Assembly (NCBI GenBank): GCA_977030845.1
Contig: OZ365111.1
Coordinates: 45,694,001-45,758,000, forward strand
Direction: 5' to 3'
DNA length: 64,000 nt
Source of the DNA: Fimbriosthenelais zetlandica
Lineage: Eukaryota
Part shown: in pieces, positions 1-64,000 of the stretch
Position numbering within the stretch: position 1 is the first letter of the stretch
Layout: each line of letters opens with the position of its first letter
Made by a program: the position numbers and the translations under genes
Notes under the pieces: model-generated
Seen by the model: only the letters and a program-made list of their open reading frames with translations
Databases searched by the model: none
Told to the model about the DNA's origin: nothing

Positions 1-673
1 AAGGATGAGATCAGGACATTTCCCCTTTTGTTGTAACGCGTATGGCTTGTTTATTGACTTCTTCTCTCCATTCTCTGGAGTCAATAAAAGCAAGATTGAG
101 AGAGTCGTGGATGACATCTCAGTCCTTTTCTGGCGACCCGACGCCATGCAATGGTATTAGATTTATGAATATTAATGAGGAACGGATGGTCACGTGCCCA
201 GGCAAACTGCAGGGCCATGTATTTTGTGGTTGACCAGCGCATAGCTTGGATAAATCCCTTCTACCGGCTTCGTCCAAGAACTCCACAAAGATATGGCACA
301 CATAATTGCATTACTTTTGTGGCATACCTTCTGACTTTATATGAATATGGATTCTTGCCATGTGAAATCATGATCCAAACTTGACGCTGCTTTTATGTGA
401 GGTCGGTTAAAGCTAATCTCATCTTCATATCCCCTAATCCTCCCAGCTGATCTGGCAAACCAAGACAGGCAGAAGCTGAGTAATTGGGCTCGCTACAACA
501 AAGAGGTTTACCTCTACCAATCAAGCCAGAGAGGATTCAGGAATTATGGCTTCACAATACAGGTCCATTAGAACAAAGCTATAGAGAGATTGAACCAATT
601 TCTCACCGCTTTATGCTAACAACAAGCTCCTGATCTTGAAGGATCCAATTTGTATAGCGGGGTACAGGTATAT

Positions 674-718
674 GGGTGGGTGGGTGGGGGGGGGGGGGGG
701 GGGTGGGGGGGGGGGGGG
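674..718 (+). repeat. Poly-G / (GGGT)n tract
   Basis: About 45 nt that is almost purely G. Confidence 0.95.
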
Positions 719-2544
719 CAGGCATGTGACACATATCTCCCCCATATTATACAGCAACTTAATATTGGCAAGCATGGCTGTATTCAAGAGACCAAGAAGT
801 TAATGTCTATTATTTACAAGATTTATATATCAACCGTAACAAGATATTTTATAATAACAATAATACTTTAACCTCACAATCTAAGTACCGAGAAGGTTGA
901 TAGATGATATTAATATCACACTCAAATATCCATTATCTTTAAGATTATTCCATGGCACATGACCCACTGATTGCAACCTTGACAGGACAATTTGACAGTT
1001 TGATTGTTGGGCTGCCTGGAAAATAATAATCATTTGCCCGCAAGTATTTACTGTATTCATATAATTGTGGAGTATATATACACGTATGACATTACCTTAT
1101 CCTCTACACCAAACACATTGAATCTTGTCCGTTGAGTTTTTATATCAATAACTTCAGTATACATGTACATGTAATATGAAAAATCAAGATATCCCATTAT
1201 TATAATACGAAGAGACCCTGAGGAAACTTGCTGGAATAGTGAGTAATTTATCTCACATGTCTTGCAATTAAGCCATCAAATGAACATTCAGAATATGAAA
1301 GATTTTTATCAGCTGGTGTTAGTATGATTGCTTCTTTACTTACCTAATCACCTGTCTTTTAAATGAGCTTTTCTCCTTCCATCACTAATCTTCAACTCAT
1401 CCCTTCTACTGACATCTAATTGGTCATACTCCCTCCCTGTAGCCAGTTCACACAGCCCCATCTATTGGTATAGGCATTCATAAGTCGTAATGGAACTGGT
1501 GCTACCGATAAATGTCTGGAAACACTAAGAAAAGTTTCTGACCCCAACTCATAATAGAGTATGCTCAAGTTCGTATCACTATTAGTCCATTATCATTACA
1601 CTACGTCTTGCAGGGCATCTTTGTCCCTTCCATATGCTCATAAGACTTCGGCGAGCCAGCTACCTTTTGACCTATGGACTTACAGGGATGTTGAAACTAG
1701 GGGAAACTCCACTGTTGCTCACATATATTTTCGTAGATTATTTCGAAACTGCTCCCACCCGCCGATCCAATTTCACAGACCATGCTACACCTCTGATAGA
1801 GTCTTGTCTATGAACATAAGGTGTCGGAGAGTATAGCCGTGAGCACCTCCCTGTATAATTCCACAATCCCTGCTGGCCACCTTGCCAATTAGCCCCGACA
1901 GGTAGATAACGTGCGTGCTGGAGGCCCCGCCGAATACCTCCACTGATTGTAGGCTACTTGATAAAAAACACTAAATGTCAAGCTGCACGCACCTACAGGT
2001 CTTACCTCAATGATAACTGTATACGCATGGAAACACTGCCTAATAATAGTTATCAGTACATGTATGACAGTTTGTTCTATCAATATATATGTACTTTGTA
2101 AGGATGGTTTGGGAGGAAGAATATCAGAAAGTCAGAAAATTTCAGCGAGGTGAATATTTCATGCCAGCTTAAAGTGATTGCGTGTCTGAGTAGCATACTT
2201 TATATATATGATGGTTCTCTCTAGGGATTTATAGTTTTTCTACTAATTTAACCATCTACAAGTTGAAAGAAATGAGTTACTTTCCACGAGCAATGGAATT
2301 CTATACTGTTTATTGCATTGGGTGGCATTTCCCTTGGTTGAACTCCTTCATGGTTATAATTTCCCGTTGAGAAATGATATTAATTGCTCTGGTATGGGAG
2401 CATCATGTTGCCATGTTTTCACACCTGATATAATGGCAGGCGCGTGCTGAGATGTGTACAGCTGGCTTCACTCCGCGCGCCACGGCACACTAGGGACATC
2501 TGGTGTTAAAATGTGTGACTACTCACTGACGCTGATGAAAACTA

Positions 2545-2589
2545 CCTCTGCTTCTCTATCTCCTTCCTCTCTCTCCTGTCTCTCTCTCC

Positions 2590-2622
<33 letters not shown>

Positions 2623-2735
2623 TCTCTTCTCTATATCTCTCCCCTGTCCCTCTCTCCCTCTCCCCTGCCCCTCTTCTCTTTCTGCTTTTCTCCTCTCTGT
2701 CTGTCTCTCTCTATCTCGCTCCTCCTCCTCTCCTT
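2545..2735 (+). repeat. CT-rich low-complexity tract
   Basis: Interrupted (CT)n; explains the spurious Leu/Ser and Arg/Glu ORFs at 2454-2787. Confidence 0.95.
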
Positions 2736-3691
2736 GGATATTAACTTGCGGCAGAAGAAGTCTATTTTCTAGGCAATAGATTCTCATTGAATTTTAAAAT
2801 GTTAGCAAAGCGTTGTTTAAATCTCTCATTGTCGCCTAATCTCTACTAGGGAAGATTGTCAATACACCAGGGAGTCACAACTGCCATTCGTGCAGTAGCC
2901 GGAAATCACTACGAGACTACTGTAGTTTTGTATTTTCTATTGAGACAATGCACAAGGAGTCGCGACTGTATTTCAATGCAGAAAAATCGAAAATCTTGGC
3001 CCTAAAGGTCAAGCCCAGTTGCAGTATAGGAGAGCGGATGTTACTTTAATAAAAAGTACCGGACTAAGGAGCAGTTGCTCAGGTGTGGCATCCTCGACTC
3101 TCCGGAACTCTTCACCTACCTTTACAACTTGTAATTGGCACCTGACTATCAAAGACTCCTTGACCACTGCCGCTCCCAATCATTACTCTCTCACCATTGT
3201 CCACTGCTTCACCCACATGCCTCCCTAGCTTGAGTGGTCAATTAGAAGGGATAGTGACCAATCATTGCCATGGTTACTGCAAATTGACCTCCATCATGGT
3301 GAGCTAGGGAGATAACATAGAAGGTTCAACTCAGTAGGCCTGTCCTAGAAATTTTCCGAATTCCAATCCTTATTACTTGACATGTAACAATGGATTTGCA
3401 ACCGTAAATCTGAAATTTAATATCTCATTTTAAATTAGCAATTTCATTTTCTTCCTTTTTACCCCCAGCAAACCGATCCAATCTCCCCCATTTCCAATTA
3501 ATGTCATTTAAATGCGTTCCCTTGTTGAATAATTACCAGTCCTTCATTGGAGGATCTTGAAGAGAAAAAGTGGAGCAATAACTAAGAAAAATGCCGGTGG
3601 ATCCGGACGGGTGACACGTGTCAAGTTTGATAGGATAATGGCAATGTTTTTGTGGTGTCATCACTGAAAAAGACGACCCAGTAGTGGGGAG

Positions 3692-3736
3692 GGCTGACTG
3701 GCTGGCCAACCAGCCAGCCAACCAGCCAGCCAGCCA
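3692..3736 (+). repeat. (CCAG)n microsatellite with an inverted (CTGG) start
   Basis: ggctgactggctgg-ccaa-ccagccagccaaccagccagccagcca; can fold as TGGCTGG/CCAGCCA. Confidence 0.85.
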
Positions 3737-3999
3737 TCGAGCCTGAAGCCACTCGGACGTTGATTACTGATTTCTCCAACACCAGTGAATCTGATCAGGC
3801 TGAGTGCTCCAATTAAGGCAGGCAAGGCCAGGCGGCCACACTTTTAGCTCGTTAAGCCTATTATTGACAGTCTCTGAAGGTTAAGGTGTCAGACCCTTGT
3901 CTTTAATGCACTGGGCGGCAGGCATAAAACATCTGTGGCATTCCAGTGAGAAAGTGTCGTCCCTTTTTTCCCGACTCATCTTCACGTCTGATCTTCTGA

Positions 4000-4148
4000 T
4001 GCTTCTCCCTCTCCCTCTTCTCACTCAATCGTCATTCTCCATTCTCTCTCTTCCTCACCTCTCTCTCTTGCCTCTCTCTCTCTCTCTCTGCATCTCTCTA
4101 TCTCTCTGCATCTCCCCCACTCTCTCTCAGCATCTCCTCCACTCTCTC
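4000..4148 (+). repeat. CT-rich low-complexity tract
   Basis: Interrupted (CT)n. Confidence 0.9.
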
Positions 4149-7100
4149 AGCAAAAGAGAGGGTTTCAAAACGACCCAATACCCTTATGAATCAATAGAGA
4201 AGCCATAGTTGGACTCGAGAATAAAGAAAAAAGTCAGGGATTTTAACAGGTTAGGAGGTTCAGGAGCAGGATGGGGGAAAGGAGGAGATGGAGAAGGGAT
4301 GCTCGGTGTCAAAGGCAATCATCTTGAAACTGACATTTCTGACGTCTGACATGGACTGCTGCCTTTCTTCAGGCTTTCTCCTTGACAGGCGAGAGACAGG
4401 TGCTTGAGGAACATCTCATGTGACTTACAACCTGTAACCTCCTTTACTGCTTTTTTCCCTAAACCTTCTCCTCTGCACTTACTCACTTTTACTTAAGTGA
4501 AGAAAAAAATTGATGCGAGATCTTCACTAAGCCGAGTTTTGAAGCGATAATAGAAGGGAACTTAATGTCATGATGGCTTTTAGTCATACGAGATTACCTG
4601 ATCGGTTTCAGCCCATTGCATGTGAATAGTTCACCTACCTAGGAATAGGTCTGGCTGTAAAGCTTTATCTATCGCTTCTGATCATCCGATCACACCCGAT
4701 CATTACCACTTTATAGGACGATCGCTGTAGTAGAAATAGGCCATTAAAAACAGCACGCGCCCCATTCAGTCCTACTTGTATTTGCCAGTTCCATGAAATC
4801 TCTGTATTTGTTATATATCAACTACACTGCTTCTTTCTCACCATGATTTAACCTGGAGACCTGCCAGGCATGCAGGGCCAACACTGACCTCGCCCCTAAA
4901 ACCAGATCCAGCCGATTGGATTGCAGCTTCCCTCGCGCTACATTATTGGATAGAAGCCGGACCCTACAAGAGGCTAATGATACTATTCCTATAGCCTCCC
5001 TGGCTTCTTCCTCCCTTCCTTCTCTATTCCCGAGGCACTAGATTCAGCTGCCAGACAGGGGAGCCACTCCTTGTCCTAGTAATTACCATGTAGGCTCTGA
5101 CCAAAGGCCCTTTCCCCCCATTGCCCTTTACAGACTCGGCCACTTGGCTTCAGAGCAATGAACATTGAGATAAGCCACATTTCTTATTGGTTATTTGATA
5201 GGGAAACACTCTTTTTATCTACCTCTAATAGCCATCTGAAATGTCAAGGCATAGTATTCCTCTCCCTTTACTGATAAACCTGGGGCCTGCTAAAGCTTGA
5301 CATTGGATAGACACAAAGTAAGGATAGAGCTGTTTTTTCTTGGGAAAAGGAATGAAGCTGTCTATCAATCATTTTGCCTTCATTTCGACCTAGCCTCTTT
5401 CTATTTCATTTCTCGTTATAGCTAGAGGAATCATATAGCCTTTTGGGAATACTTAGGGAAATGCTTTCCACATATCCTCTGTCATAAAACATATTCTAGT
5501 AAATGCTTCCTCAGACATATTTGACTTTCAGAGAGGCATATTGTATATGTTCACTACATTTACACTCATATACTAATGTCTGGCTCATAAAAACCGTTCG
5601 AGCAGACAAAATAGAAGACATATTATTGTGGTTAATATTTGGAGTACCTCGAGACATATCGTCTATCTACAAACTTTTACAATAGCAAACACTTGCAGAG
5701 TTTAGAAAATTGTATAAGGTTAAAGTAGTGAAAACCCTGAAATATTTGCAGGAAAATTCAGATAATTTGAAAATGGGTTGGAATCTTTGCTGGCAAAATA
5801 AGAAATATCCACACCCTAAGGCATTATTCATGTATCGAGAAATGGGACAAATATCCTGACCCCTTCTAGGACACATTTCCTCCATATGACAATAAGGACA
5901 TGACTGAAGCAGCTTTAAGAGCTTCCATGGGTCATTCACCCACATTAAGGACCCAGATAGGGATACCTGTATACCAAAGAGACCATTGAACAAGTCTATT
6001 ACCCATGTAGCACGTAGTGGGGACTCTCTAAAGAGGAGCATGTCAACACCTGGCATGTTGGTAGGTAAACAGACAAATATTCAGACGAATATCCCCCATG
6101 CCAAGAGCAAACACTGAATGCTGTCTGCTCCATCCCACCCTTTACCGCTTCAAAGAGATCAATATCAAAGTATAAACTGACTTAAAAGACTCATTTACAT
6201 ATATATGTAAGTGAATGGAAAATCAAAAACTGCTTTGAAGCAGGCTTCACCCAAGTACGAGGAGTCCCATTTTCTCCTTGGAAGTCATCATGATTCATAA
6301 TAATATTTATTTTGTATAAAAAAAATAAAAGAATATTTCATGTGAGGAGATGAGAACGGGAGATGTTGCGTGAGAGAGCCTTACCCTCTTTCGTTCTGCC
6401 GTGATTTTAACCCATTCTAAGCTTTGAAACGTGAGAAGGAAAACGTGAAAAATTAACATGGAAGACATTTCTTTCTCTGCCATTATCTCTTTGTCATTGC
6501 CGATTTGTCTAACAACCAATGAGATGAATTTTCATAGAAACCGAGCCGCATAACTCAACTATAATTCTCATTTAAATCACAAAGTATGGTGTACCAATAA
6601 AAGACAAAATACTGATGGAGGAAGGTATATTAAATTATTCTATAATTATTGACTCGTTGGGTTGAAAAAGAAGCCCACCTCGGCATAACCTTGTACCATG
6701 GTCTCAACTTTTATAAATCACATTTTATGCTGTGCACTTAAACAGTCTGATCACGTGTTACCAATTTCCTTCCGGTCTGGTCTTGAAGTATCTTGATCAG
6801 TTTGAGCACGTGGGGTTAATACCTGCCTCCCTATCTATAACGAGCAGTTGTGAGTTGACCTACGAGCACTTGTGAGATGCTCAACTCCTCCTCTTTATCA
6901 TCCCTACCACTGGTTTTCCACAATTTAATTGGGAATTGGGAGATTATTGAATGGCTCGAGTTTCTCTCACATTAAGTGAGGGAGGAAGTATTCAATTTAA
7001 GGAAGTAATGATTGGCCTGGTTTTTAATACAAATGAAGAAGGCTCGAGATGTGAATCTGATCTACCTTTCCTTATTCCATACTTCATTTGCGTTGGTCTT

Positions 7101-7420
7101 TTTGGTTCATATTCCCTTGTGTTTGATTTTCTATTTCATATTTATTTCCTTCACGTTGGACTTTCCATTTCATATTAACACCCACCTTTCCATGTTATAT
7201 TTCCTTTTATACGTTGACTGAGCTGTTTAAATTGTTGTTTTCCTTATAGAAACTGACCTTTGTTTCATTATAAATTGAGGAATGAAAATGAAACACTTTA
7301 CTTGTATCTAGTCTTTTTACAACGTATCATGAAAAATCTAATTGAATATGTTTAATTCAGCTTTTAAAAAAATCTCGAATCTTGTATATTTTACTCATTA
7401 TATTTTCCATTGTCTTTCAG

Positions 7421-7465
7421 GTATGTTCCAAAACACAACCCATTACTCTTTGTAACCGCGAGGTG
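7421..7465 (+). other. Candidate recursive splice site / RS-exon (3' splice site immediately followed by GTATGT; downstream donor 45 nt later)
   Basis: ttactcattatattttccattgtctttcAG|GTATGT with a 58-nt AG-free zone. Downstream donors GAG|gtggta (7463) and GTG|gtatgt (7466) define 42- or 45-nt frame-preserving exons (VCSKTQPITLCNRE[V]). Confidence 0.4.
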
Positions 7466-8199
7466 GTATGTAACATTTTATATTCCTTGAAACAGACCAA
7501 TCTTGGTCTTCACATGTTCAGTTCTTCACTCTCCCCTGTTTTCAACATGCCTGGCAGTCTGATGAAGCAATGGAAATGACACATGCTGTCATTGTTCCAA
7601 TTGATCCTTAATATGTTTGCCTCCAACCTTTTACAATAGTAGATAGACATTGAAAACATGTAAGAGACAAGGATAGGATGCCTTGTCTAAGGCCTCCTCA
7701 CATGGAATTCTTCCTATTTGTATATTTTACACCAGTTGTCATGCACACCGCTCATGTGGGATAATTGATGTAGGCGTCTGCCACTAGAGGACCTTACTGT
7801 CAGGCGTCATGCACATGTATTCAGCTTAAAGGCTGAGTGTCATAAAGAATGCATGAGACGAACTGACAGAGCAGATAACTCCCTCTTCTCCATCGAATAT
7901 TCATAACCTACTCGCATTGTATTTAACCGTGAAATGTACGGGCTGGAAAAACGATGAATTTCCAATGAAGGACTCGACAGAATAGCTTCAATAGAATGTT
8001 GTATTCATTCTAGAAGCTGCGAAGTATATACAGTATAATGATCATTTATTGACAGCAGTTTCCTACCTTCTCAACAATGGCATTTAAAAACACAGAGAAA
8101 GGTGTGAATCGAGATTTTACTAAGTCACCAAATACACGGATCAATTCCCATGATACGGACAGAGATTTTTGTACCACTGATGGAGCCATTGTGACATTT

Positions 8200-9150
8200 C
8201 CCACTCTCCCAGTTGAAAATGACTCGATAAAATGCCGTTTAAACGAGCGTTAGAACTATTTCGGTTAGAAGTAACAACCATTTTAATGGCGCCTCGCCTC
8301 CAAAATCCCCCGACCACATCACCATGATTTGTCTCACGGGTTTTCTAACTGATTTATTACGACTGCTTTGTGGTGGTCTTTTTTGGGTGTGAAAGGACTC
8401 TTCCTCCTCTCACCCACTCTCTCCCGCACCCTCTTTTCCACTCCTATTCCCTCACTCCCATTCCCCCCAACCCTTGTCTCTCTCCACCGATGGGCAATAT
8501 TAACTCGCAAGCAAATGTGCTTTAATCAAATAAGAAGTGATATTACAAGTGGCGTTGTAGTAGAATTGGCTGAACCGCTTCCATCACTCGCAAGCCCGGC
8601 TTATTGCAAATGAGAGTTGTTAATCTGGAACCGCACTTTTGTCTTTGTGCTCAAGCCGCGTGGAAAATGTTGACAGGGCCTGCAAAATGAGATATTACAG
8701 TCATGCAAAAGGACGGGGAAAAAAGCCCAAAGGGTCCATTTTGATGCCTCCTAAGATTGCTCGATCTGGCGAAGTAAAAACTGTGGCAAAAAATTAGTTG
8801 GTGAACAAAAAGACCTAGCAGCGGTGGTCGGTGGCGAAAAAAATCATTGCGAGCGTTTCACTGTAATATGCAAAGCGAGACGAATTAAAGTTTTTTTTGG
8901 GATGTCTCTTTTTCTCTCTCACTGGAGAAGGATGGCTGAAGAAGTGTTATTATTTTTAAGATTGATGTTTGCCGGGCGTAATAAAGGCCCCTGCAACAAA
9001 GACGGGCTTTTGCTATTGGCAAATATGATTGTGTGAAGTCCGGGGAGAGCTCCCCTGTTATTTATGAAGCATTGCTGTTTTTCAATTCAAATGTTAAGGT
9101 AATATCAAAGGCAACAATGTTTGCTCTTTTTTTATGCGATCCGCCTATCC
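8200..9150. promoter_or_regulatory. Enhancer/CNE-like block
   Basis: By eye richer in CpG than its flanks, with clustered TAAT/ATTA, GCAAAT, TGACAG and ATCAAAG motifs and no coding signal; inference only. Confidence 0.35.
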
Positions 9151-11700
9151 GAGCTTTGAATTCAAACTACGTTTAAATGGGAGATAGAATCAAAATAAAT
9201 GGCTTTCCTTTTTTGACATTTTCTAATTCTACAATGATACGTGGGGGTGTTGTGGCGTGGGGGTGTTCCTGAAATGTCATACTTGTGTTATTGAAAACAC
9301 CTCTTCCTACGCATAACAACATTTTGATTAATTGCATTACAAAAGAGATGTCAATGTAATATAAAGCTTCCAATCTCCGACAAAACATATACATGTAGAT
9401 CCTATTCTAAATTTAATTGTTGCGGGAGCCATGTGAAACTTTATCTTGAATTAATCAATTTCAGATGATCACTCTTACATTTCAATATTATTGGACACTG
9501 CAAATGTCGTGGAATATACATTTGGATTATTCTTTGTGTATTTGTCATTTTGTGGACAAATTGAATCAATGGCATACACAAATATATGCTATTAAATGCT
9601 TATATATCAAATTGCTGGTTTGAGTTGTGTGCTTTTGGCCTTTAACCCACTGAAATATGGCCAGCACGTGTTTATGACTGTAGGTGGCCACCCCCGTGTC
9701 ACAGAAGTAGTGTTTACCATTGTCTTGCCAGCTGACGATTTGACAAGTGTCTCAGAAACACCCCAGACCTATAGCTGTTCGTACCAATCTCTTACCCCCA
9801 TGTAACATTCTGGGTTTTTGAAACACGCCGTATTGAATTACAAACACATTTTGCAGCACACTCTCTGCCACTATGAGCTCCATAAATCCATCTCTGTGAA
9901 TAATGGAGCTCTTCTATGAAACATGTATTTATATAAAGGACTGGAGTGAAAAAATCTATGGAAGTGGTTCTTTTTGAAGTTGTATCAGTCGATCTTAAAT
10001 GCTGTGATTTAAACCTCACAAAGAAGTGCAAAAAGGTGTTTTCACTTAAGGTGAACTCTGTTAGTCACTTTGAACGTCTTACATACTTCTAAGTCTTAAT
10101 ATTTAACAGAGGGGAGTCGGAAAAACAGTTATCCGAGACAGAGTGTGTGGAGTGGATATGTGGGGGGATTGCTGCTGTATCGGTGAAGAATTCTTGATAA
10201 GTTTGACAGGTTTTAGAACTGTTGAGGGCCCGTGCTGAACCAGACAGGTCTGGTGATGATAGTGTCAGGCTGTTTTTGAGGAACTTGTTTGAAATCGTGT
10301 GCTATTGGTTAGTGGGTGGCATGCACCTGTTATACGGTGGGGAATTGCCTTCATTCCCATCTCCACTGACATCTTGCTATTTTATATACCAGGCATTGTA
10401 TTTCTGCGATAACCGAACATCTCAAACATTTGGCAAATGTCTTGCACCTTTGGGCTAGTGGAAGCATAACATACTTTATCTCTTAAGGAAAATTGCTTCA
10501 TCTCTAAAGACCTACAGAACTATGGTATTTCTGTATCTTAAAAACACTGATTTGGAGATGCGATGCAGCCCTTTGGCATGCATGTAAGTAAAGAAAATAG
10601 ACTCCAAACTAAGTTGATAAAGATCAAGTGGGACATTAGGATGGTGAACGTCTGTCCCTCATTCCCTCTCTCCATCTTATTCAGCCAAACAGGCTATCAG
10701 TCAAGCCCTCACTCCCCCTCTCCCTTCACTAGACTACCACCAATGTTCTAATTGGCAGAGTGGGCATTCTGGATAAAGGCTCGGCCGTGAGAATGGCAAT
10801 TTGCATGGTCTCTATACTACCTCTCTAGCACAACCCTATACTATAACGTCTGATGGTGTTTGGGGGTTAGTGCAAGCATAGGTCAGAAGCAAGCTTAACC
10901 CAGTGTTGACGTGCTCTGCATTGGGAAGCTACGTAAAGGGGCCTGATTGAGGTGTTGGGATGCATTGGTTGGGAGGGGACTAGGGGGTGGGGTGTTGATG
11001 GCAGCAGACCACAACACCTAACATCTAGAGCTTAGTGCTCAACTGACAGTCTGGCTGCCATTCAACAAAATCAAGAATCGGGCTCCATTTGTCAAGGTTG
11101 TCTCGCCACCATCCAACCAATCAGGAATCAGGGTCTTTGTGGCTGCGGGACTGTCGCGTCTGCGATTAGGTCGCCGTCTGTCAACCTTATCTCTCATATT
11201 ATCGCCATGGTCACGCCTCTGAAGTTTTTGATGAGAGCCAAGACGAGTGTTATCTTTTTATGCACTCTATAAATTATGTATCAACCTATGTAGGCATATG
11301 GGTAAGAAAATGCTTAAAGAGTACAAAACATTGGAATTTTGGTCAATGCTGACGTGGGGATTAATGGATCCAGTCTGATCATGCATGGCTTAGAGTCGGT
11401 CAATCCATTTGGCACCATTTTAGAATAGTGCCAGAATAACCTGGTATAAAAACTGGCATCGTTGGTGCCTTTTTTTACCGGCATGACCTCAAGGTTCAAA
11501 TGAGATGTGGACGGTTCATGTCCCCCTGTTTTGATGTGATGATCTGTAATGGGTGGGACAGGAAACACAACCTGGTATTATCCACTGGAGCAGTAAGGGG
11601 GTCTGTTTGTGGCTAGAGAGAGCATGGGTGTATGTATGGATAGATGTATGTGTAGTGAAGAGGGGCCCTGAGAGGCAGCACTCGAAGCCTACCCACCTCT

Positions 11701-11740
11701 AGAGATCGAGAGAGAGAGAAGTAGAGAGAGAGAGAGAGAG
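11701..11740 (+). repeat. (GA)n microsatellite
   Basis: Interrupted (GA)n. Confidence 0.9.
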
Positions 11741-14700
11741 AACAACCACACTTGTGTGACGCTATCACCAACAACATTGCCTTCCAGATTGGATCCCCAT
11801 TGTGATTTAACATTGAGTTACTCTTGATTATCTCCCAATGAAGGTGCGAGGCCGTGCCTGTTAGAATTCACACCTCTCTTGAATTGGATTATAAAGATAG
11901 ATGTGCACATATAAACTAGCATCAGTTCGCTCTCAATTCTCTAACTCTTCCGGACCTCTGAGTTAAGCCTGCTGCACAGCCTGGATATTAGGATGTATAA
12001 TACAGCGTGTAAGTATCCATGACTGACAAGGTCAAAGCTTTTGTGTCCTCGGCTCAGCCAATGTTGTGCTGTGTGTCTATACCTAGTGCTCCCTCCATTA
12101 CCTTCTCTCTCACTGCCAGCCCGCGCTATCGCAATCTCTTAAAGGGGCGCACGTAAAATTCACTGTCTCTCTCTCCATAGCTCGCTCTCTGGCCAGAACT
12201 AGGTCAACCACTGGCTTCAGCCCTGATGGGGCAGAAAAAGAGACAATCAATTTCAAAGGATTAGAGGAGGACATGTTTTCATGCTAATGGCATTTTTCTC
12301 CCTTTCCATATCAGAGTGTTATGCTGCTTGTATTTAGATCAACATGATGAATATCTCATAGCTTTTATTAGCTCATATTTTAAGTCGATATTCCACTGAG
12401 CTACGACTGTGGAAATTGTAATTGCAAATGGCGGCCATGCAGCTTATTACATTTACTTATTGAATACCTGCATAATGGTTAATTTTTTTATGCAGTCTTG
12501 CATGCAATGTGTCATAAGTATAGAGGAAATTGGTAACTTTTAATATTGAAGCCAAATGATATTTTTCCATTGAATAGAGTTCAGTGCGTTGGATAAACTC
12601 TGTAAGAATCAATACCATATGAAGTCAAAGGCTTTAGGAAATGGCGCCTGCAGGAATAATTATGTACTAATAAGAATATTAAGATCATTTGTATCAAGTA
12701 CAGTTTACATCTCTCATCCATGTGGTTGGGTAGCCTTTTATTAGCCCCCCCCCCCCTGCGAATACATACTCAATTAACTCAAATAATATGGCTTCATGCA
12801 ATTACTCAATGTTCACTTGAAAGAAAACTGCCGAGACTAATGGCATTTTCTTTGTCGTTTGCCATGTGAATACCCGGTTATAATTGAGTATTTTTTTCAC
12901 TACGATTGACTATAATGGAAGGCATATGATCTCCTTTTTTCACTCTGATGGCTTCATGCAAAGAATATATCTCTGACCTGGAAACTCACAGCTGTTTGCG
13001 TTTATTAAAAAAAATACTTTATGTGCTTCCCGTCTACTGAGCAGACGATTGGAACACGGGTGTGTTTTTTCTTGGATCCCGAATCCTATCTTATATATAC
13101 CATATATTTACAGTTGGGAAGTGACTGTGACATTACATTTAGATTCATCAGACAATAGGGTAACCTGAAAGGATCGTCAATACCATGAACAATCATATCA
13201 GCTCAAACCATCCCCGGCCCCTTGTGAGTTCAACATAAACTCGCTATAGCCGTATGGGGCAGATAAACCCAATCTGCACAAAGTAATCTCTCTTTCTTCT
13301 TGCCCATAACCTCCCTATCTCTCTGCCAGTCCTGCTTCCCAATTGTGCAATAAGCCACTCTTAAGCAGGGCGGGGGGAAATTTCCTAATGATGCCCTTGA
13401 GAGTGGAAACATTTGACTTGGAGATCAGAGTTCAGGAAGAGATATCCCTCGCCTTACCTCGGGGTTAAAGATCGCCTGTCCCTTAAAGAGGATGCAGGCT
13501 GCCCTTCTGCTCCCCCTTATGATGACAAATAGGACCTTTTGTATCTGGATTTGTGATAATTTATTTTTAACTCGGACGGCAGTCTGAAATAAGCTGCTCG
13601 ACTGATATATCAGCTTCGACTGAAGCCACTATCGAATCTCTATTAATATGGGAAACTTGAAAGGGCTTCCGCAGATTCATTTTGCCTATGGATATCCTTT
13701 TTCATATTTCATGAGTCGCATCCCAAATCTAGTATTATTTTGATGACAAAACTCCATAAGCAGCTTCTTCAGGATGTCTGCATCCGTTATAGGTGAAATA
13801 TTTCAGTACCAGTTCCTCGATCCCCATCATTTAAATCACATGTGATAGCACCCCAGTTGGTCACACAATATAGGCAAATATTTGGCAGATAAGAGCTAAA
13901 CATTTCAACCTCCCAGCACAGACAATAGAACACCTCCCAGACAGAAATTAACTCCTACAGGCGTCAAGTACCTTCAAAATGGAATCCCAGCTCCCATTTA
14001 TTCCCATGAAAATATTCCCATCACATGTGTAATTAATGGGTAGAGGGAGAAGGTCTAATTGCCCTTGAATGGATGATTTGTATCGATAAGATCATGACAG
14101 TTGCTCTCTGTGAAAGATCAAAGACTGGGTCTTGGCTGATGGCAATTATTGGTGTGTAGAGATATCCATTACTGTTGTACTATTCTTTCTCTGAGTTACA
14201 TACATGAATGTATTATATTTCCTTTGGCGATGTTGATATAATGTATGACATAGTCTAGGCCAAAGCACTTAAGGATCATAATATTATTTGCCTTAATGCG
14301 TTACTCATAACAAAGGTATACTTTAAGGAAATCCAATTTGCAGTCCCAATGGACGAGATTATTAGGAACTCTTGGCATCTGCGTGATGCCTTACATCATA
14401 TCAATGCAATTTAATAACACTGTTGCATGTCCAAAACCTCATCTGAATGCTAGCCAAGGAGATGTCGGCAATTAATCATTTACTCTTTTTCTTGGCTATT
14501 AAATGACGATGTTCCATATTCATGTTTTAGTGGGAAACAATATCATTTCTCAGTAGCATAGGTCCACTCTGTTAGAGCAATGAGGAGCGACAATGTAGCG
14601 CACCATGCCAAACAAAACCAAGAGGACACTGGTCCGAGTCAGGGTCACTCAAGGCCATGTTTGGGACAGCTGAGGGTCAGAAGTTTAGACCATTAAGCAG

Positions 14701-15606
14701 TGGTCAGTGGTCATTGTCCAAGTCCAGTTTCATGTCATGAGCGGCGTGGTTGGCTATAGCCTTGTGACTCTACCCTCTGGTCTCTCCAAGCCTGCCAAGC
14801 CTTTTTGGCTTGTGCTCTTGTTTGCAATTGCTTTGGAATGACTCGGTAAATACAAGGGAGGTGCTGATTTGGCAGCGTGTGAAGTAGCCCTGTAATAATT
14901 GTCTACTCAACACCATGGAGAGTTTTAATTCACCATTGGCACAGCCTGCAATCCAGGGCAACCGACTGAAAAAAAGTAATAGAGAGGAGAGGAAATTAGG
15001 TAGTGCCAAGAGATTTTGTGAAGAAAAACAAACAGCATGTGTTCACACATACATGAAGTACAACACTCACAATAGCATGCCTCGGGCTGTGTCAGGGCCT
15101 TTTCTGGCAAAGCAGCATTCATGAATCATTATTTTTTATTAACAGGATAAAAAAAAATAGATGAAAAACATTTGTCTGTGCTGGTAAGAAGAAAACATCT
15201 GCTCATAGCTTTGAAAGGAATGACTAGAAACCATGTTCTATTATTTTTTCCTTCATATCTAAGAGAAATTCTATTTCTTTTTTTATGGGAATCGAATATA
15301 GACTTTTGTCATTTGGAATGTGTACTCCCACTTTTTCCACACCACGAGAACTTTCTACTTGCATGAAATGTTCTTCCTGATGTTTTTGATTCCGTACTAA
15401 ATTCCATGAATAACCTTCCGTGATATAGACCTGCGTCATTTGCCTATTGTACCATGGTGAGCATCTTCTTTCGAAACGGCCCTCGGGTCTTAAAGCTGTT
15501 ATAGAGTCGTTCATATGTTGTTAGGAGAGCCAGGGACTGGCAGTGTCACCAGGTATAATGGAGATACAAGAAGGAACCAGTGGCTCCAATGTGCTTACAG
15601 ATTCTA

Positions 15607-15622
15607 CCTATAGGGGGCACCA
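15607..15622 (+). promoter_or_regulatory. CTCF-like motif
   Basis: CCTATAGGGGGCACCA matches the AGGGGGCAC core; the 5' part deviates from consensus. Confidence 0.3.
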
Positions 15623-18600
15623 GTGTCCTTAAAAGGGCCGTCGGGCGCGCCATAGTCCCGGTCTATAATCATGCTCGGGGCAGTCTATAATTTGCCTGAT
15701 AATTCCTATGCACAAGGCCCTCCCCTCAATTGGCACGCTTGTCCTATGGGCAGGCATTACTATGTGGGGAAATGAGGGGTCCATGGGCAGTATGGGCGTG
15801 TCCCCCAACCCTCTGGTCACTTCACACCTGTGATGGGAAGGCCAATGATTACAGGTGTGGTCGGTAGTGGGCAGGGGGAGCTGGGCGTACTGCCAATTAT
15901 GAGAGCCTAACAAAAGTCCATACGGTCTGTCATTAAACCGGACGACTGACTAACTTTTATATGTACACCTCCCTATACTCACAGGCTCAGTTTCCATCTT
16001 AAAAACTGCCATTCTGACTCCAAAATGATTGTTAAAAAGCCGAAAATTAATACCGTTTGAATCTAGAAAGATCAGGAGCGTTTCGCTCAAAGCTATACAT
16101 CAATGATTTCTAATATATCACAAGCACATACTCCGGATCCATTTGCCACAGAGAATATACCTTTGAATCCCCCGATGTATATCCATAATTAACAGCATTC
16201 CTTATCTGTAAGTTTGATGCAGTATCACTTCAAACACAACAGTATTAATTTATCAGTGTCCCTATCTGATATGGCCACCAAATGAGTACTGTGATTGCCC
16301 TAACAGTCAATCTAATCTATAGTGCTATGTCACTTGAGCAATGATTTATTTTTCTTTACAGAAGGCCATATTGACAATGGTGATATATAGCTTTCTGCTT
16401 ATCATCTCTACAGGTGCAAGTGTTCATATATGTATCTTTGTAAAGTCATCTCACTTGTATCACATGAACCAGTAATAACTCCCCAGTATCAGTTGATTAT
16501 GCTCACCCTGCCCCCTCAATACTGCGGACAAAAGAAGAATGAGATAAGAAAGTGTGTAATCTGTATTCAATTGTTTGCCTACCAGGTTGTTCAGAACCAA
16601 GTGTGTGAGTTGTTGACACAGTTTATCTCCAGTTCAAGAACAACTAATGGTATTGCACCTCCCAGTCTTTACTCATCATTTTGGGGATTCACAAGGCTTG
16701 GTTCCGTTTTCTAGATCCGAATGATCTATGAGTTTTTTCTAACTTTGAAAGGAGCTTGAAGACCTGAGAAATACCTGCATGCTGTTTCGACTTTCACATT
16801 CAAGTTGTAGATCCAGAGGTTTGTGGATCTCCTGCGCATAGCGAGGTAAATTGATTCTTTTAGAGTTGTTTTGGCTAGAAGAAAGTAACCAACACATTAA
16901 GTTTGCTCTCAGACAATAAGGCTTGTATTAAGCAAAATAATTGTACAATCTTTAGTTTCGAATTTAATTGCACTATTCGAAAAATAGAAGCATCTATCTG
17001 CTTAAAGGTGCATGGTATAATTTTTCCCAAAGAATTGTATCTTAAACTAAAATTTAACTGTAATCCCATTGCAGCCTGATTTGATAGGGCCTATATGAAG
17101 CAGCATATAATTGAGAGGTTGTAAAAGAAGATTTGTTTTTACCTCTCTTCCTTTCCATTCCTTCCCATTAAATCGCACGGATTTCTCTCTTAAATGTATG
17201 TAGACCTTGCTTGATAAAATGATCCCTGATAGAAAAAGAAGTGTGGGGGATGGGAACACTCTAGCAAAAGCATCCCCGACAAAAACAGGCTTAGGCAGAT
17301 TGGTTTGTATTTTTCATGGACAATGTAAGCTATATCTGCGACAGTGAAGGAGCGAGGAAAAACAAGAAAGACAGTGCACCAAAGTGTCAGTAAGAAGCTT
17401 GCCAATGTAGATCTACTGTGACAAAAAAAGAGCAGAGCTTCACTTTCAAGAGTTTGCTATAGGAGTAAGGGGGTCCATGCCTTTGCATTGTGTGCCTCAG
17501 ATGTAAGCAAACTATTTAAATGCCTCTGCTAGGGAGGCCCATCTTTTCTTACCTCGTACTTTTTTCACTTCCGTCTGTTTCAAACACTATATTCACCTTT
17601 CAATAACAACCGTCGCCTTAGCAAATATGAAGAGGCATTCCATCATGCTCGGGGCCATTGGATGGACAGGAGTACTTAGAAAAATTCAAATTACGTGTTT
17701 TAAACGAGCAGGTATTAAGTAAGAAGTGGCTTTAGCTTTTATGAATACTTGAAAGCCTTTGCCTTCGAATACTGGCTTGCAACTCGAGTGTTCCTTGGCA
17801 TTTGATAACTGAGCTTGCCTGCAAGTTTCAAGCCCACTTGGATTTCAAGTGGAATAACACCCATAATGTATTCTTAGCCGCAAAGAGGCTTGAGGGAATA
17901 TTTGAAAAACTGGCCAGACGTGAGTTACTGATAATCAAGTACCCAAGAGCTAATATGGGGTTTCAGTATACTTACAACATCTCTAATCCTTTAAGCGAGA
18001 TCAACCTCTCTGAGTAGTCCTTGGAACAATATCTTGAAGCTCTCTAAAGTTGGGTATGATCTATGTGCATAGGCATAGCTAAGAGATTCTTCAAAGTGAG
18101 TGCTTGTTCATGGACTGAAATTGGATTCTTTTACCTATACGTCCCCATTTTTATTTACTCACATCTGTACTGCTGTTGAATTGTTTTCTTTGCTAAGACT
18201 AATGTTAAGGGCATTGAAAGTAAGATTGTTACTTTCTTGGTTCACATAGCAATTATCCCTTAACTGCATGATCGTGCAAATAATATCAAATACTCAAAGA
18301 ATCATATTTTATATGGTAAGGGCTCGCACCAATCACCAAGTATGTTAAATATAAGCCATGTTATCACCTGCTGTGTTATCGTCCACCAGTGAGAGATTAT
18401 CTTACCCAGTGGTGTTTATTCATCACCGTGATCTGTGTATCAGTTTTACCTGATGACTAGATGTAGTTTAATCTACACCGGGCCTTGTCAGGCACGCTAT
18501 GCTCCATTACCTTACTTACTGATTGTATAGGTAACAATCACACCTTACCTTATCACACCTCCACCAGTACTTCACCATTCACATACCTGACAAGCTCCGG

Positions 18601-20280
18601 TCTCAGATGATTGCCAGAACAGCCGCAGCCCCTCCCCCCAGCAACAAGCTCTTCTTTTGATCGTGCGCACCCATCCGTGTATGTCTATCATCCAGCTCAG
18701 ATGTCATTGAAAGGGCTTGGTTTAACCCTCCCTAAAATAGGGAAGGTTGAGAATGGTTTACTTATAATGGCTTGCCACAACAATGGGCCGCATTTTGAGG
18801 CTATTCCTCTACTTCGAAGGCCAAGTGGGTGTTCACTTAACTCTAAATGGCTTTGGGGCTCAACAAATGATTTGTCAAAACTGACTTGTTTGAATACAAA
18901 TTAATGTGACTCTTAGTTAAAATATATACTTTGATTGCCTTTTATTCATGTAGATTCATACCTATCAACTAGTAATTTGTTGGTTTGTTATCTAAAGTAT
19001 TGAATAACTGTCAAATTCTATTGAATCTAAGCTAAACTGAGTAAAAACCAATCTAAATCCAACTTGCTATTCTCGCTATCTTGTGGTAACATGCAATTTA
19101 TTTTGAGAGGCATGTGAGAGCGGTTTCCATTTGCGGCAATATTATTACATCCTAATAATATTAATTGCTCAATTAGCATCTTTAATTCCCCTGGCATCTC
19201 AAACGACTATTTCAAGCAAACCTTCATTATATTCGTTTTCAACTACAGAGAGATTTTTATCTAATTAAATTTGGCCACCTAATTGATTAGATTCCCAGCC
19301 TAACCTTTCCCTGTCCTTTAAGGTTTCAATTCAAAGGCCAAACCTCTAGCCAAGTCCTTCAGTGCTGAGCAGCGAAAGGAGATTGTAAAGGAATTGAAGG
19401 GAAGATATTATTATTGGCATTTGTAATTTGAAGGAAGAGGCAGCCTTTAGGAATGTGTATAGATATGCAAAGAAGGCCGCAGCCGAGGCACTTAGAGGTG
19501 ATAAAGATTATCACGTCAGTGTTTTGGGGTTTAATGAGGAATTCTAGGTAATGATTAGGTAAATTGGCCATCATGGTGGTTACATAGGAGACGAAAGAAG
19601 CCTGCAGGCAGGGCCATAATGAGTCGGCGTTGTCAATCTATAGCTGGGCCCTGACTGGCTCGTTCAGTAATTTATCATGATTAAAGATCCCTATTAAGCA
19701 CTGCCTTAAAGCAGCTCCTCGCTTTTTTTTATCGCGCTGACTCCCGCCTCTGATTACACCATCCCGCTCTTTGTTTTTCCCCCCAGTTTCCAAGTTAATT
19801 GTCGTTTACCGGCAAAAACCGAAATTGCCAATAAAGGCCTTAAATTGTGAAAGCCATGAGGCATTGAAAACAACATCCCGCACTGGCAGCTGAAATTGCA
19901 TCATTGATTAAAAATTCATAGCAGAGGGGGGTTGTTGGTGGTTTTTCAATGCCGGTAGGGGGGCTTGTGGCGGGGAGGGGAGCAAGCATCCGTGGCATGT
20001 CTTTGATTTAATAATTAAACCCTGCATAAAGCGCCGCCTTGCGTGGCCTCTGATGCTACACGGTGGAGGCTCGTAGAGGCGTCAAGTTTCACTCACCTCC
20101 ATCCTTCATCATGCCTCAGACCTCCCACTTTTCAATGCTTCTCTGATTAGAACAAGATCACATTGCGCTGAGGATGGGATGATCCTTTCCTGTCCGACTG
20201 CCAGGTCACAACTCCCTCAATCTCCCTCCTGCTTAAACATGTGTCTCTTAGACATACATCATTATTACCATACAAACAAT

Positions 20281-20430
20281 ACTCTTTTCCCTCTCCCTTT
20301 CCTTTATTCTCTTCCACTATCTTCTCTTTCTTCGCTTTCTCCTGATCGCCCCCTCCTTCTCCCATCCTCTGCTTTCTAATATTTCATTTTCTTCTTTCCC
20401 GCTGATTTCACCCAGTCTATTTTTTTCTCC
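20281..20430 (+). repeat. CT-rich low-complexity tract
   Basis: Pyrimidine-rich tract; source of the E/K/G-rich minus-strand ORFs. Confidence 0.85.
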
Positions 20431-21749
20431 TCCCTCAATCAAAACCCCTTTAAGAGCCTGAGGCATTCCATGACAACTGGATACTTGACGCAAATTATTC
20501 CTCTCAACCAAAACCTCCACCCATAAAGCCAAGGAGAAAGCTAGTAATCCACAAATTCACCACCCATTTTACTTCATTTCAAAGTCCTGAGCCAGTAGCA
20601 TATTGTATTTTTGTCTTAATTTCCTCAAGCGAATGCGAGAAAATTAAAAAGTCTTAAAGGAATCCCCTCTTTAATCTTAAAAGAACTTGATGAGGACTGA
20701 GACAAAAATGATATCTCAAGATTATACTCATTAAAGAGTCGAAGAGGACACTTGATAGGAATTAGTGGGTGAAAAAAGAAGCAAATGAGCTTCAAAAGAA
20801 ATTATAATTGTCCCCATTTTTTTTCTCAAATGCAGGGAATTCTTTCTCGATACGCAAGCGCCTGTGAGAACTGATCTTGCTTGTTTTTTTCCTCGTCATA
20901 TGGTTTACAGAGCCGTAGCAGGTGCCAAGATGACTGAGGGAGGGAGTTAGTACTAGTTTTTCTGCCAACTCTCTCACCCAAGTCTTTTTTACCCACCAGT
21001 GAGGCTGTGTCTGTGATGCAGTGGTGCCACCTGGTGTAAAATGTTGCCAATGCATCCATAACTCGAGGCTCTGCATCACAGGAGGCAGGCCCGTGCTGAG
21101 ACCATTGCAGCTTCAGGGGTGTGCTATATTGTACTGAGAGACATGCACAAGACAAGAACCAAATGTTCTTGTAATTGTTTAACACTACCTACAACCAGGG
21201 CCATATCGCCACATGGAGGAAACACACTGTTGGTTATATGCCCTGTTCTCATTGACATCAATGGTTTATTTTCATGACAATTGAGACATGGCTGGGCTTT
21301 TGTAACCCACCTCTGAATGAGCTCCAAGATACATTATCCAATGCTCACAATAATTCAGTTTTGAAGACATTTATTGTTTCTCGATAACATGCAGAAAGCA
21401 CCGTAGAAATATGATCCAGACAGACTCCAGGGATGTTGATGGAAAGATCTAGGGTCCCCTCCCGACGACCGCACGCAATAAAGATAGTGAGGATAGTCTA
21501 GCTTGCCTTAATCGTACCATTCGATTCCATGGCCCCCTGATGATCCCACAGATCGCCTTCTCCGCCTCCGAGAACCAATCTGTCAAAGAAGAAAGGGGGT
21601 CGTTTTGAAAAGAAGATCCAGAAGGGACTGACAGAGATAATTTGTGTGTGATAACGTTGTGAGGGATATTATCCCATCGGCCCCGTGCTGATACTCTATC
21701 GGCATTTGCCAAGGCCTATTTAGGGTAGGGCCGCCGTTAGCAGAGGGAG

Positions 21750-23520
21750 CTGGAGGGGCCCTATTGGCCGCACAAATCTGATTGTGTGTAAATCACGACG
21801 ATGACAGAGGATAAGAATGTGTCAAGTCTGAATTACAACAGCCGGGCCTCCGCATTTATTGAATGTGATAAAAAGCCGAGGCAAGCCGCAGAAAAACCCT
21901 CTCCCCTATCACTCATTTCCATAAATGCAATTACCTACTAATATCATTATAGGTGATATAAAGAAAGAATCCCGATGACGCTCGGGATTTAGATAAAAAC
22001 CTTTTTCCTGGGGACGAAGGCTCAGGAGGAGACAGGACGTGAATTAATGTGACAATTCCTCCCTCCAGCCCTCCAGCTTCCCCCATTTTTCCATTTACAA
22101 TTTTCCACTGGCTGAGCGCCACCCTAAAGCCGTCTATTTTACAGGCCTGAAGGGGCCCATATTGAATTGTGCTTGATGTGAGGGGCCTTGTGAGGGATTA
22201 TCCTCTTGGTCAGGCGGGAGGGGATTACTATATTTTGACACGGTCACTACATAAATCCATACTCATCCGCCCGTATAGCAACTGCTCACTTCCCTCTGGC
22301 CTCCAAAGGCTAACCTCCTCTCGCGCCTGCCTTGGCCGTGTATGGAATCCATTCTATCACATCTTTAGCAGTCCAAGCACGGGCGAGGCAATCAATTTGG
22401 ATTTGAATGGCGCGGATTATTAGATTACACCGCAAAACACTCACATTATCCATAAGTCTGCCTCTTTAAATATGCATGGCAAGTGTGGAAATGCGGCCCT
22501 GGATAGACTATACTGCTGTACTTGATGTTTACCATTAAGTCCCTAGGTAGAAACCTCTGCTGTAGGGGGACAGTGAGAGGTGAGAAATGGATGGAAATAG
22601 ATTGGTGCATTATCGACTGGTTCTATAACCCAGCCCTGCATGTCCGGTCTTAAGTTAATCCACTCATGGGGTCAGGCCTGATCACATCCCCTTGTCTCAC
22701 CAGCCAATCTGTCTTCACTTCTTTTGCCGAATGGCTCTGAGATGCTCAGAGGCGCTCCAGCGTGAAAATCCCCATCCAATCATTAACCAAACCCCCAGAC
22801 AGGAACAACATCGGAATAATCATTACAAAATCACACAGGCATTGCATCAAGCACCAATGCTTCTGGCTTGTTTTGTCACTTTTTTTAAACACCTCCCAAC
22901 AAAAAGATGATTATTTTTGGCCGATTCCTTGAATGATTTTTAATGCACTCAATGCGGTGTGAACGTTAAGCCTTTTGGGGGTAAAAATGTGGCGGGCTTG
23001 GATTAAATGATACTCCCCTTGTCACCTCACGTAGAGAGGGGATGGCCCAGAGGGGGGCCCCTCAATCCCCCTCCCCCACGCCCTCTTCTTTGGTTGCCAT
23101 GGAAACAGAGCCAGGAGGGTGCGTGCGGGCGGGGGTCGATAATAAGTAATTATCCGCGTGTTGTACGGCCGGCATTAGCTGTAATCGTCACTAATAAATA
23201 GGATTTTCTGTAACAATATCTGGACGGAGATGAAAGCTCTGCCATGATTGATGAACACAAATGTAAATGGGGGGTGGGGATGCACACTAGCGACGCCACT
23301 CCTCCTACCGCTGCTTAAAGAAACCTCAGCTCTCGTGATCTCGCGAGAAAACGCGCCGCAAAAAACAGATGGAGACATGCCACCATTTGCGGTTAAAAAG
23401 GCAAAATGGGAAATTGTATGTTGTCGAATAATTTGAATGAATTAGGAGGCGAAGGGAGCTTTTTTGCGTTCACTGCTAATGGACCGACGTCTTCTTCAAT
23501 TTTTAACCTCCGCCTACTTA
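21750..23520. promoter_or_regulatory. Enhancer/CNE-like blocks
   Basis: Dense TAAT/TAATTA, TGAT and GATA motifs in CpG-containing non-coding sequence; inference only. Confidence 0.35.
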
Positions 23521-24804
23521 TTACTTCGGAAGAAGTAACGTTCAGTATCTAGGTTATCTAAAGGAGAATTTTGTGAATGTAAAGGCCTAAATGATTGGAG
23601 AATTTGTTACCAATCGAAGGTAATTATCAAGGCTTTGGTTTGAATGTCATAATGAAGTTTCTTACGAAAGCAACAGTTAATTATTCCTTTATTAATACTT
23701 TCAATATTAATAATGTGTATTTTAGCCCCCAAAACCAGTCTTGCCAGTTCTGCATCAGCTTGAACATATTTTACACTGTCAACTTCATTCACAATATAAA
23801 TGCCAGAAGAAAGATAAAAGAAGGGCCTGCGGCACAACTACTCCTATACCAATGACGATTGTTGTTCAAAGAACAACTAATTCATTAGACTGTGGAAGCA
23901 AATGAGTCTTTTTTCCTCTCCTCGTTTCTGAATGTTCATCAAAGAGACAGCCTTATCACTCGATACACATTGACATGTTGGATTGTCTTAAAGAAGTCCA
24001 AGTGCTTGAAGGCAGAACCCGCCATCGGGGCGAGCTCGCATGGAAATGACTACCTTTTTACTTGAAATTGAAGAACGGGTGCTCAGTGAAGCAAATTATT
24101 CCCCATAATCAAGAAAGGAGTCAATGTTATTTCAGTGAGGAAGCACTGTAATGAATTTTGCTTCTTGGAATGGCTTTTAGATAGGATGGCGGCACGAAAC
24201 CCCATGCACTCCGCGCTGAAGAGGAAGGAGAGAAAAAAGCAAATTGTTAAAATGAAAAACAGGCCTAACAAACAAAATCGATGTGGAAAAATCAATATGC
24301 AGAATATCTAGGGTGTATTGGAATGGAGAGGGTTTTTTAAATAATACCCGATTATCCCTTACCATTGGTGCCAAGAAAAAGGGGGTGGCTGCATTCGGTT
24401 CAATTTAGCATTTCAGAAGCATGTCTGGGAACACTTGGTGTTCTGCTTTTATAAATACATCTTGGTATGAGAGAGAGGTTATCGAACACTGCCATGCGTG
24501 CAGGAGAATAATATGGGGGAATATTTCCTTGGTAATAACAGATGTTTTGTCCTGACAAATGTTTCAAGAAAAATGAGCGGCTGAAGTGAGGGGAAAACGA
24601 GGCCTATAATCTAGTTGACGCACTGCAGCTATGCCGAGTAAAATGGATGACTTTTTAAAAAAGAGCCTTGCGTGCGTAGTCTCCCGTGGAAAATGAATAT
24701 TGATAAGAATGGCATAGCAATATTGAAGAGTCTACCGAGACCGCCTTAAATCAGGAAAGAAGGGATAGAAATGACTTTGCCGCGCGTTGGTGGGGAAAAA
24801 ATGG

Positions 24805-24860
24805 GAGGAGAGAGATAGAGAAAGAGAGAGTGAGAGGGGGGAAAAAGAAAAAGGGGGAGT
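24805..24860 (+). repeat. Purine-rich (GA) tract
   Basis: gggaggagagagatagagaaagagagagtgagagggggaaaaagaaaaagggggag. Confidence 0.85.
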
Positions 24861-25995
24861 GGGATTGAATCAAACTGACTTGTCAGTCAGCGTAGCACAT
24901 TTGGCTGCATTGAAGACGAAATAAGCGGGGATAATGGTCCCTATTGTATTGAGGAGAAAGAAAGCGGACTTGACTAGCTGGATGGGTAGGAGTGATGGGC
25001 GGCTGGTAGGGGAGGATCTAGGAGTCGCTCTGCCACGGGCCCTGGGGCCTAATTATAGGGTGAGAATAGCGGGGCCATCTTTGCTGCGAGTAAATCACAA
25101 TAATTAGCGGATGATCACTAACGGAAGGCAATCAATGGTTTGTAACTCTTTCCACATTCTTACTTAAACACATTTGATTGCAGGAGTGGAGGCTGGCAAG
25201 TTTGAACCATTAACTAGTACTCCCACCCCCACCCCCTAACTGTATGGGGTGGGGTGGGGGATGCATGGGAACTTGTCTAGAATATCACTGTTGCTTGCTC
25301 CGTTTCAAGCATTCCAATCTGACTGAATTAAACATGATTTTTGTTCAGAAAAAATATGCCCATATTATGTTCCCTTGTTGGCTGGCATAGCACAGGGATA
25401 TGCCCGCCTTACAACTTCTTTGATATCCTCACATTTCAATTACAAGACTGATGGATGGCTGGAGCGGGAAATAAATAGGCATTGGTCGTGTGTGCGGCTA
25501 ATTTTATAGGAACAAAGTAACGAGGCCAAATTGAATGAACAGTCGTGGTGATTGGCAGATGAGCCCACGATAGCACTCGCCAGCTCCTTCAGACAAGATG
25601 GCCGACCAAGGCTGAGCTATGGTCACTATGGATGAATGGCGACAAATTGACAGCGGGTCTTATTAATCATTAGTGCAATTGCTCCTCGCACAATTGCTCC
25701 TGTTGGAAGCGCCAACTCAACAGGAAAGACCGCGTAATGGATGCTTTATAATGATCGCCCATAGGCTAATAATGTTAAAGGCCGACAAAAATCGATGGTC
25801 GGGCACCATTCCTCCTCATTTGCCCGCTAAATGATACCTTACAAGGCAATATCGCCGGGGTAATTATCGCTAATACTGAAATATAGAGGCTAGATTGGTG
25901 TCTAATGGGTGTTTGTGGTCACCCGCGCTCTGCTGAGGCCTCAGCTTGGCACAGTAGGCACTAACTGAGGACAGCTATAAAGTATTATTGACTGA

Positions 25996-26194
25996 TGCTC
26001 TCCTCACCGTGTCCTCACCTCTCTCTTGTCCTCTCTCTCACCTTCTCTCTGCTTTCTCTCTGTTATCCTTTCCTCTCTCTGCTTTCTCTCTTCTATATCC
26101 TTTCTCTCCTCAATCTCTCACTCTCCTCTTCCCCTTTCTATGCCCACGCTGTCTCTCCCTCTCCATCGCTCTCTATCTCTCTCTCTATCTCTCT
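25996..26194 (+). repeat. CT-rich low-complexity tract
   Basis: Interrupted (CT)n. Confidence 0.92.
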
Positions 26195-29100
26195 AACCAA
26201 TACTACTGCCCTCAACTTCCTCAGATCCCTCTGTGGGTAATTGCTGTAATGCCTATATCTCTTACTCATGTACTACTAATGAAACTCGCTGAAACAGTAA
26301 ATTGGACATGGGTGGATGGAAGTCGTTGAATAAGACAAAAATATTGAGTTTGCTTGCAGGAGGTGGAGTGCCGGGTCAGCATATTGCACATTATTGATAT
26401 GACTGGTCAGTGAATGGCTTCCTGGGGATTTACTAGGCTGAATATTTCACCCGGCGGAGATCACAATGTGGAAGGGTAGCCAGTCCGGTTTGATCCGTGT
26501 CTGTTAGTGTAAGCCTCAGTGGGACTGAGGATCACTCTGTGGCCTGGAGCAGGCCAATCTAAGTGGATTACATCCTCACCTCCCCCCACCCCCACCCACC
26601 CCCCACTCCTCCACCTCCAGCTCGTCTTCTTCCTCCTCCTCCTGCTCGCAACATCAATTTCCTCGCCATGTGAAAAATGTCGTCTGCCTGATTTCCACTC
26701 CAAACATTGTTAAGGCACAGAAAGCTGACCCATTTTAATGCCATCTTTACCGGAATAAAAACAGTCGGCTGAATGGTTGAGATAACTCTGCATGGCCATC
26801 TGCATAGAGATCTGATTGTGGAAAGTATTATGGAAAGTTATATTTATAAGTTATGGTAATACTATGATTCAGTGTTAATAGATGGGTGAATTATTTCTGC
26901 ATATTGCCGGAAATCTGTGGGTGCGGCATCTGCCCTTTCATTGATTACCTCCCGCGTCCCAGTAGCCCGGAATGCCTAAGGCCAATGCAGCAATTGAAAA
27001 ATGAGCAAATTTGGCCATGTCCTCTCGCTCTGGGAGCAGACAAATAATTTTATTTATGCTCCTGCCGCAGGTAACTGTGGGAATTTTTTTGAAAGCAATT
27101 GGCAAAATTGTGTCCGTGGGATGGAATTTGATTTCCAAAGTGCTGCATGTGTTGCTGCATTACAGAAGCATCTTTTTGGATTGAAAATATAAGAAGAGAG
27201 AAAATAAAGTTTCCATGCAAAAACCTAACTCTGCAGCAGTATTGTGAAATGTTCCACTGCTGCACATTTTTTAGTCCTTCCCCTGTTTGTACATTTAAGT
27301 ATAATGTCGGAATTATGAAGTTGTACGAGAACAGTGCGCTGGAGAATTGCCACAGTAATCTATTTAGTTGCAAACAGGGTTCTTGCCTGAGTCAACTTAA
27401 TAGCGATCTGCATGGAAAATTTGGTAATTTCCTGCATTAGGCAAGAGCGCCGCTTAAGGCAGCTCAGATATCTGATAAACAAACGATAATCCAATAACGA
27501 TCCAATATTCATGGCTCTGTCCGGCCTCCGACATAAAAATATCAATGTAATTCCATGCCATGCGCCCAACGCACACTGAGAAAACCACTGTCTCAATTAC
27601 CATTTTCAGTCTCCTTTCTCCTCCCCCTCTTTCCTCCCTCCTTTCCCCCCACTCCACTCTTGCTCGCTCTCAGACAGGCATTTTGATAGAGTCCCTTGTG
27701 CCAAGACCTTTCCGTGTCCATTGGGAGGACACTGCCGTGGGGGCTTTGACCTTCCCCCTAGTCCCGCTATGACCCTAGATGCTTGCCTTACATGCCACTA
27801 ACTAGACCCAAGACACAGGAGGAGGCTGTGCCTCTCACACGGCCTCCAGGCCAAGATTACTATATTGCATGGATGGAAATGTCACATATCAAAAGATGCA
27901 TAGAGAGAAAAGGCCCAGGATGATCCAAGACTCTGGCGGCACAACCATGGCAAGTAAAATGACAACTTCTCCCAGCAGAGGCACACATCAAAGGTGCGCA
28001 CGCACGCCCGGCAGGACATAGCGACCCCTGGGTAATTAGGTCAGAGAGACGCTTGAGGGGTGTGAGATAGTGGCGTGGGAACCAGAACCAGTGTATGTGT
28101 GATCACTGCCCTATTTTACATCAGCGATGACAGGTTGCCATAGAAAGGCTTTGTTATGGCCCTCGCGGATGGATACATAGAGAAAAGGTCATCTTGGACA
28201 GCGTGAAAGGGTGTCATTAACTTGTTGGGGATATTCTTACAAGATGTACTGCCGGGAGGTTATGGCTGTGTAATCGGTATTGTTTGATTGATGATAGTGA
28301 TCTGGCATGTAATAATGCTTCATGTGTTTCTTTTTTTTCTGTCTCCTTGTATTGCAATATGATGAATGCCTTTCAGATTATGAGAAGGCTTTGGTGTATT
28401 TAATCAGACAACCTAACAAAAAAATATCATGCGAGCTCATTTTTGTTCCTAAACGGAATGATTATTTTGGAAATGAAATTTATCCCTTTAAAATGACAGA
28501 ATGCTTTTAGGGATCATACTTGGCCAAGTCCTTTTCTGACTATGATCATCAGACTTCGATGTGAGCCATCTTTACCATTGACCATCACAGTGAATCAAGC
28601 CTGTTTTCCCAGTAGAACATACCCTCTATATCACGACCCCCACATCCGCCCCACTACCAGCTAACATTGCATGATAGATCCCTTCGGTGATGATCTTTTA
28701 GTGGCTCTGCCAGAGCCCACTCGCCAATACATCATATCCTGCGGCAATACCAACACTGGCCGGGGCCTCGGACACCCGTGATTTATAAGCTTCCCGCCAG
28801 GGATTTCAGCCCGCTGCACGTCATTAACCCATTGATAGCGATGCTAACATACTCCCATCACATATTTTATCATATGACCAGTGGGAATGGCTCTGGGGGA
28901 AAAAGTGGTAAGCTTGCCTGTAAAATACTAAGACCGCCCGCCTTGAGGGCGTGCCTCACAAATGATAGTAGTATAGGATTTTTTGAGTGAAGGCACGAGG
29001 CCTGTTAGGGGTTGGATGCATTGCTCTCTAGCTGTTTCAGGGTTAGCTGACCCTTGTTGATAAACATATATAGCTTTGGGTAAGCCTCTGACTCTCTAAC

Positions 29101-32022
29101 ACAGGTATTTCTTTGGTAAAACTTGATGTGCAACTTTTATGGGTAGCATATTAGGGACTGTTGGCATTGGGTTTATTTGGGGTTGTGAGGCTCTTAAAGG
29201 TGCTAGTAGTATAGGGAAATGTACATTTTAAGATGGCGTCGAGGAGGTGAGAGGTATATGGAAATGTGACAATTACGCAGGCAACATTGGGATGGCTTCG
29301 TTAGGGTATAAGGAAATGATATATGAAGCAAGTTTGTGGGTGGTGAAAGCCATCATGTCTCATGAGACTTGTTTTTTTCCGCCCATGAAGAGGATTTATC
29401 GGAGAAATGGTTATGTGTGGAGCTATCAGAGGGAATTTGCTGTAAATATAGAGGTGAGAGGGTGCGATTACAACCCCTGGTTGGCCCACAAATTGGTCTA
29501 GACGAGATGCTAACCGTTTCCATGACTATAGACCTTTCACTGGTGTGATGATCTGTTACCATGGAGAGGCCCTTAGCAACGCAGGGAGTGGCTGCAGGAT
29601 AATACGTTTACAGCTATCTTCTCATCAGTGGCAAATTTGCGGCTAATTTATGAGCACTTAGCCCGGGAGGAAAGAAATAAGTCGTGGGACTTGGCGGCCC
29701 AGTGCTGGGGCTTTTCCTCCCAGAGAGGGCTGGCCTGGGGTCTGGGGGAACTACTAACAGGAGGCGTTGGTGAGAGCTAAGAAAGGCCCTCAGGTTTGAT
29801 CAGGTGTGCCCAGAGGTCATAAATATGCAGCCAGCGTCACTTTAGTGTCCAATAGGGGGCTGTCAGAACGCGCCTCTACTGGCGAACAAATACCAGTGGG
29901 CACTGAGGGGATTTTCTCTAATGGCCCCTGTCATTTAGGGTCCATCCCTTTAGGGGCCTCCTGGGAGCTTGGGGGCGGGTGGGCTGACTCTAGTTCCTCA
30001 AGAGGGCGCCCGACAAGGAATACAAATGTTCATTCTGGCATGGCTAGCTTCTTAAAGCACCTGTAGGAGTTACACATGGGCTGAGTGGAATGAATTTAAC
30101 ATGGCCACTTAGAGAAGCCTATCAAGTCATTTGTCTATGTTGTCCATTGTAGAATTATAAAACACTCTGAAATACCCTGTCCCGTTTTCCATTAAGTTGA
30201 CCTGGGGAATTAATATTTGGCTGAGTTAGAATCGAATGTTATTTCATTAAAAATGTAATGTATTGACTCGTTTTTCACCCGTAGATGAATCGCTTATGTA
30301 CATAAATCAGCTGAATCATCGCTCAATAGTAATGATCCAATTGAAAAAACGAGCACTTCGATCAGCCCCATTCTGAACAAATTATTCATGAATTCTTTTA
30401 TTGGTTTAGTACACTTTTTCCCTCTTGTTCCTTGGTAATCCACAGAGTTTTGTGGATTCATCGCAACATCTGTTGTGTCCTAGTGGACCGCAAGGCCCGT
30501 CATTCCACATGGATTTATGACAAATATTGACCATGATGGCGTGTGTGTTTTACATTAGAGTTTTACCCGCTCGCCTATTGAGCCAAGCATATCACTGCTC
30601 TCATTTTACCGGCCCTACGAATAAAGTAATGTTGAGTGAGAAAACAGCCCCGTCTCGCCGATCGATGCGACAAAACCAAGCTATGTGTAATGGCCAGGAA
30701 AATCAGACCCCCATTGTAGCCAGAGCAGGCGTGTGGATACTGTCAAATGTTGATTCAGGTAGGCGCTGGTTTGGTTTTGTTTGATGTGGTGTCCAAAGCA
30801 AGAGAAAATAATGCAGCTCGCATGATAGCCTTGTGGAGGCTAAATGGGTGACAGTGGTCTGGGCTGTTTGCCCAGCACTCCATGGTTGGTCGCGGTAATA
30901 TGATATAATGCAGGTAATAGGTTCGAATGGGGCAGGGCCACTAGACACCTTCGGATTGGCAGGCACTAATGGACTACCTGCATGCAAACGGACACCTCAT
31001 TTACATCCGATTGTTGTTCTCACTCCATGTGCCAGCATCAGAGAGCGCCGGTGAGGGAGAGAGGCCTGCTCAGAAATTGGCAGTGGCTTCCCATACTCAA
31101 GTTAAATACAGAAATCAAAATACAGCTTAGACCATGGAAAGACAAACACCGCCTTTCACTACTTTGGCTGTACTCATTCTAAGTCATTTATTCACATTAT
31201 GTGTATTCATTGTTAAAGGAAAAGAAGTCTTGCTTTCAAATGATATTTTAGGGTGTGACCTAAAGTTTGTATGTCACTTCCCGAAGTTGAAGGATTGGAA
31301 TGAGAGATACATACAAGGACAAAACATTTAGTGTGCAAATGTGTAGAACCGTAATGCATTAGTGAAAAACACAAACTTGTTTAACATCAGAGGCATTGCT
31401 GAAAACTGTTTAACTTAAATAATATTCTAGCGGTAAAATCCCATTTCGACATACTTAGGTTCTTTTTATCTTGTCTGAAGAGGGAGACTGCACTCAGTTC
31501 TTACTCTCTAATATACCTGAAAGCATGTTTAGGCAGATGTTTTCTGGAGCTGTTAGCTTTTAATAACGGACTTTTCAAGACTTTAAGTACAGCGCGAAGG
31601 CAGTCTGGAAACATAAGAAGTTTTCCTGCACAGCCAACACTCTCTAAGTATGTTTCTTTGATAAAACACATTATATGTGGAAGGTAATGGCCATAGTTCG
31701 AGGAAAAACAAAAACTTGGAAGACTCTATATGTATGACACTGACAGTATCGTCTTCTGATATCCCCCAGTCTCTAATAAAGAGGTTTCATCATTTACATC
31801 TACACATAATGTCAATTTTCATTTCTTCACTTCAAAAATCCATTTTACAACTTTATGAAGATAAATCGCACCTTTCACTTTTCACTGCGTATGTACACAA
31901 GACAAAAGTAAAAAGGTACAATGACTTTTAGAAAACTTGCGAAATTTAAAGAAATGGATGTCGCCGTTGAATGCTTGGATCCCCAAACTTGCTGACTAAT
32001 GGAAATAATAATATTATTCCAG

Positions 32023-32157
32023 ATGCAGTCCGGTCACCTGAAGGGCCACCTACATCCTCTAGAAGAAATCGTTGATAGAAAGCCTTCCCTTAGCCAACTT
32101 CAGCAGAACGGGCCAACCTGCCGTGACAGGACTATCTCCCACGATAGGGTCAAAGAG
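32023..32157 (+). CDS. AUTS2: Internal coding exon (135 nt, phase 0-0) of an AUTS2/FBRSL1/tay-family gene; probable equivalent of AUTS2 exon 3
   Basis: Acceptor ...gctgactaat...attattccAG after an AG-free stretch of about 69 nt; strong donor GAG|gtaagt. Only frame 0 is open (MQSGHLKGHLHPLEEIVDRKPSLSQLQQNGPTCRDRTISHDRVKE); the other two frames contain stops. The C-terminus RTISHDRVKE resembles AUTS2 RSSSRERLSD, and QNGPTCRD resembles QNSCRD (reference recalled from memory). The symbol denotes the family, not proven 1:1 orthology. Confidence 0.65.
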
Positions 32158-34529
32158 GTAAGTCCGTGTCATTTCCTAACCTCAGTTACTCTCATTAACA
32201 GGTCTGATTATTTTACAAACATAGCTTGTATCCAAAACAAAGTGGAACGTGCACTTGATTCAACTCACTCATCAGTATTAATTGTTTTCTTAGAACCTGT
32301 TACTTTCATTAGAACCACTTTTGTTCTTATGGTACTCGTGAATAAGTTGGTATATTTCCCAGCAATATAACAAGGTCAATCTCTGAGAATTGATTTAAGA
32401 AATGGAAAGGGAAAAGGCCTATATTTATTGCTCCTGTTGACAAGTATTCATCAGGTGTTAACGATGTCAGGTTATTTCTTTAAGAGTGTGACAGTATTCT
32501 GAATGTTAGGCCTGTTAGTACATAAACGAGTCTTTATTGCCAAAATGATGGCCCTATCATTCCATAAAAGCCCCGAGTCTCTCTGCCATCCACAGACATG
32601 TCATTTTCTTCAAAAGACTGCCTTGCTCTGTGTCCAAGGCATCCTCCCTTGTTGGGCTTCCACTGACACTGCAGCAATAACTCGGTAAAACATTGTGACA
32701 AAGGAGTTTGCAAGTTTGTCACTTTAACACGGTCCTACTGTCAGTGCTACTGACACAGGCCACGGACAACAAGGAAACTCACTTGAAGAGCAGGGACGGA
32801 CTCTTCTTAGGCTGTCAAGCGGATCCATGGATGCTATAGGAAGGTGTAATGGCTGGAGACAAAGCGAATCCTTGCCGAGCACGTGAACTGTCCAGATTGT
32901 CAGATGCAGTTTGGGTTGGTCTCCCTCCATGTGTCAGGTCGCAGACTATGATTATGCTACATAGGTTGGCAGCACTTTTGTGGTTATTGAGGTGCCACAC
33001 ACAAAACACTCCACCTCTTACTCTCCTTATCTCTAACCCAGTCTCTATAGAGCATCTCAATTTTCCTAATGGCTTGGCACCCTGTAACAAAGGAAATCAT
33101 CTGATATTTTAGCTTTTTGGGCTGTTCTTAGTCATAATGGTTACTGTTGAAGAGCATGGATTCTTTGTCCATGCAATTCAGTCTTCGATCAAGTTTTCTG
33201 AATTCATAGCATTTTTCTTTTCATCATTACTGATTGCAGTTTCTGTATTTCCATTTTGTGGTCTGTGTTCCATACAATGTCCTTTCACTGTTCGCAGCTT
33301 GCTGACTTAGTATATCGACAGTTATAACCTCCCTACCTTCACCTCCTTCCGCCAGTCTGAGGCGAGGAAACTGTCCTCCTCTCCTCCATTGATTGAGACT
33401 AGAGCTAATGGTAGTCACAGTAATCACAGGTATTGAAGAAAGCAGGCCCCGACAGACATACAGCGCGCACTTTACCTCTCATTCATCACTGCTTTATTTA
33501 CTTAACCGCCCCTATTGATCAGCAAAAACGGGGGAAGTGTACTTGGGCCGGAAGAGAGAGATCGGGTTCTGGCCAGCACTGCTTTAGCCTGTCTTGTCCG
33601 TCCGGTTGGCTCGCTTTCACTTTGGTGTCGGCAGTGGGATTTTGTGGTGGCGAGGCCTGACCGTGGCAGATTACTGATGACATTTCCTCCTTTATCGATC
33701 ACTGCAGCGCTGTGGGTCTGAGCATCCGAATCGAATGCCATTAGGCACTTGAATGCTTCTTATGCACTGGGAGCCTAGTCTCCACCCAGCCCACGTCCAC
33801 ATCTCCCCATCTCCTCGCGGTCAAAGGTCATGATCTCTCACCTCCTTCTGCCCAGCTCTGATGGCTAAAATGTCTGGGGGAGCTATGTCAGATTTGAGGC
33901 AGAATCATTCGTATTGAAAAATGGTTAGATTGATTAGGTTGGATAAATTGCTTCTCTTGCTCTCCTTTCACATTCGTCTCTCTCACAAATACGAAAGTGA
34001 AATTTCGTCCATGGGGAATATAATCCATTAGGGAATTCTATCAGAGAAAAGTTATGAGTTGCAGTCGATGGTTGTATTTCCAAATGTCAAAGGCGTCTGC
34101 TTTTATTTCAATATCAGTTGATAGTGTGGTGTCTTTCCTTTATTCTTGTAATGGATCGGTCTGATAGCTGATATGTGGGATATTTTTTAACACTTTATGA
34201 GAGATCAGCCACGGGATTGTCATTACTGACGTTTAGAGGATCTCTAAAAGCAGTAAGCAGGGCCTGCTCTAAGTCACAGGTCTCATTAATACAGGCCCAT
34301 TCAGTCTCCTAAACCCCTAGTGGCCACCAACTCCATTCATCGGGATCTTTCTGGATCATTATGGCCTTTTATTGTCCCCAGTCCAGATCCCTGCTTTCTC
34401 TGCAGCACCCTGCCAGTTGGATCCCCCACTTTCAGTATAGCAGATAAAGAAAGATGTTTGCATCGTGAAGTGGCATGACCTCTTTTCACCGGGACCTCGG
34501 GGCCACCTCTGGTTATGGCGAGCTTGGCT

Positions 34530-34539
34530 TGATTTATGG
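34530..34539 (+). promoter_or_regulatory. Hox-Pbx composite site
   Basis: TGATTTATGG inside a GC/CpG-richer block; an identical 10-mer lies at 63821-63830. Confidence 0.35.
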
Positions 34540-34918
34540 CCATGTTAGCGTTGTTGCGGCGTAATGTGGACCGTCAAGGCAGTTATCAGAGGCAGGTCGG
34601 CTGCTTGCCACCCCACCGCTGGGCGAGGGCGTGCAAAAGACCATAGCCATTCAGATCACACTTGGTTTGATTGATCCAACATCCGCCATTTGCGGCAATG
34701 ACAATACGAACCCGGACTAATGAATAGCAGATAGGGACGGTGGGCAGTGCCGCGTAAAATGAGACAGAATCGGGTGATCATTATCGCCCTAGCCGCCTGC
34801 TTCCGGTGGGAGGCAGTCCGCTGGGGGATGGGTGGTGAGAGGGGAGGCTGAAGACGGAGTGACTCAAGCCGATAACACATTTGCTCCCGAACAGTAGGCG
34901 AAAGAGATCACCCATGTT

Positions 34919-35081
34919 CACTGTACCGACACATGCAGCCGTAACTGCAGTTACATACGTACCAAGATGGCGGGAGGCAGGTTTCGCCGATTTGTATTTT
35001 CCTCGATTGTTGCCTAACAAACCTTTTTCTTAAAAATGTGAATCGACAGATCTCTTCGTTTTTGTCTTATCAAGGCATGGG
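34919..35081 (+). repeat. Left terminal inverted repeat (163 bp)
   Basis: Perfect inverted copy at 35982-36144; contains the palindrome GTAACTGCAGTTAC (34941-34954) and CAAGATGGCG (34963-34972). Confidence 0.97.
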
Positions 35082-35140
35082 TTGGTTCTAATCCACTTGT
35101 AAGGTTGTTAATTTCTTGTAATACGGAAAATAAATATCGT

Positions 35141-35889
35141 GAGGTACCACCATAACTGAACTGCCGATACCACCCTAACTGCACTATTAGATTTCAAAGG
35201 TACCACCATAACTGAGGCCAAAAAGGTACCACTGTAACTCATTTATTTCTGATAATGCCTCAATAGAAGTAGAGAGATCAATGGAGATCGAATTATAACG
35301 GCTATTAATCAGGATTACCGGGTACTAAGTTATCTACATTGCACTAAGTATAGCATAGGCTGACAAAGACAATGTATGAGCAGAAACAGGGGTAGAATTT
35401 TCCATTCTGGTGTAGTGTATGCCTACGGCCCTGCAGGGCAGGCAGTAAATATCAACTTTGTTTAAAGACACAAGCAATTATTATAGCCGCTGATATACAA
35501 CGGCCATTAGAATATTTTGGTCGGTACAAACGGCTATTTTTCTAACGATTCTTAAGAAAATTTATGAAAGAATTTGAGAGATGCAATAACTCTCCAGGAA
35601 GGATTAAAATGGTCGGCCCACAAAACTCGCATCGAAGCTTGGCTATGAAAAAGCCAGTTATGGTGGTACTGTTTATATCACGCTGAAAACACACCGCATG
35701 TCCACTGACAGCATTGTAACCAAGTTATCAGATATCACCTCCAGCTCATATTACCATAAACCCTCCAGAAGAACATTATTAACCTATCTGACACATTGAT
35801 ACAGCTTGTTATTGTCTAGAAACGTGTTTATATTGATAGAAAACCGTTACAGTTATGGTGGTACGCAGACAAAGTTAAGGTGGTACCTC
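35141..35889. mobile_element. Nested non-autonomous element (749 bp) with GAG...CTC ends and an apparent 4-bp TSD (Sola2-like)
   Basis: Left end GAGGTACCACCATAACT versus right end read inward GAGGTACCACCTTAACT (16/17), extending as an imperfect IR of about 41 bp. Flanks are TCGT (35137-35140) and TTGT (35890-35893), differing by one CpG-type C>T change. Confidence 0.62.
35143..35887. repeat. Subterminal motif array GTACCACCATAACT: four forward copies on the left, three inverted copies on the right
   Basis: Forward at 35143, 35166 (degenerate), 35199, 35225 (degenerate); reverse at 35655, 35850, 35873. Confidence 0.9.
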
Positions 35890-35981
35890 TTGTTTACACG
35901 AACCCAGTTACACACATACAGCCCATTTCTTTTCATGTAGATTTCACCATTATAGGACCTAAACGTACCCATCTAGTCACC

Positions 35982-36144
35982 CCCATGCCTTGATAAGACA
36001 AAAACGAAGAGATCTGTCGATTCACATTTTTAAGAAAAAGGTTTGTTAGGCAACAATCGAGGAAAATACAAATCGGCGAAACCTGCCTCCCGCCATCTTG
36101 GTACGTATGTAACTGCAGTTACGGCTGCATGTGTCGGTACAGTG
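35982..36144 (-). repeat. Right terminal inverted repeat (163 bp)
   Basis: Exact reverse complement of 34919-35081. Confidence 0.97.
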
Positions 36145-38089
36145 ATGTTCTGCATCAGGTGGTGGTGATCTTTTTACGCTCACTTCAACGCGTTGCCCTC
36201 ATGAATTTTGCATTCTCTTTTTTCCTGCTTTCAGCTCGATTGTTTGCTCAATCTTCACGTCCTCCATATTGCTTTTCCTATCTTCTAGGTCTTAGTCAAT
36301 CATGTTTTTTTTTCATTTTTATTATTTACATAAAGGAAATAGTAATCTCTTTCATACCAATAGACCAGGCATGCCTTCTTTTAGGTTATTAGCAGTGAAT
36401 GGTTAAGCCATCTCCTGTCTTTTAGAGCGACAACTATATCTACCGACCTCCATATTCTTGTCATGGACCTGGTGGGGAACTGATCAAGTGATTTGCTTAC
36501 ACGATTATGACGACCCATACGAGGCAGTAATGAATCGGTGATAAATTTAATAAATACCATTCACAGGAGAACACACAGTCATTGGGGCGCTTGATAAGGC
36601 ATCCGGGGTGGCACGATCATGGCTGGGCATTCGAATGAGGCCCAACAGAGGCTAGAGGGGGATTGGAGGCAGCCTTTACGTTTGTGTACTCGATGTCGAG
36701 TAAACACCACCTTGGACTGGTCGTATGCCTCTCATGGGCATACTTCATTCCACCACACACCGGCTTATGCAGGGTGGGATACTCGGCGAAAGGACAACCT
36801 TGTCGTGCTATGGGACCTCAGCCCTCTCCGATTCCTCATCAAATAGGAAGCCCAATGAATGCAGATTGCCTTGTATTAAGCCAAGCTCCATTTCCATTCT
36901 GATTCATCTCGTGATCCCCCAAGCCACCGGCATTTTATCCCCTTTCTTTGCACAGTTGCTCCCCCTGCCCGCTGGAAGAAATGGGGAGTGCGTAATATAT
37001 ATAGCAATGATATTCAATAGCGTTTCATATATATGAATACTGGTGGCCATGTTAGCACTTAAAGCCTCGGGGCCTGGCAGTATTGGTGGGTGATTTAAGG
37101 CAGTGGAAGGTCAGTACCTTAGGGAGTCATCCGAAATGGCAGCAGCAAGCAATGCTTGGCGTCTGAAGATTGTAAAAACGGTGCCACCAAAGCACTCTGA
37201 GGTGTCTCCGCTGTCAATTCACCATGATGTATGGTGGCTGGAAGCAGTGGGTAAGATAATTGAGGCGAGGCGCAATGTGCCGCACCGACACCCGTCTAGC
37301 GCCTCCGACTTGACACCACCTCCCTCAACACACGCCTCACTCCATATACTACTCACACCAATTATACACTGTACCTACCCATGTTTAGTCAAGGCCTTCA
37401 TAGCTTCAACATGGGAAGCCATTATAATTCTAGCTCTATACACATACTGGCATGAAGTATTATAAACATGCCCTCTAGACAACTGGGTGAACAGTAGACA
37501 TGGTCATTACATTTGGCAGGAAATGAATGTTCCTTTGTATGACCATGAATGGTAAGATAATATTTGAATGATTCATTGGCATTTAGAGGCAATGGGTGAT
37601 TATGATTGCTATTCATTTCGCTATTCATTTCTTTGGAAGGATTTTCTGTTTAAACGAAGTTTACATTTGAAAAATGTCAGTGAGTTAGGTGAGTGAATTT
37701 TGCTGTCTGTTTTTGTTGTTTGTTATAAGCGAAATTAATATACAAGACATTTTAAATGAGCTTTATCTGGCTTCTCCGTTTGAAATTTACAGTTGAAAGC
37801 TTGCATATTTGAAAGACTGAGAAAATTTGAGTTTGTATTTGAGTTAATTTGTTGTGTTGAATTCACTACCTTACTGAATGGTTACATTGAGAATGCCGAG
37901 GTGCTGCAGGTTGCTTCCATGAAGACTCCTAAACTCTGTTTTTCATCTAGCCGTCTTTACATCATGAAATACATTTATAATTGTTACATTCCTTTACACT
38001 TCCACATTCCTCGCGTAAAGTATTGCCTGTGCTTTTACAGAAGACTTTAATGAATAATATTCGTCTAATCGTGTTTCCTTTTGTTTCAG

Positions 38090-38125
38090 GGGATTAATAA
38101 TTCTAGTTCAGGCTCGAGCTACTTG
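38090..38125 (+). CDS. AUTS2: 36-nt microexon (phase 0-0), GINNSSSGSSYL; probable equivalent of AUTS2 exon 4
   Basis: Branch-like ctaat plus tract gtgtttccttttgtttcAG; donor TTG|gtaagt; in frame with both neighbouring exons. Same length (36 nt, 12 aa) and a similar Ser-rich segment ending in Y-hydrophobic as the recalled AUTS2 exon SSAPSSLGTGYF. Confidence 0.75.
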
Positions 38126-38149
38126 GTAAGTAGACAATATTCTGTTTAA

Positions 38150-40150
38150 ATCCATGCCATTGGCGGATTATTTAATCTGCTATCAGAGGAGGTAATCAGG
38201 GGTATTACCAAGCGATGCTTTTGTTTGCCATCTCCCCCCATCTCTCCACACACCCGCATGCATAATGAATCAAACACAAATATTTTTCACTGGAAAACCT
38301 AACCCATTGCTTGGAATTGCACTGTATTTAAAATCGGTCTAATTGCAAAGTATGTTGACTGAAAAGCGCTGGGAGACATAGTTACCCTTCAATACAAACT
38401 ACTCCCATTTGATCTGCGTACAGATTTGTCAGTTGAAAAAGGGGAAAAAGAGACGCTGTTGCTCTTGAAAATTATATTCCATTTTGAAGGAAATTCTTTA
38501 AGCTTTGAAGCAAACAATGGAGAGTTGGGAGAGGCTTTGATATTTGTTTCGGAGGGCATTAGCGATGTCCTTGGAGTGGAGGGAAAGAGATGATTATAAC
38601 GGAAGAGGAACCCGCGGGTGTTTACCTGTACCGGATGACATGACGAAACGCCCCCTGCAGGCATCGACAGACATCAGCTACACCCGCACCTAGCGGACAA
38701 CATTAAAGCCTAATCTGCCCCAGCACAAAACGCCACACATGAAAGCGCCGAAGCAAATTGAATGAATAAAGCAATTTATCTAATTTGCTGCTTATTTCAC
38801 TGTGAAATATAAGACTTTGCCCTATCCCTCAGACACTTCTCATTTGACTTGCCTGCCGTGTTGTGATAAAGCGGTGATTGGTCGAGTAAATGCTGGCGTC
38901 AGATAGATAAAGGAAAGAGATGGGAGATGGGTGTAAGGGAGGGAAGGGCTGAGAAAAATCAATACAATCTTACCACATATATAATGGAGTTTATCATAAG
39001 AAACTGTCGGATGTAATGGGTGTCTTACATAGTGTTTCAAACCAGTGTTATCTGGTCGTTTCACATTTTTCTATTCCTCATATTAAAACGTCTGCCTACT
39101 GAAATAAAACAGACTTTCCCATTGACTTATACCAATTGCTGATGTTGCAAGAAAGTTATGAATGTTTGACCCAGCAGAGTGAAACAAAATAATTGAGCTG
39201 TCAATTTGCCATTTAACAATCCCATATTTCAGAATCTCAGTTACTTCCCCGAAAAACCATATATTACCTATATTAAATCATCCTGAGCTTTGACAGATTC
39301 CAGGTGCGGCAAATTGACGACATGGATATTAATGGCGTTGTCGCTTTTAGGACATAAATAATTCAAATGTTTATTTGCCTCGGCTGAATGAAGAGGCATT
39401 AGTGAAGCCAGTGGTGAAGCCCGTCTAGTTTGGAAGCCACAACAGGCTTTTAGGCGTTTGTCGGGGATGGGGGAGGCGGCTGGTGCACGAGCCAGTTGGC
39501 TGGCGCTGTTCAGTGGCACTGGCCCAGAAATAACATGGCTAGTGCGAGGTGACAGCGATAAATTGGTTGAATCACCCGGGATCGAGGCCGAGGCGTAGGG
39601 GTGACTACACTTGTCACCTCGGATCTGGGAGGAGGGTGGGAGTGCCCCAGCATCCCTCGCTGGGATTAGGGTTAGAGATCGTAGCAGCATTGCAAGCCCC
39701 AGCAGACTGTTAACTGCCAGGCTAGAGTTATGAATAATAACAACCGTTTCTTCATTATCCACCCATGTCCCTCTGTGCTATTAACATGTTTTCCTTCCAT
39801 ATTACTAGCAGATCGCGAATGTTGTCATTGGCAAAAAGTTGGCGTTAGCAATAACAAGTTTGGCATGATGTATTTAAATGGAAATGAGTTGTAGACAGAT
39901 AGTCAAACATCAATATCCGCAGCGACAGGAGGCGTTGATGATTTAGTTGCCATGGTTACAGCAATCTAGCTGTGTTGCCTGGACACTTGCCGTCATGTGT
40001 GGTGGTATATGGAGTCTCCTCACAGGATGATGGATTAGCAGAAATGTAGATGGATAATCGCCATCATGTATCATCTGAATTTCTCACTTGGCGTCAGGTA
40101 ATCTGAGGGTGGGCGAGTGCTATGTATGCGCGCCGTCACTAATGGTTCAT
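38150..40150. promoter_or_regulatory. Enhancer/CNE-like blocks downstream of the 36-nt microexon
   Basis: Homeodomain sites, a forkhead-type TGTTTAT near 39369 and a near X-box GTTGCCATGGTTAC (39946-39959); inference only. Confidence 0.35.
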
Positions 40151-40874
40151 CAAACTTACTGTTGGTGAAAACTGTATATTTACAGTCCATATATGATTCC
40201 CTGTGCTTGATGTCATCAAGGCATCATAATTATTTATTTCAAAACAGATACCAAATTCATCCAAAGAAGCAGTTCATACCTTGATGGTCTGATGTTTCTG
40301 ATATAAATCGTTCACAAAGTACTTAATTTTATTTGCAAAATCAATAGTTATGTGGACAGATTTCATACACTCAGTTCTCAAAATAAAAGTAAATGGGAAG
40401 ATTATTTCTTCTAGTATAATATAAAGTTAGATAGGTGAATATTAGAAGCTTTTTATGTCTGGCTTCCTCTTCTTGGTATACAAATGGTAGCCAGGGGAGA
40501 ATGGTGTAATGAGTTCTGCCACACGTGCTCCAGCTTATCAGCTAGAATGAGTGATCCCAGGAAAGTAAAGAACAGGTAGCCTGATTGAGCTGGCCTCTGG
40601 GTTGACAGACCAACACCTACCTCATCGAGACAAGCACCAGAGCTAAGAGACCATCAACAAGAAGCCAATATGCAATCGACCCTCCTTGCTCGCTTGACAA
40701 GAGGGTTGCTAGCCTCCTGCTCGAGTCGCCCTCTCCAGAACTGTTCATAAACAGAGCAGGCCTTGTCCAACTCGGGTAGACCCACTTCTAGGGACTCTCC
40801 TAAGTTCCTCTCATTTCTAGGAGACCTAGAAGAGGCCCATTGAGCTGCCATAGAGACAGAGCTTCTGGAAGGTG

Positions 40875-40888
40875 GTTGCTATGGCAAC
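40875..40888. promoter_or_regulatory. RFX X-box
   Basis: GTTGCTATGGCAAC, a full-length match to the RFX consensus; flanking G and C extend the near-palindrome. Confidence 0.6.
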
Positions 40889-43800
40889 CGGGACTGATTG
40901 AGATGCAGAGCACACTTCAATGAGCTGCCGGTTTCGTCCGCCTGGGGTCTCCACTGCTGGCACCGATACGTGCATGTGGTCTGGAAAGAGAAGAAAGGAT
41001 TTCCCTGGCTGAATGGGACTTAGGATCCCCCAATATCATCCCCTGGAGATTATCCCTTATCCCTTTGGGGTGCCTGTATCCTCTTCCGGATTATCCGGAC
41101 TCGTCGCCTTGGCTTTGGTTAGTTGTGAACAGCGCTGTTGGCCTTTATCTCTTGTGATTGCCTCTGGATGCAGTGAACTTGATCAGCATTAGGTTCCCGA
41201 GTGTGATCTGACCACTCCAGTGGACTCTATACATGATAAAGACCAATACAATGGTCAATATCACTTACCCTACATTGGGAAAGACATGACTGAATCTTAT
41301 CCACGCATGAATTGACAATCGCTTGTACGCTCATGAATGCATCTCTTCTCTATTCATATTTTGAATATTTCATGTCTCACCTACATCTGAAAGGTTTGTA
41401 TCGTTCTGATAACGATTGTTTGCCTTGTGTTTGTTCTGATAAAGTTACCAACGGGATCAATGCGATTGTATTGTAGAGATGCACTCTTAGTGAACTGTAA
41501 CCACTCCAGTACATTCTATCAAGGTTGTGGTCAGGGGCAATTGTTTCCAATCATGACAGCACATTACCCGGCCATTCAGTGTAATCTTGCTATGATAGAT
41601 GATCTTTCCCTCAGATCTGCACTTTTCTTTCCGAGCATTTGACATCATTTGATCAATAATTTCTCCCTCTGCCTGATTATCTCTGGGATGGGGATGATGT
41701 ATGAATTCTGCCATCCACAACCGTGATGTTTATCACAATTGTCCCCACCAACCCTCTCTCTCTAATGGGGTCATGCAGTGCTTCCCCCTTCACAGGGACC
41801 AATGCTATAGTTTCTCTTCATAATAGGCCTAAATCAATGCACTTCCGATTGTTGCTTTGCTCTTGGTTAGATCTAAGGGAAGGTAAATTGATGTGAATTG
41901 GTAGAGTGTGTAATAGTGCCATTACCAAATGGTGTCGCTTCAATTTGGATGAGAGAGATATATGGAGTCCATAGATGTTCCTGTTTTTTGATATGCTGAA
42001 TTTAAAATATTCCTCGAACCATTTTCGAAAGAATAACTCTTGATGTGTGGCAGGTGTTCCTTATTTTGGTCTGGGGGAGTAATCATTTAATTGGTATGAA
42101 CGTGTAAATCAATCTTTAAAAATACATGTATAGCATTTTCAGATAACATTGTTCTGAATAAGTAATGAATAACATGCCAATGGCGTCAGTGACAGGCAAT
42201 GCAAATGGAAGCAGTTAGAAAACCTGGTGAATGGAGAGGACGCGTTGGGCAAGGTACTCCATTTGTGAACATAAAATCGGGGAATATTATGAGAAAAAGT
42301 GCTCTCCTATGAAGCTCATAAATCGTAGCTTATTTCAGGACTGTATTGGTTCTCAACGCTTTGTGCGCAGGCTCTGAATGGCCCTTCATGGGACAGACCA
42401 GTAAAATGTGGCGAGAAGCGCGTTGATTTAACGTTCGCTGAAACGGCAGAAGATGTGAAAAACTGTAACGATTATTTATCGTTATGATTAGACTTGTGCC
42501 AGCTAGGATTGCCAATCGCCCGCCTGTCTGCAGCCTCTTGGCTCTGATAACTCCAAATGTGTGTCGTTGAAGAAGGCGATAAGATGGGGAGAAAAAGGTC
42601 CACTCTTGAGCACTGATAGGGGGGCGATGGCATAAAAATAGGAACAGTGTCTCCATGTCAGCTTAAACAATGTGATTACCACCGTGATTTGGCAAAAAAC
42701 TGGGCGCCAAGAGTAGGAGCTAATGGAAATGGAGAGAAGGCAACATGGCGACGAGAGGCATCTTCTGTACGTCAAGTACACGGACCACGTGACTGGTTAG
42801 AGCCTCGTTGTGACTTGATGGGCGCACCATCTAGTAGCTCTCGAGGACAACAGCCTTACAAGGCAAACCTCCTCTAAGGCTGGGAGGCCTGCCACTTATT
42901 AGTGTAGTCGTTTACTAGGGGGTTGTTGAAGGGACTAGGAGTAGCGGGCAACTACTAGAAAAGTGTGGGTAGGCAGCCGACAACACTATCCACCGTCAAA
43001 TGCCCATCAGTATACGTTGCCTGAGGGGAAATAGACGGCCCCTCGAAGGGAAGCCTCGCAAACAATTGGAGCCCAGGAGTGTGCCTCTCTGACTTCATGT
43101 CCCTCCTTGCCAGCATTTGTATTGAGCGTGGCCCTCAATGGCCCCACAAGGCATAGGAGCCTGCTTCTGCCTTTTTCCCATCGACAAGGATTTGAAGGGA
43201 TGACTGTAGGCACTGGGTCAGCTATTTAGTTTGCTACAATGGGGACAGCCAGACAACTCTCCCGTCACCAGTGGCTTCTTTTTTTCAATGTGGCTTCCAA
43301 TGATTATACGCTGGATGGGAGGTGGCTTCTTTCTGCTGAATGCCCCATGGGTAATCGAAAGTCCCACTGGAACTACATCCGTAACCAAGGGCTTTATAAA
43401 TGCAAAATATGTAGGGCGATCAAGTCGGATTCCATTTACTACTTATGAAGCAAAAAGAGTTGTTTTTTGGGCTTCAAAATGTGCTAGAATCATCGAGGCA
43501 CATTAGAATGGTCTTGCTATCTCCAGATCGCAAGCTTTAATTTGAATCATAGCAGCAGACATTGTCTAAACATGTTGCCCAGTAACCGTCATAGATTTCA
43601 AACTGAAACTAATTTCATCCTCTACTGGGTATTTTGTGATTCTAGCTAGATTTTCCCCCAGCCATCCTCAATTTCATGAGCTTATTAAATTGAAATGGGA
43701 TTGAATGACAAAATCAACAAATACACTGGAGCTTTCATCACCGAATGCCTCTAAATCGTTTGCAATCTCAGTTTGTTCCTAAAGTTGTAGGTGGTAAACT

Positions 43801-44639
43801 GATAATAGTTAATTTTCACACTCCAAGGACAGATCTAAAATTCACACTCCGGTAATTTAACTAATTTGAGAAAGCGTCGAGACAGCCTTTCTATTATTCC
43901 GGGGCAGTCCATACAATAACATTTCAATCGATTCGTATTACGAGCGCTGTATTATATCTCCGCCAAATGCTGAAATACAAACCAAATTGAAAGGCAGCAT
44001 TTGGCGAACAAAGGTCCCTTCCTGTATTGGACTTGCGAGGTGTTGGTTCCTGAAGTACTTTCTTTATACTTTCCTCTGTATGGGACATCTCCAAATTACC
44101 CAATATGCTGTGTCACTGTGGTATGGCTTTATTGTCAAATTTGCAAGCACTGTCTCGCTCGTCTATAGGAAGCCCCTGTGTCTGAATGACTCTTGTTTTA
44201 AAAGCCTTTCTATCAAACGCCCTTTTAATGACGGCTGTGGCTCTGAAGGCTGCAAGGCAAATTGAAAGGTGCTGTGAGATTCTTTTTATATCTTCTTTAT
44301 TCAGAAAGCATTCTCTTTCTGTTGTCGATGAAGTATCCTTTCTCACATTCAGCTCATATATGAGCGAATTAGAGTAAGAAGAAAAAAATACTTGCACACA
44401 TGCCTTGCTTATATTCTACTCATGAAGTAATGACAGAATCTCATGAATGAATGATGTGGGGGATCCAGTAATTTGTAATGGTGCCATCATCTCGTAGAGA
44501 CTTTACAAAGTCTATAAGCATCGTCACAAGTTAGTGGTATTTAATGAGACATCGCATTGTATGCTGAGCATCCAACGCCTCGCATTATATACATCGTTGT
44601 GGAAATAAATAAGCTTCGCTCCGTCTCCCTCCCTCTCAC

Positions 44640-46350
44640 TCACTCACTCACTGCCAAGCGCGAATATCACTCATTGCCAAGCCTATTGACTACGCCAAGG
44701 TAAAAGGCAATACTATTGGGATTTAATGGAATGCATATGGCAGACTAAAACACGCTATCGCACTAAATTCCCAATGTCCTTTGTATTTCCACCGCCATTT
44801 TTATCAAGAAGAAAGCAATTTGTGAAAGCGCAAAAACGGCGAGAAATAAAGAGGAATCCTTTGCCGCGGGTTTTTAGGCCGCCTGGAATGAATGGCTGGC
44901 TGTCATTACAGCGGCGCTGTGAAGAAAACCAAGTGAATCTTTCAGCCGCTGTGAAGCCATATGCATCGATTTATTTTTTCCCTGCCAGCTTATCAATTAG
45001 GCCATATATACAGTAATGAAGCGAGGGATTGAGGCAGCGTGATTTGTCATTGGGAGCTAAATTATTGTGCCATCATGCATCTTAGCGAGTAATGAATCCA
45101 GATTGGAGTTTATTTCTTAATGTGTGGTGGCGACGGAGACGGATCACCGTTTAAATTGATATTCATTCCCCAAGTGTTATTTTTGATTAATTATTTATTC
45201 CAAGCGGTGTGCGTGCGGTGCTCGGAGGTTTTTAATACCTGGCAATTAGGCCCGGTCTGAACCGGCAGTGTTTTATTAACAAACCTCGGCGGTAAAAATC
45301 AGCCATAATGAATGGATTAGTTTGATGGCAAGCTAAAAAGCATTTCATGGAAAAGGCTACAGGAAAGGCATTGTGGCGGCGGCGGCGGGCGCGTGTTTGG
45401 AGCGTTAACACCGCTCACTGATTTATTTAAGGTGCACTGTTTTAGGTGCTCTGCTTGTCTAAATGGAATAATAGTGAGTCCCCAGCTCTGATGCTACACA
45501 AATTATGAATAAACAAGGCAGCAATATGTTATTAGGTAAATAGCTCCAATCAGACCAGCCCACAGAGAGAAAGTGTTGGATGGGGAGAGGTGGGTGGGTG
45601 GGGGGTGGGGGGGTGTGTTCCCATCGTTGCCGGAGGCCGTTAAAAGAAACGCCTGTTTTTGTTTCATCAACTGTTTCATCAACAGGAGCGATAAAAATGC
45701 GATGGGAGCCGCGAGGATGTAGCAACAAATAGGCTTTCAATAAAGAACTAATGAGTTGGAAATGCATCTGCGGCAAGCGCCTGAAAAAACCGCTAACAAA
45801 TAGATGCGGTTTTGATTAGGTCTAAACGATGCTGAAATCACTCGCCTTAGTTTCCATTTTATCAGAATTAAACGCTAAAGAGATTAGAATGTAGCTTCAG
45901 CAGGCGGCAGTGGAGAACAAAAGTGGCGGAATAAATGCGCCGAGGTTATTGAAAGCAAATTAGATAACATCAAAATAGATGGCACACATTGAAAAGTCGC
46001 AGAGAAAAGTTAACTAACAGATAGATTTTCACTGGGCGTTCACGTGTTTGTCGCATTAGGGATAGCGACAGAGTTTTCATCTCTTCGTGACTAAGCTTAA
46101 TTTTGACAGATGGCCTATTGACACCATAAGCTGGCGTTCTGTATTGTCACGAACGCCGATGATGCCAACTGACAAATTGCTTGATTACGTCAATGGATTT
46201 AATTTGATACCTTAACGCCATTGGTGAGCTGGTCAATTCTAATCACGATTCCTTGTAAGTGAACTTAAAACACAGCCCCGCCCGCCCAGACATGGATTAA
46301 TTGAAAGCACCGAAGGGGATCATTACCCTCAAAAATAACCCCAGTTGTGA
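44640..46350. promoter_or_regulatory. Long enhancer/CNE-like block
   Basis: About 1.7 kb with a very high density of TAAT/ATTA/CAATTA motifs interleaved with GCGGC/CpG runs; no coding signal; inference only. Confidence 0.4.
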
Positions 46351-48722
46351 GGAAGTCAATTTCCAACCAACCTTGAGAAGGATTCTGCATTATGGATCTT
46401 CTCCTAAAAAACATTTACCAGGTCACTCACTGCAATGGAATATGCTGATATGGATTAGCAATGTGTCAGTGCAGTAAATTCAGTTTATTCATGCCACAGG
46501 GACCTGTGGGCTTCGAAAGTAAATGTACCATGGGCTGATGATTTACATCCTTTTAAAAGGAAAGTCCCATGACCTTGAATGTTGACATTGATTTCTGCAT
46601 TATGTTGTGTACATAAGTACGATGTATAAATGGCTGTTAGTACAAGAATAGATCAATACTCCATCGATCCACACTTCCAGACTTATTATGCCAACTGTAT
46701 GAAGCGACCCAGTTTGGCTCTCTATAATTAATTACCCCCAATTGTACCCAGTCATGTTCCAATGAAATCAAGGAGAATTTCATGATTGGCTGATGCATCG
46801 ACCATGCGGGATCATGCTTGGCAAAATGGACTTTCCCTGTGGAGGGCGATCGAGAAAGGAAGAAAATGTCAGTTCCTGAGAAAAAAAACATTGACTGCAC
46901 CTGTACGCTGCCGTGGCCGTGCAAATAACGACAAAAATTATTCCCAATAAAAAAAGATGGAAGCTTTTTCCACGATGGAGTTGTCTGATTTTCAACTCGT
47001 GGCTGAGGGAGGCAGTTGGGAGGACCTTGTGCAAATTGATATTAAGCGTCCTCCACAGTGCGAGCATTGGTGCAAACAGCAAGCCCATGAAATATGTAAT
47101 ACAGATCATTTGTGGCGTGTATAATGGGTGTCTTTGTGTTGGAGGGATCAATGCTCACTGGGAGCGACTCATCCATAAAGGGTAATAACTCGGTGCGGAC
47201 GAGCCGCTCACTGACACAATATTTGGCCTGAATCGCAATATTTGTCTATTAGGCGGCTTATTGGACTATTCAGGGAGCCATCGATTGGTGTACAGTCGGT
47301 GGTGACCGGACCTTGAAATGGATCCATGTTAGAGAAGTGGGTGGTGGTGGTGGTGGGTGGGGGGTGGTGGAGGTGGTGGTCGAGCATCTCGTGTGTAGGG
47401 ATATATTACACTGCGGGTGGGGTGTCGGGCTTAATGTCTGGCCTTTGGTACTATTGCTCTCGTCTCTCTTATAATGCACATGCCCATGAAAAGCGATCTT
47501 GTACATTCTCCTTCTATATTCTCTGTGATTGCACCAAATTGTGAGGGATGTAAGCTATAGGCCTGCACCTGGCATACAACATTGGCCCAAAAGGCAATGA
47601 TCTCCAAATCCATGGCACACAACGACATTTGTGGTGGGCTCTGAGGAACAAAAACATTGGAAATGGGCGGTTTTAGTTAAAATGGAATTTTGAAGGACAT
47701 CAAATGAACTGATGTTGGAATCCCATTTTAATAACCGCCTTCAATTTGACCTTTTATCTCCACAGTCAAAGGCAAATGATTAATGCTTAAAGGCCCCCGT
47801 TTGGTTTGATCTAAAAAACCTAATATCAAAGGTTGTGGTATTGATTCTTATTATAATGGCCATTAGTGATGAATCAGACCATCAAAGTGCTGGAGGCCAA
47901 CCTAAATACCAGTTTCATCTCCCTTTCTCACCCGAACTTAATCGAAACCAACCAGATACAAACACTCAAACACTTTGCCTAGAAGCTTTTAAATTGGATC
48001 CCCTCCCCCCACCCCACGTTTGTTAACCAATAAAAATCCCACCGAAAAAAGCTCCAACGGGTGTTCAATGGCATGATTATGGATTATGTTACAGCAGATG
48101 GGAGTGGTTTCTTTTTTTCAAAAAAAGACTTAAGGTGATGGTCACAGCTCGCCATCCCCCCCTCCACCGCCACCCCCTCTGGTCTCACACACACACCACC
48201 CCAGCTTCAATGTCCGTTTTTTCACAAAGACCATTGTGGTCGTCCCATGCACGCGCCCACCGAGTGTAAACTTTCCAGATTAAAACCAGAAACTGTCGGT
48301 GTGCCGATCATATTTCTCTGGTCGCATCCAATATGCTGGGCCTTGTATTAACCCCGCATGCAGTATGCGGGTAAATATTTGCTCTGGGAAGGAAGCATGG
48401 AATAGAGATGAGGTCATACATCTAGTACAATAGAGAGGTGCCACGTCTAAGTGGGTACTACATGGTAAGGACACCCAGTCCACTGAATCATTAGGTCATA
48501 TACACTCTACATATTAAACCCAAAGATAAAGAGCATTATATCAATGGAGCTAAGCTTACCAGTCATATACATCAAATAATACTCTCCGAAAAAAGTATCT
48601 AGAGAAAAGTGAACATAAATAGTCTTTCAAGATAATTTACCTTGTATAAAATCTAAGATTAAGGTCGCGAGTAGTTAAAGGGAAAAACAGGCAATTGCAT
48701 GTGTTATTGGGGACTCTCACAG

Positions 48723-48872
48723 AAAAGAGACCTTGGAGAAACTGAACCTCGCATCCCTCCTCAGAGAGTATCCCTAGACATCAAGATGCAAATCCAAACC
48801 TATTATTGGAAATCGAATCCCTGTCTAACGATTTCGACAAGACATCAGAAGACGGGCATCGTTTTCTCGAAC
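48723..48872 (+). CDS. Candidate 150-nt phase 0-0 cassette exon between the two microexons
   Basis: Acceptor ctctcacAG (weak tract), donor AAC|gtgagt. Only the phase-compatible frame is open (KRDLGETEPRIPPQRVSLDIKMQIQTYYWKSNPCLTISTRHQKTGIVFSN); no recognisable homology. Confidence 0.25.
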
Positions 48873-50891
48873 GTGAGTGCTAGTTCTCATTTTGAGTTTT
48901 GTTCCCGTTTAATATGCTCGTATTTCTCTGCAAGCTTTCCTTCAGTTTCATTCTCAATTTCCAATATCAGCTCTTGTGTGTCCAGGTCAGGCTTTATTGG
49001 TCGAGTCCTGACAGATAGGGACGCCATCAGGCCTTCAGAAGACAGATAGGGCCTAATAGCGGCAGGGTTACTCACTTTTGAAGCCCGACTTCCATTGGTG
49101 AACACTGTGTGCTTACCGTTTGGAAGAAGTGCATGGGGGCAATTAGTATATTAACTAGAGAGGAGATGGGAGGAAGCCATTCACAGGTATAAGGGAATGG
49201 AGGTCTATAAGCCAGGCGACCTCTTCATGCTGACAGCAAGACCTTGGTCTTAAACGATGGATGGCTTACCAAGCATGGATTCATCGCCCGGCTCAGGCAC
49301 TAGCAGGCAAAGTGCCAAGTGTAGCGGGTGTTTTCTTTCCACTTGTTGGCGGGCGCATCCTGCCTGCACGACCTGACAGGTAACAGACAATGAAAGATGA
49401 GGTCGGCAGAAGCAAGAGAGAAATACAGCCTAATGATATCAAAATGAGATGGTGTCAACACAGCCTGGCACAGAGAGGCAGGTGCCTTTTGATATGGGCC
49501 CTGATCAGAGAACTCTTTGAGGGGCATAAATAAGATAGAGCCAGATCAAAAAGCGAGTAATTTCATCTGATATTACTGATGCTCTCAGCTTTAGGTACAA
49601 ATAAGGAGCTTAGGAGGTTTTTCTGCCTCTGCTGAACAGATATTGCTTGGCATTGATCTATATAGAGCCGGCTATACACCAAGTAGTTTAGGAATCGGTT
49701 TACACAGAAAAGGGAAAGTAAATTAAAAGCTTCTGTTTGATCCTTTGATCCCAAGATCATTCATCGTGCAACTGATCACAAGCAAGATGGCTCTGTCGTA
49801 CATTGGATTAAAGGATAAATATAGATATATTCTCTATTCAAAGCCCGAGGCAGCAAGACCTACATATTATATGCGTGGATTCAGCCTACATATTTATGCA
49901 CATTCAGTGTGGGCACAATCCTTTCATCCACCCATTCATTCATAAATTTTAGCATCAGATTCTTATCATAGAAATTCACAAGTTCAAATTACTGGTTTCC
50001 TTCGAAAGTGAATATCTTTGATGAAGCTTTTGAAGGGAAGTCATATTGGAAACTACTTCAGTTCCTGAGCATTATACCTTCATTCAATATTTGTAACATT
50101 TAAATCTAACTAAAGGCCCACATAATATCACCAATCCCTCAATAATGATTTGCTTGATTACATAATTTCTTTTTGTGCAGGACTGAGAACCGAACATTAT
50201 TCCCTTTCCAACAATGTAAAAATTCAATCCCAGTTATGTCTGGATATCAATGGGACATCATTGCATGATTAGAACAATGTCTGGAGTGTGGAAGGCTTGA
50301 CGATAAAGCCACGAGACTGAATTTCCATCCCATAGTGAAGTCAAACCAGATTTATCGAGTTAAAAACCATATTTGATGGGCCGTCATGCCAAATGACATG
50401 TAATGAGTAAAGTTTTTAAATCGAGTAGCACACAATTGTCAAAGGGAGGTATAGTGATTGGAGAAGGTTTTTTTCCCAAGAGCGATTGATGTAATGTTTT
50501 CCCGCAAATGTCAGTCGTAAACCTTCAGAAGCAATGCTAATAGCCCGGGCTTTATGATAATTATTGCGCAAAGCTGCCAACATTTGAAACTAGAAATGTC
50601 TTTGAGAACATGTAATTGACATTTTATTTGGTGATTATTTGGTTGGCAGCCAAGATAATGAAAGTTGTGTTGTCGTATCCGGGGTGTGTAGGACCCGTTC
50701 ACTCATTCATTTTAAAGGAAACCTTAAGTGTTTTTGTTCTTGATGAAATCTTAATGTTTGAATCGCAATTGAAAAGTAACTTTGTCATCTACGTTCCATT
50801 TATAAATGCCATCGTCTACGCCGTATGCATCTGCCATTTTTATTTCCATTTTCTGCTTATCATTAATGATGTTTTATCTTTTCTCTTGCAG

Positions 50892-50924
50892 TGTGATAGT
50901 GTTAGTAGTGGGCTTGACAATAGG
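50892..50924 (+). CDS. AUTS2: 33-nt microexon (phase 0-0), CDSVSSGLDNR; probable equivalent of AUTS2 exon 5
   Basis: Strong acceptor ttttatcttttctcttgcAG preceded by a 113-nt AG-free zone (50777-50889); donor AGG|gtaagt. Splicing to the 36-nt exon rebuilds Y-L-C-D-S, matching the recalled family motif GY[FI]CD[SA] (AUTS2 GYF|CDSDSDQEEK; paralog GYICDAESDLDER). Confidence 0.8.
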
Positions 50925-51154
50925 GTAAGTAGAATATTTCCTATCAAAGATATCCTTGGGAGTTTCTTCGCTCTGAAAATGATACCTCATGTCATTAATG
51001 CATTTAGCCTATCATCATTTCCCTCCCTTCATCCTTAAGTTAATTAGGTTCAAAACTTCTTGAATACATTCAAGTTTTCTGATATCTGGAAAGGTAATCT
51101 ATACCTCCGGATGGCACTCCAGAAAGCTGCACGGAACATATCCAAGGCCTTGTG

Positions 51155-51168
51155 GTTTCTATGGCAAC
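51155..51168. promoter_or_regulatory. RFX X-box
   Basis: GTTTCTATGGCAAC, a full-length match about 230 bp downstream of the 33-nt microexon. Confidence 0.55.
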
Positions 51169-54100
51169 GGGAATGAATTGTTGGTGCTCTCTATAGTAGC
51201 CTCTATAGCACTGGGCTCGTCTTGGTGCTGTTATTCCGAGCAGGTTTAATGAACGAGTGGGCAGAGATTCCATCAAGGCGGGCGATATTAGGGGAGATAT
51301 CCCTGAATATCGCCACCCCCTCGCCTGTTTTCCGGCGATAATGCCGGAAGCAACCTGGCGAAAAATGTGCCCGGGACAGATTACTCCCAGGAGGGCAAAT
51401 ATGGCAATGGATAGAATCCATTGTGGTCCGATTCTTTTCCCGGTCAAGACTTTGCTATATTTGACCGGACAGTTAAATCAGAACCATCTATATTGATGTA
51501 CCCCGAGGAATTATTTTCCTTGTCCCTTCCTTTCTGTCGGAAACGTCCCCCGTTTAGATGTACTGTTATTGAAAATAATACTGTTTTTTCTACACAGCTT
51601 ATATAGGAAGCTACACAAGAGGTCTCTGCATCGCTTTTACAAATTGACAAAATTTATTCACTGGGGGAAACTTTCACCTCCCATTCGAATATTTATTTAC
51701 AAAAACGATGCCAAAGGCTTGGGGTGGATTTCCATGCCCCAGACCTATAACCTTCTTGCCATGGTTACCAGGAATTCCCGAATGAAAGGTATCCAGGTGG
51801 TGTACAATGGTCGGGAGTAAGTAGGGCCAGAGGCACGACTAACACCTCTTTACACTCAATTAAACCCATGTTAAGATTAGAAAGCCCCATTGTCCCTCAC
51901 ACGGGCCACACCAAAAAGCAAACAGAAGCGCAGACAAAAAACATCTAAAAGCCTGTAGACACGCTCAAGTAGCTGCAGGTGCTTGAAGTTTAACACTTAC
52001 CCAGCTCGAGAAGCACACATCTGGAGTATAACCAAAAGAACCGGCTTTGAAGCAAGTAATTTGGGGAAAAGATAAGCAAAATTTGGGTGAAAAATTGTAA
52101 GCACCCCTGTCGAATATCTATGATTGCAATCCGTCTTCTTGTTGTTTGCGAGGGCCCTATTTCATATGTTGCCTGGACATTTTTTGTCGTATTAAATACG
52201 TGTCACCTAAGTGTGTTGACAGAAATAGTGTAATTTAATTTCTGAGAACGCAAAAATAACTGCTACCAGTACTTATTGATGAAATTATATATAGATCATA
52301 TGATAATTGATACAAGCAGTTTCCAAGAATTTGCATGTGACAGTTTTCTGACAGCGCTTATTGCCCCACATGGATGCAGCCTGTAGTTCTTTTTCATTAA
52401 TAAGGAATAACTGCTGGATGTAATGAACACCTTTGGAATTTGACGTCTAAATGAAAGCAAAGAGCTTATAATGTTCTTTGATGAAAGGCCTCAGTAACTG
52501 TTCACAGTGACAGACTGAGACTGCAATGTGTCTCCAGGAGACCCCCTGTCCATTACACCCTATAAATAGAAGGTCTCGATTAAACACTCTCACAAAATAA
52601 AACATACCCAATCATCGGCCATGTTTAATTTCTCCCTTCTCCCATGTCAAGAGGCCCTTTCTTGATGGTTGGAAGGCCTCTCGGGGAGTTTATGTGTGGC
52701 CCTGTGACAAAGGGTTCGAGTGTGTTCAAGGATCTGGGTCAGAGAAGGTCTTAAAGGGCCTCAGCTATCACCAGTTCCCTGCATGTTTCAGTGTGCAGTG
52801 AATAACATACATGCATTTGCTATATTACTTTCTCTCACCAGAACCTATAGCTCCCTTACCTTTCCCCCATGTAAGTCATACAGACCTAACCTCTATATCT
52901 TACACAATGGAGGTTGTATCTGTACAGAGATCGGTTCTGTAATTACAGGGTAAAGTTACGTAGGGTATCACACATTCATGCACGTCTAGAGAAACACAAT
53001 CACCCACTGTCTTCTTACCTCCATTCCTCTCCACAGACACTGACAGATTATGAATGGCCAGCTCTTTAAGATGTTTCGCATGCATATATATGTAGCGTTG
53101 GAAATGTATTACTACAAAAAAATGACAATGAGAAATCGACAAGTATGTAGGTGTTGGCTGCTTTTCATTCTCATACGGCCTTACAGGCATTATCTGCTTT
53201 TTGAGCCGAACTGCTAAGATTTATGTTGCACACTTAGTTCGCTGGTAAATGCTGGTATAAAGACTGCCTTTGTTGTGTTTCATTTATTGTACACACCCTC
53301 TGGGGTGCAAACACCTTCCTCCGTCTTCAATTAAGCTTGAAAAGAACACAAAAGAAAGGTTGTCGATGCAAAACTGTGCCTCGCATTTCATCCTAGTGTA
53401 AATTGGCTCCACTAGTGACACCAAGTGAGCGCGGCCGGAACTAACACCCAAACACAAGTTGCCTGTGGAATCCCAATTGGCTGTTGTGATCGAGGTGCAT
53501 TGTTTTTTGCATGAGACTGAAGTTATTGCTAGCTCTTCATAAATTTCGCACTAGATACTTGTTTTCTAGTCCGTTTTTAAATGTTTGCTGGGAAATTGAA
53601 AGAAAAACGGCCATATCAATTGCGTCCTGGAAAATGCCTGGAGTTTGATGGCAAGATATGAGTATCGAAATGCTTTTACTTTGAAGACTTTATTTCTTGT
53701 AGATCATTGTGCATTTCTTGGGGGTTTTGATCTTTATGCGTTATCTATGACTCAAGGCATTTCTGATCCTGCCAAGTGAGGGAAAAATGTGATCTCATGT
53801 CGTCTGCTCACGACCTTCCTTCCTTCCTGCAGAAAGCTGTCTTTCCAATTCGAAGAGCTTATTTTTCCTCCTGAGGAAAGCTCTGAAGAAAGCAAGGCGT
53901 GGCGTTTTGCCTTGAGGGCGAGAAAAATTAATGTTGGGGGGCCTCATACTAAAGGGTTATAACAGTCTACTTAGCAGGTGTTAAAATTCAAAGCGGGGTA
54001 TTGGTGTAAGGGGTTTGGAAAGGAGTCGGGGAGATCATTAAATCCAAACTTAGCTGAGGTAAATAGACGTTGTAAGCCTCATGAATGCTACCAAAAGCAC

Positions 54101-57100
54101 TTCAAACATGGAAACTTCAAACATGCGCCACTCCAAGTTTTCAGGGTCAGGTAGGTTTTACCCCGAGACGGCCAGGGAAATGGGTCAGATCTGTTGGTAC
54201 TTTTGGCATCCCACTATATTTCCACTCCACCTGTGTGTGTGTGCATGACATACAGAAAGGGTGAATCATTGGCGACTGCCGATACCGAGCTTTACGTGCG
54301 GCCCTTTAAGAGAGAGGTTGGCTGTGAGAGGCGGTCTTTGCCTGCTAGCTCCACTAGAGGTCTCGCCTGTACTGAGTTGTTGTAGAGTTGTGTTGTGGTG
54401 TATGTCAGGCGCGTGATGTACTGTTTAGCTCGGGCCTGCATCATGTTGTGATCTAGTGTTTAGCTTTGAGAGCAGATAATCATCTGGCTTATATCTCACA
54501 CCACCAGTTAGATGCTTGACACTGCAACAGTTTAAATGCCTCAATTCTCCTTCATGGATATACTTCATTGTTCTATCTCCCGTATACAAAACAAAGTAGG
54601 ACATGGGGGACAATTAATTAAACGTAGACTTACTATATCCATTTATACTCAAAATATATATCATCTTTTCAAAGCAGTGCTTCTGATGTATTGCTGCTGT
54701 ATTCATTCATCTATTGTGATGATAATGTAGTCGTGTTTCATGTTTGGATATAGAGATTGAGGATAACTTCTGCACCTCTGTCAGTTTGTATGTTTATGTA
54801 CATCTCGTCTTGCCCTGTCAGCCTAGAGGAAAGTTGATCTCTGTGTTCCCAAGTGGCCTCTACCTTTCTGGCTAATGACAATGTGCAAATCTCTCATGTT
54901 ACTAAACGAAGGGGGAGAAGCACAACAAACATACCAATATTCTATATTTTGGGAAGGTTGGAGATGGGGCTCTGTAGGCTATACCCTCCATGCCCCCTAG
55001 CTATTATCTGGTGCATTTTACTTCTTCAATATGGGAGCATGCATTGAGCTGGAAAAAATATAGTCATAAGTTGGTACCATAAATGATACCAGTCTTGTAT
55101 GATATGGGATATATCTAGGATTATGTCACTCATACCACTCAGTGACCGCAATGCTCTAATAGCGTTTATCTATATAATTCATAGGACATAATGCTATCGC
55201 CCGCATATGACTGGTTTCCCCCACATTAAGTGTTTTGATATGTTGTCGCATGTATTCATACACATCTCTGTATTTCACTAATGGCTGCGAGTAAAAGAGA
55301 GATGAAGGCAAATGCAATGCGGACATTAAGCGTGTACAGCACAGAAGCTGAGGCCATTACTGTATGGGATTGCAAATGAGCAAATCAGACTTTCACTATG
55401 CATGCATATCCCACTGGGTTCGGATCATTGCTGCCTGACCTAACTGGAATGAATAGCCACACCTCCTACCCCTCCCCCACCCCACCCTACCTCCCATACA
55501 TTGAACCCAGAAGGCTGACCAACCCAAGCCTAAATAGTAGCCCCACTGGATGATGAGAGACAACCCTATTTCTGCCACCCTTCCCGAGAGAGCTCAGCGC
55601 CAAATATTTGGCAATGATCCCCCGAAATGAGGATGAATTCAGCCGATTTAGCGCAGCGTTCCCTAGCGGCAGACACGGCTGGTGTGAGTTAGCTGGGGCA
55701 AAATGAGAGGGAAAGTGAGTAATCCCACCCCTCAATGGGTGATGGCCCCTTAGCTGCACATCCCAGGCCCCAAACGTGCAATCCTCGTGGGGATTGGTTC
55801 CCCCTCTCTCCAGTGGCCCTATACATTTAGCCCCTGGGCCTTCCGTGTCTTTGCAGGCATATCTATCATCACTGATAAATGTAGCAGTTGATGGGAACTG
55901 ATGAGGCATAGAATTAAGTATCTGGTCGGGATGGCTGGTGCTGAATTACTATATGGGAAATGTTTTATATTTACAACCTATATATTTATGATGAAGACAT
56001 GTTGGAATTTTTAAAATATTGCCATCCGAAATGGTCACAAGACTCGGAGGTTGTGGTATTTGGTATGCCAAATATAATACTTTTCATTTATTCTTGCTTT
56101 AAAATTGATAGCACGCTCCCTTTAATTCCGAATATGGCGGGCCTTGTCTAGTTTACAATGCCGAGCATGAGAGTCTTGATGAATGTATAGTTAAAATGAT
56201 GGATACATATACAAAATTCATGCCTCTCCCGTCTGTTAAATATCCGTTTTACACTCACAAGCTTCCCATTTAGTATGCAATTATTCCATCCATCATAATA
56301 GCACCGCGCTGGCACATAATTGATTACGGCTGATGAGACATACATATTACTGTTATTATAATGGGGCGAAGTCATCTAATGGAAGTTCATTTGGCAGGAT
56401 GATGTAATAGCCGACATTATATCAGCCCCATATGGCCCTGTCCCTGTGCCATTTTCCCCACTTTTTTCTAATCTCAAAACAAAGGCGGTTTCATTAACAT
56501 GACGGTATATGAAAAACATTAAGCAGTCACAATAAACAATGATAAAATAATGATGTCCTGTACTGATTAGGGGCTGGATAAATGGTTTGATGGATCTGCT
56601 GGGGAAGTTATATAGTCTTGTAATCAAACAAATCATTGGAGTTGACATTGGAAGCCATGGCAAGTTTCCTTTACACTGACGCATGTTTCAGTATGTCTTG
56701 ACGGCTGAAATATGAAGTGGAGCCATTATAAATCACTTATAATGTGTCTTGCAAGTGATAGGTCATGTTTAAAACCTCTTCTAATCCTTCCAGATGGCGT
56801 GTGGGGAGGGCAGTATCTGCACTGCATTTTTACCATATCAAAGCCTTGAGGAATATGATCAGCCGAGAATATAAACCCATCCTCTGTGCCTCTTATAAAA
56901 AACAGATCTCTATCACTACATTACTGCCTGTGTTATCCTCATAATACCAACAATTTTCTTCTTGGCAACGACGCAATTGCATGGCTAGAGACATTTCCTG
57001 ATTCCAGGGCGCCCATCTCCCATTGAAACAATATAAAAGTGCCCCTGAAACAAGGTATAAACGTTGAAAAACGTGCCTCTTTAGCTTGGCCAGCGCTTGT

Positions 57101-59449
57101 TTATACCCATCGATCTTCCCTTTTGGAGAATTTCCCTCCAAGCAGAACACACCACTGCGCCATTACATTAGAAATCTACTTGACCCTTTACAATTAGTGC
57201 AAAATAATTTTTCCCTCTGGAAAGCAAACATATTAAGCGTGGTGAAAAGGACCGGTAAAAGGAATCAGAGATGCCTGCCAACTGTTATATACTCCACCGT
57301 GCCAAGTGGCACCTGGCCCGATCTTTGCTGGCTCTGAAAACCACCAACTTGTGCCACTGGAACCAGTAACTCTTTATATACCTCCAATTATTCTATACAG
57401 TCCCTATTCAAAGGATGGGAGATTTGAATTTAAATATTCAATGAATATTACATTGAAGAGGCAAGATGAAATATGACCGTGCTTGTTTCTGAGCATTAAA
57501 TTGCACTGCACGGTCTATTTATGATTCATGCTCCTGTCAAATTTAATAATTTCACAAAGATTAATGCACATTTATTTGGTACCGGTACTATAGTGTCATT
57601 TAGACAGTCGTGACTAATTTAGGAAATATCATATAGCCACTTAAAGTCATAAAAAATCACTTTTCTGCAGGCTATAAACTTTTACTGCGGAATCAATGCT
57701 TGTCATGTCTATAGCCCAAGGTTAAAATGCATTTTGTAATATTAATTTAATTCACTAACCTAAATGATATTTCCGCGTCATGCCTTGAGGCAACCACAAA
57801 CTGAAATATGTCAGTCAGGTATTTATAGGTACGAGTAATATTTCAGATAAAAAGTGGAAAATAACATGTGTGGACGTACGTAGATTGGGAAGCCACTTAT
57901 ATGGCTTACCGTGCTAGTAGTATATGGAAATGGAAATTTAACCCGTTAGTCTCTGAAGCCCTGGTGCTTTATATACCAGGACCTCCAGGCCATGGCTTCT
58001 CCAGGGCCGGAGGGCTTACTCCAGTGCATTTACACCGGGCCCTTTTCTTCATCCTAGTCACACCTACCCCGGGTGATCATTTCGTCATCACTGATTCAAT
58101 TCTCTCACTTATTGCATTTTCTTTCCAATCTAGTCTGTAAAGGAACTGAATTTGCCAATGCGGTCCATGCATGGGTAATGCAATTCTGGCTAAGTAACCT
58201 ATTACTTTGCCCTAACAACATCTTTTCTCTCCAGCCTCAAGGAATGCAGATATCCCCACTTCTAGCTGGCTATCTTTGGAATAGGATTTTCCTTTGAAAA
58301 CCTTGTCTGTGCACTGCATTCCTATGCTGAGCTACATCAGATTATCTCAGACAGAATGAGAAAGTCTCATTCATTTCAACCATTTGAAATTCACTTTCGG
58401 CTCTCGATTCGAATCAATTTTCAAAGGAAAAACACTTCCTCTAGAATCAGTTAACCTATTTTTTTTTCTAAATGGACAGAAAAAATCATATTGCCATATT
58501 TATGTCTGGTTCTTGTAGTTGTGGGATGTATATCCCCCGCCCCTTCTCGCACCACCCAGCATCTGTGGTATTCAATTTCTCTGCCTGATCACATTTGCTG
58601 CCTATTTTGGCTGAGTGGTTTGCCTTGCGTCCTGCGCCATCTACATTTACAAGGCCAGATGGGAGTTGTTATTCCATCCATAGCAGTCAACTGCATTTTC
58701 TCATTTTCTACTGTGCCTCCGCCAGTCCGAACCGGTTGAAGTATCCCACTTCTGGCAGCAAAGCATAATATTGTAAACCACCCGGCCCACTCTCCTCCTC
58801 CACCACTGCCTTACACCCCGGCATCCCTCACTGATTTGATTGTCCCTTCAATCGGCACCTTTAGGAATAAATCACACACGTGCCTAATCGGGTAATATTT
58901 GCGTAATGGCCAATAAGGAAGTTTAGCTTGTGGAGGGAAAAATAAAATAGAATATGACGAGGATGGTGTGGTGAGGTGGTGTGAGTGAGCGGCGAGCAGG
59001 CAGGAGAGGGAGATGGGTTTTACTAAAGATGTTAAGGCGGGTGATCACTCAATTTGCAGGCCAGCTCTAACTGGGTTAGGTGTCACAACACGCCACGAAT
59101 GACAATAGCGACTGATCTGGCCGACCAGGAGGTGCTGCATGGTTGCCATGGTGATCAAGAAAGCTGTGGGAGCAGGAGGGGTGCCGTGCTGGGGTGAGGT
59201 GTACAGCCTGCCGTCTATGGTCGGCCTTGTGTTCTTTAAGAGGTTGACGTGCTAAGCTCCATGTCTTCAGACTGTCAATGGAAAATTGTTTGACTCTCAA
59301 TTAACCCCGGCTCCGTGGAATATTGCATTCTGGAAAGCATTCATTAATTGCTTCCTGGAGTGTTTAAGTAAAAATTCTGTCTGTCGCCCTCTATCTCCCT
59401 TTCCCCTTTTCAATCTCCCTCGTGATCTCTTTCTACCTCACTCTCCTGA

Positions 59450-59454
59450 TCTCC

Positions 59455-59519
<65 letters not shown>

Positions 59520-59533
59520 CCTCTCTCTCTCTC
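59450..59533 (+). repeat. (CT)n microsatellite
   Basis: Near-pure (CT)n of about 80 nt. Confidence 0.97.
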
Positions 59534-60556
59534 TGAGCAATCCCTCCCAACATCTTGCCATAAGAAGTACTGATGTATACTAAGATCATATAATAGGAAT
59601 ACAACAAGTATGACAAGTATGAATATGTGTAAGAAAAATAATACCCTGTGGATTGGTATAGCACAGTGGAAAAACAAGAGCCAATGAAAAATGTGAGTTT
59701 ATTGCCTGCATACATCACATCGTCGCCCCACATGAACAGACTAGTAATTTCTCAAACAGCATTTAACCCTGAGAATGAAGAAGTCTGTCTGCTGTTGACT
59801 CCCCTCCAGAAGCCATGATGGAGAAGCCATGTCTGTAGTGTGGTGTTGTTGTCACCCTCCCTCCCACCACTCTACAACTACCCCCTCCAGGCAGGATCTC
59901 CAGGGCGTTACCATGGCATGTTGGGGGGTGTGAGACCACTCCCAGGGGGTGTGAATTACTGATGGGGTGATTGGTAGTGTTGTAAGCTCCCCAGGGGGAA
60001 AGAAGGCAACTCTAGACAGCTCCCCTGAACAGGACAAAGGCGCCTCCATTGCTTGTTAAAAAGTCACTAATGGGAACGCTGCTGGCTTAGTTTACCAGCC
60101 CTACACTCCCCTCATGAATCTCTATTTAAACTGTTTGCATTAAATCAGGGCTTAGTGGGCAATACTTAAAGGCTTAGAGTCTGTATTGCTGCACCCATTT
60201 TTTAGATCATTTAAATATAAAGGACTCTAGTGCAGTATTATTTCCCACTTTAACTCCGCATTGGTCCATCGATAAGTTGATCGACTGAATGTACTATATT
60301 GCTCTGATTTTAAAAGATATAACTTCGATATTTAATATTGTGATGTTAGGTTTTAGAAGCTGTGCCCAGGTATTTATTCAAAGAATAATTTTAATATTGG
60401 ACTAATTGGCATTCAAGTATTGTCTACTCGGTCAACTGTGAACTTAACTAACGCTAATTGTGCTCAAATTGAGTATTAGTACTTTCTCAGAACTGCCGTT
60501 TACTTTGATTGAACACCCCTAGCTGTCCTTTTCTGAAAGAATATGTCAGAGGTATG

Positions 60557-60655
60557 TAGGTGTGAAATGAACAATAAAACACCTCCAGGTGCAGAATGTC
60601 TATAGATGTGAATGGACAATTAAAAAATCTCCAGGTGAGAGGGAAGAATGTATAG
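60557..60655 (+). repeat. Degenerate tandem duplication with a period of about 47 bp
   Basis: gtgtgaaatgaacaataaaacacctccaggtg versus atgtgaatggacaattaaaaaatctccaggtg; each copy carries a CAGGTG E-box. Confidence 0.6.
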
Positions 60656-63600
60656 GGGTCTTTTCTACACCTGGTCAACACACCTTGTATGTACATATTA
60701 TGTAAATCCTGGAAGCTGTAAGACTAAGATGGCGTGACGTGTCAGTGATAGGGGCGAGGTGATGACAGAGTGCCTTAATTAGTGGGGAGGGACAAGGAGA
60801 AGAAGTGGGAAAAATCAGGAGGGAATCGATGAACAGATGTTACATGCCATTTATACCTGAGTCTTTATCAATTCCCCCACTGACCATTAATTGACTGTCC
60901 TCTCTGTAGTCACTGCACTTTTCTCCTGATAGATAATTTGTAGGGAACATATCCTTACGTAAATAAACATGTTAAGCTTCGTGTTGCCTGAGGGATATAC
61001 CTTTGGGGTTAACCGTTAAATGTGCTGATTCATTTCTCAGTGCTAAAGGGACAAAAGGCAGTCCGTAGAACCACCCATGAGCTTGAGAGACATTCTGAAT
61101 GAATGAGATGGGAAGAGGAAAATAGAGAAATGGGAAAGAAAATCTGGAAAATATGCTTGTTCTACAAACACATCACCGGCCTGAGGGGGAGGGGTGCGGG
61201 GAGGTGGGTAATATAAAAGGTAGTGTGGGCGCAGAACGCCTCAAGGATCGATCCATCTCAGAGGCTGATCCGACAAGATCCTGGCCGCATCCCCAAGGTG
61301 ACACCTTGATCGATCTGATCGCTTGGGAAAGGTGAGACCTACACGCCACAAAAGGATTACCTGCCCGTAGCAACCTGTCCAGACCCGGCCCGCCTTGCCA
61401 GGCAATATTAAAAACATTGTAAATATAGCGCCAATGGAGTCACGATATGCTTGTAAAGAGGCCAGGGTTTGTAAGCTGAAAGCTGTGGGATTTTATACTG
61501 GCATCTATTGCTCTCGGGTCTTGCTAAATGGAGAGAGTGTGGGAGATGCTGACGCTGACCTGTATTTTTCTCCCCATAAATTTGCCCTGGTTAAATCTGT
61601 TTTATTCCTAGCGAGCCCGAGGCGACTACACCATGTCCCTCTGAGTTTTATTTAGGTGTAGATTTAAGGAATTTTGCCCTATAGGCATACTGCCTTCTCG
61701 AGGATTGGAGTTCGGGGAGTTCAGTAGAAAAATACTTTATATTGAAAAACATGCTATAGATTATCTTAGGTAAGAGATTGGGATGGAAATCCTATAAATT
61801 TCCTTTCAGGAATGTGCCTCTGTTCAATATGCCAGGAATGAATGCACATTTTTCAAAGGCTAAGTATCGCCGCCAGTGATACCACGCCAGTTGTTGATGT
61901 GTTAAAACCTTCTCTTGATCAAACAATTTGGGGAGGCTTAGCGGCCTCTAATGCCTCGCTCGCGGCCAAGACCATTTCCCTTAATGAACACAGTATTGAT
62001 GATTGTCTTATCGCCATGGCAACCGAGGTCACCAGGCTAGCGCCATTGTTTGTGACTTCCGGCAGGGAGTTCCGGTTGCAAAGGGATCCATGGCGGAGCG
62101 GAGTCGTTCATTTATTTGGCCACGTTTAGGCTAGGATAAGCATGCTGTCTAAATACATGTCGGGCGGAAAACGTTCCACACCAAATGGGACTATATTTGC
62201 ACGGCGCATGATGTGCCGGCGTGCCACTTCTCAAAGATAGTGCGTGCCAGCAAGACCAGATCAATACGCGCCCCCTAAGACAAGTTCACTGTGGATTGGA
62301 GGCCTATTGAGGTGCAGATAAAGGCGGCTTACATTCGCCTCATAAATCCCCAAATTGGCTGATAATGGGTGCATGGTGGAGAGGTGAGGTGTAAGCCTGT
62401 AGGGCGTAGGAATATAACAGGCAACACGGCTGAATGTGTCGTCTGCCGCGACAAGACCTAGACCTCATTTCCTCCATCGATCAAATGGCATCACAGCTCT
62501 AATATCTCCAACCAGAGATGAAAGGATTCCATACTCTGTCGCCCTCAAACTGGAATTTATAATATCGAATATTTTCCAGATTTTGAAACCGACGTTGGTT
62601 TAATAATTGGGAATTTTGGTCTTTTGATAAAGTTGGGTTCAATCTCTTTTACCACTCGAGATTGCTTCATCACTCAGTGGAAAGGAGTAACTTTTTATTA
62701 TCATCCTTGGTGATTTTTCCTCTCCATCGATGTTTGTCCATATCTGGCCGGGACCAGAGCCGCTGCTGTACATTACTTATAAATTTATAGGCTGTGTTTC
62801 CCCCTGCCGAGAAGGCAGAAGGATGACATGTCATCCGCGCCCTGCCCTCATTTCCTATATGAAAGGTATCTCATGGAAAGGCATTTCCTCTCAGCTTCCT
62901 CAGACAAAGCTATTTCCATTCCTCCCCATATCGATAAATCATGAACCCTTTATGCTTCGCCCTTTACCGCCATTTCTATTACAGGAAGTGGGGATCTGGG
63001 AGCCATGAATCTTTGACAGTCTTCCTTAGCCAGCCAGGCCCAGGCTTGATGTGGCTTTAGGGCCTATCTCTTCTGCTCCTTCCAAAATATTACTTTATCC
63101 TATCGCTTCGTTCGTGTTGGTTATAAAGAAAATATAGGTCCCTGTTGATATGGATCCCTGGAAATATAGACGCGTCTTCAAGCTTTGTTTTGAACTATAA
63201 GGCATTCGTTCGTTCAATTCAGAATAATCAATGGTTTCTATTTTAAGATATACAGTTAGGATGTGCTTTCTATTTTAGAGTACATTTATATGTATACTTA
63301 AGCTTGGGGGATATATGCCCAAAACAGCAATTGACAAAAACACCAATGGTAAAACCGTATTTGTCAAAATGTAAATACATTCAGAAATTCAGCCCTGAGA
63401 GTTCCCTGTCCTAGATGAGGAGTGAGGGAAATGGAACATGGAAGTCATATTTCAACTCTAATCTCCCTGGTCAAAATATAATTCACCATTACCGCTGGTG
63501 AAAACAATGGGGGAAAATGCAACCCTCAAAGAGAGAGAGGATGATGTAGGGGTTGGGATTAAGAGCCTCGGGGTCATACTAATGGCCATCCCAATGACTG

Positions 63601-64000
63601 GCGACATCACTCCCACCTAATCCCCTGGCATTAATGGTGATGACAGAAAATGTTCTCCCGGACAGACGCGACCCACTAATTTTATTTATGCGCTCTCACT
63701 ACACATCGGCTTAACATGTTTATTAGGATAATTGATCTATTTTGGGGGCTGGCGTATGGCCCCAGGGTGTCCCCCCTTATGGTTTTTCACATAACCCATC
63801 ATCTTAATGCTGTGGACACATGATTTATGGCTCTTCATATATAGATCCATTGGGGTTGCGTGGACAATTTTTATGGTGCTTAACCGACAAATGACATGGT
63901 TCAATAACCTTACATGCCTATTTTATTACTGAGAACATAATTTTTTGAAAATTGGTTAATTCATTTATGTAGCACTCAATGGGGAACTTTTCATCACAAA

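What the first reader, a model, noticed from the sequence alone, without database searches (positions are those of the whole stretch)
32023..50924. Hidden AUTS2/tay-family gene with apparently conserved microexon pair, invisible in the ORF track
Seen: three phase-0 exons with canonical AG/GT sites that join into a 68-aa open frame. The family motif Y-L|C-D-S is rebuilt only across the junction of two microexons 12.8 kb apart. Recalled: human AUTS2 exons 3/4/5 are 102/36/30 nt, all phase 0, with the GYF|CDS junction at the same position. Inference: this intron-exon architecture predates vertebrates, and these exons are likely missed by automated annotation.
Basis: partly seen in the sequence, partly recalled or inferred. 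Interest (0 to 1): 0.7.

Follow-up and report, generated by a model that had tools for sequence, protein, structure and literature searches.

The report
Small N-terminal exons of AUTS2 gene
The three tiny exons are real-looking internal coding exons of this invertebrate's single, roughly 250-kb AUTS2 gene, and their borders match those of vertebrate AUTS2 exons 3-5; this is a sound annotation of a known gene family, not a new kind of biology.

Summary
The exons lie at 32023-32157, 38090-38125 and 50892-50924 (135/36/33 nt). Each has an AG acceptor, a GTAAGT donor and phase 0, and together they give a 68-aa open frame.

The exons sit inside one + strand AUTS2-family gene. Its first coding exon (…EEDIIDGFSIRGFKTLDDLE) lies 124 kb upstream. 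Pfam Auts2 domain exons and the terminal exon lie about 100 kb downstream.

A profile of the family's conserved "Region 3" scores the 68-aa peptide at 21 bits, against 11 bits for the best of 5000 shuffles. I found the next exon, 49 nt encoding ASDIGSESVFTSNHIK, 72 kb further on. It raises the score to 38 bits and supplies the phase-1 end that the following large exon needs.

Protein isoforms of fish, sawfish, Lingula and a chiton show exon borders at the same four positions. They include a skippable 12-aa (36-nt) exon that ends just before CDS.

The reading is therefore supported, with three corrections:
- The vertebrate motif is GYS|CDS, not GYF|CDS.
- RefSeq models of many invertebrates already contain these exons. 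The three annelid models I saw lack some or all of them.
- No RNA evidence could be obtained.

This is a new member of a known kind, of low to moderate interest. The scan had noted this same stretch once before (s1-198390).

The parts
1..32022 (+). 3' part of the ~124-kb intron between the first coding exon (C11:45601905-45602174, outside the window) and exon A. A further exon equivalent to vertebrate exon 2 may or may not lie in it.
   Evidence: Searches place the first exon. It ends in phase 0 at a GTGAGT donor, so it joins exon A in frame. tblastn found no convincing extra exon here.
32023..32157 (+). Exon A, 135 nt, phase 0-0, 45 aa (MQSGHLKG...NGPTCRDRTISHDRVKE). It is the equivalent of vertebrate AUTS2 exon 3 and begins with ATG directly after the acceptor.
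   Evidence: The HMM alignment covers residues 34-45. Lingula isoforms X3-X6 switch sequence exactly before the homologous MNQGLTKC....
32158..38089 (+). Intron A-B, 5,932 nt.
38090..38125 (+). Exon B, 36 nt, phase 0-0, GINNSSSGSSYL. It is the equivalent of the 36-nt vertebrate exon 4 (SSTHSLSGRGYS).
   Evidence: It ranks top of 620 candidates. Fish isoforms P0120, P0153, P0179 and P0145 skip exactly 12 aa.
38126..50891 (+). Intron B-C, 12,766 nt.
50892..50924 (+). Exon C, 33 nt, phase 0-0, CDSVSSGLDNR. It is the equivalent of vertebrate exon 5 (CDSESDIDDK, 30 nt) and of Lingula CDSESGDER.
   Evidence: It ranks top of 4045 candidates. The border after the final R/K is shown by Lingula X7 and chiton X3, which start just before ASD.GS.
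50925..64000 (+). First 13 kb of the 71.8-kb intron C-D. Exon D (49 nt, ASDIGSESVFTSNHIK plus 1 base, GTGAGT donor) lies outside the window at C11:45816722-45816770.
   Evidence: Exon D ranks top of 13,424 candidates (33.0, next 16.8). Its phase-1 end fits the phase-1 acceptor of the large exon starting near C11:45819398.

Best explanation
The three exons are internal coding exons of the single AUTS2-family orthologue of this animal. In this gene's tree the animal is a lophotrochozoan that sits next to annelids. The gene runs on the + strand from about C11:45,601,905 to 45,850,920, roughly 249 kb. Its exon order is: first coding exon (basic tract plus EEDIIDGF motif, Regions 1-2 of Sellers et al. 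2020), then exon A, exon B, exon C, a 49-nt exon D, a large Ser/Pro-rich exon, the PPPY/HQHQ exon, the Auts2-domain exons, and a terminal exon ending ...DTDAQSR. Splicing of A to D builds the conserved 'Region 3' of the N-terminal domain (...NGP..S.DR...|..SSSG..Y-L|CDS.S...R|ASD.GSE..F). The four intron positions in and around it are the same as in vertebrate AUTS2 and FBRSL1, so they date back at least to the protostome-deuterostome ancestor. Shown here: the exons, their splice signals and phases, the homology, the colinearity with the rest of the gene, and the matching borders in other species' isoforms. Inferred: that the exons are joined in mRNA in this animal. Also inferred: because exons A, B and C are each a multiple of three and phase 0, each can be skipped without breaking the frame, as exon 4 is in fish isoforms. 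A weak inference is that Region 3 is a serine/acidic short linear motif in a disordered stretch, used for phospho-dependent docking, perhaps by CK2, within the non-canonical PRC1.3/1.5 role of AUTS2 proteins. Its function has not been defined in any species.
For: Sequence and frames. The Pfam Auts2 domain lies on the same strand, about 103 kb downstream of exon C. C-terminal exons are colinear with Lingula, chiton, annelid and bivalve proteins at E down to 1e-26. The N-terminal exon is at C11:45602019-45602183, E 2.5e-6. Region-3 HMM: 21.1 bits for the 68 aa, 38.1 bits with exon D, and at most 11.2 bits for shuffles. Exons B, C and D are each the top-ranked candidate on both strands. Phase bookkeeping closes: 0-0, 0-0, 0-0, 0-1, then a phase-1 acceptor. 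Isoform-derived borders come from Lingula and Liolophura and from fish and sawfish. Only one locus carries a credible Auts2 domain; the second hit over the cut-off is an RE-repeat artefact. The tree places the gene with annelids, support 92/94. Region 3, spanning human exons 3-6, is described as conserved in PMC7732068.
Against: There is no transcript evidence. No RNA run was listed for exon A. Only runs with a 4% word share were listed for the last exon, and none of their contigs lay on 28800-34799. No protein fragment in the 5.8-billion-protein collection shares words with the 84-aa peptide. The peptide is more divergent than in other invertebrates: CDSVSSGLDNR has lost most of the acidic residues of CDSESGDER. 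The Owenia model carries a different 18-aa segment in place of exon C, so constraint in this lineage may be relaxed. An exon between the first exon and exon A cannot be excluded.
Confidence: 0.9

Rival explanations
1. The exons are real relics, but the N-terminal part of the gene is decaying or rarely used in this lineage. The main product would then be a C-terminal isoform started from an internal promoter, as is known for vertebrate AUTS2, and exons A-C would contribute little.
For: Region 3 here is the most divergent of all sequences compared. Annelid gene models lack these exons or differ in them. C-terminal isoforms are documented in vertebrates (PMC9008325 abstract; PMC9454499).
Against: All four small exons keep open frames, exact phase continuity, strong polypyrimidine tracts and GTAAGT or GTGAGT donors. 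The first exon keeps an intact EEDIIDGF motif and a start codon. The truncated annelid models look like annotation failures: Paralvinella starts 10 aa before the exon D homologue.
Confidence: 0.07
2. The three intervals are chance AG...GT open frames picked by eye. The YL|CDS motif is a coincidence.
For: The exons are very short. A contiguous YICDSE also occurs by chance at window 17331, which shows that such pentapeptides do turn up.
Against: Each of exons B, C and D is independently the best of hundreds to thousands of candidates on both strands. They lie in the right order on the right strand, between the N- and C-terminal exons of a bona fide AUTS2 gene. The HMM score is far above 5000 shuffles. 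A fourth exon, predicted from the homologues, was found with the required phase.
Confidence: 0.02

Closest known systems
Invertebrate AUTS2 orthologues ('aAUTS2p' of Sellers et al. 2020, PMC7732068), e.g. Lingula anatina XP_013416597.1, Liolophura sinensis XP_064612306.1, Owenia fusiformis and Paralvinella palmiformis models
   Same: Same order of conserved regions: basic N-terminus, EEDIIDGF, Region 3, PPPY plus HQHQ repeat, [40 protein letters not shown], and the C-terminal ...PPLIPS...DAQSR. Lingula and chiton isoforms show exon borders at the start of exon A and the end of exon C.
   Different: Region 3 here is more divergent (CDSVSSGLDNR against CDSESGDER). Exon C is 33 nt against 27 nt in Lingula. 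The last exon carries a long poly-Q tract that is absent from the ~90%-identical relative P0001.
Vertebrate AUTS2 and FBRSL1 exons 3-6 (Region 3, '36R', human AUTS2 residues 199-240)
   Same: There is a 12-aa (36-nt) exon ending in Y-x immediately before an exon that starts CDS, and the next exon starts ASD.GSE..F. The first exon also ends at ...LE| (carp ...SLDRLE|, here ...TLDDLE|). All borders fall between codons.
   Different: Vertebrates read GYS|CDS, and exon 5 is 30 nt. Carp exon 3 is 31 aa against 45 aa here. Vertebrates have three paralogues, while this genome has one gene. Skipping of exon 4 is documented in fish models but is unknown here.
Drosophila Tay bridge
   Same: It belongs to the same family and is described as a divergent orthologue of the ancestral gene (PMC7732068).
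   Different: Tay is only 22% identical to human AUTS2 in Region 3 and has fused exons elsewhere. The window's gene is far closer to the slowly evolving AUTS2 type. I did not compare it with a Tay sequence directly.

Membership tests
AUTS2 family (AUTS2/FBRSL1/FBRS/Tay) | Pfam Auts2 domain (PF15336) above the gathering score in the same gene | tested here: met
   62.5 and 43.9 bits (cut-off 23) at C11:45847679-45849491, + strand, about 103 kb downstream of exon C. None of 14 control genomes matched.
AUTS2 family (AUTS2/FBRSL1/FBRS/Tay) | Colinear conserved regions along the whole protein (Regions 1-11 of PMC7732068), including EEDIIDGF (Region 2) and PPxY plus the HQHQ repeat (Region 6) | tested here: met
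   The order on one strand is: first exon with EEDIIDGFSIRGFKTLDDLE, then Region 3 exons, then GPPPYLRAEMHQHQHQHMHQ, then [20 protein letters not shown], then [20 protein letters not shown], then the terminal exon.
   an HMM built from 17 homologues scores the 68 aa at 21.1 bits (E 1.2e-8 for one sequence) and 38.1 bits with exon D. The best of 5000 shuffles scores 11.2.
AUTS2 family (AUTS2/FBRSL1/FBRS/Tay) | All exons joined in one mRNA in this animal | not testable with these tools
   No usable RNA run was listed. No contigs were laid on the stretch. No matching protein fragment was found.
AUTS2 family (AUTS2/FBRSL1/FBRS/Tay) | Association with PCGF3/5-type non-canonical PRC1, CK2 and p300 | not tested
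   This is known only from vertebrate and fly biochemistry. It needs experiments.
Intron-exon architecture shared with vertebrate AUTS2 exons 3-5 | A 36-nt exon whose 3' end splits Y-x|C-D-S | tested here: met
   Here it is 38090-38125. In vertebrates, isoforms P0120, P0153, P0179 and P0145 lack exactly 12 aa, and P0139 and P0157 insert 10 aa between YS and CDS.
Intron-exon architecture shared with vertebrate AUTS2 exons 3-5 | The same borders on both sides of the CDS exon and at the end of the first exon | tested here: met
   Lingula X7 and chiton X3 start just before ASD.GS. Carp P0178 joins ...SLDRLE directly to exon 3. Here the junctions are ...DNR|gtaagt and ...DDLE|gtgagt.
   No human sequence or gene table was consulted. 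PMC7732068 says only that Region 3 (residues 199-240) spans exons 3-6. Fish isoforms imply 93/36/30 nt. Phase in vertebrates is inferred from clean in-frame skipping and was not read from DNA.

The most novel reading that the evidence does not exclude
The 36-nt exon that completes the G/S-Y-x|CDS motif is a bilaterian-old cassette microexon, more than 550 million years old. On this reading it is alternatively included in this animal too, as in fish AUTS2 isoforms, perhaps in neurons. Region 3 would then be an ancient splice-regulated switch in a Polycomb accessory protein linked to autism.
Probability: 0.25. Interest if true: 0.5.

Novelty: new member of a known kind. Interest (0 to 1): 0.25.

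Why it matters
The result gives a usable gene model for the N-terminal half of AUTS2 in a lineage where the public models I saw are truncated or differ here (Paralvinella, Capitella, Owenia). It shows that four intron positions around the conserved Region 3, including a 36-nt exon of identical length, are shared between a lophotrochozoan and vertebrates. Deep conservation of intron positions is expected in slowly evolving animal genomes, so this refines annotation and does not change understanding. The gene's great length (~249 kb in a 447-Mb genome, with 72-kb and 124-kb introns) echoes the giant vertebrate AUTS2 locus. That may interest people who study long neural genes.

Tried and rejected
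- RNA evidence: the look-up of sequencing runs listed nothing for exon A. For the last exon it listed only runs holding 4% of the words. Laying those four runs at 80% likeness on 28800-34799 placed no contig. This is 'none was listed', not 'none exists'.
- Protein fragments spanning the junctions: the 84-aa peptide shares no words with any protein of 46-147 aa. Given the length limits this says little.
- Plain tblastn with full-length homologues cannot see the microexons. Profile ranking of AG..GT candidates was needed.
Any exon between the first exon and the window was therefore not sought outside the window.
- The look-up of encoding contigs for the Lingula protein returned nothing. Intron positions in other species were therefore read from isoform differences, not from DNA.
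- The second Pfam Auts2 hit over the cut-off (C11:51.72 Mb) is an RE-dipeptide repeat with a stop, not a paralogue.
- The contiguous YICDSE at window 17331 has no homologous flanks and no credible splice sites. I treat it as chance, expecting about 0.1 such hits per 184 kb of one strand.
- Rfam found nothing in the window. Pfam found nothing in the 164-aa minus-strand ORF at 39268-39762.
- Papers on fish auts2 did not give exon sizes in their main text.
Full report
Observation. The window is G000:C11:45694001-45758000, + strand. Reading the three intervals and translating them confirms the claim exactly.
- Exon A is 32023-32157, 135 nt.
- Exon B is 38090-38125, 36 nt.
- Exon C is 50892-50924, 33 nt.
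Each is preceded by a pyrimidine-rich tract ending in AG and followed by GTAAGT. Each is a multiple of three. Joined, they give a 68-aa open frame in which ...SSGSSYL is followed by CDSVSSGLDNR across a 12,766-nt intron.

Is it a gene, and which one? A six-frame search of the whole assembly with Pfam Auts2 (PF15336) found two matches above the cut-off at C11:45847679-45849491. They lie on the same strand, about 103 kb downstream of exon C. I fetched the 120 kb beyond the window. It holds a colinear series of exons that match full-length AUTS2 homologues of Lingula, a chiton, annelids and bivalves:
- a Ser/Pro-rich exon
- [20 protein letters not shown]
- [20 protein letters not shown]
- [20 protein letters not shown]
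- a 371-aa terminal exon ending ...DTDAQSR followed by a stop.
Searching the genome with the chiton N-terminus found the first coding exon at C11:45601905-45602174. It encodes MSMDSEGG...EEDIIDGFSIRGFKTLDDLE and has a GTGAGT donor in phase 0. The only other Pfam hit above the cut-off is an RE-repeat artefact, so the genome appears to have one family member.

Homology of the peptide itself. Homologues from brachiopod, molluscs, hemichordates, amphioxus, spider, fish, shark and mammals all carry ...NGP..S(R/K)D.LS(D/E)|.S.HS.SG(R/K)GY.|CDSES....(R/K)|ASD.GS(D/E)..F. An HMM built from 17 of them scores the 68-aa peptide at 21.1 bits (E 1.2e-8 for a single sequence). The best of 5000 shuffles reaches 11.2 bits.

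To guard against selection by eye, I enumerated every open AG...GT interval of the right size on both strands of 184 kb.
- Exon B is first of 620 candidates (19.4, next 12.5).
- Exon C is first of 4045 candidates (22.4, next 14.9).

A prediction that came true. The homologues continue with ASD.GS..F, and the large Ser/Pro-rich exon has a phase-1 acceptor. An exon starting in phase 0 and ending in phase 1 therefore had to exist. It does, at C11:45816722-45816770...ctcctttcag|GCATCCGATATAGGATCTGAATCAGTATTC...AAAA|GTGAGT. It is 49 nt and encodes ASDIGSESVFTSNHIK plus one base. It is the best of 13,424 candidates (33.0, next 16.8) and lifts the HMM score to 38.1 bits. Its end...HIK, matches Owenia's ...SHIK.

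Conservation of the architecture. I could not read other species' DNA, but their isoforms expose the borders.
- Lingula isoforms X3-X6 have different first exons, all joined just before MNQGLTKC..., the counterpart of MQSGHLKG.... X6 starts at that methionine.
- Lingula X7 and chiton X3 join just before ASDVGSDLF and ASDAGSELF.
- In fish, four isoforms lack exactly SSTHSLSGRGYS. Two others insert a 10-aa exon between YS and CDS.
- Sawfish isoforms insert alternative exons before SSAHSF.
- A carp isoform joins ...SLDRLE directly to a 31-aa exon 3.
So vertebrate exon 4 is 12 aa (36 nt) and exon 5 is CDSESDIDDK (30 nt). Four borders coincide with those read directly from this genome: the end of the first exon, exon 3|4, exon 4|5 and exon 5|6.

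The recalled residue does not hold: every vertebrate sequence seen has GYS|CDS, not GYF|CDS. Human data were not consulted. PMC7732068 says only that Region 3 (residues 199-240) spans exons 3-6.

Which animal. A maximum-likelihood tree of conserved blocks places the gene inside lophotrochozoans (94/97), next to the annelids Owenia, Paralvinella and Capitella (92/94, not a starred fork). A relative about 90% identical in the last exon exists only as unnamed contigs.

Was it missed by annotation? RefSeq models of Lingula, chiton, mussels, scallops, oysters, hemichordates and amphioxus include Region 3. The three annelid models do not have all of it.
- Paralvinella's model starts with ten unrelated residues and then ASDAGSES....
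- Capitella's model starts in the HX repeat.
- Owenia's model has a 12-aa GSIHSGTGRTYL, but then a different 18-aa segment where the CDS exon should be.
No protein attributable to this genome appeared in the searches. I cannot say whether this assembly has an annotation.

How it works. Shown: exon structure, phases, homology and colinearity. Inferred: that the exons are spliced as drawn. Because exons A, B and C are symmetric phase-0 exons, they could also be skipped in frame. The ATG that opens exon A could serve transcripts started in the upstream intron, as in Lingula X6.

The function of Region 3 is unknown in any species. It is described as conserved and of low predicted disorder ('36R'). 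In human FBRSL1, residues 1-163 suffice for PCGF3 binding (bioRxiv 10.64898/2026.10.20.760506), so Region 3 is probably not the Polycomb dock. Its serine/acidic make-up suggests a phospho-regulated linear motif. That is my inference from general knowledge of CK2 consensus sites, and I hold it weakly.

What is missing. There is no transcript evidence. The 92 kb between the first exon and the window was not read, so an exon equivalent to vertebrate exon 2 may exist.

Verdict. This is a correct and careful reading of a known gene family. It counts as a new member of a known kind. Its value is mainly for annotation, with a modest evolutionary point about a 36-nt exon of unchanged length.

Noticed in passing
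window 17331-17348 (+): A contiguous YICDSE occurs in an open stretch (...MDNVSYICDSEGARKNKKD...). Its flanks are not homologous and there are no convincing splice sites. It is probably chance, with about 0.1 such hits expected per 184 kb of one strand.
   Followed up: partly
window 39268-39762 (-): This is the only ORF of 150 aa or more in the window (164 aa, GTG start). It lies inside intron B-C and has no Pfam match.
   Followed up: partly
L001:2045-3157 (C11:45849808-45850920): The terminal exon carries a long poly-Q tract (about 36 Q with one H) inside the RE-repeat region. The ~90%-identical relative P0001 lacks it entirely.
   Followed up: partly
L003 (C11:51719785-51719961): A Pfam Auts2 match of 27 bits, above the cut-off, is caused by an RERERE/(GA)n-type repeat and contains a TGA. 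It is not a second family member.
   Followed up: yes
proteins P0139, P0157, P0144 (Melanotaenia, Kryptolebias): Fish AUTS2 isoform models carry an extra 10-aa exon (V[QL]PAAVALLK) between exons 4 and 5. P0144 has it in place of exon 4, which suggests a small cluster of alternative microexons at this spot.
   Followed up: no
proteins P0076, P0025, P0032 (Owenia, Paralvinella, Capitella): Public annelid AUTS2 models are N-terminally truncated or differ in Region 3. They could probably be repaired by using the exon pattern found here as a guide.
   Followed up: partly
C11:45601905-45850920: The gene spans about 249 kb in a 447-Mb genome, with introns of about 124 kb and 72 kb on either side of the microexon group.
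   Followed up: partly

What the first reader, a model, noticed from the sequence alone, without database searches (positions are those of the whole stretch)
34914..36149. Very young CAC-ended, 5-bp-TSD transposon: possible non-autonomous member of the Transib/RAG-like lineage
Seen: perfect 163/163 TIRs, CACTGTA ends and an ATGTT duplication. Only a 5-bp TSD fits the CAC boundary; an alternative parse with a 3-bp TGT TSD and T/A-extended ends explains fewer matches. Established: CAC ends with 5-bp TSDs define Transib and the RAG-like (ProtoRAG) transposons, whereas CACTA/EnSpm and Chapaev give 2-4 bp. The terminal heptamer matches 5/7 to both the RSS CACAGTG and ProtoRAG CACTATG. Inference: zero TIR divergence suggests a recent insertion and possibly an intact transposase elsewhere in this genome. 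The TIRs are symmetric and lack an ACAAAAACC nonamer at 12/23 spacing, so this is not an RSS pair.
Basis: partly seen in the sequence, partly recalled or inferred. Interest (0 to 1): 0.8.

Follow-up and report, generated by a model that had tools for sequence, protein, structure and literature searches.

The report
Young CAC-ended non-autonomous DNA transposon
This is a real, recently inserted 1.2-kb jumping gene with no gene of its own; its ends and 5-base target duplication fit the Transib family (the relatives of the antibody-gene recombinase RAG1), but that could not be proven because no other copy or parent element could be reached.

Summary
Window 34919-36144 is a 1,226-bp element with perfect 163-bp terminal inverted repeats (164 bp counting one extra T/A pair). 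It has CACTGTA...TACAGTG ends and an exact ATGTT direct repeat on both sides. It has no ORF and no protein-domain remnant.

New here: a bipartite motif, GTAC-N5-TAACT, occurs 8 times in the 64-kb window, and all 8 are inside the element. Six lie in two interior arrays in opposite orientation. One lies in each TIR, starting 23 nt behind the terminal heptamer. The arrays are therefore most likely the element's own subterminal binding sites, not foreign cargo.

The Transib reading is plausible (about 0.55) but rests on two features of a single copy. The TIR has no A-rich nonamer. It lacks the A-rich block at positions 8-10 of RAG-like transposons, so the ProtoRAG/RAGL part is not supported. The duplicated target is AT-rich. 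Papers show that hAT5 elements also make 5-bp duplications, and that duplication length varies inside the Transib lineage.

No other copy or autonomous partner could be reached. Six other unchecked first-reader notes in this genome report similar CAC/5-bp elements. Overall: an ordinary young MITE-like transposon with a mildly unusual end architecture.

The parts
34914..34918 (.). Left copy of the 5-bp target site duplication, ATGTT
   Evidence: Read directly; identical to 36145-36149.
34919..35081 (+). Left terminal inverted repeat, 163 bp, starting with CACTGTA
   Evidence: the repeat finder I1, 100% complementary to the right arm. CpG observed/expected is 1.13, against 0.53 for the rest of the window.
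34941..34954 (.). 14-nt palindrome GTAACTGCAGTTAC inside the TIR (two inverted TAACTG half-sites); mirrored at 36109-36122
   Evidence: blastn self-hits and the TAACTG map.
34948..34963 (-). TIR copy of the 16-nt motif (GGTACGTATGTAACTG on the minus strand), at TIR positions 30-45, directly behind a 22/23-nt spacer after the heptamer
   Evidence: Pattern GTAC-N5-TAACT and the motif alignment.
35143..35240 (+). Left subterminal array: 4 copies of GGTACCACCATAACTG (2 exact, 2 variants). The fourth copy contains CACTGTA, identical to the terminal heptamer
35241..35654 (.). Central non-coding filler
   Evidence: No ORF over 50 aa. No Pfam or PDB similarity in any stop-free piece.
35655..35887 (-). 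Right subterminal array: 3 copies of the same motif in the opposite orientation
35982..36144 (-). Right terminal inverted repeat, 163 bp, ending in TACAGTG. It carries the mirrored motif copy at 36100-36115
36145..36149 (.). Right copy of the target site duplication, ATGTT
   Evidence: Read directly.

Best explanation
Window 34919-36144 is a recently inserted, non-autonomous cut-and-paste DNA transposon. It sits in non-coding DNA, probably an intron.

Shown:
- perfect 163-bp TIRs with CAC...GTG ends;
- an exact 5-bp duplication of the target, ATGTT;
- no coding capacity;
- one bipartite motif (invariant TAC-N5-TAACT) shared by both TIRs and by two opposed interior arrays.

Inferred:
- It is moved in trans by a DDE transposase encoded elsewhere in this genome.
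- That enzyme binds the repeated motif and cuts exactly at the CAC ends. It joins the ends to target DNA with a 5-bp stagger.
- The combination of CAC ends and a 5-bp stagger places it in the CAC-ended CMCT clade (CACTA/EnSpm, Mirage, Chapaev, Transib). Within that clade Transib is the most likely branch, and for Transib cleavage by a nick-hairpin reaction is documented.
- It is not a RAG-like (RAG1L/RAG2L) transposon end and not an RSS pair.
For: - Anatomy.
- No coding capacity: no ORF over 56 aa inside. All interior stop-free pieces gave nothing in Pfam at E up to 10. The two longest gave nothing meaningful in PDB.
- Motif: GTAC-N5-TAACT has 8 hits in the window, all inside the element, against 0.43 expected and none of 100 shuffles reaching 8. 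The hexamer TAACTG occurs 10 times against 0.53 expected. An alignment of 9 copies shows invariant TAC and TAACT.
- Youth: 0/163 arm differences, giving a 95% upper bound of 1.8% divergence. All 9 CpGs per arm are intact. TIR CpG observed/expected is 1.13 in a host background of 0.53. The TSD is exact.
- Family: Transib is characterised by 5-bp TSDs and invariant CAC (PMC1131882). Hztransib TSDs are invariably 5 bp and its TIRs show little nonamer likeness (PMC4840297). CMCT lineages share CA..TG ends and 2-5 bp TSDs (PMC12730594). Non-autonomous Transib derivatives of about 1.4 kb amplify well in Drosophila (preprint 10.64898/2026.08.26.747230).
Against: - Only one copy was seen, so the TSD length rests on one event, and a 3-bp parse exists.
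- There is no A-rich nonamer at either the 12- or the 23-bp spacing. TIR positions 30-39 read CAGTTACATA.
- The TSD is AT-rich (1 G/C in 5), whereas Transib, ProtoRAG and RAG prefer GC-rich targets (PMC1131882, PMC8289069). The 35-bp insertion site is 51% GC.
- Described Transib TIRs are about 37-38 bp (PMC1131882; preprint 10.64898/2026.08.26.747230). I know of none with subterminal repeat arrays; such arrays are, from my own knowledge, typical of CACTA and hAT elements.
- hAT5 also gives 5-bp TSDs.
- No transposase partner was found or could be sought.
Confidence: 0.55

Rival explanations
1. It belongs to a CAC-ended lineage that is not Transib by transposase phylogeny. This could be a CACTA/Chapaev-like or an undescribed CMCT branch whose enzyme happens to make a 5-bp stagger. 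The subterminal arrays would work as CACTA-style binding sites for the transposase.
For: - The CACTG end and the opposed subterminal repeat arrays are the classic CACTA layout, from my own knowledge.
- TSD length is labile in this clade (PMC12730594; preprint 10.64898/2026.08.26.747230).
- The TIR lacks the Transib nonamer and the GC-rich target.
Against: Described CMC elements give 2-4 bp TSDs, and none of those lengths fits at the CAC boundary here. No such 5-bp CMC lineage turned up in the papers I read.
Confidence: 0.15
2. It is a non-autonomous hAT5-type element. hAT5 is the hAT subgroup that makes 5-bp target duplications, and hAT transposases commonly bind short subterminal repeats.
For: - hAT5 is characterised by 5-bp TSDs and occurs in invertebrates and fish (PMC9004415, PMC12730594).
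- Subterminal repeat arrays are present here.
Against: - In the 22 hAT families compared in PMC1131882, the third terminal base is always G. Here it is C. Whether this rule holds for hAT5 I could not check.
- A 163-bp TIR is long for a hAT element.
Confidence: 0.1
3. The true ends are T...A (34918 and 36145) and the duplication is the 3-bp TGT. The extra matching bases A and T would then be chance. The element would belong to some family that makes 3-bp TSDs.
For: - The inverted repeat does extend one base further, to 164 nt, with TGT on both sides.
- Some Transib-lineage elements make 3-bp TSDs (preprint 10.64898/2026.08.26.747230).
Against: - This parse needs two independent chance matches (about 1/16). 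The 5-bp parse needs only one (about 1/4).
- TCAC... ends and a TGT target fit neither CACTA (ends exactly at CAC) nor PIF/Harbinger (TWA targets, from my own knowledge).
Confidence: 0.1
4. It is a composite. A short foldback MITE of about 470 bp (the two TIRs plus about 150 bp) would carry a second, unrelated transposon at 35137-35893. This is the nested Sola2-like reading of note s1-198418.
For: - The interior block is bounded by a 17-nt inverted repeat, GAGGTACCACCATAACT (94%, I3).
- It has an imperfect 4-bp flank match, TCGT/TTGT.
Against: - The same TAC-N5-TAACT motif, with the same spacing, sits in the outer TIRs, and it occurs nowhere else in 64 kb.
- One array copy contains the outer terminal heptamer CACTGTA.
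- The flank match is imperfect. The apparent GTAC/GTAC flank repeat is only the palindromic part of the motif.
Confidence: 0.08
5. It is not a mobile element. It would be an assembly artefact or a local inverted duplication.
For: Perfect long inverted repeats can arise from chimeric long reads. No reads could be laid on the region.
Against: - The flanks carry an exact 5-bp direct repeat, and the ends are CAC/GTG.
- There is a 900-bp asymmetric interior with motif arrays.
- In-silico excision gives a continuous flank.
Confidence: 0.02

Closest known systems
Transib superfamily non-autonomous elements (for example Transib-N families; Kodama/hopper of Drosophila)
   Same: - CAC...GTG termini and a 5-bp TSD.
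- No ORF.
- A size near the roughly 1.4-kb class of well-mobilised derivatives (preprint 10.64898/2026.08.26.747230).
- A second sequence block that begins about 23 nt behind the heptamer, where the Transib nonamer sits (PMC1131882).
   Different: - The TIR is 163 bp rather than about 37-38 bp.
- The block behind the spacer is AGTTACATA..., not A-rich.
- The same motif is repeated in interior arrays.
- The TSD is AT-rich rather than GC-rich.
- The interior shows no trace of a transposase gene, so it is not a simple deletion derivative.
RAG-like (RAGL / ProtoRAG) transposon ends
   Same: CAC ends, a 5-bp TSD, and T at position 4 as in CACTATG and CACTWM... (PMC8289069, PMC7204232).
   Different: - There is no A-rich TR2 at positions 8-10; this element has CCGACACAT.
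- Only 8 of 17 positions fit the protostome consensus, 4 of them the initial CACT.
- The arms are perfectly symmetric.
- RAGL targets are GC-biased.
CACTA / EnSpm-Mirage-Chapaev (CMC) elements
   Same: A CACTG end, and opposed arrays of a short subterminal repeat several hundred bp inside the ends (the resemblance is from my own knowledge of En/Spm).
   Different: CMC elements make 2-4 bp TSDs, and none of those lengths fits here. Their TIRs are usually short.
hAT5 group of hAT transposons
   Same: A 5-bp TSD (PMC9004415, PMC12730594); subterminal short repeats are common in hAT elements.
   Different: The third terminal base is C, not the G seen in classical hAT ends (PMC1131882). The TIR is very long.

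Membership tests
Transib superfamily | 5-bp target site duplication | tested here: met
   ATGTT at 34914-34918 and 36145-36149. This is one copy only, and a 3-bp alternative parse exists.
Transib superfamily | Invariant 5'-CAC...GTG-3' termini | tested here: met
   CAC at 34919-34921 and GTG at 36142-36144.
Transib superfamily | CACAATG-like heptamer beyond CAC | tested here: inconclusive
   CACTGTA matches CACAATG at 4 of 7 positions, only 1 of the 4 positions after CAC. This is no better than chance. The consensus is from PMC1131882.
Transib superfamily | A-rich nonamer (AAAAAAATC-like, AA at nonamer positions 5-6) after a 23-bp (or 12-bp) spacer | tested here: not met
   TIR positions 30-39 read CAGTTACATA, and positions 19-28 read AGCCGTAACT. 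The feature is not universal: Hztransib TIRs show little or no nonamer likeness (PMC4840297).
Transib superfamily | [quoted passage not shown] | tested here: not met
   The TSD ATGTT has 1 G/C in 5. The 35-bp site is 51% GC and the 15-bp site 53%. This is a statistical tendency, so a single insertion cannot decide it.
Transib superfamily | An autonomous partner with the same ends that encodes a Transib/RAG1-core-like DDE transposase | not testable with these tools
   - No other copy in the window.
- No sequencing runs were listed.
- No metagenome or viral match.
- No translated copy in the protein collections.
Transib superfamily | Repbase rule for non-autonomous elements: same TSD length, and terminal positions 1-11 aligning to a classified element with at most 1 mismatch (PMC4455052) | not testable with these tools
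   No Repbase or Dfam library is available here. The end sequences occur in no held paper.
RAG-like (RAGL / ProtoRAG) transposons | Conserved A-rich TR2 block right after the heptamer (AAA at positions 8-10; consensus CACTWMCAAACKTYKBB) | tested here: not met
   Positions 8-10 are CCG. Only 8 of 17 consensus positions fit (compared by eye with PMC7204232; TIR printed).
RAG-like (RAGL / ProtoRAG) transposons | A convergent RAG1L-RAG2L gene pair between the same TIRs in autonomous copies | not testable with these tools
   No access to the rest of the genome.
V(D)J recombination signal sequence pair | Heptamer plus ACAAAAACC nonamer, with 12/23 spacer asymmetry | tested here: not met
The arms are perfectly symmetric and there is no nonamer.
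CACTA/EnSpm-Mirage-Chapaev (CMC) | 2-4 bp TSD at CAC-bounded ends | tested here: not met
   At the CAC boundary the flanks are TT/AT, GTT/ATG and TGTT/ATGT. None matches.
CACTA/EnSpm-Mirage-Chapaev (CMC) | CACTA/CACTG termini with subterminal repeat arrays | tested here: met
   CACTG end; 4 and 3 motif copies in opposed arrays. The defining status of the arrays is from my own knowledge.
hAT5 | 5-bp TSD | tested here: met
   the definition is from PMC9004415 and PMC12730594.
hAT5 | hAT-type termini (G at position 3) | tested here: not met
   Position 3 is C. The rule is from 22 classical hAT families (PMC1131882), and its validity for hAT5 was not checked.
Ginger1/Ginger2 | TGTNR termini and 4-bp (rarely 5-bp) TSDs | tested here: not met
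   The ends are CACTG, and no TGT...ACA boundary is consistent with the inverted repeat (PMC2836005).

The most novel reading that the evidence does not exclude
The element could report a live Transib-type transposase whose end recognition is bipartite in the RSS geometry. The parts would be a CAC heptamer, a 22/23-nt spacer, and then a second specific site (AGTTA-N5-GTAC) that is not A-rich and is also repeated in subterminal arrays. That would be a natural example of heptamer-spacer-second-site recognition evolving with a different 'nonamer'. It would be useful for asking how the nonamer-binding mode of RAG1 arose. Alternatively, its partner could be a CAC-ended, 5-bp-TSD lineage outside Transib.
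Probability: 0.12. Interest if true: 0.6.

Novelty: new member of a known kind. Interest (0 to 1): 0.3.

Why it matters
If an intact partner exists, this genome holds a currently or very recently active CAC-ended transposase. An active enzyme of the Transib/RAG1 kinship outside insects would be a useful comparison for the origin of V(D)J recombination, and possibly a new tool enzyme. The shared TIR and array motif gives a concrete binding-site hypothesis that is testable by gel shift.

As it stands, this is one young non-autonomous DNA transposon in non-coding DNA of an animal genome that earlier notes describe as rich in DNA transposons. That is ordinary.

Tried and rejected
- Other copies in the window: a sensitive blastn of the element against all 64 kb found only itself. 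A scan for CAC...GTG inverted pairs with flank repeats found only this element, plus an internal motif artefact.
- Public reads: the look-up of sequencing runs on the locus (dna) and on the element (any) listed no run, so read laying could not be used.
- Collections: the 24-nt TIR end and a double-motif pattern found nothing in metagenome contigs. The 20-nt end found nothing in viral contigs.
- Protein route to other copies: the exact look-up of 10 interior ORFs found none in the collection. HMMER with the TIR-encoded 41-aa ORF against 1.84 billion representatives gave only 3 weak, repetitive hits at 35-42% identity.
- Such short ORFs are unlikely to be called as genes, and short-read contigs would not carry flanks.
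- Transposase remnant inside the element: Pfam on 10 stop-free pieces and PDB on the two longest gave nothing meaningful.
- Literature string search for the end and motif sequences: none found.
- Host identity and the claimed AUTS2-family gene: Pfam on 16 flanking or long ORFs gave nothing. The host remains unidentified.
- Rfam over the whole window: no match.
- Rejected families: Ginger (needs TGTNR ends), hAT with 8-bp TSD, Mutator with 9-bp, P with 7-8 bp, and piggyBac/Kolobok with TTAA. None fits the flanks.
- I remember the maize En/Spm TnpA motif as starting with CCGACAC, which also follows the heptamer here. I could not verify that from any held paper, so I give it no weight.
Full report
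**1. What is there**

- The inverted-repeat arms 34918-35081 and 35982-36145 are 164 nt long and 100% complementary, with 900 nt between them.
- CAC begins at 34919 and GTG ends at 36144, so the CAC-bounded TIR is 163/163.
- ATGTT lies immediately outside both ends, at 34914-34918 and 36145-36149.
- The 30-nt end occurs only at these two places in the window, against 0 expected.
- This is the only non-microsatellite inverted repeat of 30 nt or more in 64 kb.
- It is also the only CAC...GTG inverted pair with a 5-bp flank repeat.

The feature is real and far beyond chance.

**2. Which boundary**

Two parses exist. One is CAC ends with a 5-bp ATGTT duplication. The other is T...A ends with a 3-bp TGT duplication.
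- If the 3-bp parse were true, the full 5/5 match would need two further chance identities (about 1/16).
- If the 5-bp parse is true, the one-base extension of the inverted repeat needs one chance complementarity (about 1/4).

That favours 5 bp by about 4:1. TCAC... ends with a TGT target also fit no family I know. At the CAC boundary no duplication of 2, 3, 4, 6, 7, 8 or 9 bp fits. I accept the 5-bp parse with moderate confidence. A single insertion cannot make it certain.

**3. Coding capacity and insertion site**

- No ORF inside exceeds 56 aa.
- Ten interior stop-free pieces gave no Pfam family at E up to 10. The two longest gave nothing meaningful against PDB sequences.
- The element is therefore non-autonomous, and its interior is not a recognisable deletion derivative of a transposase gene.
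- In-silico excision leaves no long or domain-bearing ORF across the site, so the insertion is in non-coding DNA.
- Another first-reader note (s1-198390, unchecked) places the site inside an AUTS2/tay-family gene span. I could not confirm any exon.

**4. New anatomy: one motif in the TIRs and in the arrays**

The interior carries 4 copies of GGTACCACCATAACTG on the plus strand (35143-35240) and 3 on the minus strand (35655-35887).

Searching the bipartite core GTAC-N5-TAACT gives 8 exact hits in the window. All 8 are inside the element, against 0.43 expected, and none of 100 shuffles reached 8. Six hits are in the arrays. The other two are one in each TIR, at 34949-34962 on the minus strand and 36101-36114 on the plus strand.

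Aligning the nine 16-nt copies shows invariant TAC and TAACT separated by 5 variable bases. TAACTG occurs 10 times against 0.53 expected, and in the TIR it forms the palindrome GTAACTGCAGTTAC. The fourth left array copy contains CACTGTA, the same as the terminal heptamer.

From this I infer that the arrays and the TIRs are read by the same protein. The arrays would then be the element's own subterminal binding sites. This argues against the reading in note s1-198418 that 35137-35893 is an unrelated nested Sola2-like element. That reading's 4-bp flank match is imperfect (TCGT/TTGT), and the apparent GTAC flank repeat is only the palindromic part of the motif.

The TIR copy of the motif occupies TIR positions 30-45. 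Its invariant AGTTA therefore starts at position 31, right after a 23-nt spacer behind the heptamer. That is where the Transib nonamer sits (PMC1131882). This is a post-hoc observation with a chance of perhaps 1 in 20. I record it as a lead, not as evidence.

**5. Age**

- There are zero differences in 163 paired positions, which gives a 95% upper bound of 1.8% divergence between the arms.
- All 9 CpGs per arm are intact.
- CpG observed/expected is 1.13 in the TIR and 0.65 in the interior, against 0.53 in the rest of the window.
- The TSD is exact.

All of this points to a recent arrival in a CpG-depleting genome. One caveat: the arms of a TIR diverge along the whole lineage of a copy, not only after its last insertion. 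A perfect 163-bp TIR therefore also says that the long TIR itself is young or constrained.

**6. What it most likely is**

It is a cut-and-paste DNA transposon mobilised in trans. CAC...GTG ends with a 5-bp stagger are the classification hallmarks of Transib (PMC1131882). [quoted passage not shown] The missing nonamer is therefore not disqualifying. Kojima's CMCT clade (EnSpm, Mirage, Chapaev, Transib and others) shares CA..TG ends and 2-5 bp TSDs (PMC12730594).

Several points count against a firm Transib call.
- The TSD is AT-rich, while Transib, ProtoRAG and RAG favour GC-rich targets (PMC1131882, PMC8289069).
- The TIR is four times longer than described Transib TIRs.
- Subterminal arrays are, to my knowledge, a CACTA/hAT trait.
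The C at position 3 does speak against hAT, where G is invariant in 22 families (PMC1131882).
- A 2026 preprint (10.64898/2026.08.26.747230) shows 5-bp, 3-bp and TA duplications, and different first TIR bases, within one Transib lineage. It concludes that these traits support but must not override transposase-based classification.

The RAG-like/ProtoRAG part fails a tested feature. The conserved A-rich TR2 at positions 8-10 of the consensus CACTWMCAAACKTYKBB (PMC7204232; also PMC10629977) is CCG here. The 5/7 heptamer matches are at chance level once CAC is fixed.

**7. What could not be done**

None of the following produced another copy.
- Sequencing-run look-ups.
- Metagenome and viral scans.
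- Exact protein look-ups.
- An exhaustive HMMER search with a TIR-encoded ORF.
- A literature string search.

Six other first-reader notes in this genome describe CAC/5-bp-TSD elements. None has been followed up, so they are leads only.

**8. Verdict**

- Observation: confirmed.
- Interpretation: partly supported.
- Reading: a young, non-autonomous, CAC-ended transposon with a 5-bp TSD, most likely Transib-type (about 0.55). It is not RAGL-type and not an RSS pair. Its superfamily remains open until a partner transposase is found.
- Interest: modest. Transib MITEs are known, although they are the rarest MITE superfamily in insects (PMC5199201).
- The only unusual points are the long perfect TIR and the motif shared between the TIR and the subterminal arrays.

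Noticed in passing
window 34926-34932 (mirrored at 36131-36137): The 7 bases right after the terminal heptamer are CCGACAC. I remember these as the start of the maize En/Spm TnpA 12-bp binding motif. I could not verify the motif from any held paper, and a 7-mer match may be chance.
   Followed up: partly
window 34919-35081 compared with the whole window: CpG observed/expected is 1.13 in the TIR and 0.65 in the element interior, but 0.53 in the rest of the window. The host DNA is CpG-depleted, presumably because it is methylated, and the TIR has not yet decayed.
   Followed up: partly
window 2546-2732, 4043-4152, 26019-26194, 59458-59534: There are four long, imperfect CT/TC microsatellite blocks, all pyrimidine-rich on the plus strand, and a GA block at 11700-11742. 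They also produce the spurious long inverted repeats seen.
   Followed up: no
window 674-718: A 45-nt G-rich run, nearly pure poly-G.
   Followed up: no
window 32023-50924: Another first-reader note reads this span as an AUTS2/tay-family gene with microexons. Sixteen ORFs or stop-free pieces across the window (31999-55909), 14 of them in this span, gave no Pfam family. The claim remains unverified. If it is true, the transposon sits in an intron, and a transcript would carry a 163-bp perfect hairpin.
   Followed up: partly
window 34914-35033 and 36030-36155: The ATG of the left TSD copy (ATGTT) opens a 39-aa reading frame that runs into the TIR. The right arm has a matching 41-aa ORF that starts in the flank. 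Neither has relatives in the 1.84-billion-protein library beyond weak repetitive hits. They are almost certainly not genes.
   Followed up: yes
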